In this document: positions 1 through 64,000 of the stretch, piece by piece | How positions within the stretch are numbered: position 1 is the first letter of the stretch | Layout of the letters: the number at the start of each line of letters is the position of its first letter | Assembly (NCBI RefSeq): GCF_000006765.1 | Contig: NC_002516.2 | From: Pseudomonas aeruginosa PAO1 | Lineage (GTDB): Bacteria > Pseudomonadota > Gammaproteobacteria > Pseudomonadales > Pseudomonadaceae | Length of the DNA: 64,000 nt | Reading direction: 5' to 3' (one strand) | Program-made: the position numbers and the translations under genes | Notes under the pieces: generated by a model | Seen by the model: only the letters and a program-made list of their open reading frames with translations | Told to the model about the DNA's origin: nothing | Databases searched by the model: none

Positions 1-5199
<5,199 letters not shown>

Positions 5200-5212
5200 C
5201 CGCCCCCTCCCC

Positions 5213-5797
5213 TCAGGATTCTCCGTCGCTTGCCAGCCAGGCGGCGTGCTCGCGCACATCGGTCGGCCAGCCGGCGATCCGCTCGGCGAAGCCCTCGCGA
5301 TCCCCGGCGAACAGCGCACGCGTCGCCTCCTCGAAGCCCGGCAGGTCGCCGGCCATCGCATTCATGAAATGGTAGGCGCGCTCCTGCGCCTGCCGCGCAC
5401 GCCCGGACTGGCTGCGGCGCGCCTCCTCGACCAGCTTGCGCAGCGCCACCGAGGCGCCCCCGGGCTGCGCGGCGAGCCATTCCCAGTGGCGCGGCAACAA
5501 GGTCACCTCGCGCGCCACCACGCCCAGCTTCGGCCGCCCGCGCCCGCGCGGCGCGGCCTCCTCCGCCGGTTGCCGCTCGCCTGCGACGACCAGGCGCGCC
5601 AGCAGGTCCTCGCTGGAACCACGGATATCGAGATCGACGGAGCGCCCAGTGGCATTGTCGAATACCAGCAGCGGTCCGGCTGCACCGCCGGCGACCGCTT
5701 GCTTCAAGGCCAGCGCGACCTCCGGCAGCGCCGCCGTCAGCAGCCGGCGCGTGCCGTCGAAGCAGGTGAAGGATTGGATGTATGGATCATTGGCCAT
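5213..5797 (-). CDS. DUF2239-family protein, possibly DNA-binding
   Basis: Family-typical RGRGRPKLGVVAREVTLLPRHWEWLAAQPGGASVALRKLV and AGDLPGFEEATRALF; GGGAG RBS before ATG at 5797. Confidence 0.8.
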   Translation of the reverse strand: MANDPYIQSFTCFDGTRRLLTAALPEVALALKQAVAGGAAGPLLVFDNATGRSVDLDIRGSSEDLLARLVVAGERQPAEEAAPRGRGRPKLGVVAREVTLLPRHWEWLAAQPGGASVALRKLVEEARRSQSGRARQAQERAYHFMNAMAGDLPGFEEATRALFAGDREGFAERIAGWPTDVREHAAWLASDGES

Positions 5798-5825
5798 GAC
5801 AGGCTCCCATGGATGGAACGCCCGA

Positions 5826-5854
5826 ATAATACCCGGATATAAATAGAGCGACAA
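5826..5854 (-). promoter_or_regulatory. Putative sigma70 promoter of the DUF2239 gene
   Basis: Minus strand TTGTCG-17 nt-TATTAT in an AT-rich patch. Confidence 0.55.
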
Positions 5855-5881
5855 TATTATCCGGATAAAATAAATCCCATG

Positions 5882-5905
5882 AAAAAGGCCGCCCTATGGC
5901 GGCCT
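5882..5905 (-). terminator. Intrinsic terminator after the amino acid permease
   Basis: AGGCCGCC/GGCGGCCT stem followed by a T run on the minus strand. Confidence 0.8.
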
Positions 5906-5922
5906 CTTCCGGCAGCGATGAC

Positions 5923-7179
5923 CTACCAGCCGGCCGGCAGCAGGTTCATGGCGCTACAAATGGCGTAGGCGGCGCTGGCCAGGTAGATCGTCACGATCAC
6001 CGCCTGGATCGCCGGATGGGCGATCCAGCCGCATTTCCAGGCCGGCTCGAAGTCGCCGTTCCTACGCGCCGAGCGCAGCATCAGGATCGGCATGATCGAG
6101 AGAATCACCCCGCTGAAGGCCCCGGCGAAGTACAACGCGTTGACGAAGCCGACCAGCCCGCTGTAGGCCAGGACGAACGGCGGCAGCGCGACGATCGCCA
6201 GCACCAGCAGGCGGGTCTTCGGCCGGTTCTCCGGACCGAGCTTGTGGAACTTGTCGAAGATGTTGGTCAGGAAGCTACCGCCCAGGCCCCAGTAGGACGT
6301 CAGCATGGCGCACAGGGCGAAGGTGTTGGCGGTGAAGAAGGCCCATTCGCCGAGCGCCTTGCCCCAGGCCAGGGTGGCGACTTCGGACTGGTTCTCCAGG
6401 CCGGTCAGGGCGATCACCGAGAGCGGCACGATGCTGAGCAGGACGAAGGTGGTCAGCATCCCGGTGATCACCGCCTTCGGCAGGCGCTCCGGGGCGTGGC
6501 TGAAACCACGGGCCATCTCCGGGACGATGTACTGGGCGGAGAAGCAGAACACCGCGATGTTGAATACCGGCACCATGTAGATCCAGTCGCCGTCGAGCAG
6601 ACGGGCGAACTCGGTATTGTCGTTGAGCAGGGTGGCCGCCACCAGGATCAGGATCATGCTGACCATGCCGATGCTGATGAACTTCTCGCCCTTGCCGATG
6701 GCGCTCAGCCCCAGGTACAGCACGCCGGCGGCCGGAATGAAGAACAGCACGCTGCCCAGGGCCGGGCTGATACCGAAGAAGGCGCTGAGGATCTTGCCGC
6801 TGCCGCTCATGTAGGCGATCAGCGCGCCGATGCTGTTGACCGCTACGGACAGGAAGATCGCCCAGGCGCCGAAGGAGCCGACATAGCGCTGGGCAAGGCC
6901 GCTCAACTGGTTGTGGGTGCGCGTGCGCAGGGCGGTTTCCGAGACGTAGAGCATGGAAATGGTGGTGAACAGGCCGGCCACCGCCAGCCAGAGCAGCAAT
7001 GGCATGAAGCCGGCCTTGCGGCTGGCGTAGGCCATGGACAGCACGCCTGCGCCGATGTTGGTTCCGACGATCATCGCCACCGCCTCCAGGAACGTCAGGC
7101 GCTTGACCTCCAGTCCCGAGGAATCGACGGCTTCCGCCCCGGCGTGATCCTGATACTGCTGGACCCGGGTATCACTCAT
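5923..7179 (-). CDS. Aromatic amino acid permease-family (HAAAP/APC) transporter
   Basis: Multi-TM protein with GTNIGAGVLSMAY motif; GGGAG RBS before ATG at 7179. Confidence 0.85.
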   Translation of the reverse strand: MSDTRVQQYQDHAGAEAVDSSGLEVKRLTFLEAVAMIVGTNIGAGVLSMAYASRKAGFMPLLLWLAVAGLFTTISMLYVSETALRTRTHNQLSGLAQRYVGSFGAWAIFLSVAVNSIGALIAYMSGSGKILSAFFGISPALGSVLFFIPAAGVLYLGLSAIGKGEKFISIGMVSMILILVAATLLNDNTEFARLLDGDWIYMVPVFNIAVFCFSAQYIVPEMARGFSHAPERLPKAVITGMLTTFVLLSIVPLSVIALTGLENQSEVATLAWGKALGEWAFFTANTFALCAMLTSYWGLGGSFLTNIFDKFHKLGPENRPKTRLLVLAIVALPPFVLAYSGLVGFVNALYFAGAFSGVILSIMPILMLRSARRNGDFEPAWKCGWIAHPAIQAVIVTIYLASAAYAICSAMNLLPAGW

Positions 7180-7567
7180 GACAACAACTCCCTGCATTTC
7201 GAATTGGCATTGTGCGGGAGGCGGCCAGGACCGCCGTACCGATGGCCTTCTTCGAGGACAATGCAGGGCCGGGAATCGCGGACGCCTCCGGACCGGCCGC
7301 GCTTTTCGGCTGCGCGGTCCGGCGGGGGTATCCGCAGGCGGGCTCGCTCTCACCTGAAGCCATTGCCTGCGGGCCGCTTGCTCAAGCGGCCGTGCAAAAT
7401 ATCACACAATTCGACGGAGGAAGCGCGCGGCGACTACGACTTTACGCCTATGCCGATCGTCCGAAATATCCGGATAAATAATTGATGCAGATGGCTTTTG
7501 AAGGAGAGAAAGGCGCCATGGCGTGCTTTAACGTTTCAGCCGGAGCGTTCGAAAAGAGAAACATCCG

Positions 7568-8116
7568 TCAGTCTTCGCGAGGCTTCTTCGCCGCTTCGCG
7601 CCGCGCGCGGAAGAACGCCGAGAGCGCCTGGCTGCATTCTTCCGCCAGCACGCCGCCCTCGACCATGACCCTATGGTTGAGATGCTCCTGCTCGAAGAAT
7701 CGCCCACGGCTTTCCACTGCGCCCGACTTGGGCTCGACCGTGCCGTACACCAGGCGCTGGATGCGTGCGTGCACCAGCAGTCCGGAACACATGCTGCAGG
7801 GTTCCAGGGTCACATACAGGGTGCTGCCTGGCAGCCGGTAGTTGCCCGCCTCCGCCGCTGCCATGCGGATCGCCAGCATTTCGGCGTGGGCACTGGGATC
7901 GTGGCTGCTGATCGGCCGGTTGAAGCCCCGCCCGATGATCTCGCCCTCGCGCACCAGGACCGCGCCCACCGGCACTTCGCCGAGGGCCGCGGCCTTTTCC
8001 GCCTCTGCCAGGGCCTCGCGCATGAAATGCGGGTCCCGGCTGCGATCGATGATCGGACGCACACCTTTTACCGTCGGGTAGCCCTTGCCGTTGCTGATCA
8101 GCTTAGTCACCCGCAC
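7568..8116 (-). CDS. tadA: tRNA adenosine(34) deaminase
   Basis: EVPVGAVLV, HAE and PCxxC (EPCSMC) zinc motifs. The GTG start at 8116 overlaps the oxidase stop; the exact start is uncertain. Confidence 0.9.
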   Translation of the reverse strand: MRVTKLISNGKGYPTVKGVRPIIDRSRDPHFMREALAEAEKAAALGEVPVGAVLVREGEIIGRGFNRPISSHDPSAHAEMLAIRMAAAEAGNYRLPGSTLYVTLEPCSMCSGLLVHARIQRLVYGTVEPKSGAVESRGRFFEQEHLNHRVMVEGGVLAEECSQALSAFFRARREAAKKPRED

Positions 8117-9498
8117 CAGGCCTCGCCGACCGCGATGGTCCCCATCAGGCCGGTCTCCATATGGTCGATGACGTGGCAGTGGAACATCCACAGGCCCGGA
8201 TTGTCCGCCACCAGCGCCACGCGGGCAGTCTCGTTCTTGCCCAGCAGGTAGGTGTCGGTGAAGTACGGGATGATGTCCCGGCGATCCGAATCCAGCACCT
8301 TGAAGGCCATCCCATGCAGGTGGATCGGGTGCTGGTACTGCGCCATGTTGCGCAGCTCGAAGATGTAGCTCTGGCCTTCCTTGAGCTTGGCCAGCGGCGG
8401 CGCGTTGTGCTTGTGCTCCTCGCCGCCTTCCCAGGCCTTGCCGTTGATCTGCCAGAACGACGGATAGGGATTCTTGCCGCTGGTATCGGACATGGCCCCG
8501 ACCCACTCGAAACGGAAACCGATCTTCTCGGCATTGGCCAGGTCCGGTTCGCTCACCGGATTCGCCGGCAACGGCTTCGGCCAGTCGCCGGCAGGTGCCT
8601 CGGCGCTGGCCACGCTGCGGATCGTCGCCAGGCGTACCGGCCCGTCGCGCAGGGACAGCTCGGTGCCCGCTTCCGGCACCTTCAGCGCCAGCTCCAGGCG
8701 CATCCCGGGACCGATCCAGTACTGCCCCTCGAAGCCGCGTGGTTCCACCGGATGGCCATCGATGGCATAGATCCTCGCCTCGCCGTTGGGCAGGTTGAGA
8801 CGGTAGGTGACGGTGTTGTCGACGTTCAGCAGGCGCACCCGGACGATCTGCCCGGCCGGCAGGTCGATGGTCGGCACATGCTTGCCGTTGATCGTCGAAT
8901 AGCGCCCGCGGGTGCCTTCGCGCGCGGCCTGGCGCGGCACGCTGAAGGGGGTGAAGGCGCCCTGCTCGTCCACGTGCCAGGTCTTCAGGCAGAGAACCTT
9001 CTCGTGGCGGAACCCGGTGGGTTCACGCTCCTCGATGATCAGCGGGCCGACCAGTCCGCGGCCGAGCTGCTCGCTGCTCATCAGGTGCGGGTGGTACCAG
9101 TAGCTGCCGGCGTCCTGGGTCTTGAACTGGTAGATGAAGCTCTCGCCCGGCTGCACCGGCGGCTGGGAAATGTACGGCACGCCGTCCATCTCGATCGGCA
9201 GGCGGATGCCGTGCCAGTGGATGGTGGTCGGTTCGTCCAGCCTGTTGGTGAAGCGCACCCGCAGCCACTCGCCCTGCTTCGCCCGCAACTCCACGCCGGG
9301 GCACTGGCCGCCATAGGCCAGCGCCGGACTGCTGAAGCCCGGGACGATCTCCAGGTCCAGCGGCGCGGCGATCAGTTCGTAGTCGTACTCCTGCGCCACC
9401 TGCGGACGCGCCAGCCAGAGGCGCGCGCCGCCGGCGCCGAGGCCGACCACCGCCAGCCCGGCGAGGCCGCCGAGCACTTGTCTACGGGTAAATGTCAT
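8107..9498 (-). CDS. cumA: Multicopper oxidase with Tat signal (CumA-like)
   Basis: TRRQVL twin-arginine signal; HWHG, WYHPH, HPIHLHG and HCHVIDH copper motifs. Confidence 0.88.
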   Translation of the reverse strand: MTFTRRQVLGGLAGLAVVGLGAGGARLWLARPQVAQEYDYELIAAPLDLEIVPGFSSPALAYGGQCPGVELRAKQGEWLRVRFTNRLDEPTTIHWHGIRLPIEMDGVPYISQPPVQPGESFIYQFKTQDAGSYWYHPHLMSSEQLGRGLVGPLIIEEREPTGFRHEKVLCLKTWHVDEQGAFTPFSVPRQAAREGTRGRYSTINGKHVPTIDLPAGQIVRVRLLNVDNTVTYRLNLPNGEARIYAIDGHPVEPRGFEGQYWIGPGMRLELALKVPEAGTELSLRDGPVRLATIRSVASAEAPAGDWPKPLPANPVSEPDLANAEKIGFRFEWVGAMSDTSGKNPYPSFWQINGKAWEGGEEHKHNAPPLAKLKEGQSYIFELRNMAQYQHPIHLHGMAFKVLDSDRRDIIPYFTDTYLLGKNETARVALVADNPGLWMFHCHVIDHMETGLMGTIAVGEAWCG

Positions 9499-9613
9499 GG
9501 AGCCTTCACCTTCGCGGTACTGCGGCTGGGAAATGATAGATTTTCTCATTTCCCAGCCGCGAAGGCGAGCCATCGCTCCGTGCAACCGCCTCTTTGCTGA
9601 TCCGGAGCAAACG

Positions 9614-9638
9614 AAAAGGGCAGCCGAAGCTGCCCTTT
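9614..9638 (-). terminator. Intrinsic terminator after guaA
   Basis: AAAGGGCAGC-TTCG-GCTGCCCTTTT on the minus strand (C-UUCG-G loop). Confidence 0.85.
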
Positions 9639-9659
9639 CCTCTCATCGGCGCGAGCCGA

Positions 9660-11237
9660 TCATTCCCACTCGATAGTCGCCGGCGGCTTGCTCGACACGT
9701 CGTAGGTGACCCGGGAGATACCGGCAATCTCGTTGATGATGCGGTTCGAGACCTTCTCCAGCAGTTCGTAGGGCAGGTGCGCCCAGCGCGCGGTCATGAA
9801 GTCGATGGTCTCCACCGCGCGCAGGGCGACGACCCAGGCGTAGCGACGGCCGTCGCCGACCACGCCGACCGATTTCACTGGCTGGAACACCACGAACGCC
9901 TGGCTGGTCTTGTGGTACCAGTCGAAGGCGCGCAGTTCCTCGATGAAGATGTGGTCGGCCTGGCGCAGCAGGTCGGCGTACTCCTTCTTCACCTCGCCGA
10001 GGATGCGCACGCCCAGGCCCGGGCCGGGGAACGGGTGGCGGTAGACCATGTCGTAGGGCAGGCCCAGCTCCAGGCCGATCTTGCGCACTTCGTCCTTGAA
10101 CAGTTCGCGCAGCGGCTCGACCAGTTCGAACTGCATGTCCTCCGGCAGGCCGCCGACGTTGTGGTGCGACTTGATCACGTGGGCCTTGCCGGTCTTGGCG
10201 CCGGCCGACTCGATCACGTCGGGGTAGATGGTGCCCTGGGCGAGGAACTTCACGTCCTGCAGCTTGGTGGCTTCTTCGTCGAAGACTTCGATGAAGGTGC
10301 GGCCGATGATCTTGCGCTTCTCTTCCGGGTCGGCGACGCCGGCCAGGCGGCCGAGGAACTTGTCCTCGGCGTTGGCGCGGATCACCTTCACGCCCATGTT
10401 CTCGGCGAACATGGCCATCACCTGGTCGCCTTCGTGCAGGCGCAGCAGGCCGTTGTCGACGAACACGCAGGTCAGTTGGTCGCCGATGGCCTTGTGCAGC
10501 AGCGCGGCGACCACCGAGGAGTCCACGCCGCCGGAGAGGCCGAGCAGGACCTTGGAGGAACCGACCTGGGCGCGCACGGTGGCGATGGCGTCGTCGACGA
10601 TGTTCGAGGGGGTCCACAGCGCGGCGCAACCGCAGATGTCGAGGACGAAGCGCGAGAGAATGCGCAGGCCCTGCTTGGTGTGGGTGACTTCCGGGTGGAA
10701 TTGCACGCCGTAGTAGGCGCGGGCATCGTCGGCCATGGCGGCGATCGGGCAGCTCGGGGTGCTGGCCAGGATGTGGAAGCCGGCCGGCATCTCGGTGACC
10801 TTGTCGCCGTGGCTCATCCACACGTCGAGGCCGAGCACGCCGTCGTCGTCCACGTGGTCCTCGATGCCGTCCAGCAGGCGCGCCTTGCCGACCACGTCGA
10901 CGCGGGCGTAGCCGAACTCGCGCAGGTCGGAGCCCTGCACCTTGCCGCCCATCTGCTCGGCCATGGTCTGCATGCCGTAGCAGATGCCGAACAGCGGCAC
11001 CTTCAGGTCGAACACCGCCTGCGGCGCGCGCGGGCTGTCGGCTTCGTGTACCGACTCGGGGCCACCGGCGAGGATGATGCCGCGCGGCGCGAAGGCGATG
11101 ATCGCCTCGTTGCTCATGTCGAAGGGATGGATTTCGCAATACACGCCGATCTCGCGCACGCGGCGAGCGATCAGTTGGGTGTACTGGGAGCCGAAATCGA
11201 GGATCAGGATACGGTGGGCGTGAATGTCTTGGGACAT
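9660..11237 (-). CDS. guaA: GMP synthase (glutamine-hydrolysing)
   Basis: [23 protein letters not shown] and C-terminal KPPATIEWE. Confidence 0.98.
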
Positions 11238-11268
11238 GGCCATCTCTCGCTACGGAATTCGAAAACGA

Positions 11269-11295
11269 CACGGGGCTGAATCGAACAGCCCCGTG
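11269..11295 (-). other. 10-bp hairpin between guaB and guaA
   Basis: CACGGGGCTG/CAGCCCCGTG with a 7-nt loop; only a weak T tract (TCGTTTT) follows on the minus strand. Confidence 0.55.
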
Positions 11296-11316
11296 CAGCA
11301 CTCATTTCAATCAGCC

Positions 11317-12981
<1,665 letters not shown>

Positions 12982-13049
12982 TCACCCAGCGACCGCCCAG
13001 GCGGCGGGACGCCGATTCCAAGAACTATAAAAGTGGGACGGGGGAGAGA

Positions 13050-14027
13050 ATGAAAGGGAGCACTGACCCGCATTCGTCATCCGCAGCCTTGCTCGCGGCG
13101 TTCGGCGCCGCCGTGCTGGACATCAACCGGCTGGCGCGCGACAAGACCCTGGAGCGTTTCCATCGCACCGCGCTGGAACGTCTGCAGCAACTGGTACCGT
13201 TCCAGCGTGCCTGGTGGGGCCGCGCGGCGCTGATCGACGGTGTGCCGGTGGAGCACAGCGCACACCTGTTCAACCTCGAAGAGCACTATGTGGAGGACTG
13301 GAAATCGATCAGCCACGACGACATTACCGTCGGCCTGGTACACGCCCGCCCGGGCACCGCCGTGGCCGTTGACATGCAGGCCACCGCCGGGCTGCGCTGG
13401 CTTGGCGCGCGTCACGACATCGGTGAGCTGCTCTGCGTGATCCACGTCGATCCGATCACCCGCCTCAGCGACCATGTCGCCCTCTATCGCACGCCTGGCG
13501 GCCCGCCCTTCGCGGACCAGGAGAAGCTGCTCCTCGGGCAACTCTCGGCGCACCTGGCCGCGGCCGTCTCGGCCAACCAGATCCGTACCCTGGTGGCCCT
13601 GCGCGAATCCCTCGAACGCCAGGCTCTGGCCATGGCGGTATGCGACCGCTACGGCGTGCTGCATTGCGCCGAACGCGGCTTCGTCGACCTGCTGCTCGGC
13701 GCCTGGCCGGGCTGGACCGGTCCGCAGTTGCCGGAGGAAACCAGCCCGCAGGGCTATCGCGATGCGCGCCTGGTGATCGACTCGCGGCAGGTCGGCGACC
13801 TCTACCTGCTCACCGCGCGGCAACCGAGCGCGATCGAACAGTTGAGCAATCGCGAAGGCGACGTCGCCCTGCTGTTCAGCGAAGGCAAGACCTACAAGCA
13901 GATCGCCCGCGACCTCGGCCTGGCGCCGAACACCGTGCGCCATCACATACGCACCATCTATTCCAAGCTCGGCGTCAACGACAAGGCGAGCATCGCCCAC
14001 CTGCTGCACCAGTTCCCGCCTGGCTGA
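13050..14027 (+). CDS. LuxR-type transcriptional regulator with a C-terminal HTH and N-terminal sensor region
   Basis: LSNREGDVALLFSEGKTYKQIARDLGLAPNTVRHHIRTIYSKLGV. Confidence 0.85.
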   Translation: MKGSTDPHSSSAALLAAFGAAVLDINRLARDKTLERFHRTALERLQQLVPFQRAWWGRAALIDGVPVEHSAHLFNLEEHYVEDWKSISHDDITVGLVHARPGTAVAVDMQATAGLRWLGARHDIGELLCVIHVDPITRLSDHVALYRTPGGPPFADQEKLLLGQLSAHLAAAVSANQIRTLVALRESLERQALAMAVCDRYGVLHCAERGFVDLLLGAWPGWTGPQLPEETSPQGYRDARLVIDSRQVGDLYLLTARQPSAIEQLSNREGDVALLFSEGKTYKQIARDLGLAPNTVRHHIRTIYSKLGVNDKASIAHLLHQFPPG

Positions 14028-14161
14028 CAGCCCTCCACCCCTGCCATCACCGCTTCGACCGCCCCGTCAAGGGCGGCATGGGCGCCCTTTCGCCTGCGAA
14101 AAGGCGCAACCACCACCGGCGCGACGAACGCCGGGCACACAACGACCGGGGAGACCGACAC

Positions 14162-15058
14162 ATGACCCACCGCACCGCCTCGATGGCCGCACCGACCGCC
14201 AGCGCCCTCGCGCTGTTCGGCATCCAGCTCCTGCTGGGCGCCGAGGCCGGCGCCGCCGACCTCAACGCCCGCGACTTCTTCGGCGCCCCGGCGGGCACCA
14301 CGCTCGGCGTACTCTACCTGCCGGCGACCCGCGCCCATGAGTTCCACGGGCCGGCCGATCGCAACGGCAAGGCCGAACTGAAGACCAACGCGGTGGCCTA
14401 CCGCCAGGTGTTCTTCAGCGACATCTGCGGCACTCTCTGCACGCCGCAGTTCATCATTCCCTTCGTCGACATCGATGCGCGCCTGCCCGGCAGCGTCGGG
14501 CATACCGGCGAGACCGGTTTCGGCGATCCCCAGGTCGGCGGCACCCTGTTTTTCGTCAACGACCTGGAACGGCGCCGCTACAGCGGCCTGCTGACCCTGA
14601 TCACCCTGCCGCTGGGCGAGTACCACGCGAAGAACCCCGATGTCTCGCCCGGCGCCAACCGCTGGGGCGCCACCTTCGTCTACAACTACACCCAGGGCAT
14701 CGGCCGCGACTGGGTGCTGGAAGCCAACCTGGAAGCGCAGTTCTACGCGAAGAACGACGACTACTTCGGCAGCGACCTGGAACAGAAACCGCTCTATCGC
14801 CTGCAAGCCTTCGCCTCCTACGACTTCAGCCAGAGCACCTACGGCGCCCTCAAGCTGGTGCACGCCGATGGCGGCGAACTGAAGCTGCAGGGCCATACCC
14901 TCGACGACACCCACCAGCGCTACACCCAACTCGGCTTCGAGCTAGGCCACTGGCTGGACCGGCGCAACAGCCTGATGTTCGGTCTCTCGCGCAACGTCGC
15001 CACCGACAATGCTTTCCATGGCAGCCAGGCCCTGTTGCGCCTGGTCCATGTGTTCTGA
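14162..15058 (+). CDS. Outer-membrane beta-barrel transporter (SphA / phenol meta-pathway type)
   Basis: Signal peptide, GFGDPQVGG and PLGEY..KN..SPGANRW motifs, amphipathic strands, terminal Phe. Confidence 0.7.
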   Translation: MTHRTASMAAPTASALALFGIQLLLGAEAGAADLNARDFFGAPAGTTLGVLYLPATRAHEFHGPADRNGKAELKTNAVAYRQVFFSDICGTLCTPQFIIPFVDIDARLPGSVGHTGETGFGDPQVGGTLFFVNDLERRRYSGLLTLITLPLGEYHAKNPDVSPGANRWGATFVYNYTQGIGRDWVLEANLEAQFYAKNDDYFGSDLEQKPLYRLQAFASYDFSQSTYGALKLVHADGGELKLQGHTLDDTHQRYTQLGFELGHWLDRRNSLMFGLSRNVATDNAFHGSQALLRLVHVF

Positions 15059-15070
15059 GGAGGCGCAGCC

Positions 15071-16228
15071 ATGAGCGCTTCCGACAAGACTCTCGCCAGC
15101 GCCTCTCCGGCGTCCGGCAACCTCGCGCTGCTCGCGGCCATCGTGGTGTTCGCCGCGATCACCCCGACCATCCTGATGACCGCCCCCGCCGTCGCCGCGC
15201 AACTGGCGACCCAGTGGCAACTGAGCCCGGCGCGGGTCGGCGACCTGTTTTCGGTGGAGCTGGGCGCCATGAGCCTGGCGACGCTGCCGGCCTTCCATTG
15301 GCTGAAACGCGTCGATTGGCGCCACGCGGCGCTGCTCGCCGGCCTGCTGTTCATCGCCGCCAACCTGGCCTCGGCGCTGGCCGGCAGCTACCCGCTGCTG
15401 CTCGCCCTGCGTTTCTGCAGCGCCCTCGCCGGCGGCTCGCTGATGATCCTCTGCCTGTCCAGCGCCGCCAGCACCGCCACCCCGAGCCGGGTCTACGGGC
15501 TCTGGGTGATGGGCCAACTGGTGGTCGGCGCCGTCGGCCTGGCACTGCTGCCGGCGCTGTTCGAACGCTTCGGCCTGGCCGCCTGCTACCTGTTGCTGGC
15601 CGGCCTGATGGGCCTCGCCCTGCCGTTGTCGCGGGCCTTCCCCAGTGGCAGCCCGCCAGCGGAAGCCCGCGCCAGTACCGGCGCGGTTCACTCGCGACTG
15701 CGGGTCGGGCTGGGCATCCTCGCCGTGCTCACCTTCTATATCAGCCTCAGCGGCGTCTGGACCTTCATCGGCGCCATCGCCGAAGGCGCGGGGATCGGTG
15801 CCGGCGCCAGCGGCGAGGTACTCGCCGTCGCCACCCTGATGGGCATCGCCGGGGCGGCCTGCGCCTCCTTCATCGGCAACCGCCTGCCGCGCGACCTGAT
15901 GCTGCTCGGCGGCTACCTGGCGATGGCCGCGGCGATCCTCCTGCTGATCGGCCAGCCGCCGCTGGCGCGCTTCGCCCTGGCCGCGCTGCTGTTCAAGTTC
16001 ACCTGGACCTTCGCCCTGCCGTTCATCCTCGCCTGCCTCGCCGACCTGGACCGCTCCGGCCGCCTGATGAACGCCTCCAACCTGGTCATCGGCGGCGGGC
16101 TGGCCATCGGCCCGGCGCTGGCAGGACGACTCATCGAAGGCAGCGGCGGTTTCCTCCCGCTGCTGCCGATCGCCGCCGGCCTGGCCGCCCTCTCGCTGCT
16201 GCTGGCCCTGGCCTGCCGGCCACGCTGA
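15071..16228 (+). CDS. MFS transporter
   Basis: About 12 hydrophobic segments; lies inside the operon. Confidence 0.85.
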   Translation: MSASDKTLASASPASGNLALLAAIVVFAAITPTILMTAPAVAAQLATQWQLSPARVGDLFSVELGAMSLATLPAFHWLKRVDWRHAALLAGLLFIAANLASALAGSYPLLLALRFCSALAGGSLMILCLSSAASTATPSRVYGLWVMGQLVVGAVGLALLPALFERFGLAACYLLLAGLMGLALPLSRAFPSGSPPAEARASTGAVHSRLRVGLGILAVLTFYISLSGVWTFIGAIAEGAGIGAGASGEVLAVATLMGIAGAACASFIGNRLPRDLMLLGGYLAMAAAILLLIGQPPLARFALAALLFKFTWTFALPFILACLADLDRSGRLMNASNLVIGGGLAIGPALAGRLIEGSGGFLPLLPIAAGLAALSLLLALACRPR

Positions 16229-16257
16229 AACCCTTTCCCGAACCACGGATACCCGCC

Positions 16258-17400
16258 ATGACCCGACGTACCGCTTTCTTCTTCGACGAACTCTGCCTCT
16301 GGCACGCCGCCGGCCCGCACGCGCTGACCCTGCCGGTCGGCGGCTGGGTGCAACCGCCTGCCGCCGCCGGACACGCCGAATCACCGGAAACCAAGCGCCG
16401 GCTGAAAAGCCTGCTCGACGTGTCCGGCCTGACCGCCCGCCTGCAACTGCGCAGCGCACCGCCGGCGAGCGACGAGGACCTGCTGCGCGTGCATCCGGCG
16501 CACTATCTGGAACGCTTCAAGGCATTGAGCGACGCCGGCGGCGGCAGCCTCGGCCAGGACGCGCCGATCGGCCCGGGCAGCTACGAGATCGCCCGGCTCT
16601 CCGCCGGCCTGGCCATCGCCGCGCTGGACGCGGTGCTCGCCGGCGAGGCGGACAACGCCTACTCGCTGTCGCGGCCGCCAGGTCATCACTGCCTGCCGGA
16701 CCAGGCGATGGGCTTCTGTTTCTTCGCCAACATCGCCGTGGCCATCGAGGCGGCCAAGGCGCGCCACGGCGTCGAGCGGGTCGCGGTGCTGGACTGGGAC
16801 GTGCACCACGGCAACGGCACCCAGGCGATCTACTACCGGCGCGACGACGTGTTGAGCATTTCCCTGCACCAGGACGGCTGCTTCCCGCCTGGCTACAGCG
16901 GCGCCGAAGACATCGGCGAGGATCGCGGTCGTGGCTTCAACCTCAACGTGCCGCTGCTTCCCGGCGGCGGTCACGACGCCTACATGCAGGCCATGCAACG
17001 CATCGTGTTGCCGGCGCTGGAGCGCTTCCGCCCGCAATTGATCGTGGTCGCCAGTGGCTTCGACGCCAACGCGGTGGACCCGCTGGCACGCATGCAACTG
17101 CACAGCGACAGCTTCCGGGCGATGACCGCGATGGTCCGCGACGCGGCCGAGCGGCATGCCGGCGGACGCCTGGTGGTGGTCCACGAAGGCGGCTACTCGG
17201 AAGCCTACGTGCCGTTCTGCGGCTTGGCTGTGATCGAAGAACTCAGCGGCGTGCGCAGCGCGGTGCGCGACCCGCTGCGCGACTTCATCGAGTTGCAGCA
17301 GCCCAACGCGGCGTTCCGCGACTTCCAGCGCCAGCGCCTCGAAGAGCTGGCCGCACAGTTCGGCCTGTGCCCGGCGCAGCCGCTTCAAGCGGCCAGGTAG
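16258..17400 (+). CDS. Class II histone deacetylase-like amidohydrolase (HDAH)
   Basis: RPPGHH, GFCFF, DWDVHHGNGT, SGFD and EGGY motifs. Confidence 0.93.
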   Translation: MTRRTAFFFDELCLWHAAGPHALTLPVGGWVQPPAAAGHAESPETKRRLKSLLDVSGLTARLQLRSAPPASDEDLLRVHPAHYLERFKALSDAGGGSLGQDAPIGPGSYEIARLSAGLAIAALDAVLAGEADNAYSLSRPPGHHCLPDQAMGFCFFANIAVAIEAAKARHGVERVAVLDWDVHHGNGTQAIYYRRDDVLSISLHQDGCFPPGYSGAEDIGEDRGRGFNLNVPLLPGGGHDAYMQAMQRIVLPALERFRPQLIVVASGFDANAVDPLARMQLHSDSFRAMTAMVRDAAERHAGGRLVVVHEGGYSEAYVPFCGLAVIEELSGVRSAVRDPLRDFIELQQPNAAFRDFQRQRLEELAAQFGLCPAQPLQAAR

Positions 17401-18167
17401 CGCCCGACCAGCGCCAGGCCGCTGCACAGCACCAGCCAGGTGACCAGGCGGACGAAGGCTTCACGCGACAGACGCAGGGTCACCCGACGGCCGATCCACA
17501 GGCCCAGCGCCATGCCCGGCAGCAGGCAGGCGGCGAGCAGCCAGGGCTCGCGCGCGGCATACAGCCCGGCGAGCAGGAACAGCCCCAGGCGGACGAAGGT
17601 GCTACAACCGATCAGCGCGCTCTGGGTGGCACGCATCTGCTCCTTGCTCGCCAGGCGTCCGTTCAGGTACAGCGAATAAAGGAAGCCGCCGCTGCCGAAC
17701 AACGCGCCGAACAGCCCGCCGAAGACACCGAAGGGCAACGCCCAGGTCGCCCGCCAGCGCGGCTGGCCGCGTGGCTGGAGGAACAGCGCGTAGAGCGCAT
17801 AGAGACTGACGAACACGCCGAGGGCCAGCATCAGCAGCTCCGCGCGTAGCGCCAGAAGTCCGTACGCCCCGAGCGCACAGCCCAGCAGCATGCAGGGCAG
17901 CAGACGCTTGAGCTCAGTGACGGCGATCTGCCGCCGCGCCGGCAGCCAGTTGCCGAACGACGCGCTGAAATCCAGCAGGACCAGCAGCGGAATGATCTGC
18001 GACAGCGGCAGCACCCCGGCCAGCAACGGGCCGGCGACCAGCGCGGTGCCGAAGCCGGCGATGCCGAACACCACATAGGCGAGGACGATGGCCAGTTCGA
18101 CCAGCAGCCATTGCCATAGGCTGAACGGCAGGGCGGCGAACAGGACTGACGGATCGAGCGAGGACAT
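17385..18167 (-). CDS. TauE/SafE (sulfite exporter-family) membrane protein
   Basis: GIAGFGTALVAGP and FGGLFGALFGSGG repeats; overlaps the HDAH 3' end by 16 nt. Confidence 0.8.
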   Translation of the reverse strand: MSSLDPSVLFAALPFSLWQWLLVELAIVLAYVVFGIAGFGTALVAGPLLAGVLPLSQIIPLLVLLDFSASFGNWLPARRQIAVTELKRLLPCMLLGCALGAYGLLALRAELLMLALGVFVSLYALYALFLQPRGQPRWRATWALPFGVFGGLFGALFGSGGFLYSLYLNGRLASKEQMRATQSALIGCSTFVRLGLFLLAGLYAAREPWLLAACLLPGMALGLWIGRRVTLRLSREAFVRLVTWLVLCSGLALVGRYLAA

Positions 18168-18274
18168 GGCGACTCCCGGAACGACGACCTGCGCACTCTA
18201 GCGAGCGCAACGGCGCGCCAGCCAATACAATCCGAGCCCTGTAGCCATCTCGAAAAGGCATGGGGAATCTTCCG

Positions 18275-19183
18275 ATGATCTCTTTGCGGCAACTCCATTA
18301 CTTCGTCGAAATCGTCGAGTCCGGCGGCTTCAGCCGTGCCGCCGAACGCCTGTTCGTCGCCCAGTCGGCGCTCAGCCGGCAGGTGCGCGAACTGGAGGAC
18401 AGCATCGGCACCCCACTGCTCCGCCGCGGTCCGCGCCAGGTCGAGCTGACGCCGGCCGGTCGCGCCTTCCTGCCACGCGCGCAGCGCCTGCTCGGCGACC
18501 TGGAGGCCGCCCGGCGCCTGGCTCGCGAGGTCGGCGAAGGCGGCCATGGCCTGCTGCGCCTGGGGCACTCCAGCTCGGTGCCGCTGGTGGGCGGCCTGCA
18601 AGCGGCGCTGCGCGGCTACCTCGCGGTGCAGAGCGGCGTCCGCCTGGAACTGACCCAGCAATCCTCCGAGCAGCAACTCGCCGATCTCGCCGAAGGACGC
18701 CTGGACCTTGGCCTGCTGCGCCTGCCGGTGCTGCGCCAGCATCCCCGGCTGCACCTCCGCGCCCTGTACCGCGAGCCGTTGCTCCTGGCTCTCGCCGCCG
18801 ACCATCCGCTGGCCCGCCGTGAAGCCCCCGTGGCCTTGGCCGCCCTGGCCGGAGAAACCTTCGTCTCCATTCCCCACCTGCAACGCGGCGGCCTCAGCTA
18901 TCGCGCCGCCGAACTCTGCCTCGGCGCCGGTTTCTACCCACGCCCGGCGCGCGCGCTGTCGCGCAAGACCAGCCAGTTGCAACTAATCGAGGCCGGCTTC
19001 GGCGTCGCCCTGGTGCCCGCCTCGATGCGCGCCATCGCACCGCCCGCCGTGAGCTTCATGTCTCTGGCCGAGGCCGAGGCATACAGCGAGGTGGCGCTGG
19101 CCTGGCGACGCGACGATAGCCCCCTGGTGGAAGGCTTCGTCGAATATTTCCTGGAGAATCTGCCGAACGAAGCCAAGGATTGA
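18275..19183 (+). CDS. LysR-family regulator, divergent from the TauE gene
   Basis: LRQLHYF...FSRAAERLFVAQSALSRQVRELE HTH. Confidence 0.92.
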   Translation: MISLRQLHYFVEIVESGGFSRAAERLFVAQSALSRQVRELEDSIGTPLLRRGPRQVELTPAGRAFLPRAQRLLGDLEAARRLAREVGEGGHGLLRLGHSSSVPLVGGLQAALRGYLAVQSGVRLELTQQSSEQQLADLAEGRLDLGLLRLPVLRQHPRLHLRALYREPLLLALAADHPLARREAPVALAALAGETFVSIPHLQRGGLSYRAAELCLGAGFYPRPARALSRKTSQLQLIEAGFGVALVPASMRAIAPPAVSFMSLAEAEAYSEVALAWRRDDSPLVEGFVEYFLENLPNEAKD

Positions 19184-19219
19184 TCGCACATCCCGGTGCG
19201 CCGCCTTATCATGCCGCCC

Positions 19220-20599
19220 ATGCGTAACGATCCCTTCCAACGGCTCGGCCTCGATCGCGAGGTGCTGACCGTCAGCCAACTGAACCAGCGCGCCCGCCTG
19301 CTGCTGGAAGACGTGTTCCCGCAGGTCTGGGTCGAGGGCGAGCTGTCCAACCTCGCCCGGCCGGCCTCCGGCCATGTCTACTTCACCCTCAAGGACAGCA
19401 ACGCGCAGATCCGCTGCGCGCTGTTCCGGCAGAACGCCCTGCGCGTACGCCAGGCCTTGCGCGACGGGCTGGCGGTAAAGGTGCGCGGGAAGATCTCGCT
19501 GTTCGAGGGACGCGGCGACTACCAGTTGATCGCCGATACCGTCGAGCCGGCCGGCGACGGCGCCCTGCGCCTGGCCTTCGAGGCATTGAAGGAAAAACTC
19601 GCCGGCGAAGGCCTGTTCGCCAGCGAACGCAAGCGTCCGCTGCCCGCCCATCCGCGCCGCATCGGTATCGTCAGTTCGCCCAGCGGGGCGGTGATCCGCG
19701 ACATCATCAGCGTGTTTCGCCGCCGCGCACCGCAGGTCGAGCTGACCCTGGTGCCCACCGCAGTGCAGGGCCGCGAGGCCGTCGCACAGATCGTCCGCGC
19801 GCTGCAACTGGCCGACCGGCAAGGCTTCGACGCGCTGATCCTGGCCCGTGGCGGCGGTTCCCTGGAAGACCTCTGGTGCTTCAACGAAGAAGCGGTGGCG
19901 CGCGCCGTGGCGGCCTGCGCCACGCCAATCGTCAGCGCGGTCGGCCACGAGACCGACGTATCGATCAGCGACTTCGTCGCCGACGTGCGCGCGCCGACGC
20001 CTTCGGCCGCCGCCGAACTGCTGGCGCCCAACGCCGGCGACCTGCAGCAGCGTCTCGACGGCCTGCGCCGGCGCCTGGTGCTGCGCATGCGCGACCAGTT
20101 GCTGCGCGAACGCCTGCGCCTGGAAGGCGTCGCCCGCCGCCTGCGCCATCCCGGCGAACGCCTGCGCCAGCAGGCGCAGCGCCTGGACGACCTGGACATG
20201 CGCCTGCGCCGTGCCTTCGAGCGCCAGCTGGCGGTCCGCCACGAACGTCTGGTCCGCCTGGAGACACGTCTCGCCGCACAGCATCCGGGCCGCACCCTGG
20301 CGCTGCTCCGGCAGAAGCTCGACAGCCTCGCCGCGCGCCTGCCGCGCGCCGCCCGTGAGGTACTGAAGGATCGTCGTCAGCGCCTCGAAGGACTGGCGCA
20401 GACGCTCAACGTGGTCAGCCCGCTGGCGACCCTGGGCCGCGGCTACAGCATCCTCCTCGACGAGCGTGGCCGGGCGATCCGCGATGCCGGCCAGACCCAG
20501 CCGGGACAGCGCCTGAAGGCGCGCCTGGCGGAAGGCGAACTGGAGGTGCGGGTCGAGGACAACCACCGGACGCCGGTGACCCTGTCGCTGCTGGACTGA
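19220..20599 (+). CDS. xseA: Exodeoxyribonuclease VII large subunit
   Basis: VWVEGELSN..SGHVYFTLKD, ARGGGSLEDLW and SAVGHETD. Confidence 0.97.
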   Translation: MRNDPFQRLGLDREVLTVSQLNQRARLLLEDVFPQVWVEGELSNLARPASGHVYFTLKDSNAQIRCALFRQNALRVRQALRDGLAVKVRGKISLFEGRGDYQLIADTVEPAGDGALRLAFEALKEKLAGEGLFASERKRPLPAHPRRIGIVSSPSGAVIRDIISVFRRRAPQVELTLVPTAVQGREAVAQIVRALQLADRQGFDALILARGGGSLEDLWCFNEEAVARAVAACATPIVSAVGHETDVSISDFVADVRAPTPSAAAELLAPNAGDLQQRLDGLRRRLVLRMRDQLLRERLRLEGVARRLRHPGERLRQQAQRLDDLDMRLRRAFERQLAVRHERLVRLETRLAAQHPGRTLALLRQKLDSLAARLPRAAREVLKDRRQRLEGLAQTLNVVSPLATLGRGYSILLDERGRAIRDAGQTQPGQRLKARLAEGELEVRVEDNHRTPVTLSLLD

Positions 20600-20605
20600 G
20601 CCGCG

Positions 20606-21541
20606 ATGATCCGCCTCAGCCAGCGCGCCCTGGCCTACCTCAACGAGGTGATCCACCACGGTTCTCTTCGCCGCGCCGCCCAGCACCTGAACATCGACCC
20701 CTCGGCCATCAGCCGGCAGCTCGCCAGCCTGGAGGAACATCTCGGCGTGCGCCTCCTGCAACGCACCCCGCAAGGCGTGGCGCCTACCGAGGCCGGCGAG
20801 CTGCTGGTGGCGCACTACCGCCAGCAACGGGCCAACGAAGAGGGCGTGCTGTCGCGTCTGTCGGCCCTGCAGGGGCTGCGCCAGGGCAAGGTGCGCCTGG
20901 CGGTCGGCGAGGGCTTCATCGCCGACCTGATCTCCCAGCCATTGCAGAGTTTCATCCTGCGCTACCCCGGCATCGAGCTGGAGGTCCGCATGGCCGGGGC
21001 CAACGAAGGCGTGGCGCTGGTCAAGGAAGACGCCGTCGACCTGGCCCTGGTCTACGCCCCGGTCGAGGACGGCGAGTTGGACGTGCACGTCGACACCCGC
21101 CAGCCCCTCGACCTGATCATCCCCGCCAACCATGCCCTCGCCGGACACCGCGGCGCGGTGCCGATGCGCGCGCTGCGCAACGAGTCGCTGGCGTTGATCC
21201 ACAACAGCACCGGCATGGGCCAACTGGCGGTGATCGCCGCCCAACTGGAGCGCATCGAGCTAAGGCCGAAGCTGCGCACCAACTCGGTGGCGGTGCTGAC
21301 CAATTTCGTCAAGTCCGGCATCGGCGTGGCCTTCATGCCGGAGTTGACGGTCAGCCACGAGATCGAGGCCGGGCATATCCGTTGCCTGCCGCTGGCCCAC
21401 CCGGCGCTGCGCGACGCCCGCGCGCGGATCGTCAGCCACAAGGGCCGCGAGCTGACCGTGGCGGCGATCGCCTGCCTGGAACACCTGCGCCGCGGCATGC
21501 GCTTCTTCAGTGGCGACGCGCCCGGGCTCTCGCAGCGCTGA
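20606..21541 (+). CDS. LysR-family regulator
   Basis: SLRRAAQHLNIDPSAISRQLASLE HTH; begins 6 nt after the xseA stop. Confidence 0.9.
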   Translation: MIRLSQRALAYLNEVIHHGSLRRAAQHLNIDPSAISRQLASLEEHLGVRLLQRTPQGVAPTEAGELLVAHYRQQRANEEGVLSRLSALQGLRQGKVRLAVGEGFIADLISQPLQSFILRYPGIELEVRMAGANEGVALVKEDAVDLALVYAPVEDGELDVHVDTRQPLDLIIPANHALAGHRGAVPMRALRNESLALIHNSTGMGQLAVIAAQLERIELRPKLRTNSVAVLTNFVKSGIGVAFMPELTVSHEIEAGHIRCLPLAHPALRDARARIVSHKGRELTVAAIACLEHLRRGMRFFSGDAPGLSQR

Positions 21542-21546
21542 GGCGT

Positions 21547-21559
21547 TGCCTTTTTCGCA
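21547..21559. promoter_or_regulatory. Possible LysR box (T-N11-A) upstream of the TRAP operon
   Basis: TGCCTTTTTCGCA: T-N11-A with a TGC/GCA dyad. A short motif that could be chance. Confidence 0.3.
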
Positions 21560-21692
21560 TCACGTCCGGACTTGAATAGTCAACGAGACAACGGCTAGCG
21601 TTGCTTCGCTTTCGTGCGAGCACCCGGCCCCGCGCCCCGACAAGAAGTGCCGCCGATCCCTCGACCGTTCGGACTGCCATAAGGAAAACAAC

Positions 21693-22733
21693 ATGCACAC
21701 GAATCCGCGCCGCGGCCTCGCCCGCCGCTTCGCCGCCGGACTGCTGGCCGCCGCCCTGGGCCTGGGCGGCAGCCTCGCCCAGGCCGCCACCACCCTCAAC
21801 CTGAGCTATAACGGCGCCGCCGACAGCGAGAAGAACCTGGTGCACCTGTTCGCCAGCAACCTCAAGCGCCTGGCCGAGGAAAAGAGCGGCGGCGAACTGC
21901 AGTTCAAGCTCTACCCCAACAGCATGCTCGGCGAAGAGGAACAGCGCATGGAACAGGTGATGACCGGCCCCGGCCTGAACATCGCCTCCTTCGCCGGGAT
22001 CGCCCCGCTGTTCCCGGAGATCTACGTCAGCGCCACGCCCTTCATGTTCAAGGACGCCGCCGCGGCCCACGCCTTCTTCGACAGCGGCAGCTACTGGCAG
22101 GCCGCCCGCGAGGCCTTCCGCGAGCGCACCGGCACCGAGCTGCTGGCGGTGGTCGAGGAAGGCGGCTTCCTCAACTTCACCAACGGCAAGAAGCCGATCC
22201 ACGGCCCGGCGGACTTCCAGGGCCTGCGCTTCCGCGCCATGGATCCCAGCCAGGTGGCGCTCTACGAAGCCTTCGGCGCCTCCGGCACGCCGATCCCCTG
22301 GACCGAGTTGTACATGGGCCTGCGCACCGGCGTCGCCGACGGCCAGATGAACCCGACCTCCTACATCATCCTCGGCAGCCTCTACCAGGTGCAGAAGTAC
22401 CTGACCCTGGCCAACATCCAGTACTCCGACCAGTTCCTGGTGGCCAACGGCGATCTGCTCGCCAGCCTCCCGGCAAAGGAGCGCCAGGCCCTGCTCGACG
22501 CCGCCGCCGAAGCCTCCCGGCTGAACCGCGAGGCGGTCGCTGCCCAGCAGGAGCGCGACCTGGCGTTCCTCAAGGAAAAGGGCATGCAGATCATCCAGCC
22601 GTCCGCCGATGACCTCGCCGCCTTCCGCGAGAAAGGCCAGCCGTCCTACCTGGCCTGGCTGAAGACCCAGGACATCGAGCCGCGCTGGACCGAGATGGCC
22701 TTCCGCGACGCCGGTCTCGCCACCGCCCCCTGA
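21693..22733 (+). CDS. TRAP transporter substrate-binding protein (DctP family)
   Basis: Signal peptide; KLYPNSMLG, DFQGLRFRAM and ELYMGLRTGVADGQMNP. Confidence 0.9.
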   Translation: MHTNPRRGLARRFAAGLLAAALGLGGSLAQAATTLNLSYNGAADSEKNLVHLFASNLKRLAEEKSGGELQFKLYPNSMLGEEEQRMEQVMTGPGLNIASFAGIAPLFPEIYVSATPFMFKDAAAAHAFFDSGSYWQAAREAFRERTGTELLAVVEEGGFLNFTNGKKPIHGPADFQGLRFRAMDPSQVALYEAFGASGTPIPWTELYMGLRTGVADGQMNPTSYIILGSLYQVQKYLTLANIQYSDQFLVANGDLLASLPAKERQALLDAAAEASRLNREAVAAQQERDLAFLKEKGMQIIQPSADDLAAFREKGQPSYLAWLKTQDIEPRWTEMAFRDAGLATAP

Positions 22734-22807
22734 CCTTCGCGCGTTGCCCCCCCGACGGCCGCTGCCGTCGGCCGGGCGCGCCTGTCCGACTTTCCGGAGT
22801 ACCTCCC

Positions 22808-23302
22808 ATGCCGTCATTGCTCAAGGGCATGCGCGCCGCGTTGCTGAACCTCGCCACGCTGCTGTTGCTGCTCGACCTGGTCCTGCTCATCTACGGCGTG
22901 TTCGCCCGCTACCTGCTCGGCAGCTCGCCGATCTGGATGGACGAACTGGCCCGCTACCTCATCATCGGCGCAGTAATGCTGGCGCTCGGCGCGGTATGGA
23001 TGGAAGGCGGGCACATGCGCGTCAACCTGCTGGAACAACGCCTGTCGCCGCGCCTGGCGCAGGCCCTCAGGCTCTACCAGTGGCTGCTGGCGCTGGCCTT
23101 CTTCGCCTTCGCCGCCTGGGTCAGCACCCGCTACGCGCTGAACGCCGGGCGCTTCCGCAGCCTCGGCCTGGGCGTCAGCCGCACCTGGCCGTTGCTCAGC
23201 CTGCCGCTCGGCTTCGGCCTGCTGACCCTCATGCTGTTGCTCCAGGGGCCCTGGCCGCGGCAGCCGGCCAGCACCACCGTCGAGGGAGGGTCGCAGGCAT
23301 GA
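22808..23302 (+). CDS. TRAP transporter small permease (DctQ)
   Basis: 4 TM segments; WMDELARYL and GGHMRVNLL. Confidence 0.88.
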   Translation: MPSLLKGMRAALLNLATLLLLLDLVLLIYGVFARYLLGSSPIWMDELARYLIIGAVMLALGAVWMEGGHMRVNLLEQRLSPRLAQALRLYQWLLALAFFAFAAWVSTRYALNAGRFRSLGLGVSRTWPLLSLPLGFGLLTLMLLLQGPWPRQPASTTVEGGSQA

Positions 23303-24579
23303 TGGCCATCGCCATGATCGCAGCCTTCGTGGTCAACCTCCTGCTCGGCCTGCCGCTGTTCCTCTGCCTGCTGCTCACCGCGCTGGTGGGGTTCCTCTTC
23401 GTCGACCCGGCGCTGTTCGCCAACACCCTGCCGCAGCGCTTCTTCGGCGGCATGGACATCTTCTCGCTGATGGCGATCCCGCTGTTCGTGCTGGCCGGCA
23501 ACCTGATGAACCATTCCGGCATGACCCCGCGCCTGATGCGCCTGGCCAACGCCCTGGTCGGCCACTTCCGCGGCGGCCTCGGCCACGTCAACGTGGTCGC
23601 CGGGGTGTTCTTCGCCGGGGTCAACGGGTCCGCCGCGGCCGACGCTTCGGCACTCAGCACCCTGCTGGTGCCGGCCATGGAAAAGGAAGGCTACTCGCGG
23701 CGCTTCGCCGCCGGGCTGACCGCGGGCAGCTCGCTGATCGGTCCGATCATCCCGCCGAGCATCTTCATGATCCTCTACTCCTCGCTGACCAACACCTCGG
23801 TGGGCGAGCTGTTCCTCGCCGGGGTGATTCCCGGCCTGCTGCTGGCCGCCGCCTTCATGCTGCTGAACGCGGTGTACGCCTACCGCAACGGGCTGCAGGC
23901 GCGCCATGCGGCTCCGGCCTGGGGCGAGATCCTGGCGGCGCTGTCCGGCGCCCTGACCGCGCTGATCGCGCCGGTGATCATCGTCGCCGGAATCGTCCTG
24001 GGACTGGTCACGCCCACCGAGTCGGGCGCCCTGATCGCTCTCTACGTGGCGCTGGTCGGTATGCTCCAGCGCCAACTGAACCTGGTCGGGCTGTGGAACT
24101 CGCTGCGCGAGACGGTACGCCTGACCGCCAGCATCTACGTGATCATCGCCGCCGCTTCGGTGGTCAACTGGTTGCTCAACTACGCCCAGGTCGCCAGCGA
24201 GTTCGCCCAGTTGCTGGAGCCGTTCGGCCACTCGCCGACCCTGATGCTGTTCATCATCAGCGCAGTGATCTTCGTCTGCGGCATGCTCATGGAAGAAGTC
24301 TCGGTACTGATGCTGCTGACGCCGATAGTCGCTCCGGTGGCGCTGGCCGCCGGCGTGGATCCGGTGCACCTGGGGCTGATCTTCACCCTGAACATCACCA
24401 TCGCCCTGATCACCCCGCCAATGGGCGCCTGCCTGTTCATCGTGGCGACCATCAGCCGCCTCGATATCCTGGAAATGTTCAAGGGTATCTGGCCGTTCAT
24501 CCTCGTGGCCCTGGGGGTGCTGTCGCTGCTGATCCTGTTCCCGTCCCTGACCCTGTGGCTGCCACGCCTGCTCAATTGA
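23299..24579 (+). CDS. TRAP transporter large permease (DctM)
   Basis: AIPLFVLAGNLM, GPIIPPSI, TPTESG and ITPPMG; ATGA overlap with dctQ. Confidence 0.92.
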   Translation: MMAIAMIAAFVVNLLLGLPLFLCLLLTALVGFLFVDPALFANTLPQRFFGGMDIFSLMAIPLFVLAGNLMNHSGMTPRLMRLANALVGHFRGGLGHVNVVAGVFFAGVNGSAAADASALSTLLVPAMEKEGYSRRFAAGLTAGSSLIGPIIPPSIFMILYSSLTNTSVGELFLAGVIPGLLLAAAFMLLNAVYAYRNGLQARHAAPAWGEILAALSGALTALIAPVIIVAGIVLGLVTPTESGALIALYVALVGMLQRQLNLVGLWNSLRETVRLTASIYVIIAAASVVNWLLNYAQVASEFAQLLEPFGHSPTLMLFIISAVIFVCGMLMEEVSVLMLLTPIVAPVALAAGVDPVHLGLIFTLNITIALITPPMGACLFIVATISRLDILEMFKGIWPFILVALGVLSLLILFPSLTLWLPRLLN

Positions 24580-24583
24580 CGCC

Positions 24584-25345
24584 ATGACCGACTTCACCCA
24601 AGCCATCCCCGTTCTCCCGGAGCCCGACTGGCACGCCGTGGCCGGCATCCCCATCGTCGATGCCGGCACGCCGCTGGAGGCGCTCGGGCTGAGCCGCGAG
24701 TTCAGCGTCTGGCCGGCCTACCACAAGCTCGGCATTCCTCACGCGATCCCGGAGTGCCACGCTCGCGGCGAGGTCTTCGAGCGTCTCCTGCGGGTCGCCG
24801 CCGCCCTCCCCGGCGGCGTGCGCCTGGTGGTGCTGGACGCCTGGCGGCCGTTCGCCGTGCAGCAGTATCTCTACGACAGCCTGTCCAGCGCCCTGGCCGC
24901 GCACTACCCACGGGCCGGCGAGGCCGAGCTGGAACGGCTCACCCGCCAGTTCGTCTCGCCGCCGAGCAGCAGCCGCGAGGCGCCCAGCCCGCATCTCACC
25001 GGCGGCGCGGTGGACGTCACCCTGTGCGACGCCCAGGGCCGCTGGCTGGACATGGGCAGCGCCTTCGACGAAGCTGTGCCGGCCTCCTACACCGCCTACT
25101 TCGAACGCCTGGCGGAGCCCGACACGCGCCAGCGACGCGTCCGCGATCACCGTCGTCTGCTCTATCACGCGATGCTCGACGCCGGTTTCAGCAACCTGCC
25201 CAGCGAATGGTGGCACTACGATTTCGGCGACCAGCTCTGGGCCTGGCACACCGGCGCGACGCAGGCGCTGTTCGGCCCGGTGCAGTTGCAGGCGATGGAC
25301 GCGCTCTGGCGCCAGCAGTTGCAGAAGCGCCCTCCGGCGGACTAG
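24584..25345 (+). CDS. M15D (VanX/DdpX-like) D-Ala-D-Ala dipeptidase-family metallopeptidase
   Basis: LDAWRP, SPHLTGGAVD and EWWHYD zinc motifs; no signal peptide visible. Confidence 0.82.
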   Translation: MTDFTQAIPVLPEPDWHAVAGIPIVDAGTPLEALGLSREFSVWPAYHKLGIPHAIPECHARGEVFERLLRVAAALPGGVRLVVLDAWRPFAVQQYLYDSLSSALAAHYPRAGEAELERLTRQFVSPPSSSREAPSPHLTGGAVDVTLCDAQGRWLDMGSAFDEAVPASYTAYFERLAEPDTRQRRVRDHRRLLYHAMLDAGFSNLPSEWWHYDFGDQLWAWHTGATQALFGPVQLQAMDALWRQQLQKRPPAD

Positions 25346-26295
25346 GAGGCGAAGGCGCGCCGGTAGCCCAGCGGCGGCAGGCCGAACGCGGCGGAGAACT
25401 GCTGGCGCAACGACACCGCCGAACCGAAGCCGGCCAGCCCGGCGATCGCCTGCACCGAATGCTCGGTGGTTTCCAGCAGGCGCTGGGCCAGGGCCAGGCG
25501 TTCGGCCTGCAGCCACTGGCTGACGGTGGTGCCGGTGAGCTGGCGGAAATGCCGGGTGAAGGTCCGCCGGCTCATCAGCACCCGCTGTGCCAGGCTGTCC
25601 AGGCTGTGCGCCTGGTCGAGGTTCTGCCGCAGCCACACCAGCAGCTCGCCGAGACGGCCGTCCTGGGCACTGTCCGGCAGCGGCTGCTCGATGAACTGGG
25701 CCTGGCCGCCCTGTCGATGAGGCGCCACCACCAGGCGCCGGGCCAGGTGATTGGTAGTCTGCGCACCGAGCCGCTGGCGGACCAGGTGCAGACAGCAGTC
25801 GATGCCGGCGACGGTGCCTGCCGAGGTCAGCAGGCCGTCGTCCTCGATGTACAGCACGTCGGGCTCCACCCGCACCGCAGGGAAGCGCCCGGCGAAATCC
25901 TCCGCCCACATCCAGTGGGTGGTGGCGCGGCGACCGTCGAGCAACCCGGCCTCGGCCAGCACGAAGGCCCCCAGGCACAAGCCCACCAGTTGCGCACCGC
26001 GTGCACGGGCCGCGATCAACGCATCCAGCAGCGCTTGTGGCGGACGCTCGTGTGGATCGCGCCAGCTCGGCACGATCACGGTCTGCGCCTCGGCCAGCGC
26101 TTCCAGCCCGGCCTCGGCCTCGATGGTGAACCCCACCGTGGTTCGCAGCCGGCCCGGCTCGGCGGTGCAGACACGCAGGTCGAAGGCCTGCGCGCAGGGG
26201 TCGTAGCACTCCTGGCCGAACACCAGGCAGGGCACCGACAGGTGGAACGGACTGATGCGGTCGAAGGCCACCACGGCCACGGACTGGCGGGACAT
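25342..26295 (-). CDS. AraC-family regulator with DJ-1/PfpI domain (GlxA/FtrA type)
   Basis: GLCLGAFVLAEAGLLDGRRATTHW, TSAG..AGID and RQGGQAQF, plus the AraC HTH. Confidence 0.92.
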   Translation of the reverse strand: MSRQSVAVVAFDRISPFHLSVPCLVFGQECYDPCAQAFDLRVCTAEPGRLRTTVGFTIEAEAGLEALAEAQTVIVPSWRDPHERPPQALLDALIAARARGAQLVGLCLGAFVLAEAGLLDGRRATTHWMWAEDFAGRFPAVRVEPDVLYIEDDGLLTSAGTVAGIDCCLHLVRQRLGAQTTNHLARRLVVAPHRQGGQAQFIEQPLPDSAQDGRLGELLVWLRQNLDQAHSLDSLAQRVLMSRRTFTRHFRQLTGTTVSQWLQAERLALAQRLLETTEHSVQAIAGLAGFGSAVSLRQQFSAAFGLPPLGYRRAFAS

Positions 26296-26415
26296 GCACA
26301 CCTCGGTGGGTATGAGCGGGTTGGCCCGATTCTAGCGAAAGTTGTCTCTCAGGCCACTCACTCGCTACGCCGCGCCGGGACCAGAATCTGCCTCACCCAC
26401 TCAGGAGGAAACGCC

Positions 26416-27045
26416 ATGTCCGCACGTCAACCCAAACGCGCCTTGCTGGTCATCGACGTACAGAACGAATACGTCAGCGGCAACCTGCGTATCGAATTTC
26501 CCGCCATCCAATCGTCGCTGGAACGCATCGGCGCCGCCATGGATGCCGCCCACGCGGCGGGCATCCCGATCGTCGTGGTGCAGCACCTGGCACCGGCGGA
26601 CTCGCCGTTGTTCGCGCGCGGCAGCCGGCAGGCCGAGCTGCACGAGGTGGTCGCCTCGCGGCCCTACCAGCACAAGGTGGAAAAGCAACTGGCCAGTTCC
26701 TTCGTCGGCACCGGGCTGGCCGACTGGCTGCGCGAGCGCGGTATCGACACCCTCGCCGTGGTCGGCTACATGACCCAGCACTGCGACGACTCGACCATCC
26801 GCCAGGCGATCCACGAAGGCTGGCAGGTGGAATACCTGCACGACGCCAGCGGCTCGGTGCCCTACCGCAACCGCGCCGGCCAGGCCAGCGCGGAAGAGAT
26901 CCACCGGATCTTCGGCATCGTCCTGCAGTCCTCCTTCGCCGCCGTGCTCAGCACCGAGGAGTGGCTGGAAAGCCTCGCCGGCCGGCACGTTCCGGAACGC
27001 GACAACATCTACGACTCCAACCAGCGAGCCCTGGCCAACCGCTGA
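26416..27045 (+). CDS. Isochorismatase-family cysteine hydrolase
   Basis: ALLVIDVQNEY and VGYMTQHCDDST; AGGAGG RBS. Confidence 0.9.
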   Translation: MSARQPKRALLVIDVQNEYVSGNLRIEFPAIQSSLERIGAAMDAAHAAGIPIVVVQHLAPADSPLFARGSRQAELHEVVASRPYQHKVEKQLASSFVGTGLADWLRERGIDTLAVVGYMTQHCDDSTIRQAIHEGWQVEYLHDASGSVPYRNRAGQASAEEIHRIFGIVLQSSFAAVLSTEEWLESLAGRHVPERDNIYDSNQRALANR

Positions 27046-27050
27046 AACGG

Positions 27051-27074
27051 CGCCGCCCCCCACGCGGGGCGGCG
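27051..27074. terminator. Hairpin between convergent genes
   Basis: CGCCGCCCC/GGGGCGGCG 9-bp stem. Confidence 0.55.
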
Positions 27075-27079
27075 AGCGC

Positions 27080-27652
27080 TCAGCCGACCAGCGAGCCGCG
27101 CGCCGGCAACGGCTTCCAGCCCGGGAACTCGCGCAGCCGCGGGTCGGGCACCGCGCAATAGGCGAATGTCCAGTTCGGCGCCGGCAGGTCCAGGCGCTCC
27201 AGCGGCACACGCGTGCCGGCGCCGGCCTGCGGCGCCTTCCAGTCCTGGGTGATGTGCGCACCGCCCTGGCTGGCCAGGAGGATGCCGCGGTTGGCGCTGG
27301 TGTCGTCCACCGTCCAGCGCGCGGCGGAGGCGTCCATCAGCACCTCCAGATGCTCGTCGGTCACCTTGGCGCCGAACGGCGACTGCAACAGCCAGCAGTA
27401 CAGGCGCAGGTGCATCGCCCAGTTCCAGGCGGCCTTCTGCTCGGCCGCCCATTGCAGGAAACCACGGAGGATGGTCAGGCCATCCGGCGGATCGATCTTC
27501 AGCAGTTCCGGGCAAAGGTCGTAGAGATGGTGCCAGGCGCTGCTCAGGCGCTTGTTGAGCTGGTCCGGACGCAGGGTGGAGTTCTTCGGCGGCAGGCCGG
27601 GAGCCACCACCAGGCCGGTCTGCGCCGGCAAGGGATATCTGTTGCTGTTCAT
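27080..27652 (-). CDS. MbnC-like (methanobactin biosynthesis cassette / AZL_007950-type) protein
   Basis: 190 aa with a GAGG RBS. Blocks WHHLYDLCPELL, FLQWAAE, WLLQSPF, MDASAARW and FPGWKPLP match, in order, Methylosinus MbnC as I recall it. No alignment was computed. Confidence 0.75.
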   Translation of the reverse strand: MNSNRYPLPAQTGLVVAPGLPPKNSTLRPDQLNKRLSSAWHHLYDLCPELLKIDPPDGLTILRGFLQWAAEQKAAWNWAMHLRLYCWLLQSPFGAKVTDEHLEVLMDASAARWTVDDTSANRGILLASQGGAHITQDWKAPQAGAGTRVPLERLDLPAPNWTFAYCAVPDPRLREFPGWKPLPARGSLVG

Positions 27653-27708
27653 GCTCTGAACCTCGCACGCAAAGGCGGGGCGCCGGGCGCCCCTGCTCGA
27701 CACGGCGC

Positions 27709-28185
27709 TCAGTGGCCGTGCTGCTCGTGCCCGCCCTGTTCGGCCGGCGCCTTGGACTCGACGACGATTTCCACCGGCACGTCGCCGGCCTTGCGGAAAT
27801 GCAGCGTCAGCGGGAAGCGCTCGCCGGCCACCAGTGGCTGCTTCAGGCCCATCAGCATCAGGTGGTAGCCGCCGGGAGCGAAGCGCAGGTCCTTGCCTGG
27901 TGCGACGTCGACGCTGTCGACTTTCTGCATGCTCATCATGCCGTTCTTGTGCACATGCTCGTGCACCTCGGCGGAAGCCGCGCGCGGCGTGTCGGCGCCA
28001 AGCAGGGTGTCGTTTTCCTTGCCGTGGTTCTGCACCACGAAGTAGGCCGCGCCGTTCGGCGAGGTCGGCGGCAGGGCCAGCGCCCAAGGATGCTCGATGT
28101 GCAGTTGGCCGGCGTTGTACTCGTGGGCCTGGGCGAAAGCGGAAACGGCCAGCAGGGCCGCGGCAGCGAAGAAGGATGTGCGCAT
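27709..28185 (-). CDS. Periplasmic copper chaperone PCu(A)C
   Basis: Signal peptide; HEH..GMMSM...PGGYHLML (H-x10-M-x21-H-x-M pattern); His-rich tail. Confidence 0.92.
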   Translation of the reverse strand: MRTSFFAAAALLAVSAFAQAHEYNAGQLHIEHPWALALPPTSPNGAAYFVVQNHGKENDTLLGADTPRAASAEVHEHVHKNGMMSMQKVDSVDVAPGKDLRFAPGGYHLMLMGLKQPLVAGERFPLTLHFRKAGDVPVEIVVESKAPAEQGGHEQHGH

Positions 28186-28314
28186 GGTGACTCTCCAGTA
28201 GCGTATGACCGGTCTTTTTCCGTCGGACCGGCGATTCCAGGGGGGAAGCTAGGGTATTGCGCCGCGACCTGCCCCGACCCGAAGGTCCAGGTTGTCGAAG
28301 GCGCGGGGGAGGAG

Positions 28315-28704
28315 TCAGGCGACAGGAGAAGCGCGCGGATTGGCGAGGCGCCAATAGCGCAGGGGAGGCAGGTCGGTGGCGGAGAAGGCGTTACGGGCAG
28401 GGCTGGCCAGCGGCGCCAGCGGCAATGCCGGCCAGGAGGCGACCAGTCCGGGCGTGCCGGCGGCGCCGGCGCAGCAGCAGAGGTGCGGGGCCAGGCTCTC
28501 GTGGTCGTCGGGAAGATCGATGTCCTTGAGCGCGGCACCCAGCTTCAGGCGCAGCAGCGAATCGGACGAGGTGCTGCAGAAGCCACCGAGCAGCAACGAG
28601 GCGCGCTCCTGCGTCGTCAGCGCCTGCGAAAGCGGCACCACGAACAGGTTCATCAGCACGGCCAGGCTGGCCAGCCAGGCCACGGGGCGCCGTGACAGGG
28701 GCAT
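28315..28704 (-). CDS. DUF2946-type leader protein (N-terminal TM, Cys cluster, C-terminal PRASP)
   Basis: GGAG RBS; RRPVAWLASLAVLMNLFVVPL TM segment; GFCST; HLCCC; ends ANPRASPVA. Confidence 0.72.
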   Translation of the reverse strand: MPLSRRPVAWLASLAVLMNLFVVPLSQALTTQERASLLLGGFCSTSSDSLLRLKLGAALKDIDLPDDHESLAPHLCCCAGAAGTPGLVASWPALPLAPLASPARNAFSATDLPPLRYWRLANPRASPVA

Positions 28705-28875
28705 CGTCGGTTCTCCGGAGAATGGGCCCTTTATGCCTGAGCGCGGGGCAAAAGTAAAAACGCCGGGCGCGACAGAGTGCCGCAGGTGAAAACGTTTGCA
28801 ACCCTTGCGGGCTTTCCCCCGCCGCGCTCTTCCGCCAGCATAGACGGCTTTGACGCCCGACGAGTCGAGAAGCCG

Positions 28876-29724
28876 ATGCCCCGCACCCTAGCCTTCGTTT
28901 CCACGCTGTTGCTCGCCGCTTTCTGCGCCCTGCCCGCCCAGGCCGACAGCTTCATCATGCGCCTGCTGAACAAGCCGGTGCCCGGCGGGGTGGCGGTGGT
29001 CGACCTCGGCGAGGAAGGCCCGCCGCCGCGGGCCTTCTACCAGGGCAAGCCGGTGCTGGTGGTGCGCGAGGAAGGCCGCCGCTGGATCGCCGTGGTCGGC
29101 ATCCCGCTGAGCACCAAGCCCGGCCCGCAGAAGCTGGAAGTGCGGGCGGCAACCGGCAACCACGAGGAACGCTTCAGCGTCGGCAGCAAGCACTACCGCG
29201 AGCAGCGCATCACCCTGAAGAACAAGCGCCAGGTCAATCCGCTGCCGGAAGACCTCAAGCGCATCGAACGCGAACTCGCCGAGCAGACCGCCGCCTACCG
29301 CCGCTTCAGTCCCGGCCTGCCCAGCAACCTGATGCTCGACAAGCCGGTCGACGGTCCGCTCTCCAGCCCCTTCGGCCTGCGCCGCTTCTTCAACGGCGAA
29401 GAGCGCAACCCGCATTCCGGTCTAGACTTCGCGGTACCGGCCGGTACGCCGATCAAGGCGCCGGCGGCCGGCAAGGTGATCCTCATCGGCGACTACTTCT
29501 TCAATGGCAAGACGGTGTTCGTCGACCATGGCCAGGGCTTCATCAGCATGTTCTGCCACCTGTCGAAGATCGACGTGAAGCTCGGCCAGCAGGTGCCGCG
29601 CGGCGGCGTACTCGGCAAGGTCGGCGCCACCGGCAGGGCCACCGGACCGCACATGCACTGGAACGTCAGCCTGAACGACGCGCGAGTCGACCCGGCGATC
29701 TTCATCGGTGCCTTCCAGCCCTGA
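28876..29724 (+). CDS. M23-family peptidase
   Basis: Signal peptide; HSGLD (HxxxD) and GPHMH (HxH). Confidence 0.9.
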   Translation: MPRTLAFVSTLLLAAFCALPAQADSFIMRLLNKPVPGGVAVVDLGEEGPPPRAFYQGKPVLVVREEGRRWIAVVGIPLSTKPGPQKLEVRAATGNHEERFSVGSKHYREQRITLKNKRQVNPLPEDLKRIERELAEQTAAYRRFSPGLPSNLMLDKPVDGPLSSPFGLRRFFNGEERNPHSGLDFAVPAGTPIKAPAAGKVILIGDYFFNGKTVFVDHGQGFISMFCHLSKIDVKLGQQVPRGGVLGKVGATGRATGPHMHWNVSLNDARVDPAIFIGAFQP

Positions 29725-29763
29725 GAAGTGAGCAACGCGGCGCCGGCTGAGGTCAGAAGGAAC

Positions 29764-29788
29764 AGGGGGCGCGTCGATGCGCCCCTTT
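29764..29788 (+). terminator. Possible terminator after the M23 peptidase
   Basis: GGGGCGC/GCGCCCC stem followed by a short TTT. Confidence 0.45.
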
Positions 29789-29809
29789 CATGACCAAGGG
29801 AGACACCGC

Positions 29810-30205
29810 ATGACTCACCCGCTTCGCCTGCTCTGGCTGTGCTCGACACTGTTCGTGGTCCTCGGCCTGGGCTTCGTCTTCTTCCCCGGCCCGCTCGCCT
29901 CCCTGCTCACCAGCGGCGAACCGCTCACCCCCGCCGCCCTCACCGACCTGCGCGCCAGCTACGGCGGCACCAGCTTCGGCATCGGCCTGCTGCTCGGCTA
30001 TGCCGCCCTGCGCCCCCGCTACCTGGTGCTCGGCCTGCTCGCCGCCCTGGCGGTGATCGCCAGCGGCGGCGCGGCGCGCCTCTACGGTGTGCTGATCGAC
30101 GCCTCGCCGGCGCTAACCACCTTCCTCTGGCTCGGCGCCGAGGCGCTGCTCTGCGTGCTGTTGCTGGCGGCACTCTGGAAGACCCGCCAGCTCGACCTCG
30201 ACTGA
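29810..30205 (+). CDS. Small 4-TM membrane protein (DUF4345-like)
   Basis: LTDLRASYGG motif and hydrophobic helices; GGGAG RBS. Confidence 0.65.
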   Translation: MTHPLRLLWLCSTLFVVLGLGFVFFPGPLASLLTSGEPLTPAALTDLRASYGGTSFGIGLLLGYAALRPRYLVLGLLAALAVIASGGAARLYGVLIDASPALTTFLWLGAEALLCVLLLAALWKTRQLDLD

Positions 30206-30222
30206 GCGCCGGGCAGCAGGTC

Positions 30223-31638
30223 TCAAGCCAGGACCCGGCGAACCGCCGGCAGCCGCGACAGCACCAGCCAGTCCAGCGCCCAGACCAGCAGGAGCGAGGC
30301 CCCCACCAACGGGAAGGCCACGCCCAGCGCCAGCATGATGGCGATGCCGGTCTTCCAGCGCGGCAGCTCGTGGCGCAGCGGCGGCACGCCAAGGCGTCCG
30401 GCCGGCTTGCGCTTCCACCAGATCCACAGGCCGCTCGCCGAGCTGAGCAGGATCGCCAGGCAGACCGCGAGCATCAGCAACTGGTTGCCGAGGCCGAAGA
30501 GCTTGCCTTCGTGCAGCACGACGCCCATCTGCACGCTCCTCGCCACCGCGTTGTAGTCCTGCCAACGCACGTCGGCGAGAACCTTGCCGCTGTACTGGTC
30601 GATGTGCAGGGTGGCGTCGTGGCGCGGATCGTCGGGGAACACGGAAATCGTGTAGACCCCCTCCATCCCGCTCGGCAGGGCGATCCCGTAGCCCGCCGCC
30701 ACGCCGCGCTCGCGGGCGATATCCACCACCCTTTGCAGAGGGATGCCCGCCGGCATCGGCATGTCCATCGGCATCGCGTGCCCGGCCTGGGCGGAATGCC
30801 CGCGATGCTCGGCATGGGCGTCGGCCGCCGGCGGCTGCGAGCGCGGCAGCGGAGTGTTCTCCAGCGGCCAGGGCACCTGCTGGCGCGACGCGCTGTTGAG
30901 GCTACCGGCCTGCATGTCGGAGGTCGGCACATCGTTCCACATCGCCGCCGGGAAACGGTTCCAGACATCGGCGAACTGCTTGCCCCAGTAGCCGGTCCAG
31001 GTCATCCCGCTGAGCAGCATGAAGAGCAACAGCAGGCTGCCCCAGAAACCGGCGAGCACATGTAGCTCGCGCCACAGCGGTCGTCCGCGCAGGTGCAGGC
31101 GCGGCCAGAACAGCGCGCTCGCCGCCCGCCCGCGCGGCCACCATAGGTAGAGACCGGAGACCACCAGGACGATGCCCCAGCCGGCGGCCAGCTCGATCAG
31201 CCGGTCGCCGACGGTCCCGACCATCAGCTCGCCATGCAGTGCCCGGGCCACCGCCTGGAGATTCAGCTGCGCATCCTGGCGGCCGAGTTCGCGCCCGCTG
31301 TAGGGATCGACGAAGAGGTTCCATTGCCTGCCCTCTTCGCCAATCACGAATTGCGCGCTGCGCCCCGCCTCGCTCGGCGGCAGGTACTGGCTGACGGCGG
31401 CCTGCGGGTGCGCCTGGCGCACCCCGACGAGCAACTGGTCGGCGCTGCGCATCTGCGCACCGGCCTCGACCCGCAGCAGTTGCGGATAGAGCAGCGCATC
31501 CAGTTGCGGCTTGAACAGGTAGACGATTCCGGTCAGCGCCAGCAGGATCATGAAGGGCGCGACGAACAGGCCAGCGTAGAAATGCCAGCGCCAGGCCAGC
31601 GCGTAGAAGTCACGGCCGTTCTTTTCGTTCGATTGCAT
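30223..31638 (-). CDS. PepSY-associated TM helix protein (PepSY_TM)
   Basis: WRWHFYAGL, LHGEL, SGLYLWWPR, LHVLAGFW, LHEGKLFG; His/Met-rich periplasmic loop. Confidence 0.9.
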   Translation of the reverse strand: MQSNEKNGRDFYALAWRWHFYAGLFVAPFMILLALTGIVYLFKPQLDALLYPQLLRVEAGAQMRSADQLLVGVRQAHPQAAVSQYLPPSEAGRSAQFVIGEEGRQWNLFVDPYSGRELGRQDAQLNLQAVARALHGELMVGTVGDRLIELAAGWGIVLVVSGLYLWWPRGRAASALFWPRLHLRGRPLWRELHVLAGFWGSLLLLFMLLSGMTWTGYWGKQFADVWNRFPAAMWNDVPTSDMQAGSLNSASRQQVPWPLENTPLPRSQPPAADAHAEHRGHSAQAGHAMPMDMPMPAGIPLQRVVDIARERGVAAGYGIALPSGMEGVYTISVFPDDPRHDATLHIDQYSGKVLADVRWQDYNAVARSVQMGVVLHEGKLFGLGNQLLMLAVCLAILLSSASGLWIWWKRKPAGRLGVPPLRHELPRWKTGIAIMLALGVAFPLVGASLLLVWALDWLVLSRLPAVRRVLA

Positions 31639-31702
31639 GGATCACCTCATCGGAGCGCACACAGGCAAGGCGGGCCCCGCTGGACGGGGCCTCGTTGAAG
31701 GT

Positions 31703-33874
31703 TCAGAAGCTGAAGTCGACCTTGGTCCAGAAGGTCCGGCCCGGCTCTGGAACCGTTTCGTTGGCGGAGAAACCGAAGCCGGCGTCGCCGGCCTTGTTCA
31801 GGTGCTCGGTGTAATCCTTGTCGAACAGGTTATCGACACCGGCGCTCAGCTTGACGTTGCGAGTCACCCGGTAGGCGCCGTTGAGCGAGAAGACGCCGAA
31901 GCCGGCGCTCTTGTCGAAGTCCTTGCCGACCACGTTGCCCTGGTCCCTGGCGATGCGATTCTGCGGCGCGACCACCCGCCACAGGCTGCCGGCACTCCAG
32001 TCGCCTTCCTCGTAGGTCAGGCCGAAGCGCGCTTCCAGCGGCGGGATCTGCGGCAGCGCGCGGTCGTCCGAGCTGTTCTTGCCCCAGGCATAGGCCAGGC
32101 TGGCGTCGGTCTTCCAGTTGCCGGTGAGCTGGTAGGAAGCGCCCAGCTCGCCGCCCATGATCCGCGCGTCGACGTTGGTCGCCTGGGTCGAGGAACCCAT
32201 CATGCCCTCGCGATAGCTGAACAGGATGAAGTCCTGGACCACCCCGACGTAGCCGGAGGCCCAGGCCTGCAGCTTGTCGCCGTTGTACTGGAGGCCGAAG
32301 TCGAGCTGGGTGGTCTTTTCCGGCTTGATCTTGTCGAAGGCGTTGACCGACCCGTTCGGCCCGCGCTTGGGCGAGAACAGCTCCCAGTAGTCGGGGAAGC
32401 GCTCGGCATGGCCGAGGCCGGCGTAGAGGGTGGTCGGCGAGTCGGCGAGGTCGTGCTCGTAGCGCACGAAGCCGCTGGGCAGGGTATCGGCGCGGGTGTC
32501 GTTGGCCGTCGGGTTGGCCATGGCGTGGCCCATGTGCCCGGACTTCAGGGTCTGCCGGTAGTCCTTGACCGAGGCGCGGTCCAGGCGCAACCCGCCGATC
32601 AGCCGGTCGCGCTCGGCGGCGAACCAGGTCAGTTCGCCGAAGGCCCCGTAGTTGTGGAACACCGCGTCCTTGCTCCAGGGGAACTGGTCGGCGTCGGTGT
32701 AGTAGTCGGTCATCATGTCGTACTTGGAGCCGCGCGCGCGGTGCTCGTTGCGCATGGCGTCGACCCCGGTGACCAGCTTGAAGTCGTCCCAGCGCCAGGT
32801 GGCCGCCAGGCGACCGCCGAGGGTGCGTCGGTCCACCTGGGACGCCATCGGCATGGGCATCATGCTGGATGGGTCGGGAGTGCGCAGGCGGAAGTTGTCC
32901 ATGATGTGGTCGGCGTAGTTGTAGTAGACCTGTGCCTCGACCTTCTCCAGCACATCGCTGACGTTCGATTTGACGAAGCGCAGGCCCAGGCTCTCGCGCT
33001 TGAACTGCGAGCCGTCCATGCCGCGCCCGGCGTAGCGTGCCTCGCCGTCGCCCTTGCCGGCGGTGAGTTCGATCAGGGTGTCCTCGTCGGGGGTCCAGCC
33101 GACCGCGACGTCGCCGTTCCACTTCTTCCAGCGCGACGGCACGGTATTCCCGGCGCCGTCCTCGTAATCGTCGGACTGCGCGTGGTTGCCGGTGAAGCGC
33201 AGGTAGCCGAGCCGGTTGCCGGCGGCGGCGTCCAGCACCTTGTCGAAGCGGCCATTGGAGCCGGCCAGCAGGCTGGCGTTGACCCGCGAGCCGAGTTCGC
33301 CGAAGCGCTCCGGCTCACGCTCGAAGAGGATCGTCCCGGCCGACGCGCCCGGCCCCCAGAGCACCGTCTGCGGGCCCTTGATCACGGTGAGCTTGTCGTA
33401 GGTTTCCGGCGAGATGTAGGAGGTCGGCGCGTCCATCCGGTTCGGACAGGCACCGAGCATCATGCCGCCGTTGGTGAGGATGTTCAGGCGCGAACCGAAC
33501 ATCCCGCGCAGCACCGGGTCGCCGTTGCTGCCGCCGTTGCGGATCACCGCGAAGCCGGGAATGGTCTTCAGGTAGTCGGCCCCATCGCTGGCCGGCACCG
33601 GTTGGCGCGGCTCCTTGGGATTGGTGACGATGGTCAGCGGCGAACTCTGGGCGACTCCGGTGACCACGCTCGGCGCCAGCTCCACGGCGTGATCCTGGTG
33701 CTGTGAGTGTTCCTCGGCCAGGAGCGCCGACGGAGACAGGGCCAGGCCGCACAGTGCGGCGAAGGCTCCCGCCCAGCGGCGGCGTTGTGCGAGACGGGCA
33801 GGGTCGAAGCTGAAAGCGGCGGTCGGGCAGGCGTTGCCGGCCGCTCGTTGTTGAGTAGACATACGTTTTTCCAT
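31703..33874 (-). CDS. oprC: TonB-dependent copper receptor OprC
   Basis: TonB-receptor layout, GACPNRMDAP (CxxxM copper site), Met-rich loops, terminal DFSF. Confidence 0.95.
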   Translation of the reverse strand: MEKRMSTQQRAAGNACPTAAFSFDPARLAQRRRWAGAFAALCGLALSPSALLAEEHSQHQDHAVELAPSVVTGVAQSSPLTIVTNPKEPRQPVPASDGADYLKTIPGFAVIRNGGSNGDPVLRGMFGSRLNILTNGGMMLGACPNRMDAPTSYISPETYDKLTVIKGPQTVLWGPGASAGTILFEREPERFGELGSRVNASLLAGSNGRFDKVLDAAAGNRLGYLRFTGNHAQSDDYEDGAGNTVPSRWKKWNGDVAVGWTPDEDTLIELTAGKGDGEARYAGRGMDGSQFKRESLGLRFVKSNVSDVLEKVEAQVYYNYADHIMDNFRLRTPDPSSMMPMPMASQVDRRTLGGRLAATWRWDDFKLVTGVDAMRNEHRARGSKYDMMTDYYTDADQFPWSKDAVFHNYGAFGELTWFAAERDRLIGGLRLDRASVKDYRQTLKSGHMGHAMANPTANDTRADTLPSGFVRYEHDLADSPTTLYAGLGHAERFPDYWELFSPKRGPNGSVNAFDKIKPEKTTQLDFGLQYNGDKLQAWASGYVGVVQDFILFSYREGMMGSSTQATNVDARIMGGELGASYQLTGNWKTDASLAYAWGKNSSDDRALPQIPPLEARFGLTYEEGDWSAGSLWRVVAPQNRIARDQGNVVGKDFDKSAGFGVFSLNGAYRVTRNVKLSAGVDNLFDKDYTEHLNKAGDAGFGFSANETVPEPGRTFWTKVDFSF

Positions 33875-33932
33875 GATCTATGTGACTTCCGCCCCGCCCC
33901 CACGGCGAGCAGGCACCCGGCCAGGCTCGCGT

Positions 33933-33959
33933 CACCGGCGCGGCGAAGACGCGCCGGTG
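33933..33959 (-). promoter_or_regulatory. 10-bp hairpin in the DUF2946-oprC spacer
   Basis: CACCGGCGCG/CGCGCCGGTG perfect stem with a 7-nt loop. Confidence 0.55.
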
Positions 33960-33994
33960 CCCCCAGGAAGCGGCGGCTATCGGATTGAAAGAGG

Positions 33995-34456
33995 TCAGGC
34001 GATCAGGAACGGCGGCGCACGGGTACGGGCGCCGGGAAACACCGGCGAGGCGACGAACGCCTCGTTCAGGAAAGCGACGGCGGGCGCCGTCGCGAAGGGA
34101 ACGGAGAACAGCGCCAGGCAGGCGTCTTCGGTGAGCGGCGGGCTGTGGAACAACAGGCTGCAATAACCGCACTTCTCCCAGAGCACGTCGCTGGCCAGGC
34201 GATTGCCTTCCTCGCCGCCCATCCCCGGCATGCCGGCATGGACGACGGAGCGCTGGGCATCGGAACAGCCGGCATGGGCCATGTCGCCATGGTCCATGTT
34301 CTCGTGGGACATGCCTTCGTGGCCCATCCCCACGCCCATCGGCATCGGGTGGTCCATCGGCATCGACTGGGAGATCAGCGGCCCGACGAAGATCATCAGC
34401 ATGGCGAACAGAGCCAGCCATGCACCGATGCCTTGTCGTTTCAGAGTGGTCGCCAC
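33995..34456 (-). CDS. DUF2946-family (CruR-like) leader protein with CxxC and RAPP
   Basis: GTG start with GGAG RBS; N-terminal TM; Met/His-rich segment; KCGYC; ends GARTRAPPFLIA. Confidence 0.85.
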   Translation of the reverse strand: MATTLKRQGIGAWLALFAMLMIFVGPLISQSMPMDHPMPMGVGMGHEGMSHENMDHGDMAHAGCSDAQRSVVHAGMPGMGGEEGNRLASDVLWEKCGYCSLLFHSPPLTEDACLALFSVPFATAPAVAFLNEAFVASPVFPGARTRAPPFLIA

Positions 34457-34744
34457 CTGCGACTCCCGCCGTCTTGAATGAAGACCACCGCGTAGCGGGC
34501 CGGATGGCCGCTCGCGCCGGGTCATGCCGAAAAGAAGAATGCGCCTGTCGTTATACGCCCCAGGCACGGGGAACGAAATGATCGCACAAGGGCGGCTGGC
34601 TCTTCTGCGGCATGGGGCCGCAGAATTTTCCGTTGCGGAGAGCGTGCCGGCGGCGCAATCGAGGACAAGCTTTCACCGCAGAGAAAGAATAAAAACCCAC
34701 AAAAGCCGCACAAATGGGAAATTCTACTAATTTTCCTTTAATGC

Positions 34745-34773
34745 TTGCCATTCAAATGCAGTCTCACTAGTGT
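34745..34773 (+). promoter_or_regulatory. sigma70 promoter upstream of the leuA leader
   Basis: TTGCCA-17 nt-TAGTGT, preceded by an A/T-rich tract. Confidence 0.6.
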
Positions 34774-34780
34774 GGTACGC

Positions 34781-34858
34781 ATGAAAACACCACACACCCT
34801 CATCCTGCTCCGCCAACACGCCTGCCTGTGCCTGGTCAGCCCGCGACTGCGTGGCTGA
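34781..34858 (+). CDS. Putative leuA leader peptide (25 aa, 6 Leu)
   Basis: [25 protein letters not shown]; below the size cut-off of the ORF track. Confidence 0.6.
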
Positions 34859-34935
34859 GCGACGCTTCTCTTCATCTCGTCACTGCGTTCGCCTGGCCCC
34901 GCCGGCCCAGGAACCGACTCCAAAGGATTAGCCCC

Positions 34936-36606
34936 ATGAGCATGTTGAAAGACCCTTCGCAGAAATACCGCCCATTCTCGGCCATCAATCTGCCCGACCG
35001 CACCTGGCCGTCGAAGACCATCACCGAGGTGCCGATCTGGTGCAGTTCCGACCTGCGCGACGGCAACCAGTCGCTGATCGAACCGATGGACGCGGCGAAG
35101 AAGATGCGATTCTTCAAGACCCTGGTGCAGGTCGGCCTGAAGCAGATCGAAGTGGCCTTCCCGTCGGCTTCCGATACCGACTTCAACTTCGTCCGCGAGT
35201 TGATCGAAGGCAACCACATCCCGGACGACGTCACCATCCAGGTGCTGACCCAGGCCCGCGAAGACCTGATCACCCGCACCTTCGAATCCCTGCGCGGGGC
35301 GAAGAAGGCCATCGTCCACGTCTACAACGCCACCGCCCCGTCGTTCCGCCGCATCGTCTTCAACCAGGACAAGCAGGGCGTCGTGGACATCGCCACCAAC
35401 GCCGCGAAACTGATCAAGAAGCTGGCCGCCGAGCAACCGGAGACCCAGTGGTCGTTCCAGTACTCGCCGGAAATCTTCAGCTCTACCGAGCTGGAGTTCT
35501 CGGTGGAGGTCTGCAACGCGGTGATCGACGTCTGGCAACCGACCCCGGACAACAAGATCATCCTCAACCTGCCGGCCACCGTGGAGTGCGCCACGCCGAA
35601 CGTCTACGCCGACCAGATCGAATGGTTCGGCCGCCACGTCGACAAGCGTGACAGCGTGATCATCAGCCTGCACACCCACAACGACCGTGGCACCGGCGTG
35701 GCCGCCACCGAGCTGGGCCTGATGGCCGGCGCCGACCGCGTCGAAGGTTGCCTGTTCGGCAACGGCGAGCGCACCGGCAACGTCGACCTGGTGACCCTGG
35801 CCTTGAACATGTACACCCAGGGCCTGCATCCGCAACTGGACTTCTCCGACATCGACGCGGTGCGCAAGGTGGTCGAAGAGTGCAACCAGTTGCCGGTCCA
35901 CCCGCGCCATCCATATGTCGGCGACCTGGTCCATACCGCTTTCTCCGGCTCGCACCAGGATGCCATTCGCAAGGGCTTCGCCCAGCAAAAGGAAGACGCG
36001 ATCTGGGAAGTGCCGTACCTGCCGATCGATCCGGCCGACATCGGCCGCGACTACGAAGCGGTGATCCGGGTCAACAGCCAGTCCGGCAAGGGCGGCATCA
36101 CCTTCCTGCTCGAACAGGAGTACGGCATCAGCCTGCCGCGGCGCATGCAGATCGAGTTCAGCCAGGTAGTGCAAGGCGAGACCGACCGTCTCGGCCTGGA
36201 AATGACCGCACAACAGATCTACTCGCTGCTGGAAAACGAATACCTCAAGGCGACCTCGCCCTACGTCCTCGCCAGCCATCGCCTGCAGGAAGAGAACGGC
36301 ACCAGCGCCGTCGACCTGGAAGTCTCCTTCGACGGCGAGAAGCAGCACTGGCGCGGGATCGGCAAGGGACCGCTGGAAGCCTTGGTGGCCGCCCTGCCGG
36401 TCAAGGCGGAAATCATGGACTACCATGAGCACGCCATCGGCGCCGGCGCCAATGCCAAGGCCGCGGCCTATATCGAGATCCGCCTGGAGGGCCAGCGCCC
36501 GCTGCACGGCATCGGCATCGACGAGAACATCACCACCGCCAGCTTCCGCGCCCTGTTCAGCGCGCTGAACCGCGCGGTGACCCAGGCCGAGGCCAAGGCG
36601 GCCTGA
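34936..36606 (+). CDS. leuA: 2-isopropylmalate synthase
   Basis: DLRDGNQ, HTHNDRG and GNGERTGN; AAGGA RBS before ATG at 34936. Confidence 0.97.
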
Positions 36607-36620
36607 CCGGCACGGAAGGG

Positions 36621-36650
36621 AAAAAAGGGAGCCAGGCGGCTCCCTTTTTT
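36621..36650. terminator. Bidirectional intrinsic terminator
   Basis: AAAAAAGGGAGCC-AGGC-GGCTCCCTTTTTT. Confidence 0.9.
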
Positions 36651-36676
36651 CATGGGCATCTTTCAGCTGAGTCGCT

Positions 36677-37009
36677 TCACTCATCCTCGCCGCTGGCGCT
36701 GACCGCTCCCAGGCAACGGAGCTGGTACGCCCCCTCCCCTGTGGTCAGGCGCCAGGACTCGCCATCGGCCTGGGGCTCGGCTTCCATCACCGCGTTGTAG
36801 GAAAAACGCCACTCGCGACGGGTGCGTCCATCCAGGCTTTCCACCGCCAGCACCCAGTCTTCGCTGGCGAACGGCTGGTCGGCTTCCGCCGCCAGGTCCG
36901 CCTGGTCCAGCAGGTTCTCGTTGAGTTCGAAGCGCCAGGCGTGCAGACCGTCGATCTCGAGCATGTCGGCGGTTTCCAGTTCATCGAGCAGGTAGCGTTG
37001 TGTAGTCAT
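36677..37009 (-). CDS. Small acidic hypothetical protein
   Basis: 110-aa ORF that fills the gap, with protein-like composition. Confidence 0.7.
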   Translation of the reverse strand: MTTQRYLLDELETADMLEIDGLHAWRFELNENLLDQADLAAEADQPFASEDWVLAVESLDGRTRREWRFSYNAVMEAEPQADGESWRLTTGEGAYQLRCLGAVSASGEDE

Positions 37010-37062
37010 GGCCAGTCATCGCGGATAAAGAACTCATGATAAGGCAAAGCGCGGGCTGCCCC

Positions 37063-37518
37063 TCACACCACCAGCATCACCACCGGGATCGCTACCGACA
37101 GGACCACCAACATGAACAGCAGGCCGATCCCCGCCGCCCGCCAGTTGGAAATGAACGCTCCGCCCGCTGCCTTGTGGCTGTCCAGGGCCGGACCGAAGGC
37201 TGATTTGGCGTAGTAGACCATGCCGAATATCTGCGCCACCGTGAAGCCGATCGAGGGGATGTTCTCCGGCAGTATCGCGCCCAGAACTGGCAGCAGGACA
37301 AACAGGCAGAGGCCGACCAGCCAGGTTTTCCCGACTTCCTGCGCCCGTCCCAGGCGACGGAGATTCACCGCCGCGAGGAAGGCACCGGCCAGGGGCGTGC
37401 CGATGAAGGTACCCAGACCGATCGCGGAAAGCCTGTACAGCGGCTCGCCATGGGTGGCGTCAGGCTCGTCCAGGCGGGCCTCCGGTGGGCGGAACGGATT
37501 CTCGGTGTCGCTGTTCAT
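37063..37518 (-). CDS. Hypothetical membrane protein
   Basis: NPFRPP N-terminus and about 4 hydrophobic segments; GGGAG RBS. Confidence 0.7.
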   Translation of the reverse strand: MNSDTENPFRPPEARLDEPDATHGEPLYRLSAIGLGTFIGTPLAGAFLAAVNLRRLGRAQEVGKTWLVGLCLFVLLPVLGAILPENIPSIGFTVAQIFGMVYYAKSAFGPALDSHKAAGGAFISNWRAAGIGLLFMLVVLSVAIPVVMLVV

Positions 37519-37698
37519 GCGTGTGCTCCCTGCGGATATTTACTGAAGCTTTACCAGGGCCGGCATTGGAAAATCCCGGCAACCGGCAGAGTCTATAGGA
37601 CGCTGCGCGCCGGCTGAACATTCCGCACCCGCCGGGAGTCACAGCAAGACGTGCGAACGAAAGCGCCCACACAGGACCGCACTCAGGAGGGATGACGC

Positions 37699-38649
37699 AT
37701 GACCACACGCAAACTCGGCAACTCCGGCCTGGAGATACCGGCACTGGTATTCGGCGGCAACGTCTTCGGCTGGACTGCCGACGAAAGCACCTCCTTCAGG
37801 CTGCTGGACGCCCTGCTCGACGCCGGCCTGAACTGCATCGACACCGCCGACGTCTATTCGCGCTGGGTTCCCGGGCACCAGGGCGGCGAGTCGGAAACCC
37901 TCATCGGCAAGTGGCTGAAACGCACCGGCAAACGCGACCGCATGGTGATCGCCAGCAAGGTCGGGATGGACATGGGCAATGGCCACAAAGGTCTCTCCGC
38001 CGCCTATATCGAGCAGGCCCTGGAGCGCTCGCTACGACGCCTGCAGACCGACTACCTGGACCTCTACCAGTCGCACACCGACGATCCCCACACCGACCTG
38101 GAGGAAACCCTTTCCACCTATGGCGAACTGATCAAGAAAGGCAAGGTACGGGTCATCGGCGCCTCCAACTACGACGCCCGGCGCCTCCTCGAAGCACGCC
38201 AGGTCAGCGCCCGGCTTAACCTACCGAGCTACCAGAGCCTGCAACCCGAATACAACCTGTACGATCGCGCCGACTACGAGACCAACCTGGAGCCGACGGT
38301 GGAAGAACTCGGTATCGGGGTGATCAGCTACTACTCGCTGGCCAGCGGCTTCCTCAGCGGCAAGTACCGCAACCAGGCCGACACCGCCGGGCGAGCCCGG
38401 GGAGAGAAGGTGAAGGGTTATCTCAACGAGCGCGGCGTGGCCATCCTCGCGGCGCTCGACGAAGTGGCCGAGCAGTACAACGCCAACCCGACCCAGGTCG
38501 CCCTGGCCTGGCTCATCGCTCGTCCGACGGTGACCGCGCCGATCGCCAGCGCCACCAGCCTGGAACAGCTCGACGACCTGATCGCCGCCACCCACCTGAA
38601 GCTCGACGAACAGGCGATCCACCGCCTGGACAGCGCCAGCGCCTATTGA
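37699..38649 (+). CDS. Aldo/keto reductase
   Basis: IDTADVY, IASKVG, LQTDYLDLYQSH and IGASNY. Confidence 0.92.
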   Translation: MTTRKLGNSGLEIPALVFGGNVFGWTADESTSFRLLDALLDAGLNCIDTADVYSRWVPGHQGGESETLIGKWLKRTGKRDRMVIASKVGMDMGNGHKGLSAAYIEQALERSLRRLQTDYLDLYQSHTDDPHTDLEETLSTYGELIKKGKVRVIGASNYDARRLLEARQVSARLNLPSYQSLQPEYNLYDRADYETNLEPTVEELGIGVISYYSLASGFLSGKYRNQADTAGRARGEKVKGYLNERGVAILAALDEVAEQYNANPTQVALAWLIARPTVTAPIASATSLEQLDDLIAATHLKLDEQAIHRLDSASAY

Positions 38650-38686
38650 CCGACCTGCCGTCGAGGGCGGCCTCGCCCCGTTGAGT

Positions 38687-38719
38687 GGAGCGGATAACCG
38701 TATCGCGGCTATCCGCTCC
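38687..38719. repeat. REP-like palindrome / bidirectional hairpin
   Basis: GGAGCGGATAACCG-N5-CGGCTATCCGCTCC between convergent genes; resembles the GCGGATAAC..TTATCCGC extragenic palindromes of P. aeruginosa. Confidence 0.55.
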
Positions 38720-38736
38720 GCATCGACGGGAAAGCC

Positions 38737-39324
38737 TTAGCTGAAGCGCGCCAGCAGCGAACCGATGTCCAGGTCGCCCTGCGGCGCCTGGCCGTCCGGC
38801 GTCAGCTTGTTGACCAATTCCGGCAGCAGGCTGCTCAGGTGTTCGGCCGCCTCGCCCTGGCTGACTCCGGCGGAGTCCGCCAGTTGCTGCAATTGACCGT
38901 CGCCGAAGACCCGGGAAATGTCCGCCGCCGACACCGACTGGTTCGGCCCACCGCCGATCCAGGAATTCAGGGCATCGCCCAAGCCTGCGTTCTGGAGCAT
39001 CTGGAACAACCCGCCGAGTCCGCCCAGTGAGCCGGCCTCCACGCCCGGCGCCGCCTGCCCGGCACCGCCCGCGGCGCCACCGAGCAGATCGCCGAGGACG
39101 CCACCCAGCCCGCCGCTCGCGGCCCCGCCGCCGGCACCACCAAGGATGCTGCCCAGCGAACCGAGCAGACCACCGCCATCGCCACCGCCCTGTGCCGCAC
39201 CGCCCTGGCGCGACATCAGCATGGTCACCAGCCCGATCAACAGGGCCACTTTCGGATCGCGAGCACCTCCCTGTCCTTCAGAGCCACCCAGCGCCGAACC
39301 GAGAATCGAATCGAGCAGTCCCAT
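38737..39324 (-). CDS. YidB/DUF937-family protein with Gly-rich insert
   Basis: GLGDALNSWIGGGPNQ and LPELVNKLTPDG. Confidence 0.8.
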   Translation of the reverse strand: MGLLDSILGSALGGSEGQGGARDPKVALLIGLVTMLMSRQGGAAQGGGDGGGLLGSLGSILGGAGGGAASGGLGGVLGDLLGGAAGGAGQAAPGVEAGSLGGLGGLFQMLQNAGLGDALNSWIGGGPNQSVSAADISRVFGDGQLQQLADSAGVSQGEAAEHLSSLLPELVNKLTPDGQAPQGDLDIGSLLARFS

Positions 39325-39457
39325 TGGTCTTCCTCCTGATCTGATGCCCACGGCGCGGCGCCGCGGGATACGGGTAACTCCATTCCCGGCACTGCGCCAT
39401 CATGCGCAGCGCCGGGTCATGGCCTCGGACATCGACCGGAAGCGGACGTTCCGGCAC

Positions 39458-40252
39458 TCAAGGATGGATTTCGAAGCGATCCGCGTCCATGTAGGCCGGG
39501 AAACGCTGGCGATAGGCCGCCAGTGCCGCCGCGTCCAGCCGGACGCGGAACACGCCGTCGGCGTCCGCCGCGTTGAACAGGCTGTCGCCCTGGAAGTCCA
39601 GGACCTGGCTATCCCCAGCGTAGCGCAAGGCGTTGCCGTCTTCGCCGATACGGTTCACCGCCACCACGTAGCAAAGGTTCTCGATCGCCCGCGCCGGCAG
39701 CAGGCGGTTCCAGTGCTGTCGACGAGGCGCGGGCCAGTTGGCGGTGTAGAGCAACAGGTCGGTGTCGTGCGGGTCGCGGCTCCACACCGGGAAACGCAGG
39801 TCGTAGCAGATCAGCGGGCGCACCCGCCAGCCCTTGAGTTCGAACAGTTCCTGGCGTTCGCCGGGACTGTAGTGCTCGTGTTCGCCGGCCATGCGGAACA
39901 GATGGCGCTTGTCGTAGTGCAGCATCTCGCCGTCCGGACGCGCCCAGAGCAGGCGGTTGCGATGGCTGCCGTCGGCGAGCTGGACGATCAGGCTGCCGGT
40001 GACCACCGCGCCAAGGCGCCGGGCCTGCTCCAGCAGCCAGGCATGGGTCGGCCCCAGTTCGGGCTCGGCCTGCTCGGCCGAAGCCATGCTGAAACCCGTG
40101 GTGAACATCTCCGGGAGGACCACCAGATCGGCGCCGGCGGCGCTCTCCAGCAGGGCGGCGAAATGCTCGCGGTTGGCCTGGGCGTCGTGCCAGACCAGGG
40201 AGGATTGGACCAGGGCGATGTCCAGGTCCGGCAGAACCGTCAGATCGCGCAT
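39458..40252 (-). CDS. Nitrilase-superfamily amidohydrolase (omega-amidase, YafV-like)
   Basis: VLPEMF, YDKRHLF and ICYDLRFP catalytic motifs. Confidence 0.88.
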   Translation of the reverse strand: MRDLTVLPDLDIALVQSSLVWHDAQANREHFAALLESAAGADLVVLPEMFTTGFSMASAEQAEPELGPTHAWLLEQARRLGAVVTGSLIVQLADGSHRNRLLWARPDGEMLHYDKRHLFRMAGEHEHYSPGERQELFELKGWRVRPLICYDLRFPVWSRDPHDTDLLLYTANWPAPRRQHWNRLLPARAIENLCYVVAVNRIGEDGNALRYAGDSQVLDFQGDSLFNAADADGVFRVRLDAAALAAYRQRFPAYMDADRFEIHP

Positions 40253-41388
40253 AGCTTTTCCGCTGCCTGACGCAGCGTCTCCTCGCGTTTGGCGTAACAG
40301 AACCGGACCAGCCGCATGGCGTCCGGAGCCTTTTCATAAAACACCGAAACCGGGATCGCCGCCACTCCGTGTTCGCGGGTCAGCCACTCGGCCATGGCCA
40401 CGTCGTCCAGGTCCGGACGGATGGCCGAATAGTCCACGCACTGGAAGTAGGTGCCCGGCGCACGGGTAAAACGGAAGCGAGAGTCCAGCAGCAGGTCGCA
40501 GAACAGGTCGCGCTTGGCCTGGTAGAAGCCGGGCAATTGCCGCAAGTGCTCCGGATGGCCGGCCATGTAGTCCGCCAATGCCCATTGCAGCGGCGTGACG
40601 CCACAGAAGTTGACGTACTGGTGAACCTTGCGCAGCTCCGCGCTGAGCGCCGGCGGCGCGACCACGTAGCCGGTCTTCCAGCCGGTGACGTGGTAGGTCT
40701 TGCCGAACGAACTGACCACGAAGGAACGCGGATACAACTCGTCGTGGGACAGCACGCTGGTATGGGCGACACCGTCGAACACCAGGTGCTCGTAGACCTC
40801 GTCGCTGATCAGATAGATATCCCGGTCGCGGATCAGCGCGGCCAGGCGGTCCAGTTCCTCGCGGCTGATCAGCGCGCCGCTGGGGTTGTGCGGGGTATTG
40901 ATGATGACCAGCCGGGTACGCGGCCCGATGGCCTCGGCCATGCGCTGCCAGTCGATGGAGAAGTCCGGCAGCGCCAGCGGCACGTGCACGCAACGCCCGC
41001 CGGCGAGTTGCACGGAGGGTTCGTAGCTGTCGTAGGACGGGTCGAGCACCACCACTTCGTCGCCCGGATGGACCAGCGCCTGGATCGCGCTGAAGATCGC
41101 CTCGGTCGCCCCCGGCGTGATGGTCACCTCGCTGTCGGCGCTCACCCGGCGTCCATAGAACTGCTCGATCTTCTTCGCCACCTGCTCGCGCAGGGCCGGC
41201 AAGCCGGTCATCGGCGCGTACTGGTTGTGCCCGGCGGCGATATGCCTACCTACCGCCTCGCGCAACTCCGGCGGGCCGTCGAAATCGGGAAAGCCCTGGG
41301 AGAGGTTGATCGCGCCACACTCGGCGGCCAGTTGCGACATGCGGGTGAAGATGGTGGTGCCGACATTCGGCAGCTTGCTCTGAATCAT
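40240..41388 (-). CDS. Class I PLP aminotransferase (YbdL / methionine-glutamine transaminase type)
   Basis: AINLSQGFPDF, NTPHNP, SDEVY and SFGKTYHVTGWK. Confidence 0.88.
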   Translation of the reverse strand: MIQSKLPNVGTTIFTRMSQLAAECGAINLSQGFPDFDGPPELREAVGRHIAAGHNQYAPMTGLPALREQVAKKIEQFYGRRVSADSEVTITPGATEAIFSAIQALVHPGDEVVVLDPSYDSYEPSVQLAGGRCVHVPLALPDFSIDWQRMAEAIGPRTRLVIINTPHNPSGALISREELDRLAALIRDRDIYLISDEVYEHLVFDGVAHTSVLSHDELYPRSFVVSSFGKTYHVTGWKTGYVVAPPALSAELRKVHQYVNFCGVTPLQWALADYMAGHPEHLRQLPGFYQAKRDLFCDLLLDSRFRFTRAPGTYFQCVDYSAIRPDLDDVAMAEWLTREHGVAAIPVSVFYEKAPDAMRLVRFCYAKREETLRQAAEKLCAI

Positions 41389-41641
41389 CGGGACTTCCTG
41401 CAGAGACTCGCCGGACGACAGCCCGGCCAGACGGGTGGCAGGGCAGGATAGCCGATCCGGGAGCGACGCTGCAGGGGCACGCCTTAGAAAAAACCGTGAC
41501 CGCCTCAGGTCAGAGGGGAATATGCGCCAGGCGATGGCGCAGGACGAATAACCACCTCGCGATCATTCGTCGCCACGACAGGGAATCGGCGGTCAACGCC
41601 GGCGGCCTGGTTCGTCCCGCGGGCTACAGCCGCGGCCAATG

Positions 41642-41675
41642 AAAAAGGCCCGACAAGGATCCCTGCCGGGCCTTT
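41642..41675 (-). terminator. Terminator after der
   Basis: AAAGGCCCG/CGGGCCTTT stem with a T run on the minus strand. Confidence 0.7.
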
Positions 41676-41695
41676 CGACGAAGGAAACGCCACCC

Positions 41696-43177
41696 TCAGC
41701 GGCGCTTGTCCTTCTTCTTCTTCTCGGCTTTCTTGTGGTGCGACATCAGCCGGCGCTTCTTGTTGACCTGGCGCGCGGTGAGCGAGTTCTTCTTGCCCTC
41801 GTAGGGGTTCTCGCCGCCCTTGTACTCGATGCGGATCGGCGTACCGACCAGCTTCAATACCCGCCGGTAGGTCTTCTCCAGGTAGCGGGTATAGGCCTTC
41901 GGCACCGCGTCCACCTGGTTGCCGTGGATCACGATCAGCGGCGGATTGGCGCCGCCCAGGTGGGCGTAGCGCAGCTTGATCCGGCGACCGTTGACCATCG
42001 GCGGCTGGTGCACCTGCACGGCGTCCTCGAGGATGCTGGTCAGGCGGCTGGTCGGCCAGCGGGTCACCGCCGAACGGAAGGACTCCTGGACCGACTTGTA
42101 GAGATGGCCGACGCCGGTGCCATGCAGGGCCGAAATGAAATGGATGTCGGCGAAGTCGACGAACAGCAGGCGCCGCTCCAGTTCGGTCTTCACGTAGTCA
42201 CGCTCGGCCGCCTCCATGCCATCCCACTTGTTCAGGGCAATGACCAGGGCACGGCCGGTCTCGAGGACGAAGCCGAGCAGGTTGAGGTCGTGCTCGACCA
42301 CCCCTTCGCGGGCGTCCATGACGAAGATCACCACGTTGGCGTCCTGGATCGCCTGGAGGGTCTTCACCACCGAGAACTTTTCCACCGCCTCGAAGATCTT
42401 GCCGCGACGCCGCACGCCAGCGGTGTCGATCAGGGTGTACTTCTCCTCGTTGCGCTCGAACGGGATGTAGATGCTGTCGCGGGTGGTGCCGGCCTGGTCG
42501 TAGACGATCACCCGCTCTTCGCCGAGCATGCGGTTGACCAGGGTCGACTTGCCCACGTTGGGCCGGCCGATGATGGCGATCTTGATCCCGTCCTTCTCGC
42601 TGGGACCGGGAATCCGGGTCGGTTCCTCGCCTTCGGCGACCTCTTCGCTCGCCGGCTCGCCCTCGCCTTCTTCCTCCGCGTTGTCCTTGGGGAAGATCCC
42701 CAGGGCTTCCTGCAGCATATGGTTGATGCCGCGACCGTGGGCGGCGGCGATCGGCAGCGCATCGCCCAGGCCCAGCGGGCTGAACTCGGCGCGAGCGAGA
42801 TCGGGATCGATGGTGTCGACCTTGTTGGCGATCAGGAAGCTGCGCTTGTTCCGCTTGCGCAGGTGCTCGGCGATCATCTGGTCGGCGGCGGTCATGCCGG
42901 CGCGCGAATCGACCAGGAACAGGACGGCATCCGCCTCCTCGATGGCCTGCAACGATTGCTCGGCCATTTTCGCATCGATGCCTTCCTCATCGCCGGAGAT
43001 GCCTCCGGTATCGATGACGATATAGGTGCGGCCCTGCCAGCGCGCCTCGCCGTACTGGCGATCGCGGGTCAGGCCTGCGTACTCCGCCACGATGGCGTCG
43101 CGCGACTTGGTCAGGCGGTTGAACAGAGTGGACTTGCCGACGTTCGGGCGACCCACCAGGGCAATAACGGGAACCAT
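41696..43177 (-). CDS. der: Ribosome biogenesis GTPase Der (EngA)
   Basis: Two GRPNVGKS P-loops. Confidence 0.98.
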
Positions 43178-43254
43178 GCGGCTCTCCACGAGAATTCAGA
43201 AAACACAAAGGCCGCTGACGTCGGACGGCAGCGGCCGGACACTTGAAACCCAGT

Positions 43255-44397
43255 CTAGCGGATGGTGTAGGCGACGAGCTTGCCACCGTTGCCGAACACG
43301 TACATCCAGCTCCCGACCACCAGCGGACGAACCCGCACGCCATCGCTGTCGACCCGCTCGCGACCGACGAAGCGACCGTCCACCTGGCTCAGCAGGTGCA
43401 CGTAGCCTTCCAGGTCGCCGACCACCACGTTGCTGGAGAACACCGCCGGAGCCGACAGTTGGCGACGCGCCAGGGCGTCGTTGTTCCACAGCGAAGAAGC
43501 GCCGCGCGAGTCCAGGCCTTCCACCGAACCGCTGGCCTGGCTGACGTAGATATTGCCGAAGCCTTCGGCGACGCCGACGTAGCTCGACGCTTCGCGCTGC
43601 CAGAGCAGGCGGCCGCTGTTCACGTCCAGCGCCGCGGCACGGCCCTGGTAGCTGACCACGTAGAGGGTGTCGCCGGACAGCAGGAGGCCGCCGTCGATGT
43701 CCACCACGCGATCCAGTTCGGAACGCCCCTGGGGAATCGCTACCCGCTGCTCCCAGATCGGCAGGCCGCGCTGTACGTCGACCGCCACTACCTTGCCGCT
43801 GGCCAGGCCAGCCAGGGCCATGTTGCCGGCAATCAGCGGCGCGCCGGTGCCGCGCAGGGTCAGCACCGGCACGGTGCTTTCGTAGATCCAGCGCTGGTCG
43901 CCGCTGGCCGCATCGAGGCCGATCAGCTTGTCGTCCTGGGTCTGCACCACCACCACGTCGCCATTGGTGGCCGGCGCCGACAGCACTTCGCTGTTGACTC
44001 GCTTGGTCCACTTCTTCTTGCCGGTGGCTTCGTCGAGGGCGATCACGTCACCGCGCAGGGTACCCACCAGCACCAGGCCGTAGCCAACGCCGACACCGCC
44101 GGAAACCGGACGTTCCAGGTCCTTCTTCCAGAGCACGTCGCCGGTCTCGCGCTGGATCGCCATCACCCGCCCTTCGGCGGACGCGGCGTAGATGGTGGAA
44201 CCATCGACGGCCGGTTCGAGCAGGTTGTACAGGTCGCCCTGACCATCACCGACCGAGCGGCTCCACTGCTTGCTCAACACGACTTCCTCTTTGAAGTCGG
44301 TCAGTTCGGCGGGCGGGAGTTCCTTCTTGCTGTTGCTGCTGCAACCCACGACCGCCAGGGCCAGGGCGAGCAGCGCCGCGTGTTTCCATTGCACCAT
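43255..44397 (-). CDS. bamB: Outer membrane protein assembly factor BamB
   Basis: Lipobox (VVGC) and PQQ beta-propeller repeats. Confidence 0.95.
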   Translation of the reverse strand: MVQWKHAALLALALAVVGCSSNSKKELPPAELTDFKEEVVLSKQWSRSVGDGQGDLYNLLEPAVDGSTIYAASAEGRVMAIQRETGDVLWKKDLERPVSGGVGVGYGLVLVGTLRGDVIALDEATGKKKWTKRVNSEVLSAPATNGDVVVVQTQDDKLIGLDAASGDQRWIYESTVPVLTLRGTGAPLIAGNMALAGLASGKVVAVDVQRGLPIWEQRVAIPQGRSELDRVVDIDGGLLLSGDTLYVVSYQGRAAALDVNSGRLLWQREASSYVGVAEGFGNIYVSQASGSVEGLDSRGASSLWNNDALARRQLSAPAVFSSNVVVGDLEGYVHLLSQVDGRFVGRERVDSDGVRVRPLVVGSWMYVFGNGGKLVAYTIR

Positions 44398-44398
44398 C

Positions 44399-45043
44399 TC
44401 AGGCCTCTCCCTTGGACAGGTCGTCGAGCTTGATCTGCAGGGCATCGCCGGCACCGTCTTCGGGCAGCGACTGCTTGGCTTTCTCGTAGGCCGCGCGCGC
44501 CTCGTCGGTGCGCTTGAGCTGCACCAGCAGGTCGCCCCTGAGCTCCTCGCGGGTCGAGACGTAGGCCTTGTCGGCATCTCCATCGAGCAGCTTCAGGCCT
44601 TCCTCGACCTTGCCCTGGGCCGCCAGGACCCGGGCCAGGCGCTGCCGCGCCAGTTCGCCGAGGGTGGCGTCGGCCGGCTTGTCCATGACCGCCTTCAGCT
44701 CGGCAACGGCGTCATCCAGCTTGCCGCTGTCGACCGCGACCTTGGCCACGAACAGGCTGCCGTACTGGGCATAATGGGTGCCGCCGAACTCGCTCTTCAG
44801 CTTGCCAGCCAGCTCCGCCACCTTCGCCGGATCCGGCTGGCCGGCCGGATTCAGCGCGGTTTCGATCAGTTGCTGGTAGACGATCGAGGCGCCCTGCGCC
44901 TGGTTGGTCTGGTACTTCTGCCAGGCCTGCCAGCCGAATACCACTGCCAGCGCGAGGATGCCGCCGGTGACCAGGGGCTTGCCGTTGCGCTGCCACCAGT
45001 CCTTGATCTGCGCCAGGTCTTCGTCTTCGGTACGCGATGTCAC
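44399..45043 (-). CDS. yfgM: YfgM-family TPR membrane protein
   Basis: IKDWWQRNGK followed by a TM segment and TPR; conserved position between hisS and bamB. Confidence 0.88.
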   Translation of the reverse strand: MTSRTEDEDLAQIKDWWQRNGKPLVTGGILALAVVFGWQAWQKYQTNQAQGASIVYQQLIETALNPAGQPDPAKVAELAGKLKSEFGGTHYAQYGSLFVAKVAVDSGKLDDAVAELKAVMDKPADATLGELARQRLARVLAAQGKVEEGLKLLDGDADKAYVSTREELRGDLLVQLKRTDEARAAYEKAKQSLPEDGAGDALQIKLDDLSKGEA

Positions 45044-45069
45044 CCCAATCACTCCTATTCTTTATGTTC

Positions 45070-46359
45070 TCAAGCCTGTGCCAGACAGGCTGCCAGGTGC
45101 TCGGGCAGAGCATCCCAGGCAATGCTTTGTTGCTCGCCCTCGTCACGCAGGGGCTTGAAACCTACCACGCGATTGGCCACCTCGTCCTCCCCGAGGATCA
45201 GGGCAAAGCGCGCGCCGCTCTTGTCGGCCTTCTTGAACTGGCTCTTGAAGCTACCGGCGCCGGCGTTGACCAGCAGGCGTATGCCGGGAATGGCGCTGCG
45301 CAACTGTTCGGCCAGGGTCAGGGCGGCCAGCTCGGCCGGTTCGCCGAAGGCGCAGACGTAGAGGTCGGCCGGACGGTTCAGTTCGGCGGGGATCACCCCC
45401 AAGGTTTCCAGCAGCAGCACCAGGCGTTCCACGCCCATGGCGAAACCGACACCCGGGGTCGGCTTGCCGCCGAACTGGCTGACCAGCCCGTCGTAGCGGC
45501 CACCGCCGCAAACGGTGCCCTGGGCGCCAAGCTTGTCGGTGACCCACTCGAAAGCCGTGCGGCAGTAATAGTCCAGGCCGCGCACCAGCTTCTGGTTGAT
45601 TTCGTAGCGAAGTCCGACAGCATCCAGGCGGGCCTTGAGACCCTCGAAGTGGGCGATCGATTCTTCGTCGAGATAGTCGTGCAGGGTCGGCGCGCCAACC
45701 AGCAACGCCTGGGTGCTCTCCACCTTGCTGTCGAGGATTCGCAGCGGATTGGTGGTCATGCGCCGCTGGCTGTCTTCGTCGAGTTGCTCGAAGCGCTCCT
45801 GCAGATAGGCCACCAGGGCCTCGCGATAGCGTGCGCGGGCCTCGCTGGAGCCGAGGGTGTTGAGCTGCAGGGTCACCGCGTCGGCCATGCCGAGCTTCTG
45901 CCACAGGCGCCAGGTGAGGATGATCAACTCGGCGTCGATGTCCGGACCGGGCAGGTTGAAGACTTCCACGCCGATCTGGTGGAACTGCCGGTAGCGACCT
46001 TTCTGCGGTTTCTCGTAACGGAACATCGGCCCGGTGTACCAGAGCTTCTGCACCTGGCCACCGCCGCTCAGGCCGTGCTCCAGCACGGCGCGCACGCAAC
46101 CGGCGGTACCTTCCGGACGCATGGTCAGGGATTCGCCGTTGCGGTCGAGGAAGGTGTACATCTCCTTGTCGACCACATCGGTGCCTTCGCCGATGCCGCG
46201 GGCGAAGAGTTCGGTGAACTCGAGGATGGGCAGGCGGATCTCGCTGTAGCCGTAACCGTCCAGCAGGCCGGCGAAGGTGCGTTCCAGATAGCGCCAGGCC
46301 GGAGTCTGTTCCGGCAGGATGTCGTTCATGCCACGAATGGCTTGCAGGGACTTGCTCAC
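45070..46359 (-). CDS. hisS: Histidine--tRNA ligase
   Basis: [21 protein letters not shown] and GGGRYDGL. Confidence 0.98.
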
Positions 46360-46377
46360 GTAGGGTCCTTAAACGGG

Positions 46378-47493
46378 TCAGCCGCGGGCGATCAGGCTCG
46401 CATCGGCCTCGGCCTTCTCGGCCGCCTTCTGGCGGATCAGCCGTTCCAGCTCGTCCACCAGGTTGTCGTTGGTCAGTTTCTGCGACGGCTTGCCGTCGAT
46501 ATACACCAGGTTCGGAGTGCCGCCGGTGAGGCCGACATGGGCCTCCTTGGCTTCGCCCGGACCGTTGACGACGCAACCGATCACGGCCACGTCCATCGGC
46601 ACCAGCAGGTCCTCCAGGCGCCCTTCCAGCTCGTTCATGGTCTTCACCACGTCGAAGTTCTGCCGCGAACAGCTCGGGCAGGCGATGAAGTTGATGCCAC
46701 GGGAGCGCAGGTGCAGGGACTTGAGGATGTCGAAACCGACCTTGATCTCCTCGACCGGATCGGCAGCCAGGGAAATCCGGATGGTGTCGCCGATTCCCTC
46801 GGCCAGGAGCATGCCCAGCCCCACCGCCGACTTCACCGTGCCGGAGCGCAGGCCGCCGGCCTCGGTGATGCCCAGGTGCAGGGGTTGCTCGATCTGCCTG
46901 GCCAGCAGGCGATAGGCGGCGACGGCCATGAAGACGTCGGAGGCCTTGACGCTGACCTTGAAGTTCTGGAAGTCCAGCTTGTCGAGATGATCGACGTGGC
47001 GCATGGCCGATTCGAGCAGGGCTTCCGGGGTCGGTTCGCCGTATTTCTTCTGCAGGTCCTTTTCCAGCGAACCGGCATTGACGCCGATACGGATCGGGAT
47101 GTTGCGCTCGCGCGCGGCATCGACCACGGCCTTGACCCGGTCCTCGCGACCGATGTTGCCCGGATTGATGCGCAGGCAGTCCACTCCCAGCTCGGCGACG
47201 CGCAGGGCGATGCGATAGTCGAAGTGGATGTCGGCGACCAGCGGCACGTTGACCTGCTGCTTGATCTTGCCGAATGCCTCGGCGGCGTCCATGTCGGGGA
47301 CGGAAACCCGCACGATGTCCGCGCCGGCATCTTCCAGGCGGCGGATCTGCGCGACGGTGGCAGCGACGTCGCAGGTCTCGGTGTTGGTCATGCTCTGCAC
47401 GGCGATCGGCGCATCGCCGCCCACCGGGACGTTGCCGACCCAGATTTTCCGAGACTTGCGGCGAATGATCGGAGAAGCGCTATGAATGCTCAT
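46378..47493 (-). CDS. ispG: HMBPP synthase (GcpE)
   Basis: [16 protein letters not shown] and CPSC. Confidence 0.97.
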
Positions 47494-48533
47494 TGTCCTA
47501 CCTTCAGACGGGCCGTTTCGCCGCGGACGAAGGGGGTCACGTCCACCGGCTGGCCGTTGTAGCTGACCTGGGCGCCGCGAGCGAAACCGAGGCGCAGCTC
47601 CAGCGGGGCCTTGCCGGCCAGTTCCAGGCTGTCGCCCTTGCGCTTCAGCGCGCTGACCAGGACCTTGCCGTTGGCGTCGGTGACCTGGGTCCAGCAATCG
47701 GCGACGAACTGTACCTTGACCACCCCCTGGCCCTCGCCGGCCACCACGGGCGCGGCGGCAGGTTCGCTCGGCGCTGGCGGGGCGGCCGGACTGGCCGTCG
47801 CTGGAACGGCTGGAGCAGTACCGGGAGCGGGAGCCGTGCCGGCAGGCGCGGCGGTAACGGGCTGCTGGGGTGCGGCGGGGGTGCCCTGGGCCGGAGCGGC
47901 GGGAACCTGCGCGCCCTCGCTCGCCACCGGCGGCGCTCCCTCGGCCTGGGCAGCGACTTCCGGAGAAACCTCGGCGGGCGCTTGCTCGCCTTCCTTCTGC
48001 GCTTCGATCACCGCCTGGTCTTCAGGCTCGTCCAGGGTATGGATCTCGGTGGTGCCGTCGGCGCTTTCCACTTCGACATGCTCAAGGCTCAGACCGGCGG
48101 TTTCCGGCGTGCGCGCGGAATGCTCCTGCCACCAGAAGTAGCCGAAGCCGATCAGCAGGGCGAGCAGCAACAGGCTGACGATACGCAGCACGTTGCGCGA
48201 CAGGCGCACCGGCTCGGCGACCCGTCCCAGGCTCTGTACGGTGCTGCCGCTGGCATTGGTGCCGGTGAAATGGTCGAAGCTGTTGACCAGCTCGGCCTGG
48301 TCGAGGCCCATGAGCTTGGCGTAGGCGCGGATGTAACCGCGCGAGAAGGTGTGTCCCGGCAGCTTGTCGAACGCGCCGTTTTCCAGCTGACGCAGCGAAT
48401 TCTCGGTCAGGTTCAGTTGCCCGGCCACCTGCGACAGCGACAGGCCCTTCTGCTCGCGCGCCTGGCGCAGGGTTTCCCCGGGGTTCTGACGGGAAGCGGT
48501 GGCTACGACTTCGGGCTGCGGCGCTTTCATCAT
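47490..48533 (-). CDS. rodZ: Cytoskeleton protein RodZ
   Basis: N-terminal HTH, TM segment, Ala/Pro-rich linker, C-terminal domain. Confidence 0.92.
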
Positions 48534-49288
48534 TTTTCCGCCTGGAATTCCTGATATTCGAGAGAGCCTGGGTACAGGCGTTTCAACTGCAGGCCATAGC
48601 TGGCGGCCGTGTCGCGGTCTTCGAAGACCTTCGCGAGACGAATGCCCAGCAACAGACTGCGGGCGTTCTGCCCGCCGCCCTGGGCAAAGAGATCATAGTA
48701 CTGGCGAGCCGGCACGTACTCGCGCTCCTTGTAGAGCAGGTCGGCCATCTCCAGCGCGACGCTGGGCTGGTTACGGTTCAGACGCAGGGATTTCTCGAAG
48801 TACTCCTTGGCCTGGGCCGGTTTCTTCATTTGCAGCGAAACCAGGCCGAGGTTCTCGAAGACCCGCGAGCGCTCGGGATAGAGGGTGTCCTGGCTGGCCT
48901 CCAGGAGACGCTGGTAGGCCTCCTCGTAGCGCTTCTGCTCGTAGAGGAAACCGCCGTAGTTGTTCAGTACCCGGGCATTGCGGCTATCGCTGGCGAGCGC
49001 CTTGCGGTACTCCTCGTCGGCCAGCTTGGGCTCCATCTCGGTCTGGAATACCACCGCCAGCGCGGCGTGCGCGTCGGCGCTGGAAGGGTCGATCTCGAGG
49101 GCCTTGCGCAGCGGCACCTTGGCCTGCTCGGTGTTCCCCCGCTGGAGATAGCCGAGGCCAAGCTGGATATAGGCGTCGCGCGCCTCGTCACGGCCCTTGT
49201 CGGTTTTCAGGGGATTCTGATCTCCGCTCGTCACGCAGCCTGTCAGCCCAACTGCCAACAGGAACACCAGCGCGGCGCGTACAGTCAT
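48530..49288 (-). CDS. pilF: Type IV pilus pilotin PilF (PilW family)
   Basis: Lipobox (LTGC) and TPR repeats (NNYGGFL). Confidence 0.93.
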   Translation of the reverse strand: MTVRAALVFLLAVGLTGCVTSGDQNPLKTDKGRDEARDAYIQLGLGYLQRGNTEQAKVPLRKALEIDPSSADAHAALAVVFQTEMEPKLADEEYRKALASDSRNARVLNNYGGFLYEQKRYEEAYQRLLEASQDTLYPERSRVFENLGLVSLQMKKPAQAKEYFEKSLRLNRNQPSVALEMADLLYKEREYVPARQYYDLFAQGGGQNARSLLLGIRLAKVFEDRDTAASYGLQLKRLYPGSLEYQEFQAEK

Positions 49289-49305
49289 CGGAACCCTCCT
49301 CTCAC

Positions 49306-50445
49306 TCAATTTCGATTCGCCGCCGACTCGGACTCGGCCAGTTGGCGCACGGCAATATAACGTTCGCTCCGGCGGGTACGATCCATGACCTGACCAACCA
49401 GTTGGCCACAGGCCGCGTCGATGTCGTCGCCGCGGGTGGTACGCACGGTCACGTTGAAGCCGCCCTTGTGCAACATGTCCTGGAAACGCCGGATGGCATT
49501 GTTGCTCGGGCGCTCGTAGCCGGAGTGCGGGAATGGATTAAACGGAATCAGGTTGATCTTGCAAGGCGTGTCTTTCAGCAATGCGATCATCTGCTCAGCA
49601 TGCTCGGGCTGATCGTTGACATCCTTGAGCAGGGTGTATTCGACGGTCAGCACGCGCTTCTCGCCGAGCCGGGAAATATACCGGCGGCAGGCATCCAGCA
49701 GCATGCCCAGCGGATACTTCTTGTTGATCGGCACCAGCTTGTTGCGCAACTCGTCGTTCGGTGCGTGCAGCGACAGGGCCAGGGACACGTCGATCACCTC
49801 GCCGAGCTTGTCGATCATCGGCACCACGCCGGAGGTGGACAGGGTCACCTTGCGCTTGGAAATACCGTAGCCGAGGTCGTCCATCATGATGTTCATGGCG
49901 GCGACCACGTTGTCGAAGTTCAGCAGCGGCTCGCCCATGCCCATCATCACGACATTGGTGATGGCGCGGTCGATCTTGGCCGGAACGGTACCGAACGACT
50001 TGTTGGCGATCCACACCTGGCCGATCACCTCGGCGGCGGTGAGGTCGCTGTTGAAACCCTGCTTGCCGGTGGAGCAGAAACTGCAATCCAGGGCGCAGCC
50101 CGCCTGGGAGGACACGCACAGGGTGCCGCGTCCGCCCTGGGGGATGTACACGGTCTCGACGCAACTGCCGGACGCCACCCGGACCACCCACTTGCGGGTG
50201 CCGTCGGCGGAAATATCCTGGCTGACGATCTCGGGACCGCGTATCTCGGCTGAGGCCTTGAGCTTTTCGCGCAAGGCCTTGCCGACGTTGGTCATGGCGT
50301 CGAAATCGTCGACGCCAAAGTGGTGAATCCACTTCATGACCTGGCCGGCCCGGAAACGCTTCTCGCCGATGGACTCGAAGAACTGTTCCAGCTGCGGCTG
50401 GGTCAGGCCCAGCAGGTTCACCTTGCCGGCGGTGGTCGTTGTCAT
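49306..50445 (-). CDS. rlmN: 23S rRNA/tRNA m2A methyltransferase
   Basis: [21 protein letters not shown] and AACGQL. Confidence 0.97.
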
Positions 50446-50469
50446 GGTTTCACCCTCACCCACGCTCGA

Positions 50470-50901
50470 TCAGCGAATGCGCTCGCAGACTTCGGTAGCC
50501 GCGAAGAAGTAGGCGATCTCGCGAGCGGCGGAAGCTTCGGAATCGGAACCGTGGACGGCGTTCTCGTCGATGGAGACGGCGAAGTCGGCGCGGATGGTAC
50601 CGGCGTCGGCTTTCTTCGGATCGGTGGCGCCCATCAGCTCGCGGTTCTTGGCGATGGCGTCCTCGCCTTCCAGAACCTGGACTACAACCGGACCGGAAGT
50701 CATGAAGGAAACCAGGTCCTTGAAGAACGGACGCTCTTTGTGCTCGGCATAGAAGCCACCGGCTTCACGCTCGGACAGCTGAACCATTTTAGCGGCGACG
50801 ACGCGCAGGCCGGCTTTCTCGAAGCGGGTCAGGATTTCGCCGATCACGTTCTTGGAAACGGCGTCCGGCTTGATGATGGACAGGGTGCGTTGCAGTGCCA
50901 T
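50470..50901 (-). CDS. ndk: Nucleoside diphosphate kinase
   Basis: [10 protein letters not shown] and NAVHGSDS. Confidence 0.98.
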
Positions 50902-51144
50902 TGGTAAAACTCCGAAACAAGGTTGTCTAGCATGGGCGGCCCCGCCAGCGGGGCGGGACGCCGTGATTCGTTCAGGACGCTGACGAAAACGGCCCGAAAG
51001 GGCCGGAATCAGCGTGGCTGCGCCTGGCATCGGGCCCGGCGCGCCTAGCCTGGAATGCGCCCGCGGGCGATTTCAGGCCTTACCTAAAATAAAACCCGCG
51101 AATTATACGCGGGTTCCCGGCAAATGCGTAGGGCGGGCCTATGG

Positions 51145-51345
51145 CTAGTCCCGTTCCTCGATCCAGGCGGCCTGGATGGCCTCCAGGACTTTCTCCCCGC
51201 TACGCTGAGGATCGTCGGAGAACTCTGGAAGTTCCACCACCCAGCGCCGCAGATCGACGAAGTTGACGTATCGCGGATCGACCTCCGGCTTGCTTTCGTC
51301 GAGCTGGATGGCGATTTCCAGCACATCGGTCCATTTCAGGCTCAT
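51145..51345 (-). CDS. iscX: Fe-S assembly protein IscX
   Basis: LKWTD..EIA and KVLEAIQAAW. Confidence 0.93.
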   Translation of the reverse strand: MSLKWTDVLEIAIQLDESKPEVDPRYVNFVDLRRWVVELPEFSDDPQRSGEKVLEAIQAAWIEERD

Positions 51346-51371
51346 TGCACGCTCCTCTACTACCGCCGGGC

Positions 51372-51710
51372 TCAGTGGCCTTCCGACACCTGGTTGATGG
51401 TGTACTTGGGAATCTCGACCACCAGGTCTTCGTCGGCCACCACTGCCTGGCAGGATAGCCGCGAATCGGGCTCCAGGCCCCAGGCCTTGTCCAGCATGTC
51501 GTCTTCGAGTTCGTCGGACGGCTCCATGGAGTCGAGGCCTTCGCGGACGATTACGTGGCAGGTCGTGCAGGCGCAGGATTTCTCACAGGCATGCTCGATC
51601 TCGATGCCATTGCGCAACGCGGCATCCAGGATGGTTTCGCCGGGCTTCGCCTCGAATACCGCCCCCTCGGGGCAGTGATCGGCATGGGGCAGAATCACGA
51701 TCTGCGGCAT
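51372..51710 (-). CDS. fdx: ISC 2Fe-2S ferredoxin
   Basis: HACEKSCACTTCH and RLSCQ. Confidence 0.96.
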   Translation of the reverse strand: MPQIVILPHADHCPEGAVFEAKPGETILDAALRNGIEIEHACEKSCACTTCHVIVREGLDSMEPSDELEDDMLDKAWGLEPDSRLSCQAVVADEDLVVEIPKYTINQVSEGH

Positions 51711-51716
51711 CTTCGC

Positions 51717-53576
51717 TTATTCCTCGATTTCGTTGAGCCGGCGGCCGGAGAGCGCGGCCTTGACGGTCGCGTCCATCCGCCGTGCGGCGAAAGCGTCGGT
51801 CACCTGGGACAGGCGCTTGATCTGGTTCTCGATGGCCGCGGTGTCGCTACCACCGGCCAGTTCACGCAAAGTGTCCATCTGCGCCGCGATGGCCAGGCGC
51901 TCCTCTTCGTCCAGGAGCCGCTCGCCGTCGACGTCCAGCGCCGACTGCACGGCCTCCAGCAGCCGCTGCGCCTCGACCTGCTGTTCGCGCAGGGCGCGGG
52001 CAGCCTTGTCGTCGCCGGCGTAGTCGAAGGAGTCCTTGAGCATCCGCGCGATCTCGCCGTCGGTCAGCCCATAGGACGGCTTGACCTGGATGCTGGCCTC
52101 GACGCCGGAACTCAGTTCGCGTGCGGACACGCCGAGCAAGCCGTCGGCGTCGACCTGGAAGGTCACCCGGATTTTCGCCGCGCCCGCCACCATCGGCGGA
52201 ATGCCGCGCAGCTCGAAGCGCGCCAGCGAACGACAATCCTTCACCAGCTCGCGCTCGCCCTGCAGCACGTGGATCATCATGGCCGTCTGGCCGTCCTTGT
52301 AGGTGGTGAACTCCTGGGCGCGCGCCACCGGGATGGTGGTATTGCGCGGAATCACCTTCTCCATCAGCCCGCCCATGGTTTCCAGGCCGAGCGACAGCGG
52401 AATGACGTCCAGCAGCAGCAATTCCTCGCCGCGCTTGTTGCCGGCCAGGGCATCGGCCTGGATGGCCGCGCCGATGGCGACCACCTGGTCCGGATCGATA
52501 TCGGTCAGCGGCTCGCAGCCGAACAACTCGCCAACCGCCGTGCGCACACGGGGCACGCGGGTCGAGCCGCCGACCATCACCACCGAGCGGATTTCTTCCA
52601 GATCGACACCGGAGTCGCGCACCGCTCGGCGGCAGGACTTCAGGCTGCGAGCGACGAACGGCTCGATCAACTCGTCGAGCGTCGCCCGGCTCAGCTCGCC
52701 GCTCCAGTCGCCATAGGCGACCCGGACCGACGCCTCGTCGGTAAGACGCTCCTTGGCCGCACAGGCGATTTGCAGCAACTGCCGCTGGCTGCCCGGGTCC
52801 AGATCGGCAGAAAGGCCAGCCTGCTCGATCACCCAGCCAGCGATGGCATGGTCGAAGTCGTCGCCACCCAGGGCCGTATCGCCGCCGGTGGCCAGGACTT
52901 CGAAGACACCGCGGGTCAGGCGCAGGATGGAAATGTCGAAGGTTCCGCCACCCAGGTCATAGATGGCCACCAGGCCTTCCGCGCCCTTGTCCAGGCCGTA
53001 GGCCACGGCGGCGGCGGTCGGCTCGTTGAGCAGGCGCAGGACGTTCAGTCCGGCCAGGCGCGCGGCATCCTTGGTAGCCTGGCGCTGGGCGTCGTCGAAA
53101 TAGGCCGGCACAGTGATCACCGCACCCACCAGCTCGCCACCGAGGGTGGTTTCGGCGCGCTGGCGCAGCTCACGCAGGATGTCCGCCGAGACTTCCACAG
53201 GACTCTTCAACCCCTGTACGGTCTCGATGAAGGGCATGTGCGACTCGCCCTGGCGGAAGCGGTAGGGCAATTGCTCGCCCAGTTGCTTGACGTCCTCCAG
53301 GCCGCGCCCCATCAGGCGCTTGACCGAAATGACGGTATTGAAGGGATCCTCCGCGGCGGCCGCGCGGGCGCTCTCGCCCACTTCCGCCCGCTCGGCGTGA
53401 TAACGCACCGCGGAAGGCAGGATCAGGCGTCCCTGCGCATCCGGCAAGGGCTCGGCGACGCCGCTACGCACCGCGGCGACCAGCGAATTGGTGGTACCCA
53501 GGTCGATCCCAACCGCCAGGCGACGCTCATGGGGCTTGGGACTCTGACCGGGCTCGGCGATCTGCAGTAGGGCCAT
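51717..53576 (-). CDS. hscA: Fe-S chaperone HscA
   Basis: GIDLGTTNS Hsp70 signature. Confidence 0.97.
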
Positions 53577-53618
53577 GCTCTGTCTTAACTATGGGGTGCG
53601 GCCCGGGGGCCGCAGGGA

Positions 53619-54140
53619 TTAATCGTCGAGTCGCTCTTCCAGCTGGCGCACTTCCTGCGCCAGCTTGTCGAGGAACTGCATGCGACGGACCAGGCGTTCG
53701 GCCTCTTCGCGGCGCTGCGCATCGTCCCAGCACGCGGCGAACTCACGCTCCAGCTCGGCCTGGGCGGCCTTGAGCCGACGCTTGAAGGTCGCCACGCCGG
53801 CCAGGTCCGCGCTGTCCTGCAACTCCTCCAGTTCCTCGCGCAGCTGCATCTGCTGCAGGAGAAACTCCGGATCCTGCACCGTAGCCTCCAAGGGCAACTC
53901 GTGACCACTCAGGGTCAACAGGTACAGGGCCCGGCGCGGAGCGCTCTTCAGGGTCTGGTAGGCCTCGTTCAGTTGCGCCGCGCGTTCCAGGGCGAGACGC
54001 TGCTCGCGCTCGGGAGCGTCGGCGAAACGGTCAGGATGGACGCTGCGCACCAACTCGCGATAGCGCTGGCCGAGCTCGTCGAGATCGACCAGGAAAGCCG
54101 GTTGCAGGTCGAACTGGGCGAAATGACAGGGTTTACCCAC
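53619..54140 (-). CDS. hscB: Co-chaperone HscB
   Basis: J-domain HPD; GTG start at 54140. Confidence 0.94.
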
Positions 54141-54147
54141 GCCGGCC

Positions 54148-54471
54148 TCAGACGTTGAAGCTTTCGCCGCAGCCGCATTCGCCACGAACGTTGGGATTGT
54201 TGAACTTGAAGCCTTCGTTGAGCCCTTCGCGAGTGAAGTCCAGCTCGGTGCCATCGAGATAGACCAGGCTTTTCGGGTCGATGATGACCTTCACGCCATG
54301 GCTCTCGAAGACCAAGTCCTCGGCCGCCAGTTCATCGACGAATTCGAGGACATAGGCAAGCCCGGAACAGCCAGTGGTGCGCACGCCAAGACGGATACCC
54401 TCGCCCTTGCCGCGCCCCTCGAGGGAGCGCTGCACGTGTTTGGCGGCGGCTTCGGTCATGCTGATGGCCAT
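54148..54471 (-). CDS. iscA: Fe-S assembly protein IscA
   Basis: GCSG and CGCGESF. Confidence 0.97.
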
Positions 54472-54498
54472 TGCAACTCCTTACTCGTCACGAGCGGC

Positions 54499-54885
54499 TT
54501 AGAGCAAACCCTTCTTCTGCTTGTAGTCGCGAACGGCGGCCTTGATGGCGTCTTCGGCGAGAACGGAGCAGTGGATCTTCACCGGCGGCAGGGCCAGCTC
54601 TTCGGCGATGGTGGTGTTCTTGATGGTTTCCGCCTCGTCCAGGGTCTTGCCCTTCATCCACTCGGTGGCGAGGGAGCTGGAGGCGATCGCGGAACCGCAA
54701 CCGTAGGTCTTGAACTTGGCGTCTTCGATCACGCCCTGCTCGTTGACCTTGATCTGCAGGCGCATCACGTCGCCGCAGGCCGGCGCGCCGACCATGCCGG
54801 TGCCGACGTTGGGATCGGCAGCGTCGAGCTTGCCGACGTTGCGCGGGTTTTCGTAGTGGTCGATGACCTTTTCGCTATATGCCAT
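54499..54885 (-). CDS. iscU: Fe-S scaffold IscU
   Basis: APACGD and LPPVKIHC. Confidence 0.98.
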   Translation of the reverse strand: MAYSEKVIDHYENPRNVGKLDAADPNVGTGMVGAPACGDVMRLQIKVNEQGVIEDAKFKTYGCGSAIASSSLATEWMKGKTLDEAETIKNTTIAEELALPPVKIHCSVLAEDAIKAAVRDYKQKKGLL

Positions 54886-54920
54886 GGCTAATCCTCACGT
54901 TTTTCCGGGGCACGAGGCGC

Positions 54921-56135
54921 TCAGTGCGCCTGCCATTCGACCTGGGACAGGTCGACGCCCTCTTTGTACATATCCCACAGCGGCGACAGTTCGCGCAGCT
55001 TGGAAACGGCCTCGACCACCTTCTTCGCGGCATAGTCGATCTCTTCCTCGGTGGTGAAGCGACCGAAGGTGAAGCGGATGGAGCTATGCGCCAGTTCGTC
55101 GTTGCGGCCCAGGGCGCGCAATACGTAGGACGGTTCCAGGGACGCCGAGGTACAGGCCGAGCCGGAGGAGACCGCGAGGTCCTTGAGCGCCATGATCAGC
55201 GACTCGCCCTCGACGTAGTTGAAGCTGACGTTGAGGTTGTGCGGGACGCGGGAGGTCATGCTGCCGTTGATGTAGAGCTCTTCCAGGCCGTCGATCTGCG
55301 CGAAGAAGCGGTCGCGGAGCGCCAGCACGCGGGCGTTCTCCTGGGCCATTTCTTCCTTGGCGATGCGGAACGCCTCGCCCATGCCGACGATCTGGTGGGT
55401 GGCTAGGGTGCCGGAACGCATGCCGCGCTCATGGCCGCCACCGTGCATCTGACCCTCGATGCGGACGCGCGGCTTGCGCCGGACGTAGAGCGCGCCAATG
55501 CCTTTCGGGCCGTAGGTCTTGTGCGCGGAGAAGGACATCAGGTCGACCTTGAGCTTGTCCAGGTCGATCTCGACCTTGCCGGTCGACTGTGCGGCGTCGA
55601 CGTGGAACAGCACGCCGCGGGAGCGGGTCAGCTCGCCGATGGCGGCGATGTCGTTGACGGTGCCGATCTCGTTGTTCACGTGCATGACCGAGACCAGGAT
55701 GGTGTCGTCACGCAGCGCCGCCTCGACCAGAGCCGGAGTGATCAGGCCATCTTCTCCCGGCTCCAGGTAGGTCACTTCGAAACCTTCGCGCTCCAGCTGG
55801 CGGCAGGTGTCGAGGACCGCCTTGTGCTCGATCTTCGAGGTGATGATGTGCTTGCCCTTGCCCGAGTAGAAGTGCGCGACGCCCTTGATCGCCAGGTTGT
55901 CGGACTCGGTGGCGCCGGAGGTCCAGACGATCTCGCGGGGATCGGCGTTGACCAGCTCGGCCACCTGGCGACGGGCGTTCTCCACGGCTTCTTCGGCTTT
56001 CCAGCCGAACACGTGGGAACGCGAAGCCGGGTTGCCGAAGTTGCCGTCCATCAGCAGGCATTCGCTCATTTTCTGGGCGACGCGGGGATCGACGGGAGTG
56101 GTCGCGGAGTAATCGAGGTAGATCGGCAATTTCAT
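54921..56135 (-). CDS. iscS: Cysteine desulfurase IscS
   Basis: [13 protein letters not shown] and SSGSAC. Confidence 0.98.
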
Positions 56136-56164
56136 CAGGTAACTCCTACAGGCTGGCGCCCTGC

Positions 56165-56656
56165 TCAGTCGATGGCGGACGCTTCAATCTTGTCGAGACG
56201 AGGCGTCTTGCCTGAGCAACGGCGTTCGTCCTGGCGCAGCGCGACCTCCTGGACCTCCTGGCGGCTGACCAGATCGGCCAGGCTGATGCCGCTGAGGAAC
56301 TCATGAATCTGCAAACTGAGGTCGCACCACAGGTGGTGGGTCAGACAGGTATCGCCGGAGTGGCAATCGCCCTGCCCCTGGCAGCGGGTCGCGTCGACGG
56401 ATTCGTTGACCGCGTCGATCACCTGCGCCACATGGATGCCCGACATATGGCGGGACAGCTGGTAGCCGCCGCCCGGGCCGCGCACGCTGGTCACCAGGTT
56501 GCCACGGCGCAACTTGGCGAACAGCTGTTCGAGATAGGACAGGGAAATGCCTTGGCGTTCGGAGATATCGGCCAGCGAGACCGGACCTTGCTGAGCATGC
56601 AGCGCCAGGTCGAGCATGGCGGTTACGGCGTAGCGGCCTTTGGTGGTCAGACGCAT
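56165..56656 (-). CDS. iscR: Fe-S cluster regulator IscR
   Basis: [18 protein letters not shown], and three Cys. Confidence 0.98.
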
Positions 56657-56693
56657 GGGCTTTTCCCATCGGGATCATTCGGGGTTGACGCGG

Positions 56694-56723
56694 ATTATGC
56701 TCTTATCCGAGTAATTAGGTCAA
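56694..56723 (-). promoter_or_regulatory. sigma70 promoter of the isc operon
   Basis: Minus strand TTGACC-18 nt-CATAAT. Confidence 0.7.
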
Positions 56724-56751
56724 CTATAAGACCGATCAAATTACTCAGGAT
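56703..56751 (-). promoter_or_regulatory. Two tandem type-1 IscR binding sites
   Basis: ATAGTTGACCTAATTACTCGGATAA (56727-56703) and ATCCTGAGTAATTTGATCGGTCTTA (56751-56727) resemble E. coli iscR promoter sites and overlap the -35. Confidence 0.75.
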
Positions 56752-56800
56752 TAGGCAAATTCAGGGCGCTACATGCTAGCAGAAAGCCGCCGGCCGCGCA

Positions 56801-57577
56801 TTACGCGGCCGGATTGCCGTCCTCATCCTTGACTCCGGCGAAATCTTCCTCGCGCAATACCGGCAGGTCCTTCGCGCAGTAGTCGCTACCCAGGGCGGTG
56901 AGCGCCTGGCACATGCCCTCGAGCCGGCCGTCGACGGCCTGCAGGTGATCGAGCAACTGACCAATGGCACGCGCCACCGGGTCCGGCATGTCCTGGCTGA
57001 CCCCATAGGCATCGAAGCCGAGCTTCTCCGCCATCGCCTGGCGCTTGGCCTGCTGCTCGGAGTCCTCGCGCATGATGATCCGCCCGGGAATGCCGACCAC
57101 GGTGGCACCCGGCGGGACTTCCTTGGTCACCACGGCGTTGGAGCCGACCTTGGCGCCCTCGCCGACGGTGAACGGGCCGAGCACCTTGGCACCGGCACCG
57201 ACCACTACGTTGTTGCCGAGGGTGGGGTGGCGCTTGCCCTTGTTCCAGGTGGTGCCGCCCAGGGTAACACCCTGATAGAGGGTGACGTCGTCGCCGATCT
57301 CGGCGGTTTCGCCGATGACGATGCCCATGCCGTGGTCGATGAAGAAGCGCCGGCCGATCCTGGCCCCCGGGTGGATCTCGATGCCGGTCATCCAGCGGCC
57401 GAAATTGGACACCAGGCGCGCCAGCCACTTCCAGCCGGACGTCCACAAGCCGTGGGCCAGCCGATGCAGCCAGACGGCGTGCAGGCCCGGATAACAGGTG
57501 AGGACCTCGAGTGCGTTGCGAGCCGCCGGATCACGGTGGAATACGCTTTGGATATCTTCACGCACACGTTCGAACAT
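56801..57577 (-). CDS. cysE: Serine O-acetyltransferase
   Basis: IEIHPGA, FFIDHG and KRHPTLG hexapeptide repeats. Confidence 0.96.
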
Positions 57578-58350
57578 CAGTCGTCACTCCGCTTGTAGGA
57601 CAGGCCTCGGGCCACCTTCTGGGTTTCGGTCAGGATCCCGCGCAGGATATTCATTTCCAGCTTGCTGATCGCGCTGCGCCCATACAGGCGCCGCAACCGC
57701 GACATCAGGTGGCGCGGCTTCTCCGGATCGAGGAAGCCGATATCGATCAGCGTCCTCTCCAGATGCGCGTAATAGAGTTCCAGCTCGTCGGCCGTCACCA
57801 GCTCGGTGTTGAGCATCGAGGTGGACTCGAACTTTTCCATCTTGGTCGGCTTGCCCTGGGCCGCCAGCCACGCCATGCGCACCTCGTAGGTGAGCACCTG
57901 GACCGCGGCCGCCAGGTTCAGCGAGCCGAACTCGGGATCGGAGGGGATATGCACATGGAACTGGCAGCGCTGCAATTCTTCGTTGGTCAAACCCGCATAT
58001 TCGCGCCCGAATACCAGGGCCACCTCGCCATTCGCCTCCAGGTGCTCCAGGCAGGTCGTCGCGCACTCGCGCGGATCCAGCAGCGGCCAGGGAATCCGCC
58101 GGTCGCGGGCGCTGGTGCCGAGCACCACGCTGCAGCCGATCAGGGCCTCTTCCAGGGTGTCCACCACCCTTGCGGCGTCGAGGATGTCGGTGGCGCCGGA
58201 AGCCCGCGCCACCGCGTCGCCGTGGGGAAAGCTTTCCGGCTGCACCAGCACCAGTTGCGACAGGCCCATGTTCTTCATGGCACGGGCCGCCCCGCCGATG
58301 TTGCCGGGATGACTGGTGTTGACCAACACCACACGAATACGGTCGAGCAA
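57577..58350 (-). CDS. trmJ: tRNA (C32/U32)-2'-O-methyltransferase
   Basis: TTG start; [21 protein letters not shown] and SLNLAAAV. Confidence 0.94.
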
Positions 58351-58501
58351 CGCCGATGCTCTCCAACGCCAAGTTACTGAAGGGTGTGAAATCCTACAGC
58401 AGAGGTCAGCTTTATACCATGCGGCCGACAGGTCGCCCTTCAAACGCCATCGGTTTCTGCTAGAATGGCCGGCTTTCTTTAACGACCCAGGTGACCTCTC
58501 C

Positions 58502-59317
58502 ATGCAGCCTATGCTGAATATCGCCCTGCGCGCCGCTCGCAGCGCCGGTGAACTGATTTTCCGCTCCATCGAACGCCTGGATGTCATCTCGGTCAACGAG
58601 AAGGATGCCAAGGACTACGTCACCGAAGTCGATCGCGCCGCCGAGCAGACCATCGTCGCCGCGCTGCGCAAGGCCTATCCGACTCACGCGATCATGGGCG
58701 AGGAAGGCGGCTTCATCGAAGGCAGCGGCGAGGGCGCCGATTACCTCTGGGTGATCGATCCGCTGGACGGCACCACCAACTTCATCCATGGCGTACCGCA
58801 CTTCGCCGTGAGCATCGCCTGCAAGTACAAGGGCCGCCTGGAGCACGCCGTGGTCCTCGACCCGGTACGCCAGGAAGAATTCACCGCCAGCCGCGGTCGC
58901 GGCGCCGCCCTCAACGGTCGCCGCCTGCGCGTCAGCGGCCGCAAGAGCCTGGAAGGCGCCCTGCTCGGCACCGGGTTCCCGTTCCGCGACAACCAGATCG
59001 ACAATCTCGACAACTACCTGAACATGTTCCGCAGCCTGGTCGGCCAGACCGCCGGCATCCGCCGCGCCGGCGCCGCCAGCCTGGACCTGGCCTACGTCGC
59101 CGCCGGACGCTACGACGCCTTCTGGGAATTCGGCCTGTCCGAATGGGACATGGCGGCAGGCGCCCTGCTGGTACAGGAAGCCGGCGGCCTGGTGAGCGAC
59201 TTCACCGGCAGCCACGAATTCCTCGAGAAGGGTCACATCGTCGCCGGCAACACCAAATGCTTCAAGGCACTGCTGACCACCATCCAGCCGCACCTGCCGC
59301 CGTCGCTGAAGCGCTGA
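58502..59317 (+). CDS. suhB: Inositol monophosphatase / Nus factor SuhB
   Basis: WVIDPLDGTTNF and WDMAAG. Confidence 0.96.
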   Translation: MQPMLNIALRAARSAGELIFRSIERLDVISVNEKDAKDYVTEVDRAAEQTIVAALRKAYPTHAIMGEEGGFIEGSGEGADYLWVIDPLDGTTNFIHGVPHFAVSIACKYKGRLEHAVVLDPVRQEEFTASRGRGAALNGRRLRVSGRKSLEGALLGTGFPFRDNQIDNLDNYLNMFRSLVGQTAGIRRAGAASLDLAYVAAGRYDAFWEFGLSEWDMAAGALLVQEAGGLVSDFTGSHEFLEKGHIVAGNTKCFKALLTTIQPHLPPSLKR

Positions 59318-59333
59318 TCCGCCGCTGACGAAG

Positions 59334-59357
59334 AACCCGGCCTGGCGCCGGGTTTTT
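59334..59357 (+). terminator. Terminator after suhB
   Basis: AACCCGGC/GCCGGGTT stem followed by a T run. Confidence 0.8.
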
Positions 59358-59370
59358 CATCTCCATGAAA

Positions 59371-59404
59371 ATGCACAAGGGCGCCCGCGGGCGCCCTTGT
59401 GCAT
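59371..59404. terminator. Perfect 34-bp palindrome; probable terminator for the glycine-zipper gene
   Basis: ATGCACAAGGGCGCCCG|CGGGCGCCCTTGTGCAT, followed by TTT on the minus strand. Confidence 0.7.
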
Positions 59405-59421
59405 CATTGCGACAGTCAGGC

Positions 59422-59970
59422 TCAGCGCAGCGTTTCGCCCTGGCTGAGGATCAGCCGGCCATTCTTGTCGACCGGGATCTGGCTGCCCGGATCGCGCTCC
59501 ATGCGGATCTGCCCGGCCTTGCCGTCGAGCATGTACTTCACGTCATAGCCGACGACCTTCTCGCTGCTGTCGTGCACGGTGCTGCAGCGGGTTTCGGTGG
59601 TGGTGTAGGTGTCACGCTCCTGCATGCCTTCCTGCACCTTGTTGCCGGCGTAGCCGCCGCCGACGGCGCCGGCCACGGTGGCGATCTTCTTGCCGGTACC
59701 GCCGCCGATCTGGTTGCCCAGCAAGCCGCCGACCACCGCACCGATGGCGGTACCGGCGATCTGGTGCTGGTCCTTGACCGGACGCTGGCGTGTCACGGCC
59801 ACGTCCTTGCAGACCTGGCGCGGCGTCTTGATGGTTTCCTTGACCGGCTGGACAGCGACGACCTCGGCGTAGTCGGGACCGCGATCCACCAGGCTATAGG
59901 TGGCTACCGCGCCACCTGCGGTCACGCCTACGGCACCCAGAACGGCCCCGACGAGCATCGACTTGTTCAC
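59422..59970 (-). CDS. Glycine-zipper 2TM protein (YcfJ-like)
   Basis: GTAIGAVVGGLLGNQIGGGTGKKIATVAGAVGGGYAG; GTG start after AGGAGG. Confidence 0.88.
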   Translation of the reverse strand: MNKSMLVGAVLGAVGVTAGGAVATYSLVDRGPDYAEVVAVQPVKETIKTPRQVCKDVAVTRQRPVKDQHQIAGTAIGAVVGGLLGNQIGGGTGKKIATVAGAVGGGYAGNKVQEGMQERDTYTTTETRCSTVHDSSEKVVGYDVKYMLDGKAGQIRMERDPGSQIPVDKNGRLILSQGETLR

Positions 59971-60023
59971 ATGTACCTCCTGGCTTTCATCCAATGCGGG
60001 CTATGTTCGCCCTTTGCCTTGCC

Positions 60024-60050
60024 TAGGACTGGGCAAAAACCACCAAGTTC
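60024..60050 (-). promoter_or_regulatory. AlgU (sigmaE-type) promoter
   Basis: Minus strand GAACTT-16 nt-TCCTA upstream of the glycine-zipper gene. Confidence 0.7.
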
Positions 60051-60086
60051 CAGGCTCCCGACAAACGTTTCGTTGGCGCAGATACG

Positions 60087-60110
60087 AAAACTCCCGCCAA
60101 AAGCGGGAGT
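60087..60110 (-). terminator. Terminator after secF
   Basis: ACTCCCGC/GCGGGAGT stem followed by TTT on the minus strand. Confidence 0.7.
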
Positions 60111-60153
60111 CCTCGAGTGACCGGCAGGCGCCGGAGTGCCGAACCAGAGCGCC

Positions 60154-61074
60154 TCAGGGGCGATCGTCGACGGTGTCCTTGGCCTGCGGCGGGATCAGGT
60201 CCTCGCTGGTCAGGTTCAGCCAGATCAATACCACGTTGGCGATGTAGATCGACGAGTAGGTACCCGCCATTACACCGACGAACAGGGCGATGGAGAAACC
60301 GAACAGATTGTCGCCGCCGAAGAACAGCAGCGCGGCGATAGCCAGCAGCGTGGAAACCGAGGTGGCGATGGTACGCAACAGGGTCTGGCTGGTGGAGATG
60401 TTCAGGTTCTCGACCAGATCGGCCTTGCGCAGCACGCGGAAGTTCTCGCGCACCCGGTCGAAGATCACGATGGTGTCGTTCAGCGAGTAACCGACCACCG
60501 CCAGCACAGCGGCGAGGACGGTCAGGTCGAAGGTCACCTGGAAGAACGACAGCACGCCCATCACGATGATCGCATCGTGCACCAGCGAGAGGATCGCACC
60601 GAGGGCGAACTTCCACTGGAAGCGGAAGCCGACGTACAGCAGGATGCCGCCCAGCGCCAGGAGCATGCCGAGGCCGCCCTGGTCGCGCAGTTCTTCACCC
60701 ACCTGCGGGCCGACGTACTCGACCCGCTTCAGGTTCGCCGGGTTGCCGGCATCGGCCTGCTGCAAGGCGGTAGCGACCTTCTTGCCCAGTTCCGGGTCCT
60801 CGCTGGGCATCCGCACCAGCACGTCGCGGGCGTCGCCGAAGCTCTGCACCACGGCGTCCTCATAGCCGGCGCCGACCAGTTGACCACGCACCTTGCCGAG
60901 ATCGGCCGGTTGTTCGTAGGTCAGCTCGATCAGCGTACCGCCGGTGAAGTCGAGGCCGAAGTTGATGCCCTTGGTGAACCAGCTGCCCAGGGCGATGACG
61001 GTCAGGATCAGGGTGACGGCAAACGCGACGTTGCGGATGCCCATGAAGTTGATGGTACCGATCTTGATATTCAT
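60154..61074 (-). CDS. secF: Protein translocase subunit SecF
   Basis: GLDFTGG and GYSLNDTIVIFDRVREN. Confidence 0.97.
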   Translation of the reverse strand: MNIKIGTINFMGIRNVAFAVTLILTVIALGSWFTKGINFGLDFTGGTLIELTYEQPADLGKVRGQLVGAGYEDAVVQSFGDARDVLVRMPSEDPELGKKVATALQQADAGNPANLKRVEYVGPQVGEELRDQGGLGMLLALGGILLYVGFRFQWKFALGAILSLVHDAIIVMGVLSFFQVTFDLTVLAAVLAVVGYSLNDTIVIFDRVRENFRVLRKADLVENLNISTSQTLLRTIATSVSTLLAIAALLFFGGDNLFGFSIALFVGVMAGTYSSIYIANVVLIWLNLTSEDLIPPQAKDTVDDRP

Positions 61075-61084
61075 CTCAGTCCCC

Positions 61085-62947
61085 TTAGATCCACAGCTTC
61101 TTGAAGTCACGCCCGCCGAAGATCAGGTTGACCATTGCGCGGGTGACCATGATGGCCGTGAACATCGAGGTGATGATGCCGAGCGACATGGTCACGGCAA
61201 ATCCTTTCACCGGGCCGGTGCCCATGGCGTAGAGGATGCCGCCGACCAGCAGCGAGGTCAGGTTGGCGTCGAGGATCGCGGTGAAGGCACGGTTGAAGCC
61301 TTCGTGGATCGCCCTCTGGACCGACATGCCATTGGCCAGTTCCTCGCGTATCCGCGAGAAGATCAGCACGTTGGCGTCCACCGCCATGCCCATGGTCAGC
61401 ACGATACCGGCGATGCCCGGCAGGGTCAGGGTCGCGCCGAGGATCGACATCAGCGCCACCAGCATGACCATGTTGAAGGCCAGCGCAACGGTGGCGATCA
61501 CGCCGAAGAAACGGTAGATGACGATGATGAACAGCGATACGAAGAGCATGCCCCAGAGCGACGCATCGATACCCTTGGCGATGTTGTCCGCCCCCAGGCT
61601 CGGGCCGATGGTGCGTTCTTCGGCGAAGTACATCGGCGCAGCCAGGCCGCCGGCACGCAGCAGCAGGGCCAGCTCGGAGGACTCGCCCGGGCCATCGAGG
61701 CCGGTGATACGGAACTGGTTGCCCAGCGGCGACTGGATGGTCGCCAGGCTGATGATCTGCTTCTCTTCCTTGAACGCCGGAACCGCGACCTCCTTCTCGA
61801 CGCCATCGACCATCTGCTTGGTGTAGCGGGTCACCGGCTTCTGCTCGATGAACACCACCGCCATGCTGCGGCCGACGTTGTTGCGGGTGGCGCGGTTCAT
61901 CAGCTCGCCGCCATGGCCATCCAGGCGGATGTTCACCTGCGGGCGGCCGTTCTCGTCGAAACTGGCGCTGGCGTCGGTGACCTGGTCGCCGGTGATGATC
62001 ACCCCGCGCTCCAGCGGCACCGGCGGCCGGCGCGGCTCGCGGAACTCGAAGGTCTCGGTGGCGGACTTCAGGGCGTCCGGCTCGGCGGCCAGGCGGAATT
62101 CTAGGTTGGCGGTCTTGCCGAGGATCCGCTTGGCTTCCGCGGTGTCCTGCACGCCCGGCAGCTCGACCACGATGCGATTGGCGCCCTGGCGCTGCACCAG
62201 CGGCTCGGATACGCCCAGCTCGTTGACCCGGTTGCGGACGGTGGTGAGGTTCTGCTTGATGGAGTATTCGCGGATTTCCGCCAGTTTGGCCTGGGTCAGG
62301 GCGACGCGCAGGACCTGCAGGCCGTTGCGCTCTTCGGGCACGACCTCGAAATCGCGGAAGTCCTTGGCGATCAGGCTGCGCGCCTTGTCCAGGGATTCGC
62401 TGTCGGTGAAACCGAGCTGGATCGCGCGATCCTGGATCGGCAGGCTGCGGTAGCGCACGCGCTCCTTGCGCAGCAGGCTCTTCACTTCGCTTTCATAGAC
62501 CTTCAGGCGGGCATCGACCGCCTTGTCCATGTCCACTTCCAGCAGGAAGTGCACACCGCCGGACAGATCCAGGCCGAGCTTCATCGGGCTGCCGCCCAGC
62601 TTGCGCAGCCACTCGGGAGTGGTCTGGGCCAGGTTCAGCGCCACCACGTAGTCGTCGCCCAGGGTCCGGCGCACCACTTCCTTGGCGGGAAGCTGGTCGT
62701 CCTGCTTGACCAGGCGGATCAGGCCGCCCTTCTTCGACAGGCTGTCGGCCTTCACCGCGATACCGGCGTCGGTCAGCGCCTTGGCAGCGCGGTCGACATC
62801 GGCCTGGGTGACCTGCAGCGCCGTGCTGGCGCCGCTGATCTGCACCGCCGGGTCGTCCGGGTAGAGGTTGGGTGCGGAATAGATGAACCCGACGGCGAGG
62901 ACCGCCAGGATCAGCAGATATTTCCACAGAGGATACTTGTTGAGCAT
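61085..62947 (-). CDS. secD: Protein translocase subunit SecD
   Basis: LGLDLSGG and AVDANVLIFSRIREE. Confidence 0.97.
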   Translation of the reverse strand: MLNKYPLWKYLLILAVLAVGFIYSAPNLYPDDPAVQISGASTALQVTQADVDRAAKALTDAGIAVKADSLSKKGGLIRLVKQDDQLPAKEVVRRTLGDDYVVALNLAQTTPEWLRKLGGSPMKLGLDLSGGVHFLLEVDMDKAVDARLKVYESEVKSLLRKERVRYRSLPIQDRAIQLGFTDSESLDKARSLIAKDFRDFEVVPEERNGLQVLRVALTQAKLAEIREYSIKQNLTTVRNRVNELGVSEPLVQRQGANRIVVELPGVQDTAEAKRILGKTANLEFRLAAEPDALKSATETFEFREPRRPPVPLERGVIITGDQVTDASASFDENGRPQVNIRLDGHGGELMNRATRNNVGRSMAVVFIEQKPVTRYTKQMVDGVEKEVAVPAFKEEKQIISLATIQSPLGNQFRITGLDGPGESSELALLLRAGGLAAPMYFAEERTIGPSLGADNIAKGIDASLWGMLFVSLFIIVIYRFFGVIATVALAFNMVMLVALMSILGATLTLPGIAGIVLTMGMAVDANVLIFSRIREELANGMSVQRAIHEGFNRAFTAILDANLTSLLVGGILYAMGTGPVKGFAVTMSLGIITSMFTAIMVTRAMVNLIFGGRDFKKLWI

Positions 62948-62960
62948 GACACCGCCCGTT

Positions 62961-62991
62961 ATGACGCGGGGCGCCTTGCGCGCCCCGTCAT
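62961..62991. other. Hairpin between yajC and secD
   Basis: ATGAC..GGGGCGC / GCGCCCC..GTCAT interrupted stem. Confidence 0.5.
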
Positions 62992-63006
62992 GTGTTTAGG
63001 TGAAAA

Positions 63007-63345
63007 TCAGATCGCTTTCAGGGTGCCTTTCGGCAGGGTCGCGGCAATCGCGGCCTTCTGGAACTTCAGCTCGACGTTGTCGGAAACCTCGACGACGACG
63101 AAATCGTCGGCGACCTTGGTCACCTTGCCGGCGATACCGCCGGAAGTGACGACTTCGTCACCTTTTTGCAGGTTGCCCAGCAGGTTCTTGTGTTCCTTGG
63201 CGCGCTTGGCCTGGGGACGCCAGATCATCAGGTAGAAGATGACCAGGAAACCAACCAGGAAGACCCACTCGAAACCGGTGCCGGCCGGGCCAGCGGCTGC
63301 CGGAGCGGCTGCGTCGGCGTAGGCAGCGGGAATTAGAAAGCTCAT
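63007..63345 (-). CDS. yajC: Preprotein translocase subunit YajC
   Basis: IFYLMIWRPQAKR and KGDEVVTSGGI. Confidence 0.96.
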   Translation of the reverse strand: MSFLIPAAYADAAAPAAAGPAGTGFEWVFLVGFLVIFYLMIWRPQAKRAKEHKNLLGNLQKGDEVVTSGGIAGKVTKVADDFVVVEVSDNVELKFQKAAIAATLPKGTLKAI

Positions 63346-63388
63346 GTAGCACTCCTGTCACAAAGCAATAGAGTTGGATAAAGGAAAG

Positions 63389-64000
<612 letters not shown>

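Follow-up and report, generated by a model that had tools for sequence, protein, structure and literature searches.

Described relatives of the MbnC-like protein and its leader

The protein analysed here shares its fold with MbnC of the methanobactin synthase MbnBC (TIGR04160; PDB 7FC0, 7TCR and 7DZ9), and both are tied to copper acquisition. To our knowledge, the only described role of MbnC is to serve MbnB, an iron enzyme, as an obligatory partner in producing copper-chelating peptides. Distant MbnC relatives 'with high Pseudomonas representation' were noted by Kenney and Rosenzweig (2013) and correspond to the TIGR04061 model ('AZL_007950 family'). This model and the Pfam family PF27805 ('MbnC-like') span MbnB-linked as well as orphan proteins, and in neither is the orphan clade described below set apart. 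Other partners of MNIO enzymes, including the DUF2063 proteins (PME-type 1), are likewise non-catalytic and present peptide substrates to the enzyme; for a DUF2063 protein, part of the structure is reported to match MbnC. Unlike the orphan clade, DUF2063-type partners are encoded beside their own MNIO, and our literature search yielded no account of a conserved clade of MNIO partners standing on their own.

The second point of comparison is CruR, a published copper-sensing leader ORF with a Cys motif and a C-terminal arrest motif, which heads operons such as cruR-crtA-crpH in Bordetella pertussis and cruR-oprC in P. aeruginosa. In Bp2923/CruR, the CXXC motif occupies residues 90-93 and the RAPP motif residues 139-142; in the published model, Rho-dependent termination acts in the long spacers that follow cruR homologues. 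The published CruR synteny comprises genes for TBDT, PepSY_TM, Sco, PCuAC, YcnI, CopC, MbnPH-like and AhpC_TSA proteins. An MbnC-like gene is absent from it, and many other copper operons headed by DUF2946 leaders are described without one. The earlier synteny surveys would have missed the family if no Pfam model existed at that time, as is likely.

The MbnC-like gene and its operon

The window, a 64-kb stretch of P. aeruginosa PAO1 DNA, carries a three-gene operon, DUF2946-PCuAC-MbnC-like, in which the MbnC-like gene comes last and which has a probable terminator at its end. Its elements and those of a neighbouring copper-uptake operon, the latter assigned from Pfam families and from gene calls on identical P. 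aeruginosa contigs, are listed below.

28315..28704, minus strand: DUF2946 gene, candidate CruR-type copper-sensing leader ORF (PA3786-like), 129 aa, gene 1 of the operon; PF11162, E = 3.7e-16
28186..28314, minus strand: leader-to-PCuAC spacer, 129 nt (C = 49, G = 35), with a C-rich 5' end, starting CTCCTCCCCCGCGCC
27709..28185, minus strand: PCu(A)C periplasmic copper chaperone (PA3785-like), 158 aa; PF04314, E = 1.6e-40, full model; N-terminus resembling a signal peptide (MRTSFFAAAALLAVSAFAQA)
27653..27708, minus strand: PCuAC-to-MbnC-like spacer, 56 nt, with a GC-rich hairpin (stem GGGGCGCC/GGCGCCCC) and an RBS
27080..27652, minus strand: MbnC-like protein (PA3784-like), 190 aa, without signal peptide, of the orphan (MbnB-less) clade
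27051..27074, no strand assigned: strong GC hairpin, probable two-way terminator, between the convergent MbnC-like and isochorismatase genes
30223..34456, minus strand: neighbouring copper-uptake operon
33995-34456, minus strand: candidate DUF2946/CruR-type leader of the oprC operon, called as a 153-aa gene
31703-33874, minus strand: OprC TonB-dependent copper importer
30223-31638, minus strand: PepSY_TM protein

The initial annotation had placed a 190-aa ORF 56 nt downstream of PCuAC, on the same strand and with its own RBS. This is borne out by the coordinates (ATG at 27650-27652, TGA at 27080-27082) and by a GAGG 8 nt ahead of the ATG. That annotation was silent on the strand; the operon is on the minus strand. 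Gene calling based on GC3, which was used for rough maps only, chose an antisense shadow ORF over the real MbnC-like gene.

The ORF is clearly an MbnC homologue, with a similarity far above chance. The protein is a full-length member of TIGR04061 (E = 4.5e-70; 234.7 bits against a cut-off of 124.15; model positions 2-164 of 164) and, according to precomputed Pfam matches, of PF27805. It also matches the MbnC model TIGR04160 (E = 7.7e-41), although its 139.6 bits remain below the equivalog cut-off of 185. A phmmer comparison with MbnC chains in the PDB gave E-values of 2.9e-26 (7fc0_F) and 9.2e-22. When an AF2 model of the protein (pLDDT 83) was submitted to Foldseek, E-values below 0.3 were obtained only for four MbnC chains, the best match being 7fc0_C (TM 0.74, rmsd 2.2 Å, 34% identity to RrMbnC). 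Both the profile search and the structural superposition that had been proposed as checks on the initial annotation thus point to MbnC. Similarity to DUF2063 was found neither in Pfam nor with Foldseek. The five blocks that the annotation had aligned with Methylosinus MbnC (WHHLYDLCPELL, residues 40-51; FLQWAAE, 65-71; WLLQSPF, 87-93; MDASAARW, 106-113; FPGWKPLP, 176-183) indeed lie opposite the Methylosinus blocks given there, which occur verbatim in the alignment with 7tcr_C.

Within the species the protein hardly varies. A word-indexed protein search returned P. aeruginosa copies only, 32,675 sample blocks contain the window protein in exactly this form, and the P. aeruginosa sequence is essentially unchanged over tens of thousands of samples.

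No DUF692 gene and no precursor peptide had been seen nearby, and dedicated profiles gave the same picture. An MbnB profile built from 27 MbnB sequences, run with filters off against the six-frame translation of the whole 64-kb window, gave a best E-value of 4, and an MbnA profile returned noise only (best E = 3.7), although it recovers MbnA in 25 of the 27 MbnB-containing loci at E ≤ 2e-12. Every small ORF between 27040 and 28900 is embedded in another frame of a real gene. Unlike true MbnC genes, the window gene neither adjoins nor overlaps an mbnB, and mbnA and a MATE exporter are missing as well; DUF2946 precedes it, in the place of the MbnA-MbnB found ahead of MbnC.

On the minus-strand transcript, the hairpin at 27051..27074 reads CGCCGCCCC...GGGGCGGCG followed by CCGUUUC. 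It folds at -32.8 kcal/mol (z = -2.18; as stable in 5 of 200 shuffles) and probably closes the operon as a two-way terminator. The hairpin in the PCuAC-to-MbnC-like spacer, on the other hand, is no better than shuffles (71-nt fold, -29.9 kcal/mol, z = -1.15). Between 26300 and 29000, a promoter consensus scan returned nothing and a terminator scan returned three matches, within the shuffle expectation (mean 1.7), the hairpin after the MbnC-like gene not being among them. An Rfam search of 25000-36000 detected no riboswitch or other RNA family, and no motif of at least 9 nt is common to the sequences ahead of the two DUF2946 operons. The PA14_15120-15130 genes have been reported to behave as a single operon, and the oprC-PA3789 operon has already been described.

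As in CruR-led operons, a DUF2946 leader comes first in the window operon and copper-acquisition genes lie downstream. Like CruR leaders, the window leader combines an export signal with a Cys motif, has a C-terminal arrest motif at the conserved distance and is followed by a long spacer. The distance from its CCC motif (76-78) to its RASP motif (124-127) is 48 residues, only 2 residues follow the latter, and an N-terminal in-to-out TM helix has been reported for PA3786. The oprC gene is preceded by a cruR homologue according to the published CruR work. The called gene of this leader begins 37 codons into a 190-aa ORF (33995-34567), in whose numbering CGYC stands at 133 and RAPP at 183, a spacing of 50. 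More generally, a Cys motif and RA(S/P)P are 46-50 residues apart in 71 of the 82 DUF2946 ORFs from the related loci and the window. Leaders of MbnC-like loci carry NPRA(S)P and often CCC, where CruR has RAPP and CXXC. Judged from these sequence features, CruR-type copper-sensing leader ORFs are a better explanation of the two DUF2946 genes than precursors with Cys residues, and the 129-nt spacer at 28186..28314 is a putative site of Rho-dependent termination.

The assignment of the gene to a copper operon in the initial annotation agrees with the presence of both PCuAC and a CruR-type leader. That this operon is also under copper control is suggested by the leader features and by one indirect transcriptome: upon exposure to the thiol chelator N-acetylcysteine, PA3784, PA3785, oprC and PA0433/PA0434 (another DUF2946-TBDT pair) are up while copA1 and copZ are down, a pattern that we read as a copper-depletion signature. 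A role in handling chelator-bound copper imported via OprC, as proposed in the initial annotation, is at odds with published work according to which OprC takes up copper in unchelated form. The supplements of the OprC paper do not mention the operon genes, and a literature search on the function of PA3784 retrieved nothing.

MbnB-linked and orphan branches of the family

The sample, drawn from 79 genomes and the window, comprises 83 relatives. The genome scan was seeded with an 11-sequence alignment, whose pattern YWHxL[FY]DxCP misses P. aeruginosa itself, which has AWHH. An alignment of 40 sequences had been tried as seed and was dropped as too diverse.

Two architectures emerged. Twenty-seven relatives adjoin MbnB and form a single clade (type A), whereas the remaining 56, all from Pseudomonadaceae, have no adjacent MbnB (type B), and for 53 of these no MbnB lies within 10 kb. 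One branch of the tree splits type A from type B with a support of 100/99. The NCBIfam MbnC equivalog divides the types cleanly, as type A scores 287-297 bits with TIGR04160 and type B 131-145 bits, on either side of the cut-off. MbnA is likewise absent within 10 kb of the type B genes, except at three loci that hold a complete MbnA-MbnB-MbnC set. A type B gene and a true MbnC occur together within approximately 8 kb in three genomes (L003, L039 and L053), and the two are therefore not interchangeable. Both types are under purifying selection (median dN/dS: type A, 0.26; type B, 0.23).

The window protein lies on the non-MbnB side of the tree, on a long branch (1.08); its group also holds L057 and L016/L023/L028 and stands apart from the main orphan clade of 51 members. 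The description 'orphan MbnC-like protein' in the initial annotation is thus correct in that the gene is a homologue lacking MbnB and MbnA. It is no stray MbnC, however, but a member of a separate conserved orphan clade below the equivalog cut-off and, as the neighbourhood survey revealed with its 56 MbnB-less genes, not a one-off. The clade and its genomic context appear to be new to the literature; the family itself is already in Pfam and NCBIfam.

A same-strand DUF2946 gene is found upstream of 51 of the 56 type B genes, directly so for about 49, as well as upstream of the divergent metagenomic relatives P0017 and P0022; metagenomic relatives with DUF2946 directly upstream are only about 37% identical. 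The MbnC-like gene is often the sole gene behind the leader, while in P. aeruginosa and L057 PCuAC stands between the two. Leader subtypes (CPxC, CCC, CGYC) and copy number differ among closely related MbnC-like genes, for instance between L037 and L053, and in one clade the MbnC-like gene is kept behind a leader without the arrest motif. Recurring neighbours are SCO1 with PCuAC, cytochrome bd I/II, and TBDT-MbnP-MbnH. The cytochrome bd adjacency is weak evidence, involving a 505-nt gap and closely related Stutzerimonas genomes.

The window protein and MbnC have a common core consisting of YWHxLFDxCP, R63, W87, W113, D117, the W138-K139 hairpin and a C-terminal FxxW. Nearly all residues that are invariant in true MbnC are also invariant in the orphan clade (YWHxLFDxCPxLL, R63, W78, W87, W113, D117, G123, F176, W179 and the W138-K139 hairpin); a docking partner resembling MbnB is therefore possible. 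The hairpin, in the region of interface II, aligns with residues 151-156 of RrMbnC, the deletion of which yields insoluble protein.

Two other functional elements of MbnC appear lost or remodelled. Its N-terminal segment docks MbnB (interface I), and deletions over this region abolish MbnB binding or solubility, while residues 158-162 of Mt MbnC, in the G-[GA]-R-E-[IV]-E region, form the strand that pairs with the leader peptide. The N-terminal motifs and the G-[GA]-R-E-[IV]-E strand of type A are absent or remodelled in type B, and neither element is conserved in the window protein. At equal MSA depth, AF2 predicts the N-terminal helices and a strand at 153-157 for a true Pseudomonas MbnC, whereas the model of the window protein lacks these helices (residues 1-18 at pLDDT < 50) and has no strand between 139 and 162. 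This contrast is between two AF2 models from shallow alignments, and the window protein sits on a long branch.

Type B has motifs of its own, namely LPFPDYPxNAR, C85-R86, PPxPWDFAWCPL and FRRWL. The window protein keeps K52, D54-P55, W161, F163 and C166 of these type B features; its N-terminal type B motif is degenerate, Y85-C86 replaces C85-R86, and FPGW is type A-like. Cys85, His81 and Cys166 are found in 49, 38 and 35 of the 56 type B proteins, the corresponding type A residues being Tyr, Tyr/Asp and Phe, respectively. Cys166 is Ser and His81 is Tyr in 18 of the 56 each. His41 and Cys47 are invariant in type B and MbnC alike; the Cys and His residues of the window protein in question are H41, H42, C47, H81, C86 and C166. 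A gained metal site at columns 81, 85 and 166 was considered and is not relied on, the columns being too variable.

Possible roles of the orphan MbnC-like proteins

On balance, we consider it probable that the window gene encodes a neo-functionalised, MbnB-independent MbnC paralogue: a cytoplasmic, non-catalytic protein of the MbnC fold, made in copper limitation. The clade of paralogues to which it belongs spans the Pseudomonadaceae and, having neither MbnB nor MbnA, has parted from the methanobactin machinery. The DUF2946 leader peptide would gate the operon, with the ribosome stalling at the C-terminal RA(S/P)P motif and transcription going on only if the Cys motif of the leader finds no copper, so that the MbnC-like protein would be made when copper is scarce. 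It would then be produced together with periplasmic PCuAC and in step with the neighbouring OprC importer. The conserved helical core may have been kept as a binding scaffold whose ligand is now something other than MbnB or MbnA. A role in copper economy under limitation is suggested, most plausibly by supplying respiratory cuproenzymes with copper or by sparing them, because SCO1, PCuAC, OprC-type receptors and the copper-free cytochrome bd recur as neighbours.

In two other readings the protein still serves a peptide. According to the initial annotation, it might work in trans with a DUF692 enzyme encoded elsewhere. It would then dock this distant DUF692/MNIO and guide it, when copper is limiting, to a substrate that contains Cys, giving a copper-binding RiPP; the candidate in P. 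aeruginosa is the MNIO linked to the EfhP-type precursor. Conservation of the invariant MbnC core and W-K hairpin, under purifying selection as strong as in real MbnC, would fit such a role. We nevertheless regard it as unlikely, because the orphan proteins form a separate clade, score below the MbnC equivalog cut-off, coexist with genuine MbnC beside Mbn operons, and have docking and leader-pairing regions that are neither conserved nor predicted. Moreover, MNIO subgroups pair with specific partners, EGKCG-type enzymes using DUF2063 and MbnC-type partners being tied to methanobactin-type clusters, and outside the three full MbnA-MbnB-MbnC loci no MbnA-like peptide lies within 10 kb of an orphan gene. 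The other reading, also raised in the initial annotation, takes the DUF2946 products as Cys-containing leaders bound by the MbnC-like protein. Although CruR-type leader ORFs describe these genes better than precursors do, binding itself stays a minority possibility, of low probability: the protein could bind the nascent chain or signal-anchor in the cytoplasm, as MbnC binds its leader peptide, and either modulate ribosome arrest or export, with feedback on copper sensing as a result, or offer the Cys motif for modification. The tight pairing with a leader directly upstream, which extends to the metagenomic relatives, the frequent occurrence of the MbnC-like gene alone behind it, the nature of MbnC as a peptide-binding module and the many MNIO substrates that are exported proteins with signal peptides all speak for such binding. 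Yet leaders head many copper operons that have no MbnC-like gene, PCuAC separates the two genes in P. aeruginosa and L057, and the variation in leader subtype and copy number (L037 versus L053) looks like cassette exchange and not like co-evolution. The orphan proteins, moreover, are least conserved in the leader-pairing strand, and the MbnC-like gene persists where the leader has lost its arrest motif. If binding does occur, a copper sensor based on ribosome arrest would have acquired an MNIO-partner fold as its reader or modulator, yielding a two-component post-transcriptional copper-starvation module that is Pseudomonadaceae-wide and part of the P. aeruginosa core genome.

Two further explanations concern the protein by itself. 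The orphan clade might have gained a Cys/His site and act as a cytoplasmic Cu(I) buffer, chaperone or sensor in copper limitation. The type B-specific Cys85, His81 and Cys166 on top of the invariant His41 and Cys47 would be in keeping with this, but the replacement of Cys166 and of His81, each in 18 of the 56 proteins, the position of the window cysteine at 86 instead of 85, and the equal invariance of His41 and Cys47 in MbnC, for which two structure papers describe no metal site, make it rather improbable. The absence of MbnB and MbnA and the long branch of the window protein could also be those of an evolutionary relic of a lost methanobactin cluster with no present function. This we judge very improbable in view of a dN/dS of 0.23, 56 intact copies over the Pseudomonadaceae with clade-specific conserved motifs, the near-invariance in P. 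aeruginosa, and a gene with its own RBS in a terminated operon that is co-regulated with its neighbours.

The NCBI product name 'putative natural product biosynthesis protein' is not supported for the orphan clade and probably misleads for some two thirds of the family members sampled. The MbnC-like family would also join the set of genes under CruR-type leader ORFs. Copper supply to respiratory and denitrification enzymes matters for the growth of P. aeruginosa under host copper restriction, and the gene belongs to the core genome of this species, beside OprC and co-transcribed with PCuAC. A conserved clade under selection that lacks enzyme and peptide alike, and that is still found in copper-acquisition loci, points to a second use of the MbnC fold in copper physiology.

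MbnC likeness and genomic setting of the orphan gene

The likeness to MbnC, the partner subunit of the DUF692/MNIO enzyme MbnB, that the initial annotation had seen in a 190-aa ORF is borne out by profile, pairwise and structural comparison. The NCBIfam model TIGR04061 gives a full-length match of 234.7 bits against a cut-off of 124, and the MbnC equivalog TIGR04160 reaches 139.6 bits, under its cut-off of 185. A phmmer comparison with PDB sequences returned MbnC chains only (7fc0, 2.9e-26; 7tcr, 9.2e-22), and the Methylosinus blocks quoted in the initial annotation are present exactly in the alignment. The AF2 model (pLDDT 83, pTM 0.80) superposes on the MbnC of 7FC0 with a TM score of 0.74 and an rmsd of 2.2 Å; a structure search with this model retrieved no non-MbnC structure under E=0.3. 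The precomputed Pfam assignment is PF27805, 'MbnC-like', and the NCBI product name is 'putative natural product biosynthesis protein'. The relevant genes are the following.

27080-27652, minus strand: MbnC-like ORF, 190 aa, ATG at 27652, stop at 27080-27082
27709-28185, minus strand: PCuAC gene, 56 nt upstream of the MbnC-like ORF
28315-28704, minus strand: DUF2946 gene, 129 aa, upstream of PCuAC
28876-29724, plus strand: M23 peptidase gene (PA3787-like), between the two copper operons
29777-30205, plus strand: DUF4345 membrane protein gene, between the two copper operons

The MbnC-like start codon has a GAGG 8 nt to its 5' side, and the 129-nt spacer between DUF2946 and PCuAC is C-rich. After the MbnC-like stop comes a strong GC hairpin (-32.8 kcal/mol, z=-2.2) and then a convergent isochorismatase gene, so that the unit comprises three genes. 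Beyond this unit, on its strand, lie a second DUF2946 gene, OprC and a PepSY_TM protein. Gene order and published tables, in which the locus numbers stand beside the same products, equate the ORF with PA3784/PA14_15130. Publications on the CtpA protease refer to PA3787 repeatedly.

Between PCuAC and the MbnC-like gene (27653-27708, minus strand) runs a GC-rich inverted repeat, GGGGCGCC/GGCGCCCC, whose folding energy is no better than that of shuffled sequence (z=-1.15). L057 is architecturally the operon's closest relative; there a predicted secreted protein of 148 aa (9495-9941) lies between these two genes, its stop overlapping the TTG start of the MbnC-like gene.

The orphan status claimed initially holds within the window. 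A profile of 27 MbnB sequences found no match when all 64 kb were searched in six-frame translation, even with filters off, and an MbnA precursor profile, which recovered the precursor in 25 of the 27 MbnB-containing loci at E<=2e-12, yielded only noise there.

MbnB-linked and MbnB-less members of the family

When 1.8 billion cluster representatives were searched exhaustively with HMMER, only 98 clusters matched at E<=1e-3, the closest being ~40% identical once P. aeruginosa fragments of the same protein were set aside. Scanning one genome per species yielded 79 loci, all ORFs of which were profile-searched. Two types of gene emerged. Type A (n=27; Methylocystis, Azospirillum, Comamonas, Thauera, Achromobacter, Gallionella and a few Pseudomonas) has MbnB directly upstream of or overlapping the MbnC gene, with MbnA 5' of MbnB in 25/27 loci. 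Type B (n=56, window included) is exclusive to Pseudomonadaceae and lacks an adjacent MbnB; a same-strand DUF2946 gene precedes it in 51/56 cases, and divergent metagenomic relatives of the window protein again stand behind a DUF2946 gene. Equivalog scores do not overlap (287-297 bits for type A versus 131-145 for type B), and a single branch with support 100/99 separates the types in a maximum-likelihood tree. The window protein sits on a long branch with L057 and three further loci (L016/L023/L028), between the main 51-member B clade and the A clade.

In three genomes (L003, L039, L053) a type-B gene lies ~8 kb or less from a complete MbnA-B-C set, and the two types are accordingly paralogues that differ in role. 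Two genomes each carry two type-B copies (L009 and L047 in P. paraveronii; L019 and L052 in P. morbosilactucae), every copy behind its own DUF2946 leader and the partners in different subclades. More distant PF27805 members are MNIO-linked again. One example is the metagenomic cluster L082 (108-3980), in which a 31-aa ORF, two MNIO genes in a row (383 and 268 aa), an MbnC-like gene and a MATE exporter follow one another; it resembles Vibrio-type methanobactin-like clusters. Three proteins of 438-445 aa (P0073, P0082, P0098), in which the MbnC-like region occupies ~280-405, may be MbnB-MbnC fusions.

Both types share many invariant residues, namely YWHxLFDxCPxLL, R63, W78, W87-L88, W113, D117, G123, W138-K139, F176 and W179. 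Conservation of two further elements is confined to type A: the N-terminal 'LLxAL.VP' segment and, after the W-K hairpin, G-[GA]-R-E-[IV]-E, which reads G-T-R-V-P-L in the window protein and is affected by deletions in the main B clade. Both elements have functions in published MbnC structures. Removal of the first 12 residues of VcMbnC abolished MbnB binding, and RrMbnC without its first 28 residues was insoluble. The strand pairing with the MbnA leader in Mt MbnC consists of residues 158-162, which align by phmmer with about residues 147-151 of the window protein. For a genuine Pseudomonas MbnC (L003) modelled at the same alignment depth, AF2 predicts N-terminal helices at 12-15 and 21-26 and a strand at 153-157 with pLDDT ~93; in the window protein, by contrast, residues 1-18 fall under pLDDT 50 and no strand is predicted within 139-162. 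As this compares predictions, one of them for a long-branch protein, it is supportive rather than conclusive.

DUF2946 leaders and copper-related neighbours

Roy et al. described the Bordetella DUF2946 protein Bp2923 (CruR) as an upstream ORF whose nascent exported product senses copper via CXXC; copper relieves ribosome arrest at a C-terminal RAPP, leading to Rho-dependent termination before downstream copper-uptake genes. The published synteny list of CruR operons does not contain the MbnC-like gene. In the loci examined, 71/82 DUF2946 ORFs combine a Cys motif (CPxC, CCC or CGYC) with a terminal RA(S/P)P, 46-50 residues apart (mode 48). Both window copies conform: CCC76 to RASP124 in the PCuAC operon (48 residues) and CGYC133 to RAPP183 on the OprC side (50 residues). 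For PA3786 an N-terminal TM helix oriented in-to-out is reported, and the deletion mutant shows normal growth.

The DUF2946 protein at 28315-28704 (minus strand) carries three consecutive Cys (HLCCCAG) in place of CXXC, and NPRASP where CruR has RAPP, with the 48-residue spacing kept; about a dozen further loci also have a leader of this 'CCC' subtype. In one Pseudomonas clade (L007, L008, L015, L020; ~9355-10929), the DUF2946 ORF that precedes the MbnC-like gene departs from the usual sequence after '...CKA' and has no arrest motif, perhaps owing to a frameshift. The end of the MbnC-like ORF (10516) is exactly the start of another DUF2946 ORF, of the classical CGYC...RAPP kind.

The transcriptome of P. 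aeruginosa under N-acetylcysteine shows PA3784, PA3785, oprC and PA0433/PA0434, another DUF2946-TBDT pair, going up and the CueR-controlled efflux genes copA1 and copZ going down. We read this pattern as a sign of copper depletion. In another study PA14_15120-PA14_15130 appear as a single uncharacterised operon whose genes are co-regulated.

In 23/56 type-B loci a PCuAC gene occurs at a distance of 4 kb or less. Fluorescens-type genomes carry SCO1 and PCuAC divergent from DUF2946, MbnC-like and DUF2165 genes, in that order. In Stutzerimonas the DUF2946-MbnC-like pair is followed, after a 505-nt gap, by subunits I and II of cytochrome bd oxidase, a copper-free terminal oxidase; L040 and 15 other loci, mostly Stutzerimonas, have these subunits downstream on the same strand (~10967-13760). 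In L003 (9280-19421) the orphan pair precedes DUF2946-TBDT-MbnP-MbnH-MbnA-MbnB-MbnC, the predicted MbnA being MSIKIAKKYTLQIAGRAGACCASCCAPLGVN; L039 and L053 likewise hold the pair and a complete cluster of this composition in one region. All these neighbours (SCO1, PCuAC, cytochrome bd, TBDT-MbnP-MbnH) concern copper acquisition or copper-short respiration.

A proposed role in copper economy

Although built on the same scaffold, the window protein lies outside MbnC proper, lacking its three tested defining features (equivalog score, adjacent mbnB, mbnA); it belongs to the broader TIGR04061/PF27805 family, which is catalogued and was noted in 2013 as distant, Pseudomonas-rich relatives of MbnC. 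We found no publication that deals with the MbnB-less clade, with its coupling to DUF2946 or with a function. The reading to which we incline, on balance, is that of a neo-functionalised, MbnB-independent MbnC paralogue: because a CruR-type leader would gate the operon, the protein would be made when copper is limited, acting as a putative non-catalytic binding protein in copper economy.

Action in trans with an MNIO encoded elsewhere in P. aeruginosa would explain the retained MbnC core and W-K hairpin, and such an enzyme is probably present; however, MNIO subgroups are specific for partner type, the protein fails the equivalog cut-off, its interfaces are remodelled and the orphan type coexists with true MbnC, making this explanation unlikely. 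A direct role with the DUF2946 peptides, to which the tight pairing of the two genes points, we likewise regard as unlikely, since the leader cassettes are variable and the peptide-pairing strand is poorly conserved. Leader type and number differ among closely related MbnC-like genes, and the same subtypes also head other operons in these loci, which fits a regulatory cassette better than a substrate that co-evolves. Columns 81, 85 and 166 hint at a Cys/His metal site gained in the orphan clade but vary, and we hold such a site to be improbable. Most improbable is an evolutionary relic: the median pairwise dN/dS is 0.23 in type B (0.26 in type A), type B conserves motifs of its own (LPFPDYPxNAR, C85-R86, PPxPWDFAWCPL, FRRWL) and 32,675 sample blocks contain the P. 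aeruginosa sequence in exactly this form, all of which speaks against a gene in decay. The MbnC-like paralogue, with its putative binding role under copper limitation, belongs to the core genome of P. aeruginosa.

Follow-up and report, generated by a model that had tools for sequence, protein, structure and literature searches.

Two DUF2946 leader genes head candidate copper-repressed acquisition operons in Pseudomonas aeruginosa PAO1

How does Pseudomonas aeruginosa turn down oprC under copper stress, a process whose means was called unknown in 2021 (PMC8610252)? A leader of the CruR type would provide a directly testable answer. CruR (Bp2923), the DUF2946 leader heading the cruR-crtA(bfrG)-crpH operon of Bordetella pertussis and silencing the genes behind it when copper is abundant (Roy et al. 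2022, PMC9426467), is the precedent that an earlier note on this DNA had correctly cited. The same study reported that oprC of P. aeruginosa is copper-repressed and has a cruR homologue upstream, which favors control in cis; the oprC leader is hence already in the literature and is not new. We analyzed a 64-kb stretch of the PAO1 genome (hereafter the window) containing this locus, which corresponds to PA3784-PA3791. A profile search of the window revealed exactly two DUF2946 frames, and both head copper-gene operons, an arrangement far beyond chance.

The two units lie on the minus strand in the parallel layout described by the earlier note, each with a leader, a spacer and copper genes. Unit 1 comprises a leader, a 120-nt spacer, oprC and a PepSY_TM gene, and unit 2 a leader, a 129-nt spacer, a PCu(A)C gene and an MbnC-like gene. 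As also described, they are separated by two plus-strand genes belonging to neither unit, encoding an M23 peptidase (28777-29724; PF01551, PF18421) and a DUF4345 membrane protein (29777-30205; PF14248). The true start of the peptidase gene is likely near 28876. Profile, structure-homologue and fold matches bore out every proposed gene identity, including that of the MbnC-like protein. The earlier statement that the cluster encodes no copper transcription factor is also correct: there is no copper-type regulator nearby, the closest regulatory gene being of the AraC/DJ-1 type (25342-26301).

Leader 1 (PA3791-like; 33995-34456, minus strand) is a 153-aa upstream ORF of the DUF2946/CruR type, matching PF11162 with E=2e-24 and 87 bits, against a cut-off of 23.7. 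It starts with a GTG codon 6 nt past a GGGAG Shine-Dalgarno (SD) sequence, has a hydrophobic segment at residues 10-28 (Kyte-Doolittle 19-residue maximum of 2.34) and carries a Met/His-rich segment. The cysteine motif, CGYC, occupies residues 96-99 and the RAPP core residues 146-149, with 46 residues between them; RAPP is followed by four residues (FLIA) and a UGA stop codon. In the CruR family, the Cys motif and the core are separated by 45 residues, plus or minus one or two (PMC9426467). Judged by its sequence, leader 1 has every feature of the CruR family, and unit 1 can be regarded as a canonical member. The region from CGYC to the stop codon, together with spacer 1, is about 96% identical to that of P. 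paraeruginosa, and the Met/His region shows indels relative to that species.

Spacer 1 (33875-33994, minus strand, 120 nt) has a pyrimidine-rich 5′ end, with 63% pyrimidine in the first 35 nt and 37% C versus 26% G. It contains a perfect 10-bp hairpin, and the SD sequence of oprC is weak. The oprC gene (31703-33874, minus strand) encodes a TonB-dependent copper receptor that scores 1129 bits against the TIGR01778 equivalog (cut-off 472) and harbors the CxxxM-HxM copper site at C143, M147, H323 and M325, in agreement with the published one (PMC8610252). The inner-membrane PepSY_TM protein (PA3789-like; 30223-31638, minus strand; PF03929, E=5e-72; PF03413) is, by analogy with FoxB and CrpH (PMC8610252, PMC13038864), a putative periplasmic metal reductase.

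Leader 2 (PA3786; 28315-28704, minus strand, 129 aa) matches PF11162 with E=3.7e-16 and 60.4 bits, against the cut-off of 23.7. Its hydrophobic segment covers residues 8-26 (Kyte-Doolittle 19-residue maximum of 2.02), and a transmembrane segment of N-in orientation has been predicted for PA3786 (PMC4665194). This leader departs from CruR in both signature motifs and keeps the 45-residue spacing. Where the CruR family has CxxC, it displays CCC at residues 76-78, within H-L-C-C-C. In place of RAPP, it carries RASP at residues 124-127, 45 residues from CCC and two residues before the UGA stop codon, so that its C-terminus reads W-R-L-A-N-P-R-A-S-P-V-A-stop. Spacer 2 (28186-28314, minus strand, 129 nt) has a C-rich 5′ end, with 71% pyrimidine in the first 35 nt and 51% C versus 17% G. 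The earlier observation of a pyrimidine- or C-rich spacer start is thus accurate in both units.

Downstream, the first gene of unit 2 encodes a PCu(A)C periplasmic copper chaperone with a signal peptide (PA3785-like; 27709-28185, minus strand; PF04314, E=1.6e-40), which carries the H(M)x10Mx21HxM motif from residue 75 on and is matched by solved PCu(A)C relatives. The second gene (PA3784-like; 27080-27652, minus strand) encodes a protein without signal peptide, assigned to TIGR04061 with 234.7 bits (cut-off 124) and scoring 139.6 bits against the MbnC family TIGR04160, under the equivalog cut-off of 185. A phmmer comparison with the solved MbnC 7fc0 gave E=2.9e-26. The AF2 model (pLDDT 80.3) was matched by Foldseek to 7fc0_C with E=1.2e-10 and a TM score of 0.72; its PDB fold matches were solely MbnC chains, with no non-MbnC match at E below 1. 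According to this model, the protein has the MbnC fold. No MbnB was found in the window by tblastn. Between the MbnC-like stop codon and a convergent isochorismatase-family gene, direct reading of the sequence revealed a G+C-rich hairpin (27046-27079), GCCGCCCCGCGTGGGGGGCGGC then GCCGTTTCAG, that was missed by the terminator scan and is likely the end of unit 2.

We then considered whether leader 2 has relatives. Because a word-indexed search for homologues of leader 2 yielded P. aeruginosa copies only, relatives were gathered via the MbnC-like gene instead, with a related-locus search from a 7-sequence alignment. Across 73 related loci, a large subfamily of the Pseudomonadaceae could be recognized by its W-P-x-x-N-P-R-A-(S)-P signature. 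About 95 of 121 leaders retain NPRA(S)P, HxCCC was seen in 19 non-redundant relatives, and 100 of the 101 non-redundant leaders, all subtypes included, have a spacing of 42-46 from the Cys motif to R-A-x-P. On these sequence grounds, the unit 2 leader belongs to a distinct subfamily defined by HxCCC and NPRASP. That leader 2 might be degenerate or dead is ruled out, since its motifs are kept across many species. The same cargo is found behind RAPP and RASP leaders alike, and true OprC orthologues of other Pseudomonas species have either a RAPP or an NPRASP leader upstream, so that the two cores appear interchangeable. In Stutzerimonas, the leader type of unit 2 precedes a copper-independent cytochrome bd oxidase.

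The association with MbnC-like genes is tight. Between 61 and 65 of the 71 MbnC-like genes without MbnB (about 90%) lie at most 450 nt downstream of a DUF2946 leader of the NPRA(S)P type, and three more, including that of the PAO1 window, have only PCu(A)C between leader and gene. True MbnCs form a clade separate from the MbnC-like group (support 100/99). Among the loci compared, MbnB occurs only beside the five true MbnCs, and the 10 kb flanking each leader-linked MbnC-like gene on both sides contained no MbnB (PF05114). Our literature search found no paper naming both DUF2946 and MbnC. From sequence comparison, we regard the unit 2 leader as a variant of the known CruR-type leaders; its relatives come, with few exceptions, together with an MbnC-like gene that lacks its partner.

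Starting from the family membership, motifs, spacing, base composition, gene order and conservation in relatives observed here, we propose, with a probability of roughly 60%, that both units are copper-repressed acquisition operons controlled in cis by their first gene, a nascent-peptide sensor of the CruR type. By analogy, the most likely mechanism would be copper-repressed Rho-dependent attenuation; the arrest, the role of the leader as copper sensor, the dependence on Rho and the sign of the regulation are carried over from CruR of B. pertussis. A ribosome translating the leader would arrest at the C-terminal R-A-P/S-P core, at which point the Cys motif, 45-46 residues upstream, should just have emerged from the exit tunnel. 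When copper is scarce, the arrested ribosome would cover the C-rich leader 3′ end and block the loading of Rho or its advance to the polymerase, and transcription would run on into oprC-PepSY_TM in unit 1 and PCu(A)C-MbnC-like in unit 2. Copper binding to the emerging Cys motif would relieve the arrest, the ribosome would terminate, and Rho would then halt transcription within the 120-130-nt spacer. No intrinsic terminator was detected in spacer 1 or spacer 2 by the terminator scan, and a scan of 26500-35200 against Rfam at E<=1 returned no significant family. A Guanidine-III match inside the PepSY_TM gene was at chance level.

Several published results bear on this proposal. Arrest of CruR at RAPP has been demonstrated in vitro (PMC12992588). 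An N-acetylcysteine transcriptome shows joint increases of oprC, PA3784, PA3785 and PA0433/0434 and does not list the leader genes PA3786 and PA3791 (PMC9431628); a rise of the cargo genes without their leader genes is what attenuation past the leader should produce. The joint increase is also the published, if indirect, backing for the single regulon that the earlier note suggested. On the other side, no experiments on either PAO1 leader were found in the searchable literature, which counts against the proposal. RASP also failed as an arrest core in ApcA, ApdA and ApdP, in which the third-position proline tolerates at most glycine (PMC12992588), so that arrest at leader 2 is inferred from its conservation. 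The different motif subtypes make it plausible that the two leaders are, as the earlier note suggested, differently tuned.

A rut-like bubble in which C exceeds G covers the leader 3′ end and the spacer start in both units, in favor of cis control: in unit 1, on the mRNA strand, it extends over about 34170-33920, with C minus G up to +21%, and in unit 2 from about 28580 to 28230, with values up to +31%. When 87 NPRA(S)P leaders and 15 RAPP leaders were combined in a meta-profile, the excess was +16 to +18%, compared with about +1% in 1091 control genes. The bubble is fully explained by Pro/Ala-rich coding: in a synonymous-site test for a selected rut site, third-position C versus G over the last 40 codons equaled that of control genes (p=0.82). 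Since amino-acid composition explains it, the bubble is not independent evidence of rut-site selection. As for the hairpins reported in the spacers, local ones are present, but the folding energies of the whole spacers are no better than those of shuffled sequences (z=-0.75 for spacer 1 and -1.42 for spacer 2), so that they are no more than a G+C-rich composition gives.

The earlier note placed the control of both units at translation, whereas the output in the CruR precedent is Rho-dependent termination gated by the arrested ribosome. A translational output, as in SecM-secA or CutF-cutO, could nevertheless operate instead of or alongside Rho: an anti-SD sequence near the leader stop codon would mask the next ribosome-binding site and be opened by the arrested ribosome. 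In spacer 2, UGACUCCUCC, located at or just past the leader 2 stop codon, is complementary to GGAGAGUCA, the SD sequence of the PCu(A)C gene, with a duplex energy of -15.3 kcal/mol (z=-2.8, p=0.01 in the PAO1 window), which gives the translational claim weak backing in unit 2. This arrangement shows strong enrichment among Stutzerimonas-type relatives with leaders that terminate in RAP-stop (19 non-redundant; mean z=-2.5, 68% at p<=0.05); there, the anti-SD:SD helix starts at the leader stop codon and covaries, with compensatory changes (e.g., between the relatives L028 and L042), and CutF offers a precedent (PMC9973294). However, the first 85 nt or so of spacer 2 have diverged in P. paraeruginosa and the duplex is lost there (-8.3 kcal/mol, z=+0.7), the last 55 nt or so being kept. 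Moreover, in unit 1 the p value is only about 0.1, no enrichment was found in 5 RAPP leaders or in 31 Pseudomonas RASP leaders (z=0.08), and the two sense codons past RASP put the anti-SD sequence at the edge of the arrested ribosome's footprint. The value for the RASP leaders rules out SD sequestration as their general mechanism in Pseudomonas, and we consider masking in the PAO1 units possible but unlikely.

Alternatively, the DUF2946 genes could encode ordinary envelope copper-binding proteins transcribed together with the neighboring genes, with copper repression exerted in trans. CopRS or some unknown regulator of copper starvation would then act on promoters located in the spacers or ahead of the leaders. 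The expression of oprC drops further in a copS mutant (PMC7763554), which indicates that regulation in trans also exists and counts against purely leader-based control. The conserved last 55 nt or so of spacer 2 could hold a promoter or an operator, and the proline motif is absent from certain DUF2946 proteins, CzcI being one (PMC9973294). Against this, the promoter scan detected no sigma-70-like promoter across 26900-34900, and the two upstream regions share no 14-mer at up to 2 mismatches (0 observed, 0.54 expected), as would be looked for in a common operator. The tight spacing from the Cys motif to R-A-x-P and the conservation of the C-terminal core are also hard to square with a mere binding protein, and CruR and CutF act in cis only and are undetected as stable proteins (Roy et al. 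2022; PMC9973294). Control by such regulators in place of the leaders therefore appears improbable.

An opposite, CutF-like polarity of unit 2, with copper inducing the downstream genes, is very improbable: DUF2946 members of both polarities exist (CruR versus CutF) and leader 2 is unlike CruR in both motifs, but the PCu(A)C cargo is of the acquisition or assembly type, PA3784 and PA3785 rise with oprC and PA0434 under N-acetylcysteine, and the same leader type before the copper-independent bd oxidase of Stutzerimonas is sensible only if expression rises at low copper.

Within the cis-acting nascent-peptide reading, the recurrent pairing of leader and MbnC-like gene suggests a speculative role for the latter. 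Modeled on MbnC gripping the MbnA leader peptide, the MbnC-like protein might be a dedicated cytoplasmic partner of NPRA(S)P-type leaders, binding the nascent leader at the ribosome exit; we hold this idea tentatively and think it rather unlikely. If true, its binding could set or release the arrest, in a feedback loop like that of SecA on SecM, or the protein could hold out the Cys motif so that this motif can sense copper or be modified by an unlinked enzyme. The whole would form a two-component nascent-chain copper sensor using a borrowed RiPP recognition protein.

The presence of the CxxC/RAPP and HxCCC/NPRASP subtypes side by side in one genome offers a natural system for comparison, in which one can ask whether the Cys motif sets copper affinity. 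Should RASP be a genuine arrest core, the known RAPP/RAGP rule would be widened. The locus also raises the question of why these leaders, throughout the Pseudomonadaceae, go together with an MbnC-like peptide-binding protein devoid of its enzyme partner. Finally, the linkage to the bd oxidase in Stutzerimonas suggests that nascent-peptide copper sensing also drives a respiratory oxidase switch.

Among known systems, CruR is the closest. The PAO1 leaders belong to the same Pfam family, have an N-terminal export signal or transmembrane segment, carry their Cys motif some 45 residues ahead of R-A-x-P at the C-terminus, and are followed by a long spacer, into which the C-over-G bubble extends from the leader 3′ end; unit 1, like the CruR operon, is a copper-uptake operon with a TonB-dependent transporter and a PepSY_TM protein. 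They differ in that the transporter of unit 1 is OprC (TIGR01778) and not a CrtA-family receptor, the spacer is 162 nt in CruR versus 120 and 129 nt in PAO1, leader 1 has a Met/His-rich insert, and leader 2 combines CCC and RASP with a PCu(A)C and MbnC-like cargo. CutF, from the cutFOG operon of Rhodobacter capsulatus (PMC9973294; bioRxiv 10.1101/2025.02.05.636593), is likewise a DUF2946 leader acting in cis; it has a Cys motif, and its C-terminus contains proline. Its stem-loop masks the next SD sequence, and a comparable helix is found in the Stutzerimonas relatives and perhaps in unit 2. CutF, however, has a CxxxC and a PPP motif, and copper induces a detoxifying oxidase there, whereas the PAO1 cargo serves acquisition and the opposite polarity is expected.

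SecM-secA, ApdA, ApdP and ApcA (PMC12992588) resemble the PAO1 leaders as exported small proteins with a C-terminal R-A-x-P core that control a downstream gene; the SecM core is RAGP, hence the third position is not strictly proline. These peptides differ in monitoring protein export and in being released by a pulling force, and serine at the third position abolished arrest in all three of ApcA, ApdA and ApdP, whereas leader 2 has RASP. As to MbnC (7fc0, 7tcr), the PAO1 protein matches it in sequence (E=2.9e-26) and in predicted fold (TM 0.72), and the Pseudomonas-rich TIGR04061 group had already been seen as distant MbnC relatives (Kenney and Rosenzweig 2013, PMC3621798). The PAO1 gene differs from MbnC operons in having neither MbnB nor MbnA with it; upstream stands instead a DUF2946 leader, with PCu(A)C between the two.

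The window, from Pseudomonas aeruginosa, carries two minus-strand units in a block whose gene content corresponds to PA3784-PA3792. In unit 1, a DUF2946 ORF of 153 aa (leader 1, 33995-34456; GTG start 6 nt 3' of a GGGAG Shine-Dalgarno) is followed by a 120-nt spacer, oprC (31703-33874; TIGR01778, 1129 bits), whose product retains the published copper site C143/M147/H323/M325, and a PepSY_TM gene (30223-31638). Unit 2 comprises a second DUF2946 ORF of 129 aa (leader 2, PA3786, 28315-28704), a spacer of 129 nt (28186-28314), a PCu(A)C gene (27709-28185) and an MbnC-like gene (27080-27652). An M23 peptidase and a DUF4345 membrane protein are encoded between them on the plus strand. The anatomy and gene calls of the earlier note were right, coordinates included, and the whole block is collinear in P. 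paraeruginosa. The note was also correct in placing no copper transcription factor in the cluster, since the nearest regulator is of the AraC/DJ-1 type. Regulation in trans could still occur, and the further repression of oprC in a copS mutant (PMC7763554) implies that such a layer exists. A plus-strand terminator-like hairpin (TTCTGCGGCATGGGGCCGCAGAA, 34603-34625), followed by TTTTCC, lies some 200-300 nt ahead of leuA, where leader 1 and leuA diverge. It could be a leuA leader/attenuator element, or else serve to stop antisense transcription.

Members of the CruR family are described as first in their operon, with an export signal, a CxxC motif, a RAPP motif 45 residues further on (plus or minus one or two), a long spacer and a C>G bubble that spans the 3' end of the leader and extends into this spacer (Roy et al. 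2022, PMC9426467). Leader 1 displays a hydrophobic N-terminal segment, a Met/His-rich stretch, CGYC, 46 residues, RAPP, four residues and UGA. All of the family features are found in unit 1, which is a predicted case already in the literature. Leader 2, which shares 98-100% identity with DUF2946 proteins of P. aeruginosa, harbors a hydrophobic N-terminal segment, H-L-C-C-C, 45 residues, W-R-L-A-N-P-R-A-S-P-V-A and UGA; unit 2 departs from the family description only in the exact letters of both motifs and is a variant member. The Met/His-rich segment of leader 1 (MPMDHPMPMGVGMGHEGMSHENMDHGDMAH..., 34202-34366, minus strand) resembles periplasmic Cu(I)-binding tracts.

Seventy-three loci, with few exceptions from Pseudomonas or Stutzerimonas, were fetched with the MbnC-like protein, and our own HMMs detected 121 DUF2946 and 76 MbnC-like frames in them. 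Reading the unit 2 C-terminus as a decayed RAPP was rejected, since N-P-R-A-(S)-P closes about 95 of the 121 leaders, either as W-P-x-x-N-P-R-A-S-P plus 0-14 residues or, in Stutzerimonas, as N-P-R-A-P directly at the stop codon. RAPP ends about 19 of the 121, often within the same W-P-x-x-[NS]-P context. As leaders preceding true OprC orthologues (65-73% identity) carry RAPP in some species and NPRASP in others, the two cores look functionally interchangeable. Of 101 non-redundant leaders of all subtypes, 100 keep 42-46 residues between Cys motif and core, and HxCCC, as in leader 2, is found again in 19 non-redundant relatives. Leader 1 contains 13 Met/His within 40 residues, against a median of 4 among the 121 relatives; its indels relative to P. 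paraeruginosa are confined to this segment, and the region from CGYC to the stop is conserved.

By analogy, the CruR mechanism (PMC9426467) is the best-supported reading for both units. The ribosome would arrest at the R-A-P/S-P core with the Cys motif just out of the tunnel, shielding the C-rich RNA from Rho so that downstream genes are transcribed; copper binding would relieve the arrest, and Rho would then terminate in the spacer. The earlier wording, "controlled at translation", needs correction in this respect. Arrest at RAPP has been confirmed in vitro for CruR (PMC12992588), and oprC is repressed by copper (cited via PMC9426467). In ApcA, ApdA and ApdP, Ser at the third core position abolishes arrest (PMC12992588), so it is conservation alone that argues for arrest at RASP. 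The data that speak for this reading at the present locus are indirect: besides the copper repression of oprC, an N-acetylcysteine transcriptome (PMC9431628) lists PA3784, PA3785 and oprC as up together with PA0433/0434, a third DUF2946-transporter unit of P. aeruginosa, and does not list the leaders PA3786 and PA3791; PA14_15120-15130 behaved as one operon in another data set.

Both spacers are pyrimidine- and C-rich at their 5' ends, and each marks the downstream edge of a C>G bubble in the mRNA, where C minus G peaks at +21% (unit 1) and +31% (unit 2). This bubble stems from Pro/Ala-rich coding and not from synonymous choice; it is thus a real RNA composition, but not independent evidence for Rho-loading selection. 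Local hairpins occur in both spacers; whole-spacer folding was no better than shuffles, and scans of the two for Rfam families and intrinsic terminators gave no significant match and no terminator, respectively. Spacer 1 is about 96% identical to that of P. paraeruginosa throughout. In spacer 2 (28186-28314 versus 9346-9476 of the P. paraeruginosa locus), hardly any of the first ~85 nt can be aligned, and conservation holds over the ~55 nt next to the PCu(A)C start; identity in the leader 2 ORF is about 97%.

MbnC-like proteins are rare: among 1.84 billion proteins, only 97 clusters (50% identity) match the one in the window. The latter matches the solved MbnC 7fc0 in sequence (E=2.9e-26), and its predicted fold (pLDDT 80) matches MbnC (TM 0.72) and no other. 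Five of the 76 are true MbnCs, each directly behind MbnB (PF05114) and together forming one clade (support 100/99). No MbnB was found within 10 kb of the other 71, nor in the 64-kb window. A DUF2946 gene ends at most 450 nt upstream on the same strand in 61-65 of these 71 (for example L003:9280-10456 and L045:9434-10459); PCu(A)C intervenes in three (27080-28704 of the window, P. paraeruginosa and L034), and two are at contig ends. Distant, Pseudomonas-rich MbnC relatives (TIGR04061) were noted by Kenney and Rosenzweig (2013; PMC3621798), and no paper naming both MbnC and DUF2946 was found in the searchable literature. Gene neighborhoods indicate that the MbnC-like gene is the signature neighbor of NPRA(S)P-type leaders; the apparently undescribed part, a comparative one, is that an NPRA(S)P/HxCCC subfamily exists and is paired almost without exception with an MbnC-like gene lacking MbnB.

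In loci of other Pseudomonas species (L041, L051, L060, L061, L069), PepSY_TM, the OprC orthologue, PCu(A)C, Sco1, cytochrome c, the MbnC-like gene and two or three DUF2946 leaders cluster in varying orders, no further than 10 kb from the MbnC-like gene on either side, which supports a functional link between units 1 and 2. It is reasonable to regard the two, as proposed earlier, as one putative regulon whose leaders may be differently tuned. In Stutzerimonas, the leader is succeeded by the MbnC-like gene and then, in the same orientation, by cytochrome bd subunits I and II; the position of this copper-independent oxidase, after a leader that senses copper, agrees with expression under copper scarcity.

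Other arrangements were also observed. Two or three tandem DUF2946 genes precede the MbnC-like gene in L009, L013, L037, L044 and L050. In L010 and L018 (9351-9735), the upstream leader seems to be frameshifted beyond its TM2 region; downstream of the MbnC-like gene there is instead a DUF2946 gene of RAPP type that is intact. A small ORF of ~18-40 codons beginning M-A-[RH] (L003, L007, L009, L013, L017, L026, L037, L044) occupies the interval from leader stop to MbnC-like start (e.g. L009:9830-9900); its Shine-Dalgarno is strong (GGAAAGGAGC / GGTAAGGAGC), and its 3' end reaches or overlaps the MbnC-like start codon.

Translational masking, in which an anti-SD arm pairs with the Shine-Dalgarno region, is a lesser rival for unit 2: UGACUCCUCC pairs with GGAGAGUCA (-15.3 kcal/mol, p=0.01), but P. 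paraeruginosa has lost this pairing through divergence of the first ~85 spacer nt, and no enrichment is seen across the Pseudomonas RASP leaders taken together (z=0.08). For unit 1 masking is unlikely, given a p of about 0.1. In Stutzerimonas-type leaders, where R-A-P stands directly at UGA, masking could be a second output: in 19 non-redundant loci, 27 nt from the leader stop pair with the MbnC-like Shine-Dalgarno region ~100 nt downstream (mean -16 kcal/mol, mean z -2.5, p<=0.05 in 68%). The helix (L012, L023, L025, L027, L028, L042, L045, L057, L065, L067, L070, L071; ~9800-9925 in most) covaries, with compensatory changes among loci. As with SecM and CutF, the anti-SD arm would be covered by a ribosome arrested on RAP-UGA.

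Follow-up and report, generated by a model that had tools for sequence, protein, structure and literature searches.

The window that we analyzed, a stretch of 64,000 nucleotides from Pseudomonas aeruginosa PAO1, carries a gene for a PCu(A)C copper chaperone and, directly 5' of it on the same strand and 129 nt away, an open reading frame for a small protein of the CruR/DUF2946 family, which we refer to as the leader (Table 1). The neighborhood also contains an M23 peptidase gene on the opposite strand, a PepSY_TM gene, and a gene for a TonB-dependent receptor, followed by leuA. That receptor is OprC-like, and 120 nt upstream of it there is a second DUF2946 leader, this one with a RAPP-type tail. 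The locus is the PA3784-PA3792 region of P. aeruginosa. The PA numbers used here were deduced from the order and lengths of the genes and from published tables, in which PA3786 is a 390-bp gene adjoining PA3785 (PCu(A)C) and PA3790 is OprC. Proteins 98 to 100% identical to the leader include one that NCBI names as a DUF2946 protein of P. aeruginosa, and the genome nearest to the window in our comparison, G001, has 92% of the sampled words in common with it.

Table 1. Features of the leader locus and of the RAPP-type leader in the same window.
Feature	Position	Strand	Basis
PCu(A)C copper chaperone gene (PA3785-like), presumed regulated gene	27709-28185	minus	Pfam PF04314, E 1.6e-40
Spacer between leader and PCu(A)C gene, 129 nt, 49 C / 35 G	28186-28314	minus	Sequence
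GGAGAG, Shine-Dalgarno sequence of PCu(A)C gene	28191-28196	minus	Sequence; GGAG conserved in orthologues
Second hairpin, CCGGUC...GACCGG, conserved in sister species, no U run after it	28209-28231	minus	Fold and comparison
GACC-UUCG-GGUC hairpin	28276-28287	minus	Sequence and MFE fold
129-aa DUF2946/CruR-family leader ORF (PA3786-like); ATG at 28704, TGA at 28315-28317	28315-28704	minus	ORF list, Pfam PF11162
Val and Ala codons, then TGA, 3' of RASP	28315-28323	minus	
PRASP codons	28324-28338	minus	
Conserved tail block W118-R-L-A-N-P-R-A-S-P127, putative arrest module	28324-28353	minus	Conservation
Cys76-Cys77-Cys78 cluster, putative metal sensor	28471-28479	minus	Aligned to CruR CxxC
Cys43 of GGFCS, invariant in subfamily	28576-28578	minus	Alignment A1
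Hydrophobic N-terminal helix, residues 3-28; export signal or N-in/C-out membrane anchor	28621-28698	minus	AlphaFold and PMC4665194
GGAGAA, Shine-Dalgarno sequence of leader ORF, 6 nt 5' of ATG	28711-28716	minus	Sequence
OprC-like TonB receptor gene	31703-33874		
RAPP-type DUF2946 leader, CGYC, tail TRAPPFLIA	33995-34399	minus	Pfam E 1.4e-18

The first-pass annotation of this DNA, made from the letters and a list of reading frames, had described the ORF as a DUF2946-like leader, and this description was borne out. Pfam PF11162 (DUF2946) matches the leader over the entire profile (positions 1 to 117 of 117), with an E value of 3.7e-16 and a score of 60.4 bits against a cutoff of 23.7. The protein features that had been listed, namely a hydrophobic N terminus, an FCS motif, an HLCCC cluster, a C-terminal NPRASPVA, and a length of 129 residues, are likewise all there, and given the family match and the conservation described below they stand above chance. 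Residues 9 to 25 are hydrophobic, and in an AlphaFold model computed on the alignment the helix of residues 3 to 28 is the sole confident part; a published TMHMM analysis assigns PA3786 one N-terminal transmembrane helix with in-to-out orientation (PMC4665194). Past this helix the model contains no predicted fold (pLDDT, 48 to 61; pTM, 0.26), which fits a leader peptide better than it fits a stable protein. The three cysteines of HLCCC are encoded by TGC TGC TGC, and the tail reads N122-P-R-A-S-P127-V-A (residues 122 to 129). In four rare P. aeruginosa variants (P0004, P0006, P0009, and P0013), a frameshift or deletion in the middle of the protein does away with the CCC cluster; the RASP tail is in frame in the first three and is lost, out of frame, in P0013. 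Each of these variants is represented by a single contig and so may be an assembly error.

The most conspicuous feature of the leader is its C-terminal tail, which reads RASP where CruR has RAPP, and comparison with related proteins shows how widely this tail is distributed. A HMMER search of 1.84 billion representatives returned 23 matches to the leader, and nearly all of the full-length ones (30 to 46% identical) end in W-P-x-L-N-P-R-A-S-P plus two residues. Those with names belong to Pseudomonas putida, P. guariconensis, Pseudomonas sp., and Stutzerimonas stutzeri, and their annotation goes no further than DUF2946. In an alignment of 16 sequences with 24 to 40% identity to the leader query (A1), the only invariant columns are W10, L17, C43, and P123-R-A-S-P127, and mean pairwise identity is 0.90 in the ten-residue tail block versus 0.19 to 0.33 in the linker. 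Conservation is thus confined to the signal, the sensor, and the segment that would occupy the ribosome tunnel, which is the pattern expected of a leader peptide. A profile search of the Pseudomonadaceae gave matches in 156 of 301 genomes; NPRASP ends 31 of the 32 best ORFs, and the remaining one (L064) ends in NPRAPP in the same context. A DNA-level scan of 201 Pseudomonadaceae genomes for W-x3-N-P-R-A-[S/P]-P located 93 sites, which lie in 65 of the genomes and in 9 of 21 genera, with Ser at 85 sites and Pro at 8, and the reversed pattern, used as a control, matched once. When the Ser-only pattern (TCN) was applied to an even sample of the class (401 genomes), real matches were confined to Pseudomonadaceae genomes, three of them; the two matches outside the family (L071 and L072) proved to be chance matches once their frames were read.

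Several further properties of the tail are shared across the subfamily. Exactly two residues follow RASP in 30 of 34 members, and the core is preceded by a conserved extended block, P-R-x-x-W-P-x-L-N-P. Synonymous variation occurs at all five PRASP codons, the Ser codon being always TCN, one transition away from CCN, and this variation indicates selection on the peptide, not on the RNA. Few species of the aeruginosa-group genus have the RASP type (5 of 34). The alignment of orthologues that had been proposed as a check on conservation came out in favor of the motif, PRASP being invariant in A1. The tail had also been called noncanonical; it does differ from RAPP, but it is the canonical tail of its own lineage. 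RASP is the near-invariant tail of a DUF2946 paralogue lineage in the Pseudomonadaceae and not a peculiarity of a single gene. In the literature that we searched, we found no description of this lineage, and CruR combined with RASP retrieved only a methods paragraph on SecM homologues.

The relationship between the two tail types can be read from the phylogeny. In a quick IQ-TREE analysis with SH-aLRT support, from which the variable motif position was masked, a split with 99% support separates all RASP sequences from the oprC-type RAPP leaders. The one RAPP-tailed sequence from the profile search, L064, is nested within the RASP side as the sister of L055, a RASP-tailed sequence, again with 99% support. 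In the motif the two differ by one base, CCT versus TCT, which makes NPRAPP of one and NPRASP of the other; they have similar spacers, and each is accompanied by a PCuAC gene. The pair thus represents a natural exchange of Ser and Pro.

The putative sensor also departs from that of CruR (Bp2923 of Bordetella pertussis; PMC9426467). In place of CxxC the leader has L75-C-C-C78. The distance from the cysteines to the tail of CruR is 45 residues, counted from CxxC to RAPP, and changing it by 5 residues in either direction strongly reduces the copper response. Between Cys78 and Arg124 of the leader there are also 45 residues, with a range of 44 to 47 in the subfamily, and because this spacing equals that of CruR we aligned Cys78 with the second Cys of CxxC, which places Leu75 at the position of the first. 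The tetrapeptide that closes with the last Cys reads CWCC in 20 sequences, CCCC in 4, xCCC in 6, and CPxC in 3, usually with a His nearby; LCCC is one natural form of this variable cluster. The comparison lends no support to the earlier suggestion that CCC may give a different metal threshold or specificity. Across the subfamily, the type of tail does not follow the type of sensor. One RASP-tailed sequence (L075:1066-1551) has a single Cys, in GAGC, together with a His-rich stretch and may be a metal sensor of a different kind joined to the same tail.

The genes that follow RASP-tailed leaders elsewhere link the subfamily to copper. In every locus examined, the leader lies directly 5', on the same strand, of a copper-related gene, whether for PCuAC, a TonB receptor, or CopC. 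Pseudomonas_E-like genomes have the order RASP leader, spacer of 46 to 72 nt, PCuAC gene, RAPP leader (CGYC ... TRAPP), and OprC or PepSY gene, with both tail types in series in one cluster (loci L043-L060; e.g., L043:490-1896); at one such locus the spacer is 24 nt long and the leader has a C-terminal extension. In Stutzerimonas-like genomes the RASP leader lies about 123 nt 5' of a TonB receptor gene, and one species of the aeruginosa-group genus has three RASP copies within about 2 kb, located by TonB receptor, CopC, and DUF6436 genes (L037:3987-6028). The third DUF2946 copy of G001 has the tail PANPRASPA, a CPMC motif, and a TonB receptor gene downstream, which fits PA0433/PA0434, PA0434 being CrtA. 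Copper is known to repress crtA specifically, so that here the gene behind a RASP-tailed leader appears to be one with established copper repression. The Bordetella counterpart of this leader is CruR itself, which stands ahead of CrtA and has the tail RAPP.

Published data on these genes add some context. In an RNA-seq experiment with N-acetylcysteine, a treatment that is not copper specific, PA3785, PA3784, oprC, PA0433, and PA0434 went up together and PA3786 was not in the table, a pattern that fits, indirectly, control acting after the leader. Deletion of PA3786 gave no growth, envelope, or Galleria infection phenotype, which is neutral with respect to the interpretation developed here. Fitness data for P. 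fluorescens show a DUF2946 gene in an operon to be cofit with a copper receptor and a chaperone.

Whether RASP could stall a ribosome can be judged against known arrest peptides. [quoted passage not shown] The leader has R124 and A125, both invariant in the subfamily, and an invariant P127 two codons before the stop, in a small exported-type protein of 129 residues with an N-terminal helix. It departs from the rule at the P site, where Ser126 takes the place of Pro or Gly, so that the core is R124-A-S-P127 and not RAPP. In ApcA and ApdA, arrest was lost whatever residue replaced the third-position Pro, and ApdP showed partial tolerance of Gly and of no other residue (PMC12992588); a change from Pro to Ser therefore kills arrest in the contexts of these three peptides. 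The one documented case of Ser at the P site is the SecM of Mannheimia (RGSP), in which the eight residues HAPIRGSP suffice for arrest, and RASP has been found among SecM homologues. The weaker cores RAGP and RAPG need specific upstream residues, and RAPP and RGPP tolerate many (PMC12992588). The first-pass annotation had suggested RASP as an additional arrest-motif variant, and this suggestion gains strong comparative support from the invariance of the motif, its synonymous codons, its exchange with RAPP, and the CruR-like spacing. RASP is probably a working variant of the RAPP stalling signal, and stalling at RASP is plausible but unproven. It is possible, although we stop short of calling it probable, that the peptides with PRASP make up a second class of copper-sensing arrest peptides in the CruR family, one of the Ser type that depends on the W-P-x-L-N-P context. 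Such a dependence would resemble that of SecM on its upstream residues, and the stall could be weaker than that at RAPP or easier to release. Clusters in which a RASP leader and PCuAC are followed by a RAPP leader and OprC would then give the chaperone and the importer separate set-points for one copper signal.

On balance, and with moderate confidence, we lean toward a model in which the leader ORF is a copper-responsive arrest leader of the CruR/DUF2946 family that controls the downstream PCu(A)C gene. In this model, the N-terminal helix would bring the nascent chain to the membrane, and the His/Cys cluster (H74 and C76-C78), about 45 residues before the tail, would sense copper on the ribosome-bound chain. 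The W-x3-N-P-R-A-S-P tail would halt translation once Ser126 occupies the P site and Pro127 the A site, with two codons left before the stop. If the leader works as CruR does, this halt would keep PCu(A)C expressed at low copper; copper, once bound, would free the ribosome and turn expression off, here most likely by premature transcription termination in the C-rich 129-nt spacer. The coupling to the downstream gene is the weakest step of the model, because a stalled ribosome covers the mRNA only to about the stop codon and because the orthologous spacers are short. The spacers of 46 to 51 nt in Pseudomonas_E-like genomes are short for a Rho site, and the coupling step may therefore differ there.

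The RNA of the spacer itself gives limited guidance on this step. Its start, CTCCTCCCCCGCGCC, is as had been quoted earlier except that the T is followed by five C's where six had been written. The description of the spacer as rut-like has a mild excess of C behind it and nothing else: the first 40 nt contain C19/G9, a composition found at about 0.6 to 1.2% of the 40-nt positions of the window, and C outnumbers G in 27 of 33 RASP spacers and 41 of 44 RAPP spacers, counts that are not independent because the sequences are related. For the copper- and Rho-dependent control that characterizes the family, this C skew and the published RNA-seq pattern are indirect hints; the skew is compatible with Rho loading and is no demonstration of it. 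The GACC-TTCG-GGTC repeat that had been pointed out is present exactly at the position given for it, but it is not above chance and is not conserved in the sister species, in which two of its four pairs are broken and the loop is changed. Compared with that species, the 5' half of the spacer has diverged, and the 3' 56 nt, which include the second hairpin, are nearly identical. The predicted fold of the 166-nt region has a z score of -0.66, with 56 of 200 shuffled sequences folding at least as well. RNAalifold predicted no pairs in 14 short orthologous spacers, Rfam gave no match between positions 27500 and 29000 at E values up to 1, and a consensus scan of the spacer found no sigma-70-like promoter or convincing terminator. 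The short orthologous spacers differ in one further respect: GAATCG and CTGGAGA adjoin in them and are about 31 nt apart in the window (positions 28209 to 28237, minus strand). The stretch of about 31 nt that separates the two contains the CCGGUC...GACCGG hairpin and is absent from the short spacers.

An alternative that concerns only the last step keeps the stall but has translation initiation, as in SecM or CutF, and not Rho, relay the signal to PCu(A)C. The stalled ribosome would then remodel the mRNA and free the ribosome-binding site of PCu(A)C, much as CutF melts a stem-loop over the cutO ribosome-binding site. In its favor, the orthologous spacers of 46 to 51 nt look too short for a Rho site, and the MFE fold of the region pairs the Ser-Pro codons (UCUCC) with the GGAGA of PCuAC. 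We rejected this pairing, which synonymous changes do not preserve: the Ser codon occurs with any of the four bases at its end (TCA, TCC, TCG, and TCT), whereas GGAG is fixed. The empty RNAalifold consensus and the unremarkable fold of the region likewise count against this alternative, and a ribosome halted on Ser126 would reach about the stop codon, some 115 nt from the ribosome-binding site of PCu(A)C. We consider signaling through initiation unlikely.

Less likely still is that the ORF encodes a stable small protein, exported or membrane anchored, that binds copper and works together with PCu(A)C, perhaps by passing Cu(I) on, its conserved tail serving for binding or sorting. In favor of such a protein, the Cys-rich cluster has a His before it and is encoded beside a chaperone gene, in a gene pair conserved across genera, and the cofitness of the P. 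fluorescens DUF2946 gene with a copper receptor and a chaperone agrees with it. However, past the first helix there is no predicted fold, and the linker is only 19 to 33% identical. The same tail stands before unrelated genes, for TonB receptors, CopC, and DUF6436, and it exchanges with RAPP, a proven stalling motif of the same family. Moreover, the fixed distance from the Cys cluster to the tail matches the geometry of ribosome tunnel and translocon discussed for CutF and CruR. The least probable reading is that RASP is a weakened, nonstalling descendant of RAPP in an ORF with little or no regulatory role or one acting merely by being translated: loss of arrest upon Pro-to-Ser change in ApcA, ApdA, and ApdP and the altered CxxC would suit it, yet a decayed motif should drift, and PRASP is invariant at 24 to 40% overall identity, in 9 of 21 genera and with free synonymous change, within a flanking W-P-x-L-N-P that is conserved too and that recalls the upstream-dependent cores RAGP and RAPG.

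Seen as a copper-responsive arrest leader, the ORF most closely resembles CruR. Both are DUF2946 proteins that begin with an export signal and carry, near the stop, an R-A-x-P that follows a Cys sensor at a distance of 45 residues, and both are encoded by the first gene of a copper-related operon with a long spacer (162 nt for CruR and 129 nt for the leader). They differ in that CruR has RAPP plus three residues, CxxC, and a TonB transporter downstream, whereas the leader has RASP plus two residues, LCCC, and PCu(A)C. The W-P-x-L-N-P block ahead of the core also sets the leader apart from CruR, and its stalling and copper response are putative. The RAPP leader of oprC is a paralogue in the same genome that shares an aromatic residue and Pro at -6 and -5 before the Arg and a position 5' of a copper uptake gene; it differs in having CGYC, F-P-G-A-R-T-R-A-P-P, and four or five residues after the motif, and oprC-type RAPP leaders in general carry F-P-G-A-R-S/T before the core.

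More distant parallels are found in SecM and CutF. Like the leader, the SecM proteins of E. coli (RAGP) and Mannheimia succiniciproducens (HAPIRGSP) place a residue other than Pro at the P site of an R-small-x-P core, and they are exported peptides that stall near the C terminus, 5' of the regulated gene, as is putatively the case for the leader. Outside the core the sequences are unrelated, SecM monitors secretion and not a metal, and the Mannheimia core has Gly where RASP has Ala. CutF of Rhodobacter capsulatus (PMC9973294; bioRxiv 10.1101/2025.02.05.636593) likewise belongs to DUF2946, has a Sec signal, and ends in a stalling-like motif that lies about 45 residues past its Cys sensor; it controls the gene after it in a copper-dependent manner, as we propose for the leader. 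In contrast to the leader, CutF has CxxxC and a poly-proline tail, and it stalls in response to copper, the stall opening a stem-loop that covers the ribosome-binding site.

Roy et al. defined the family by CxxC and RAPP, and the large survey by Ozturk et al., of the CutF group, used PP in the last 15 residues as its criterion, so that RASP-tailed members were left out. In the W-x3-N-P-R-A-x-P context, RASP is nevertheless commoner than RAPP in the Pseudomonadaceae, including P. putida, Stutzerimonas stutzeri, and P. aeruginosa. If RASP does stall ribosomes, the set of rules for RAPP-like arrest cores would widen, and posttranscriptional copper control of genes for PCu(A)C, CrtA-like receptors, and CopC would find an explanation. 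Natural Ser/Pro pairs in otherwise identical contexts would then allow stall strength and copper release to be compared.

Two features that flank the leader and the PCu(A)C gene may be mentioned. The ORF that follows PCu(A)C (positions 27009 to 27668, minus strand) is PA3784-like, encodes 219 residues, and is conserved in the sister species; Pfam gave no match for it, and PA3784 is reportedly coinduced with PA3785. On the 5' side of the leader, TTTACT and CATAAA are separated by 17 nt (positions 28726 to 28758, minus strand), an arrangement that the consensus scan did not call a promoter. An RNA-library contig ends at position 28726, 4 bases beyond CATAAA, which is a weak hint of a transcription start.
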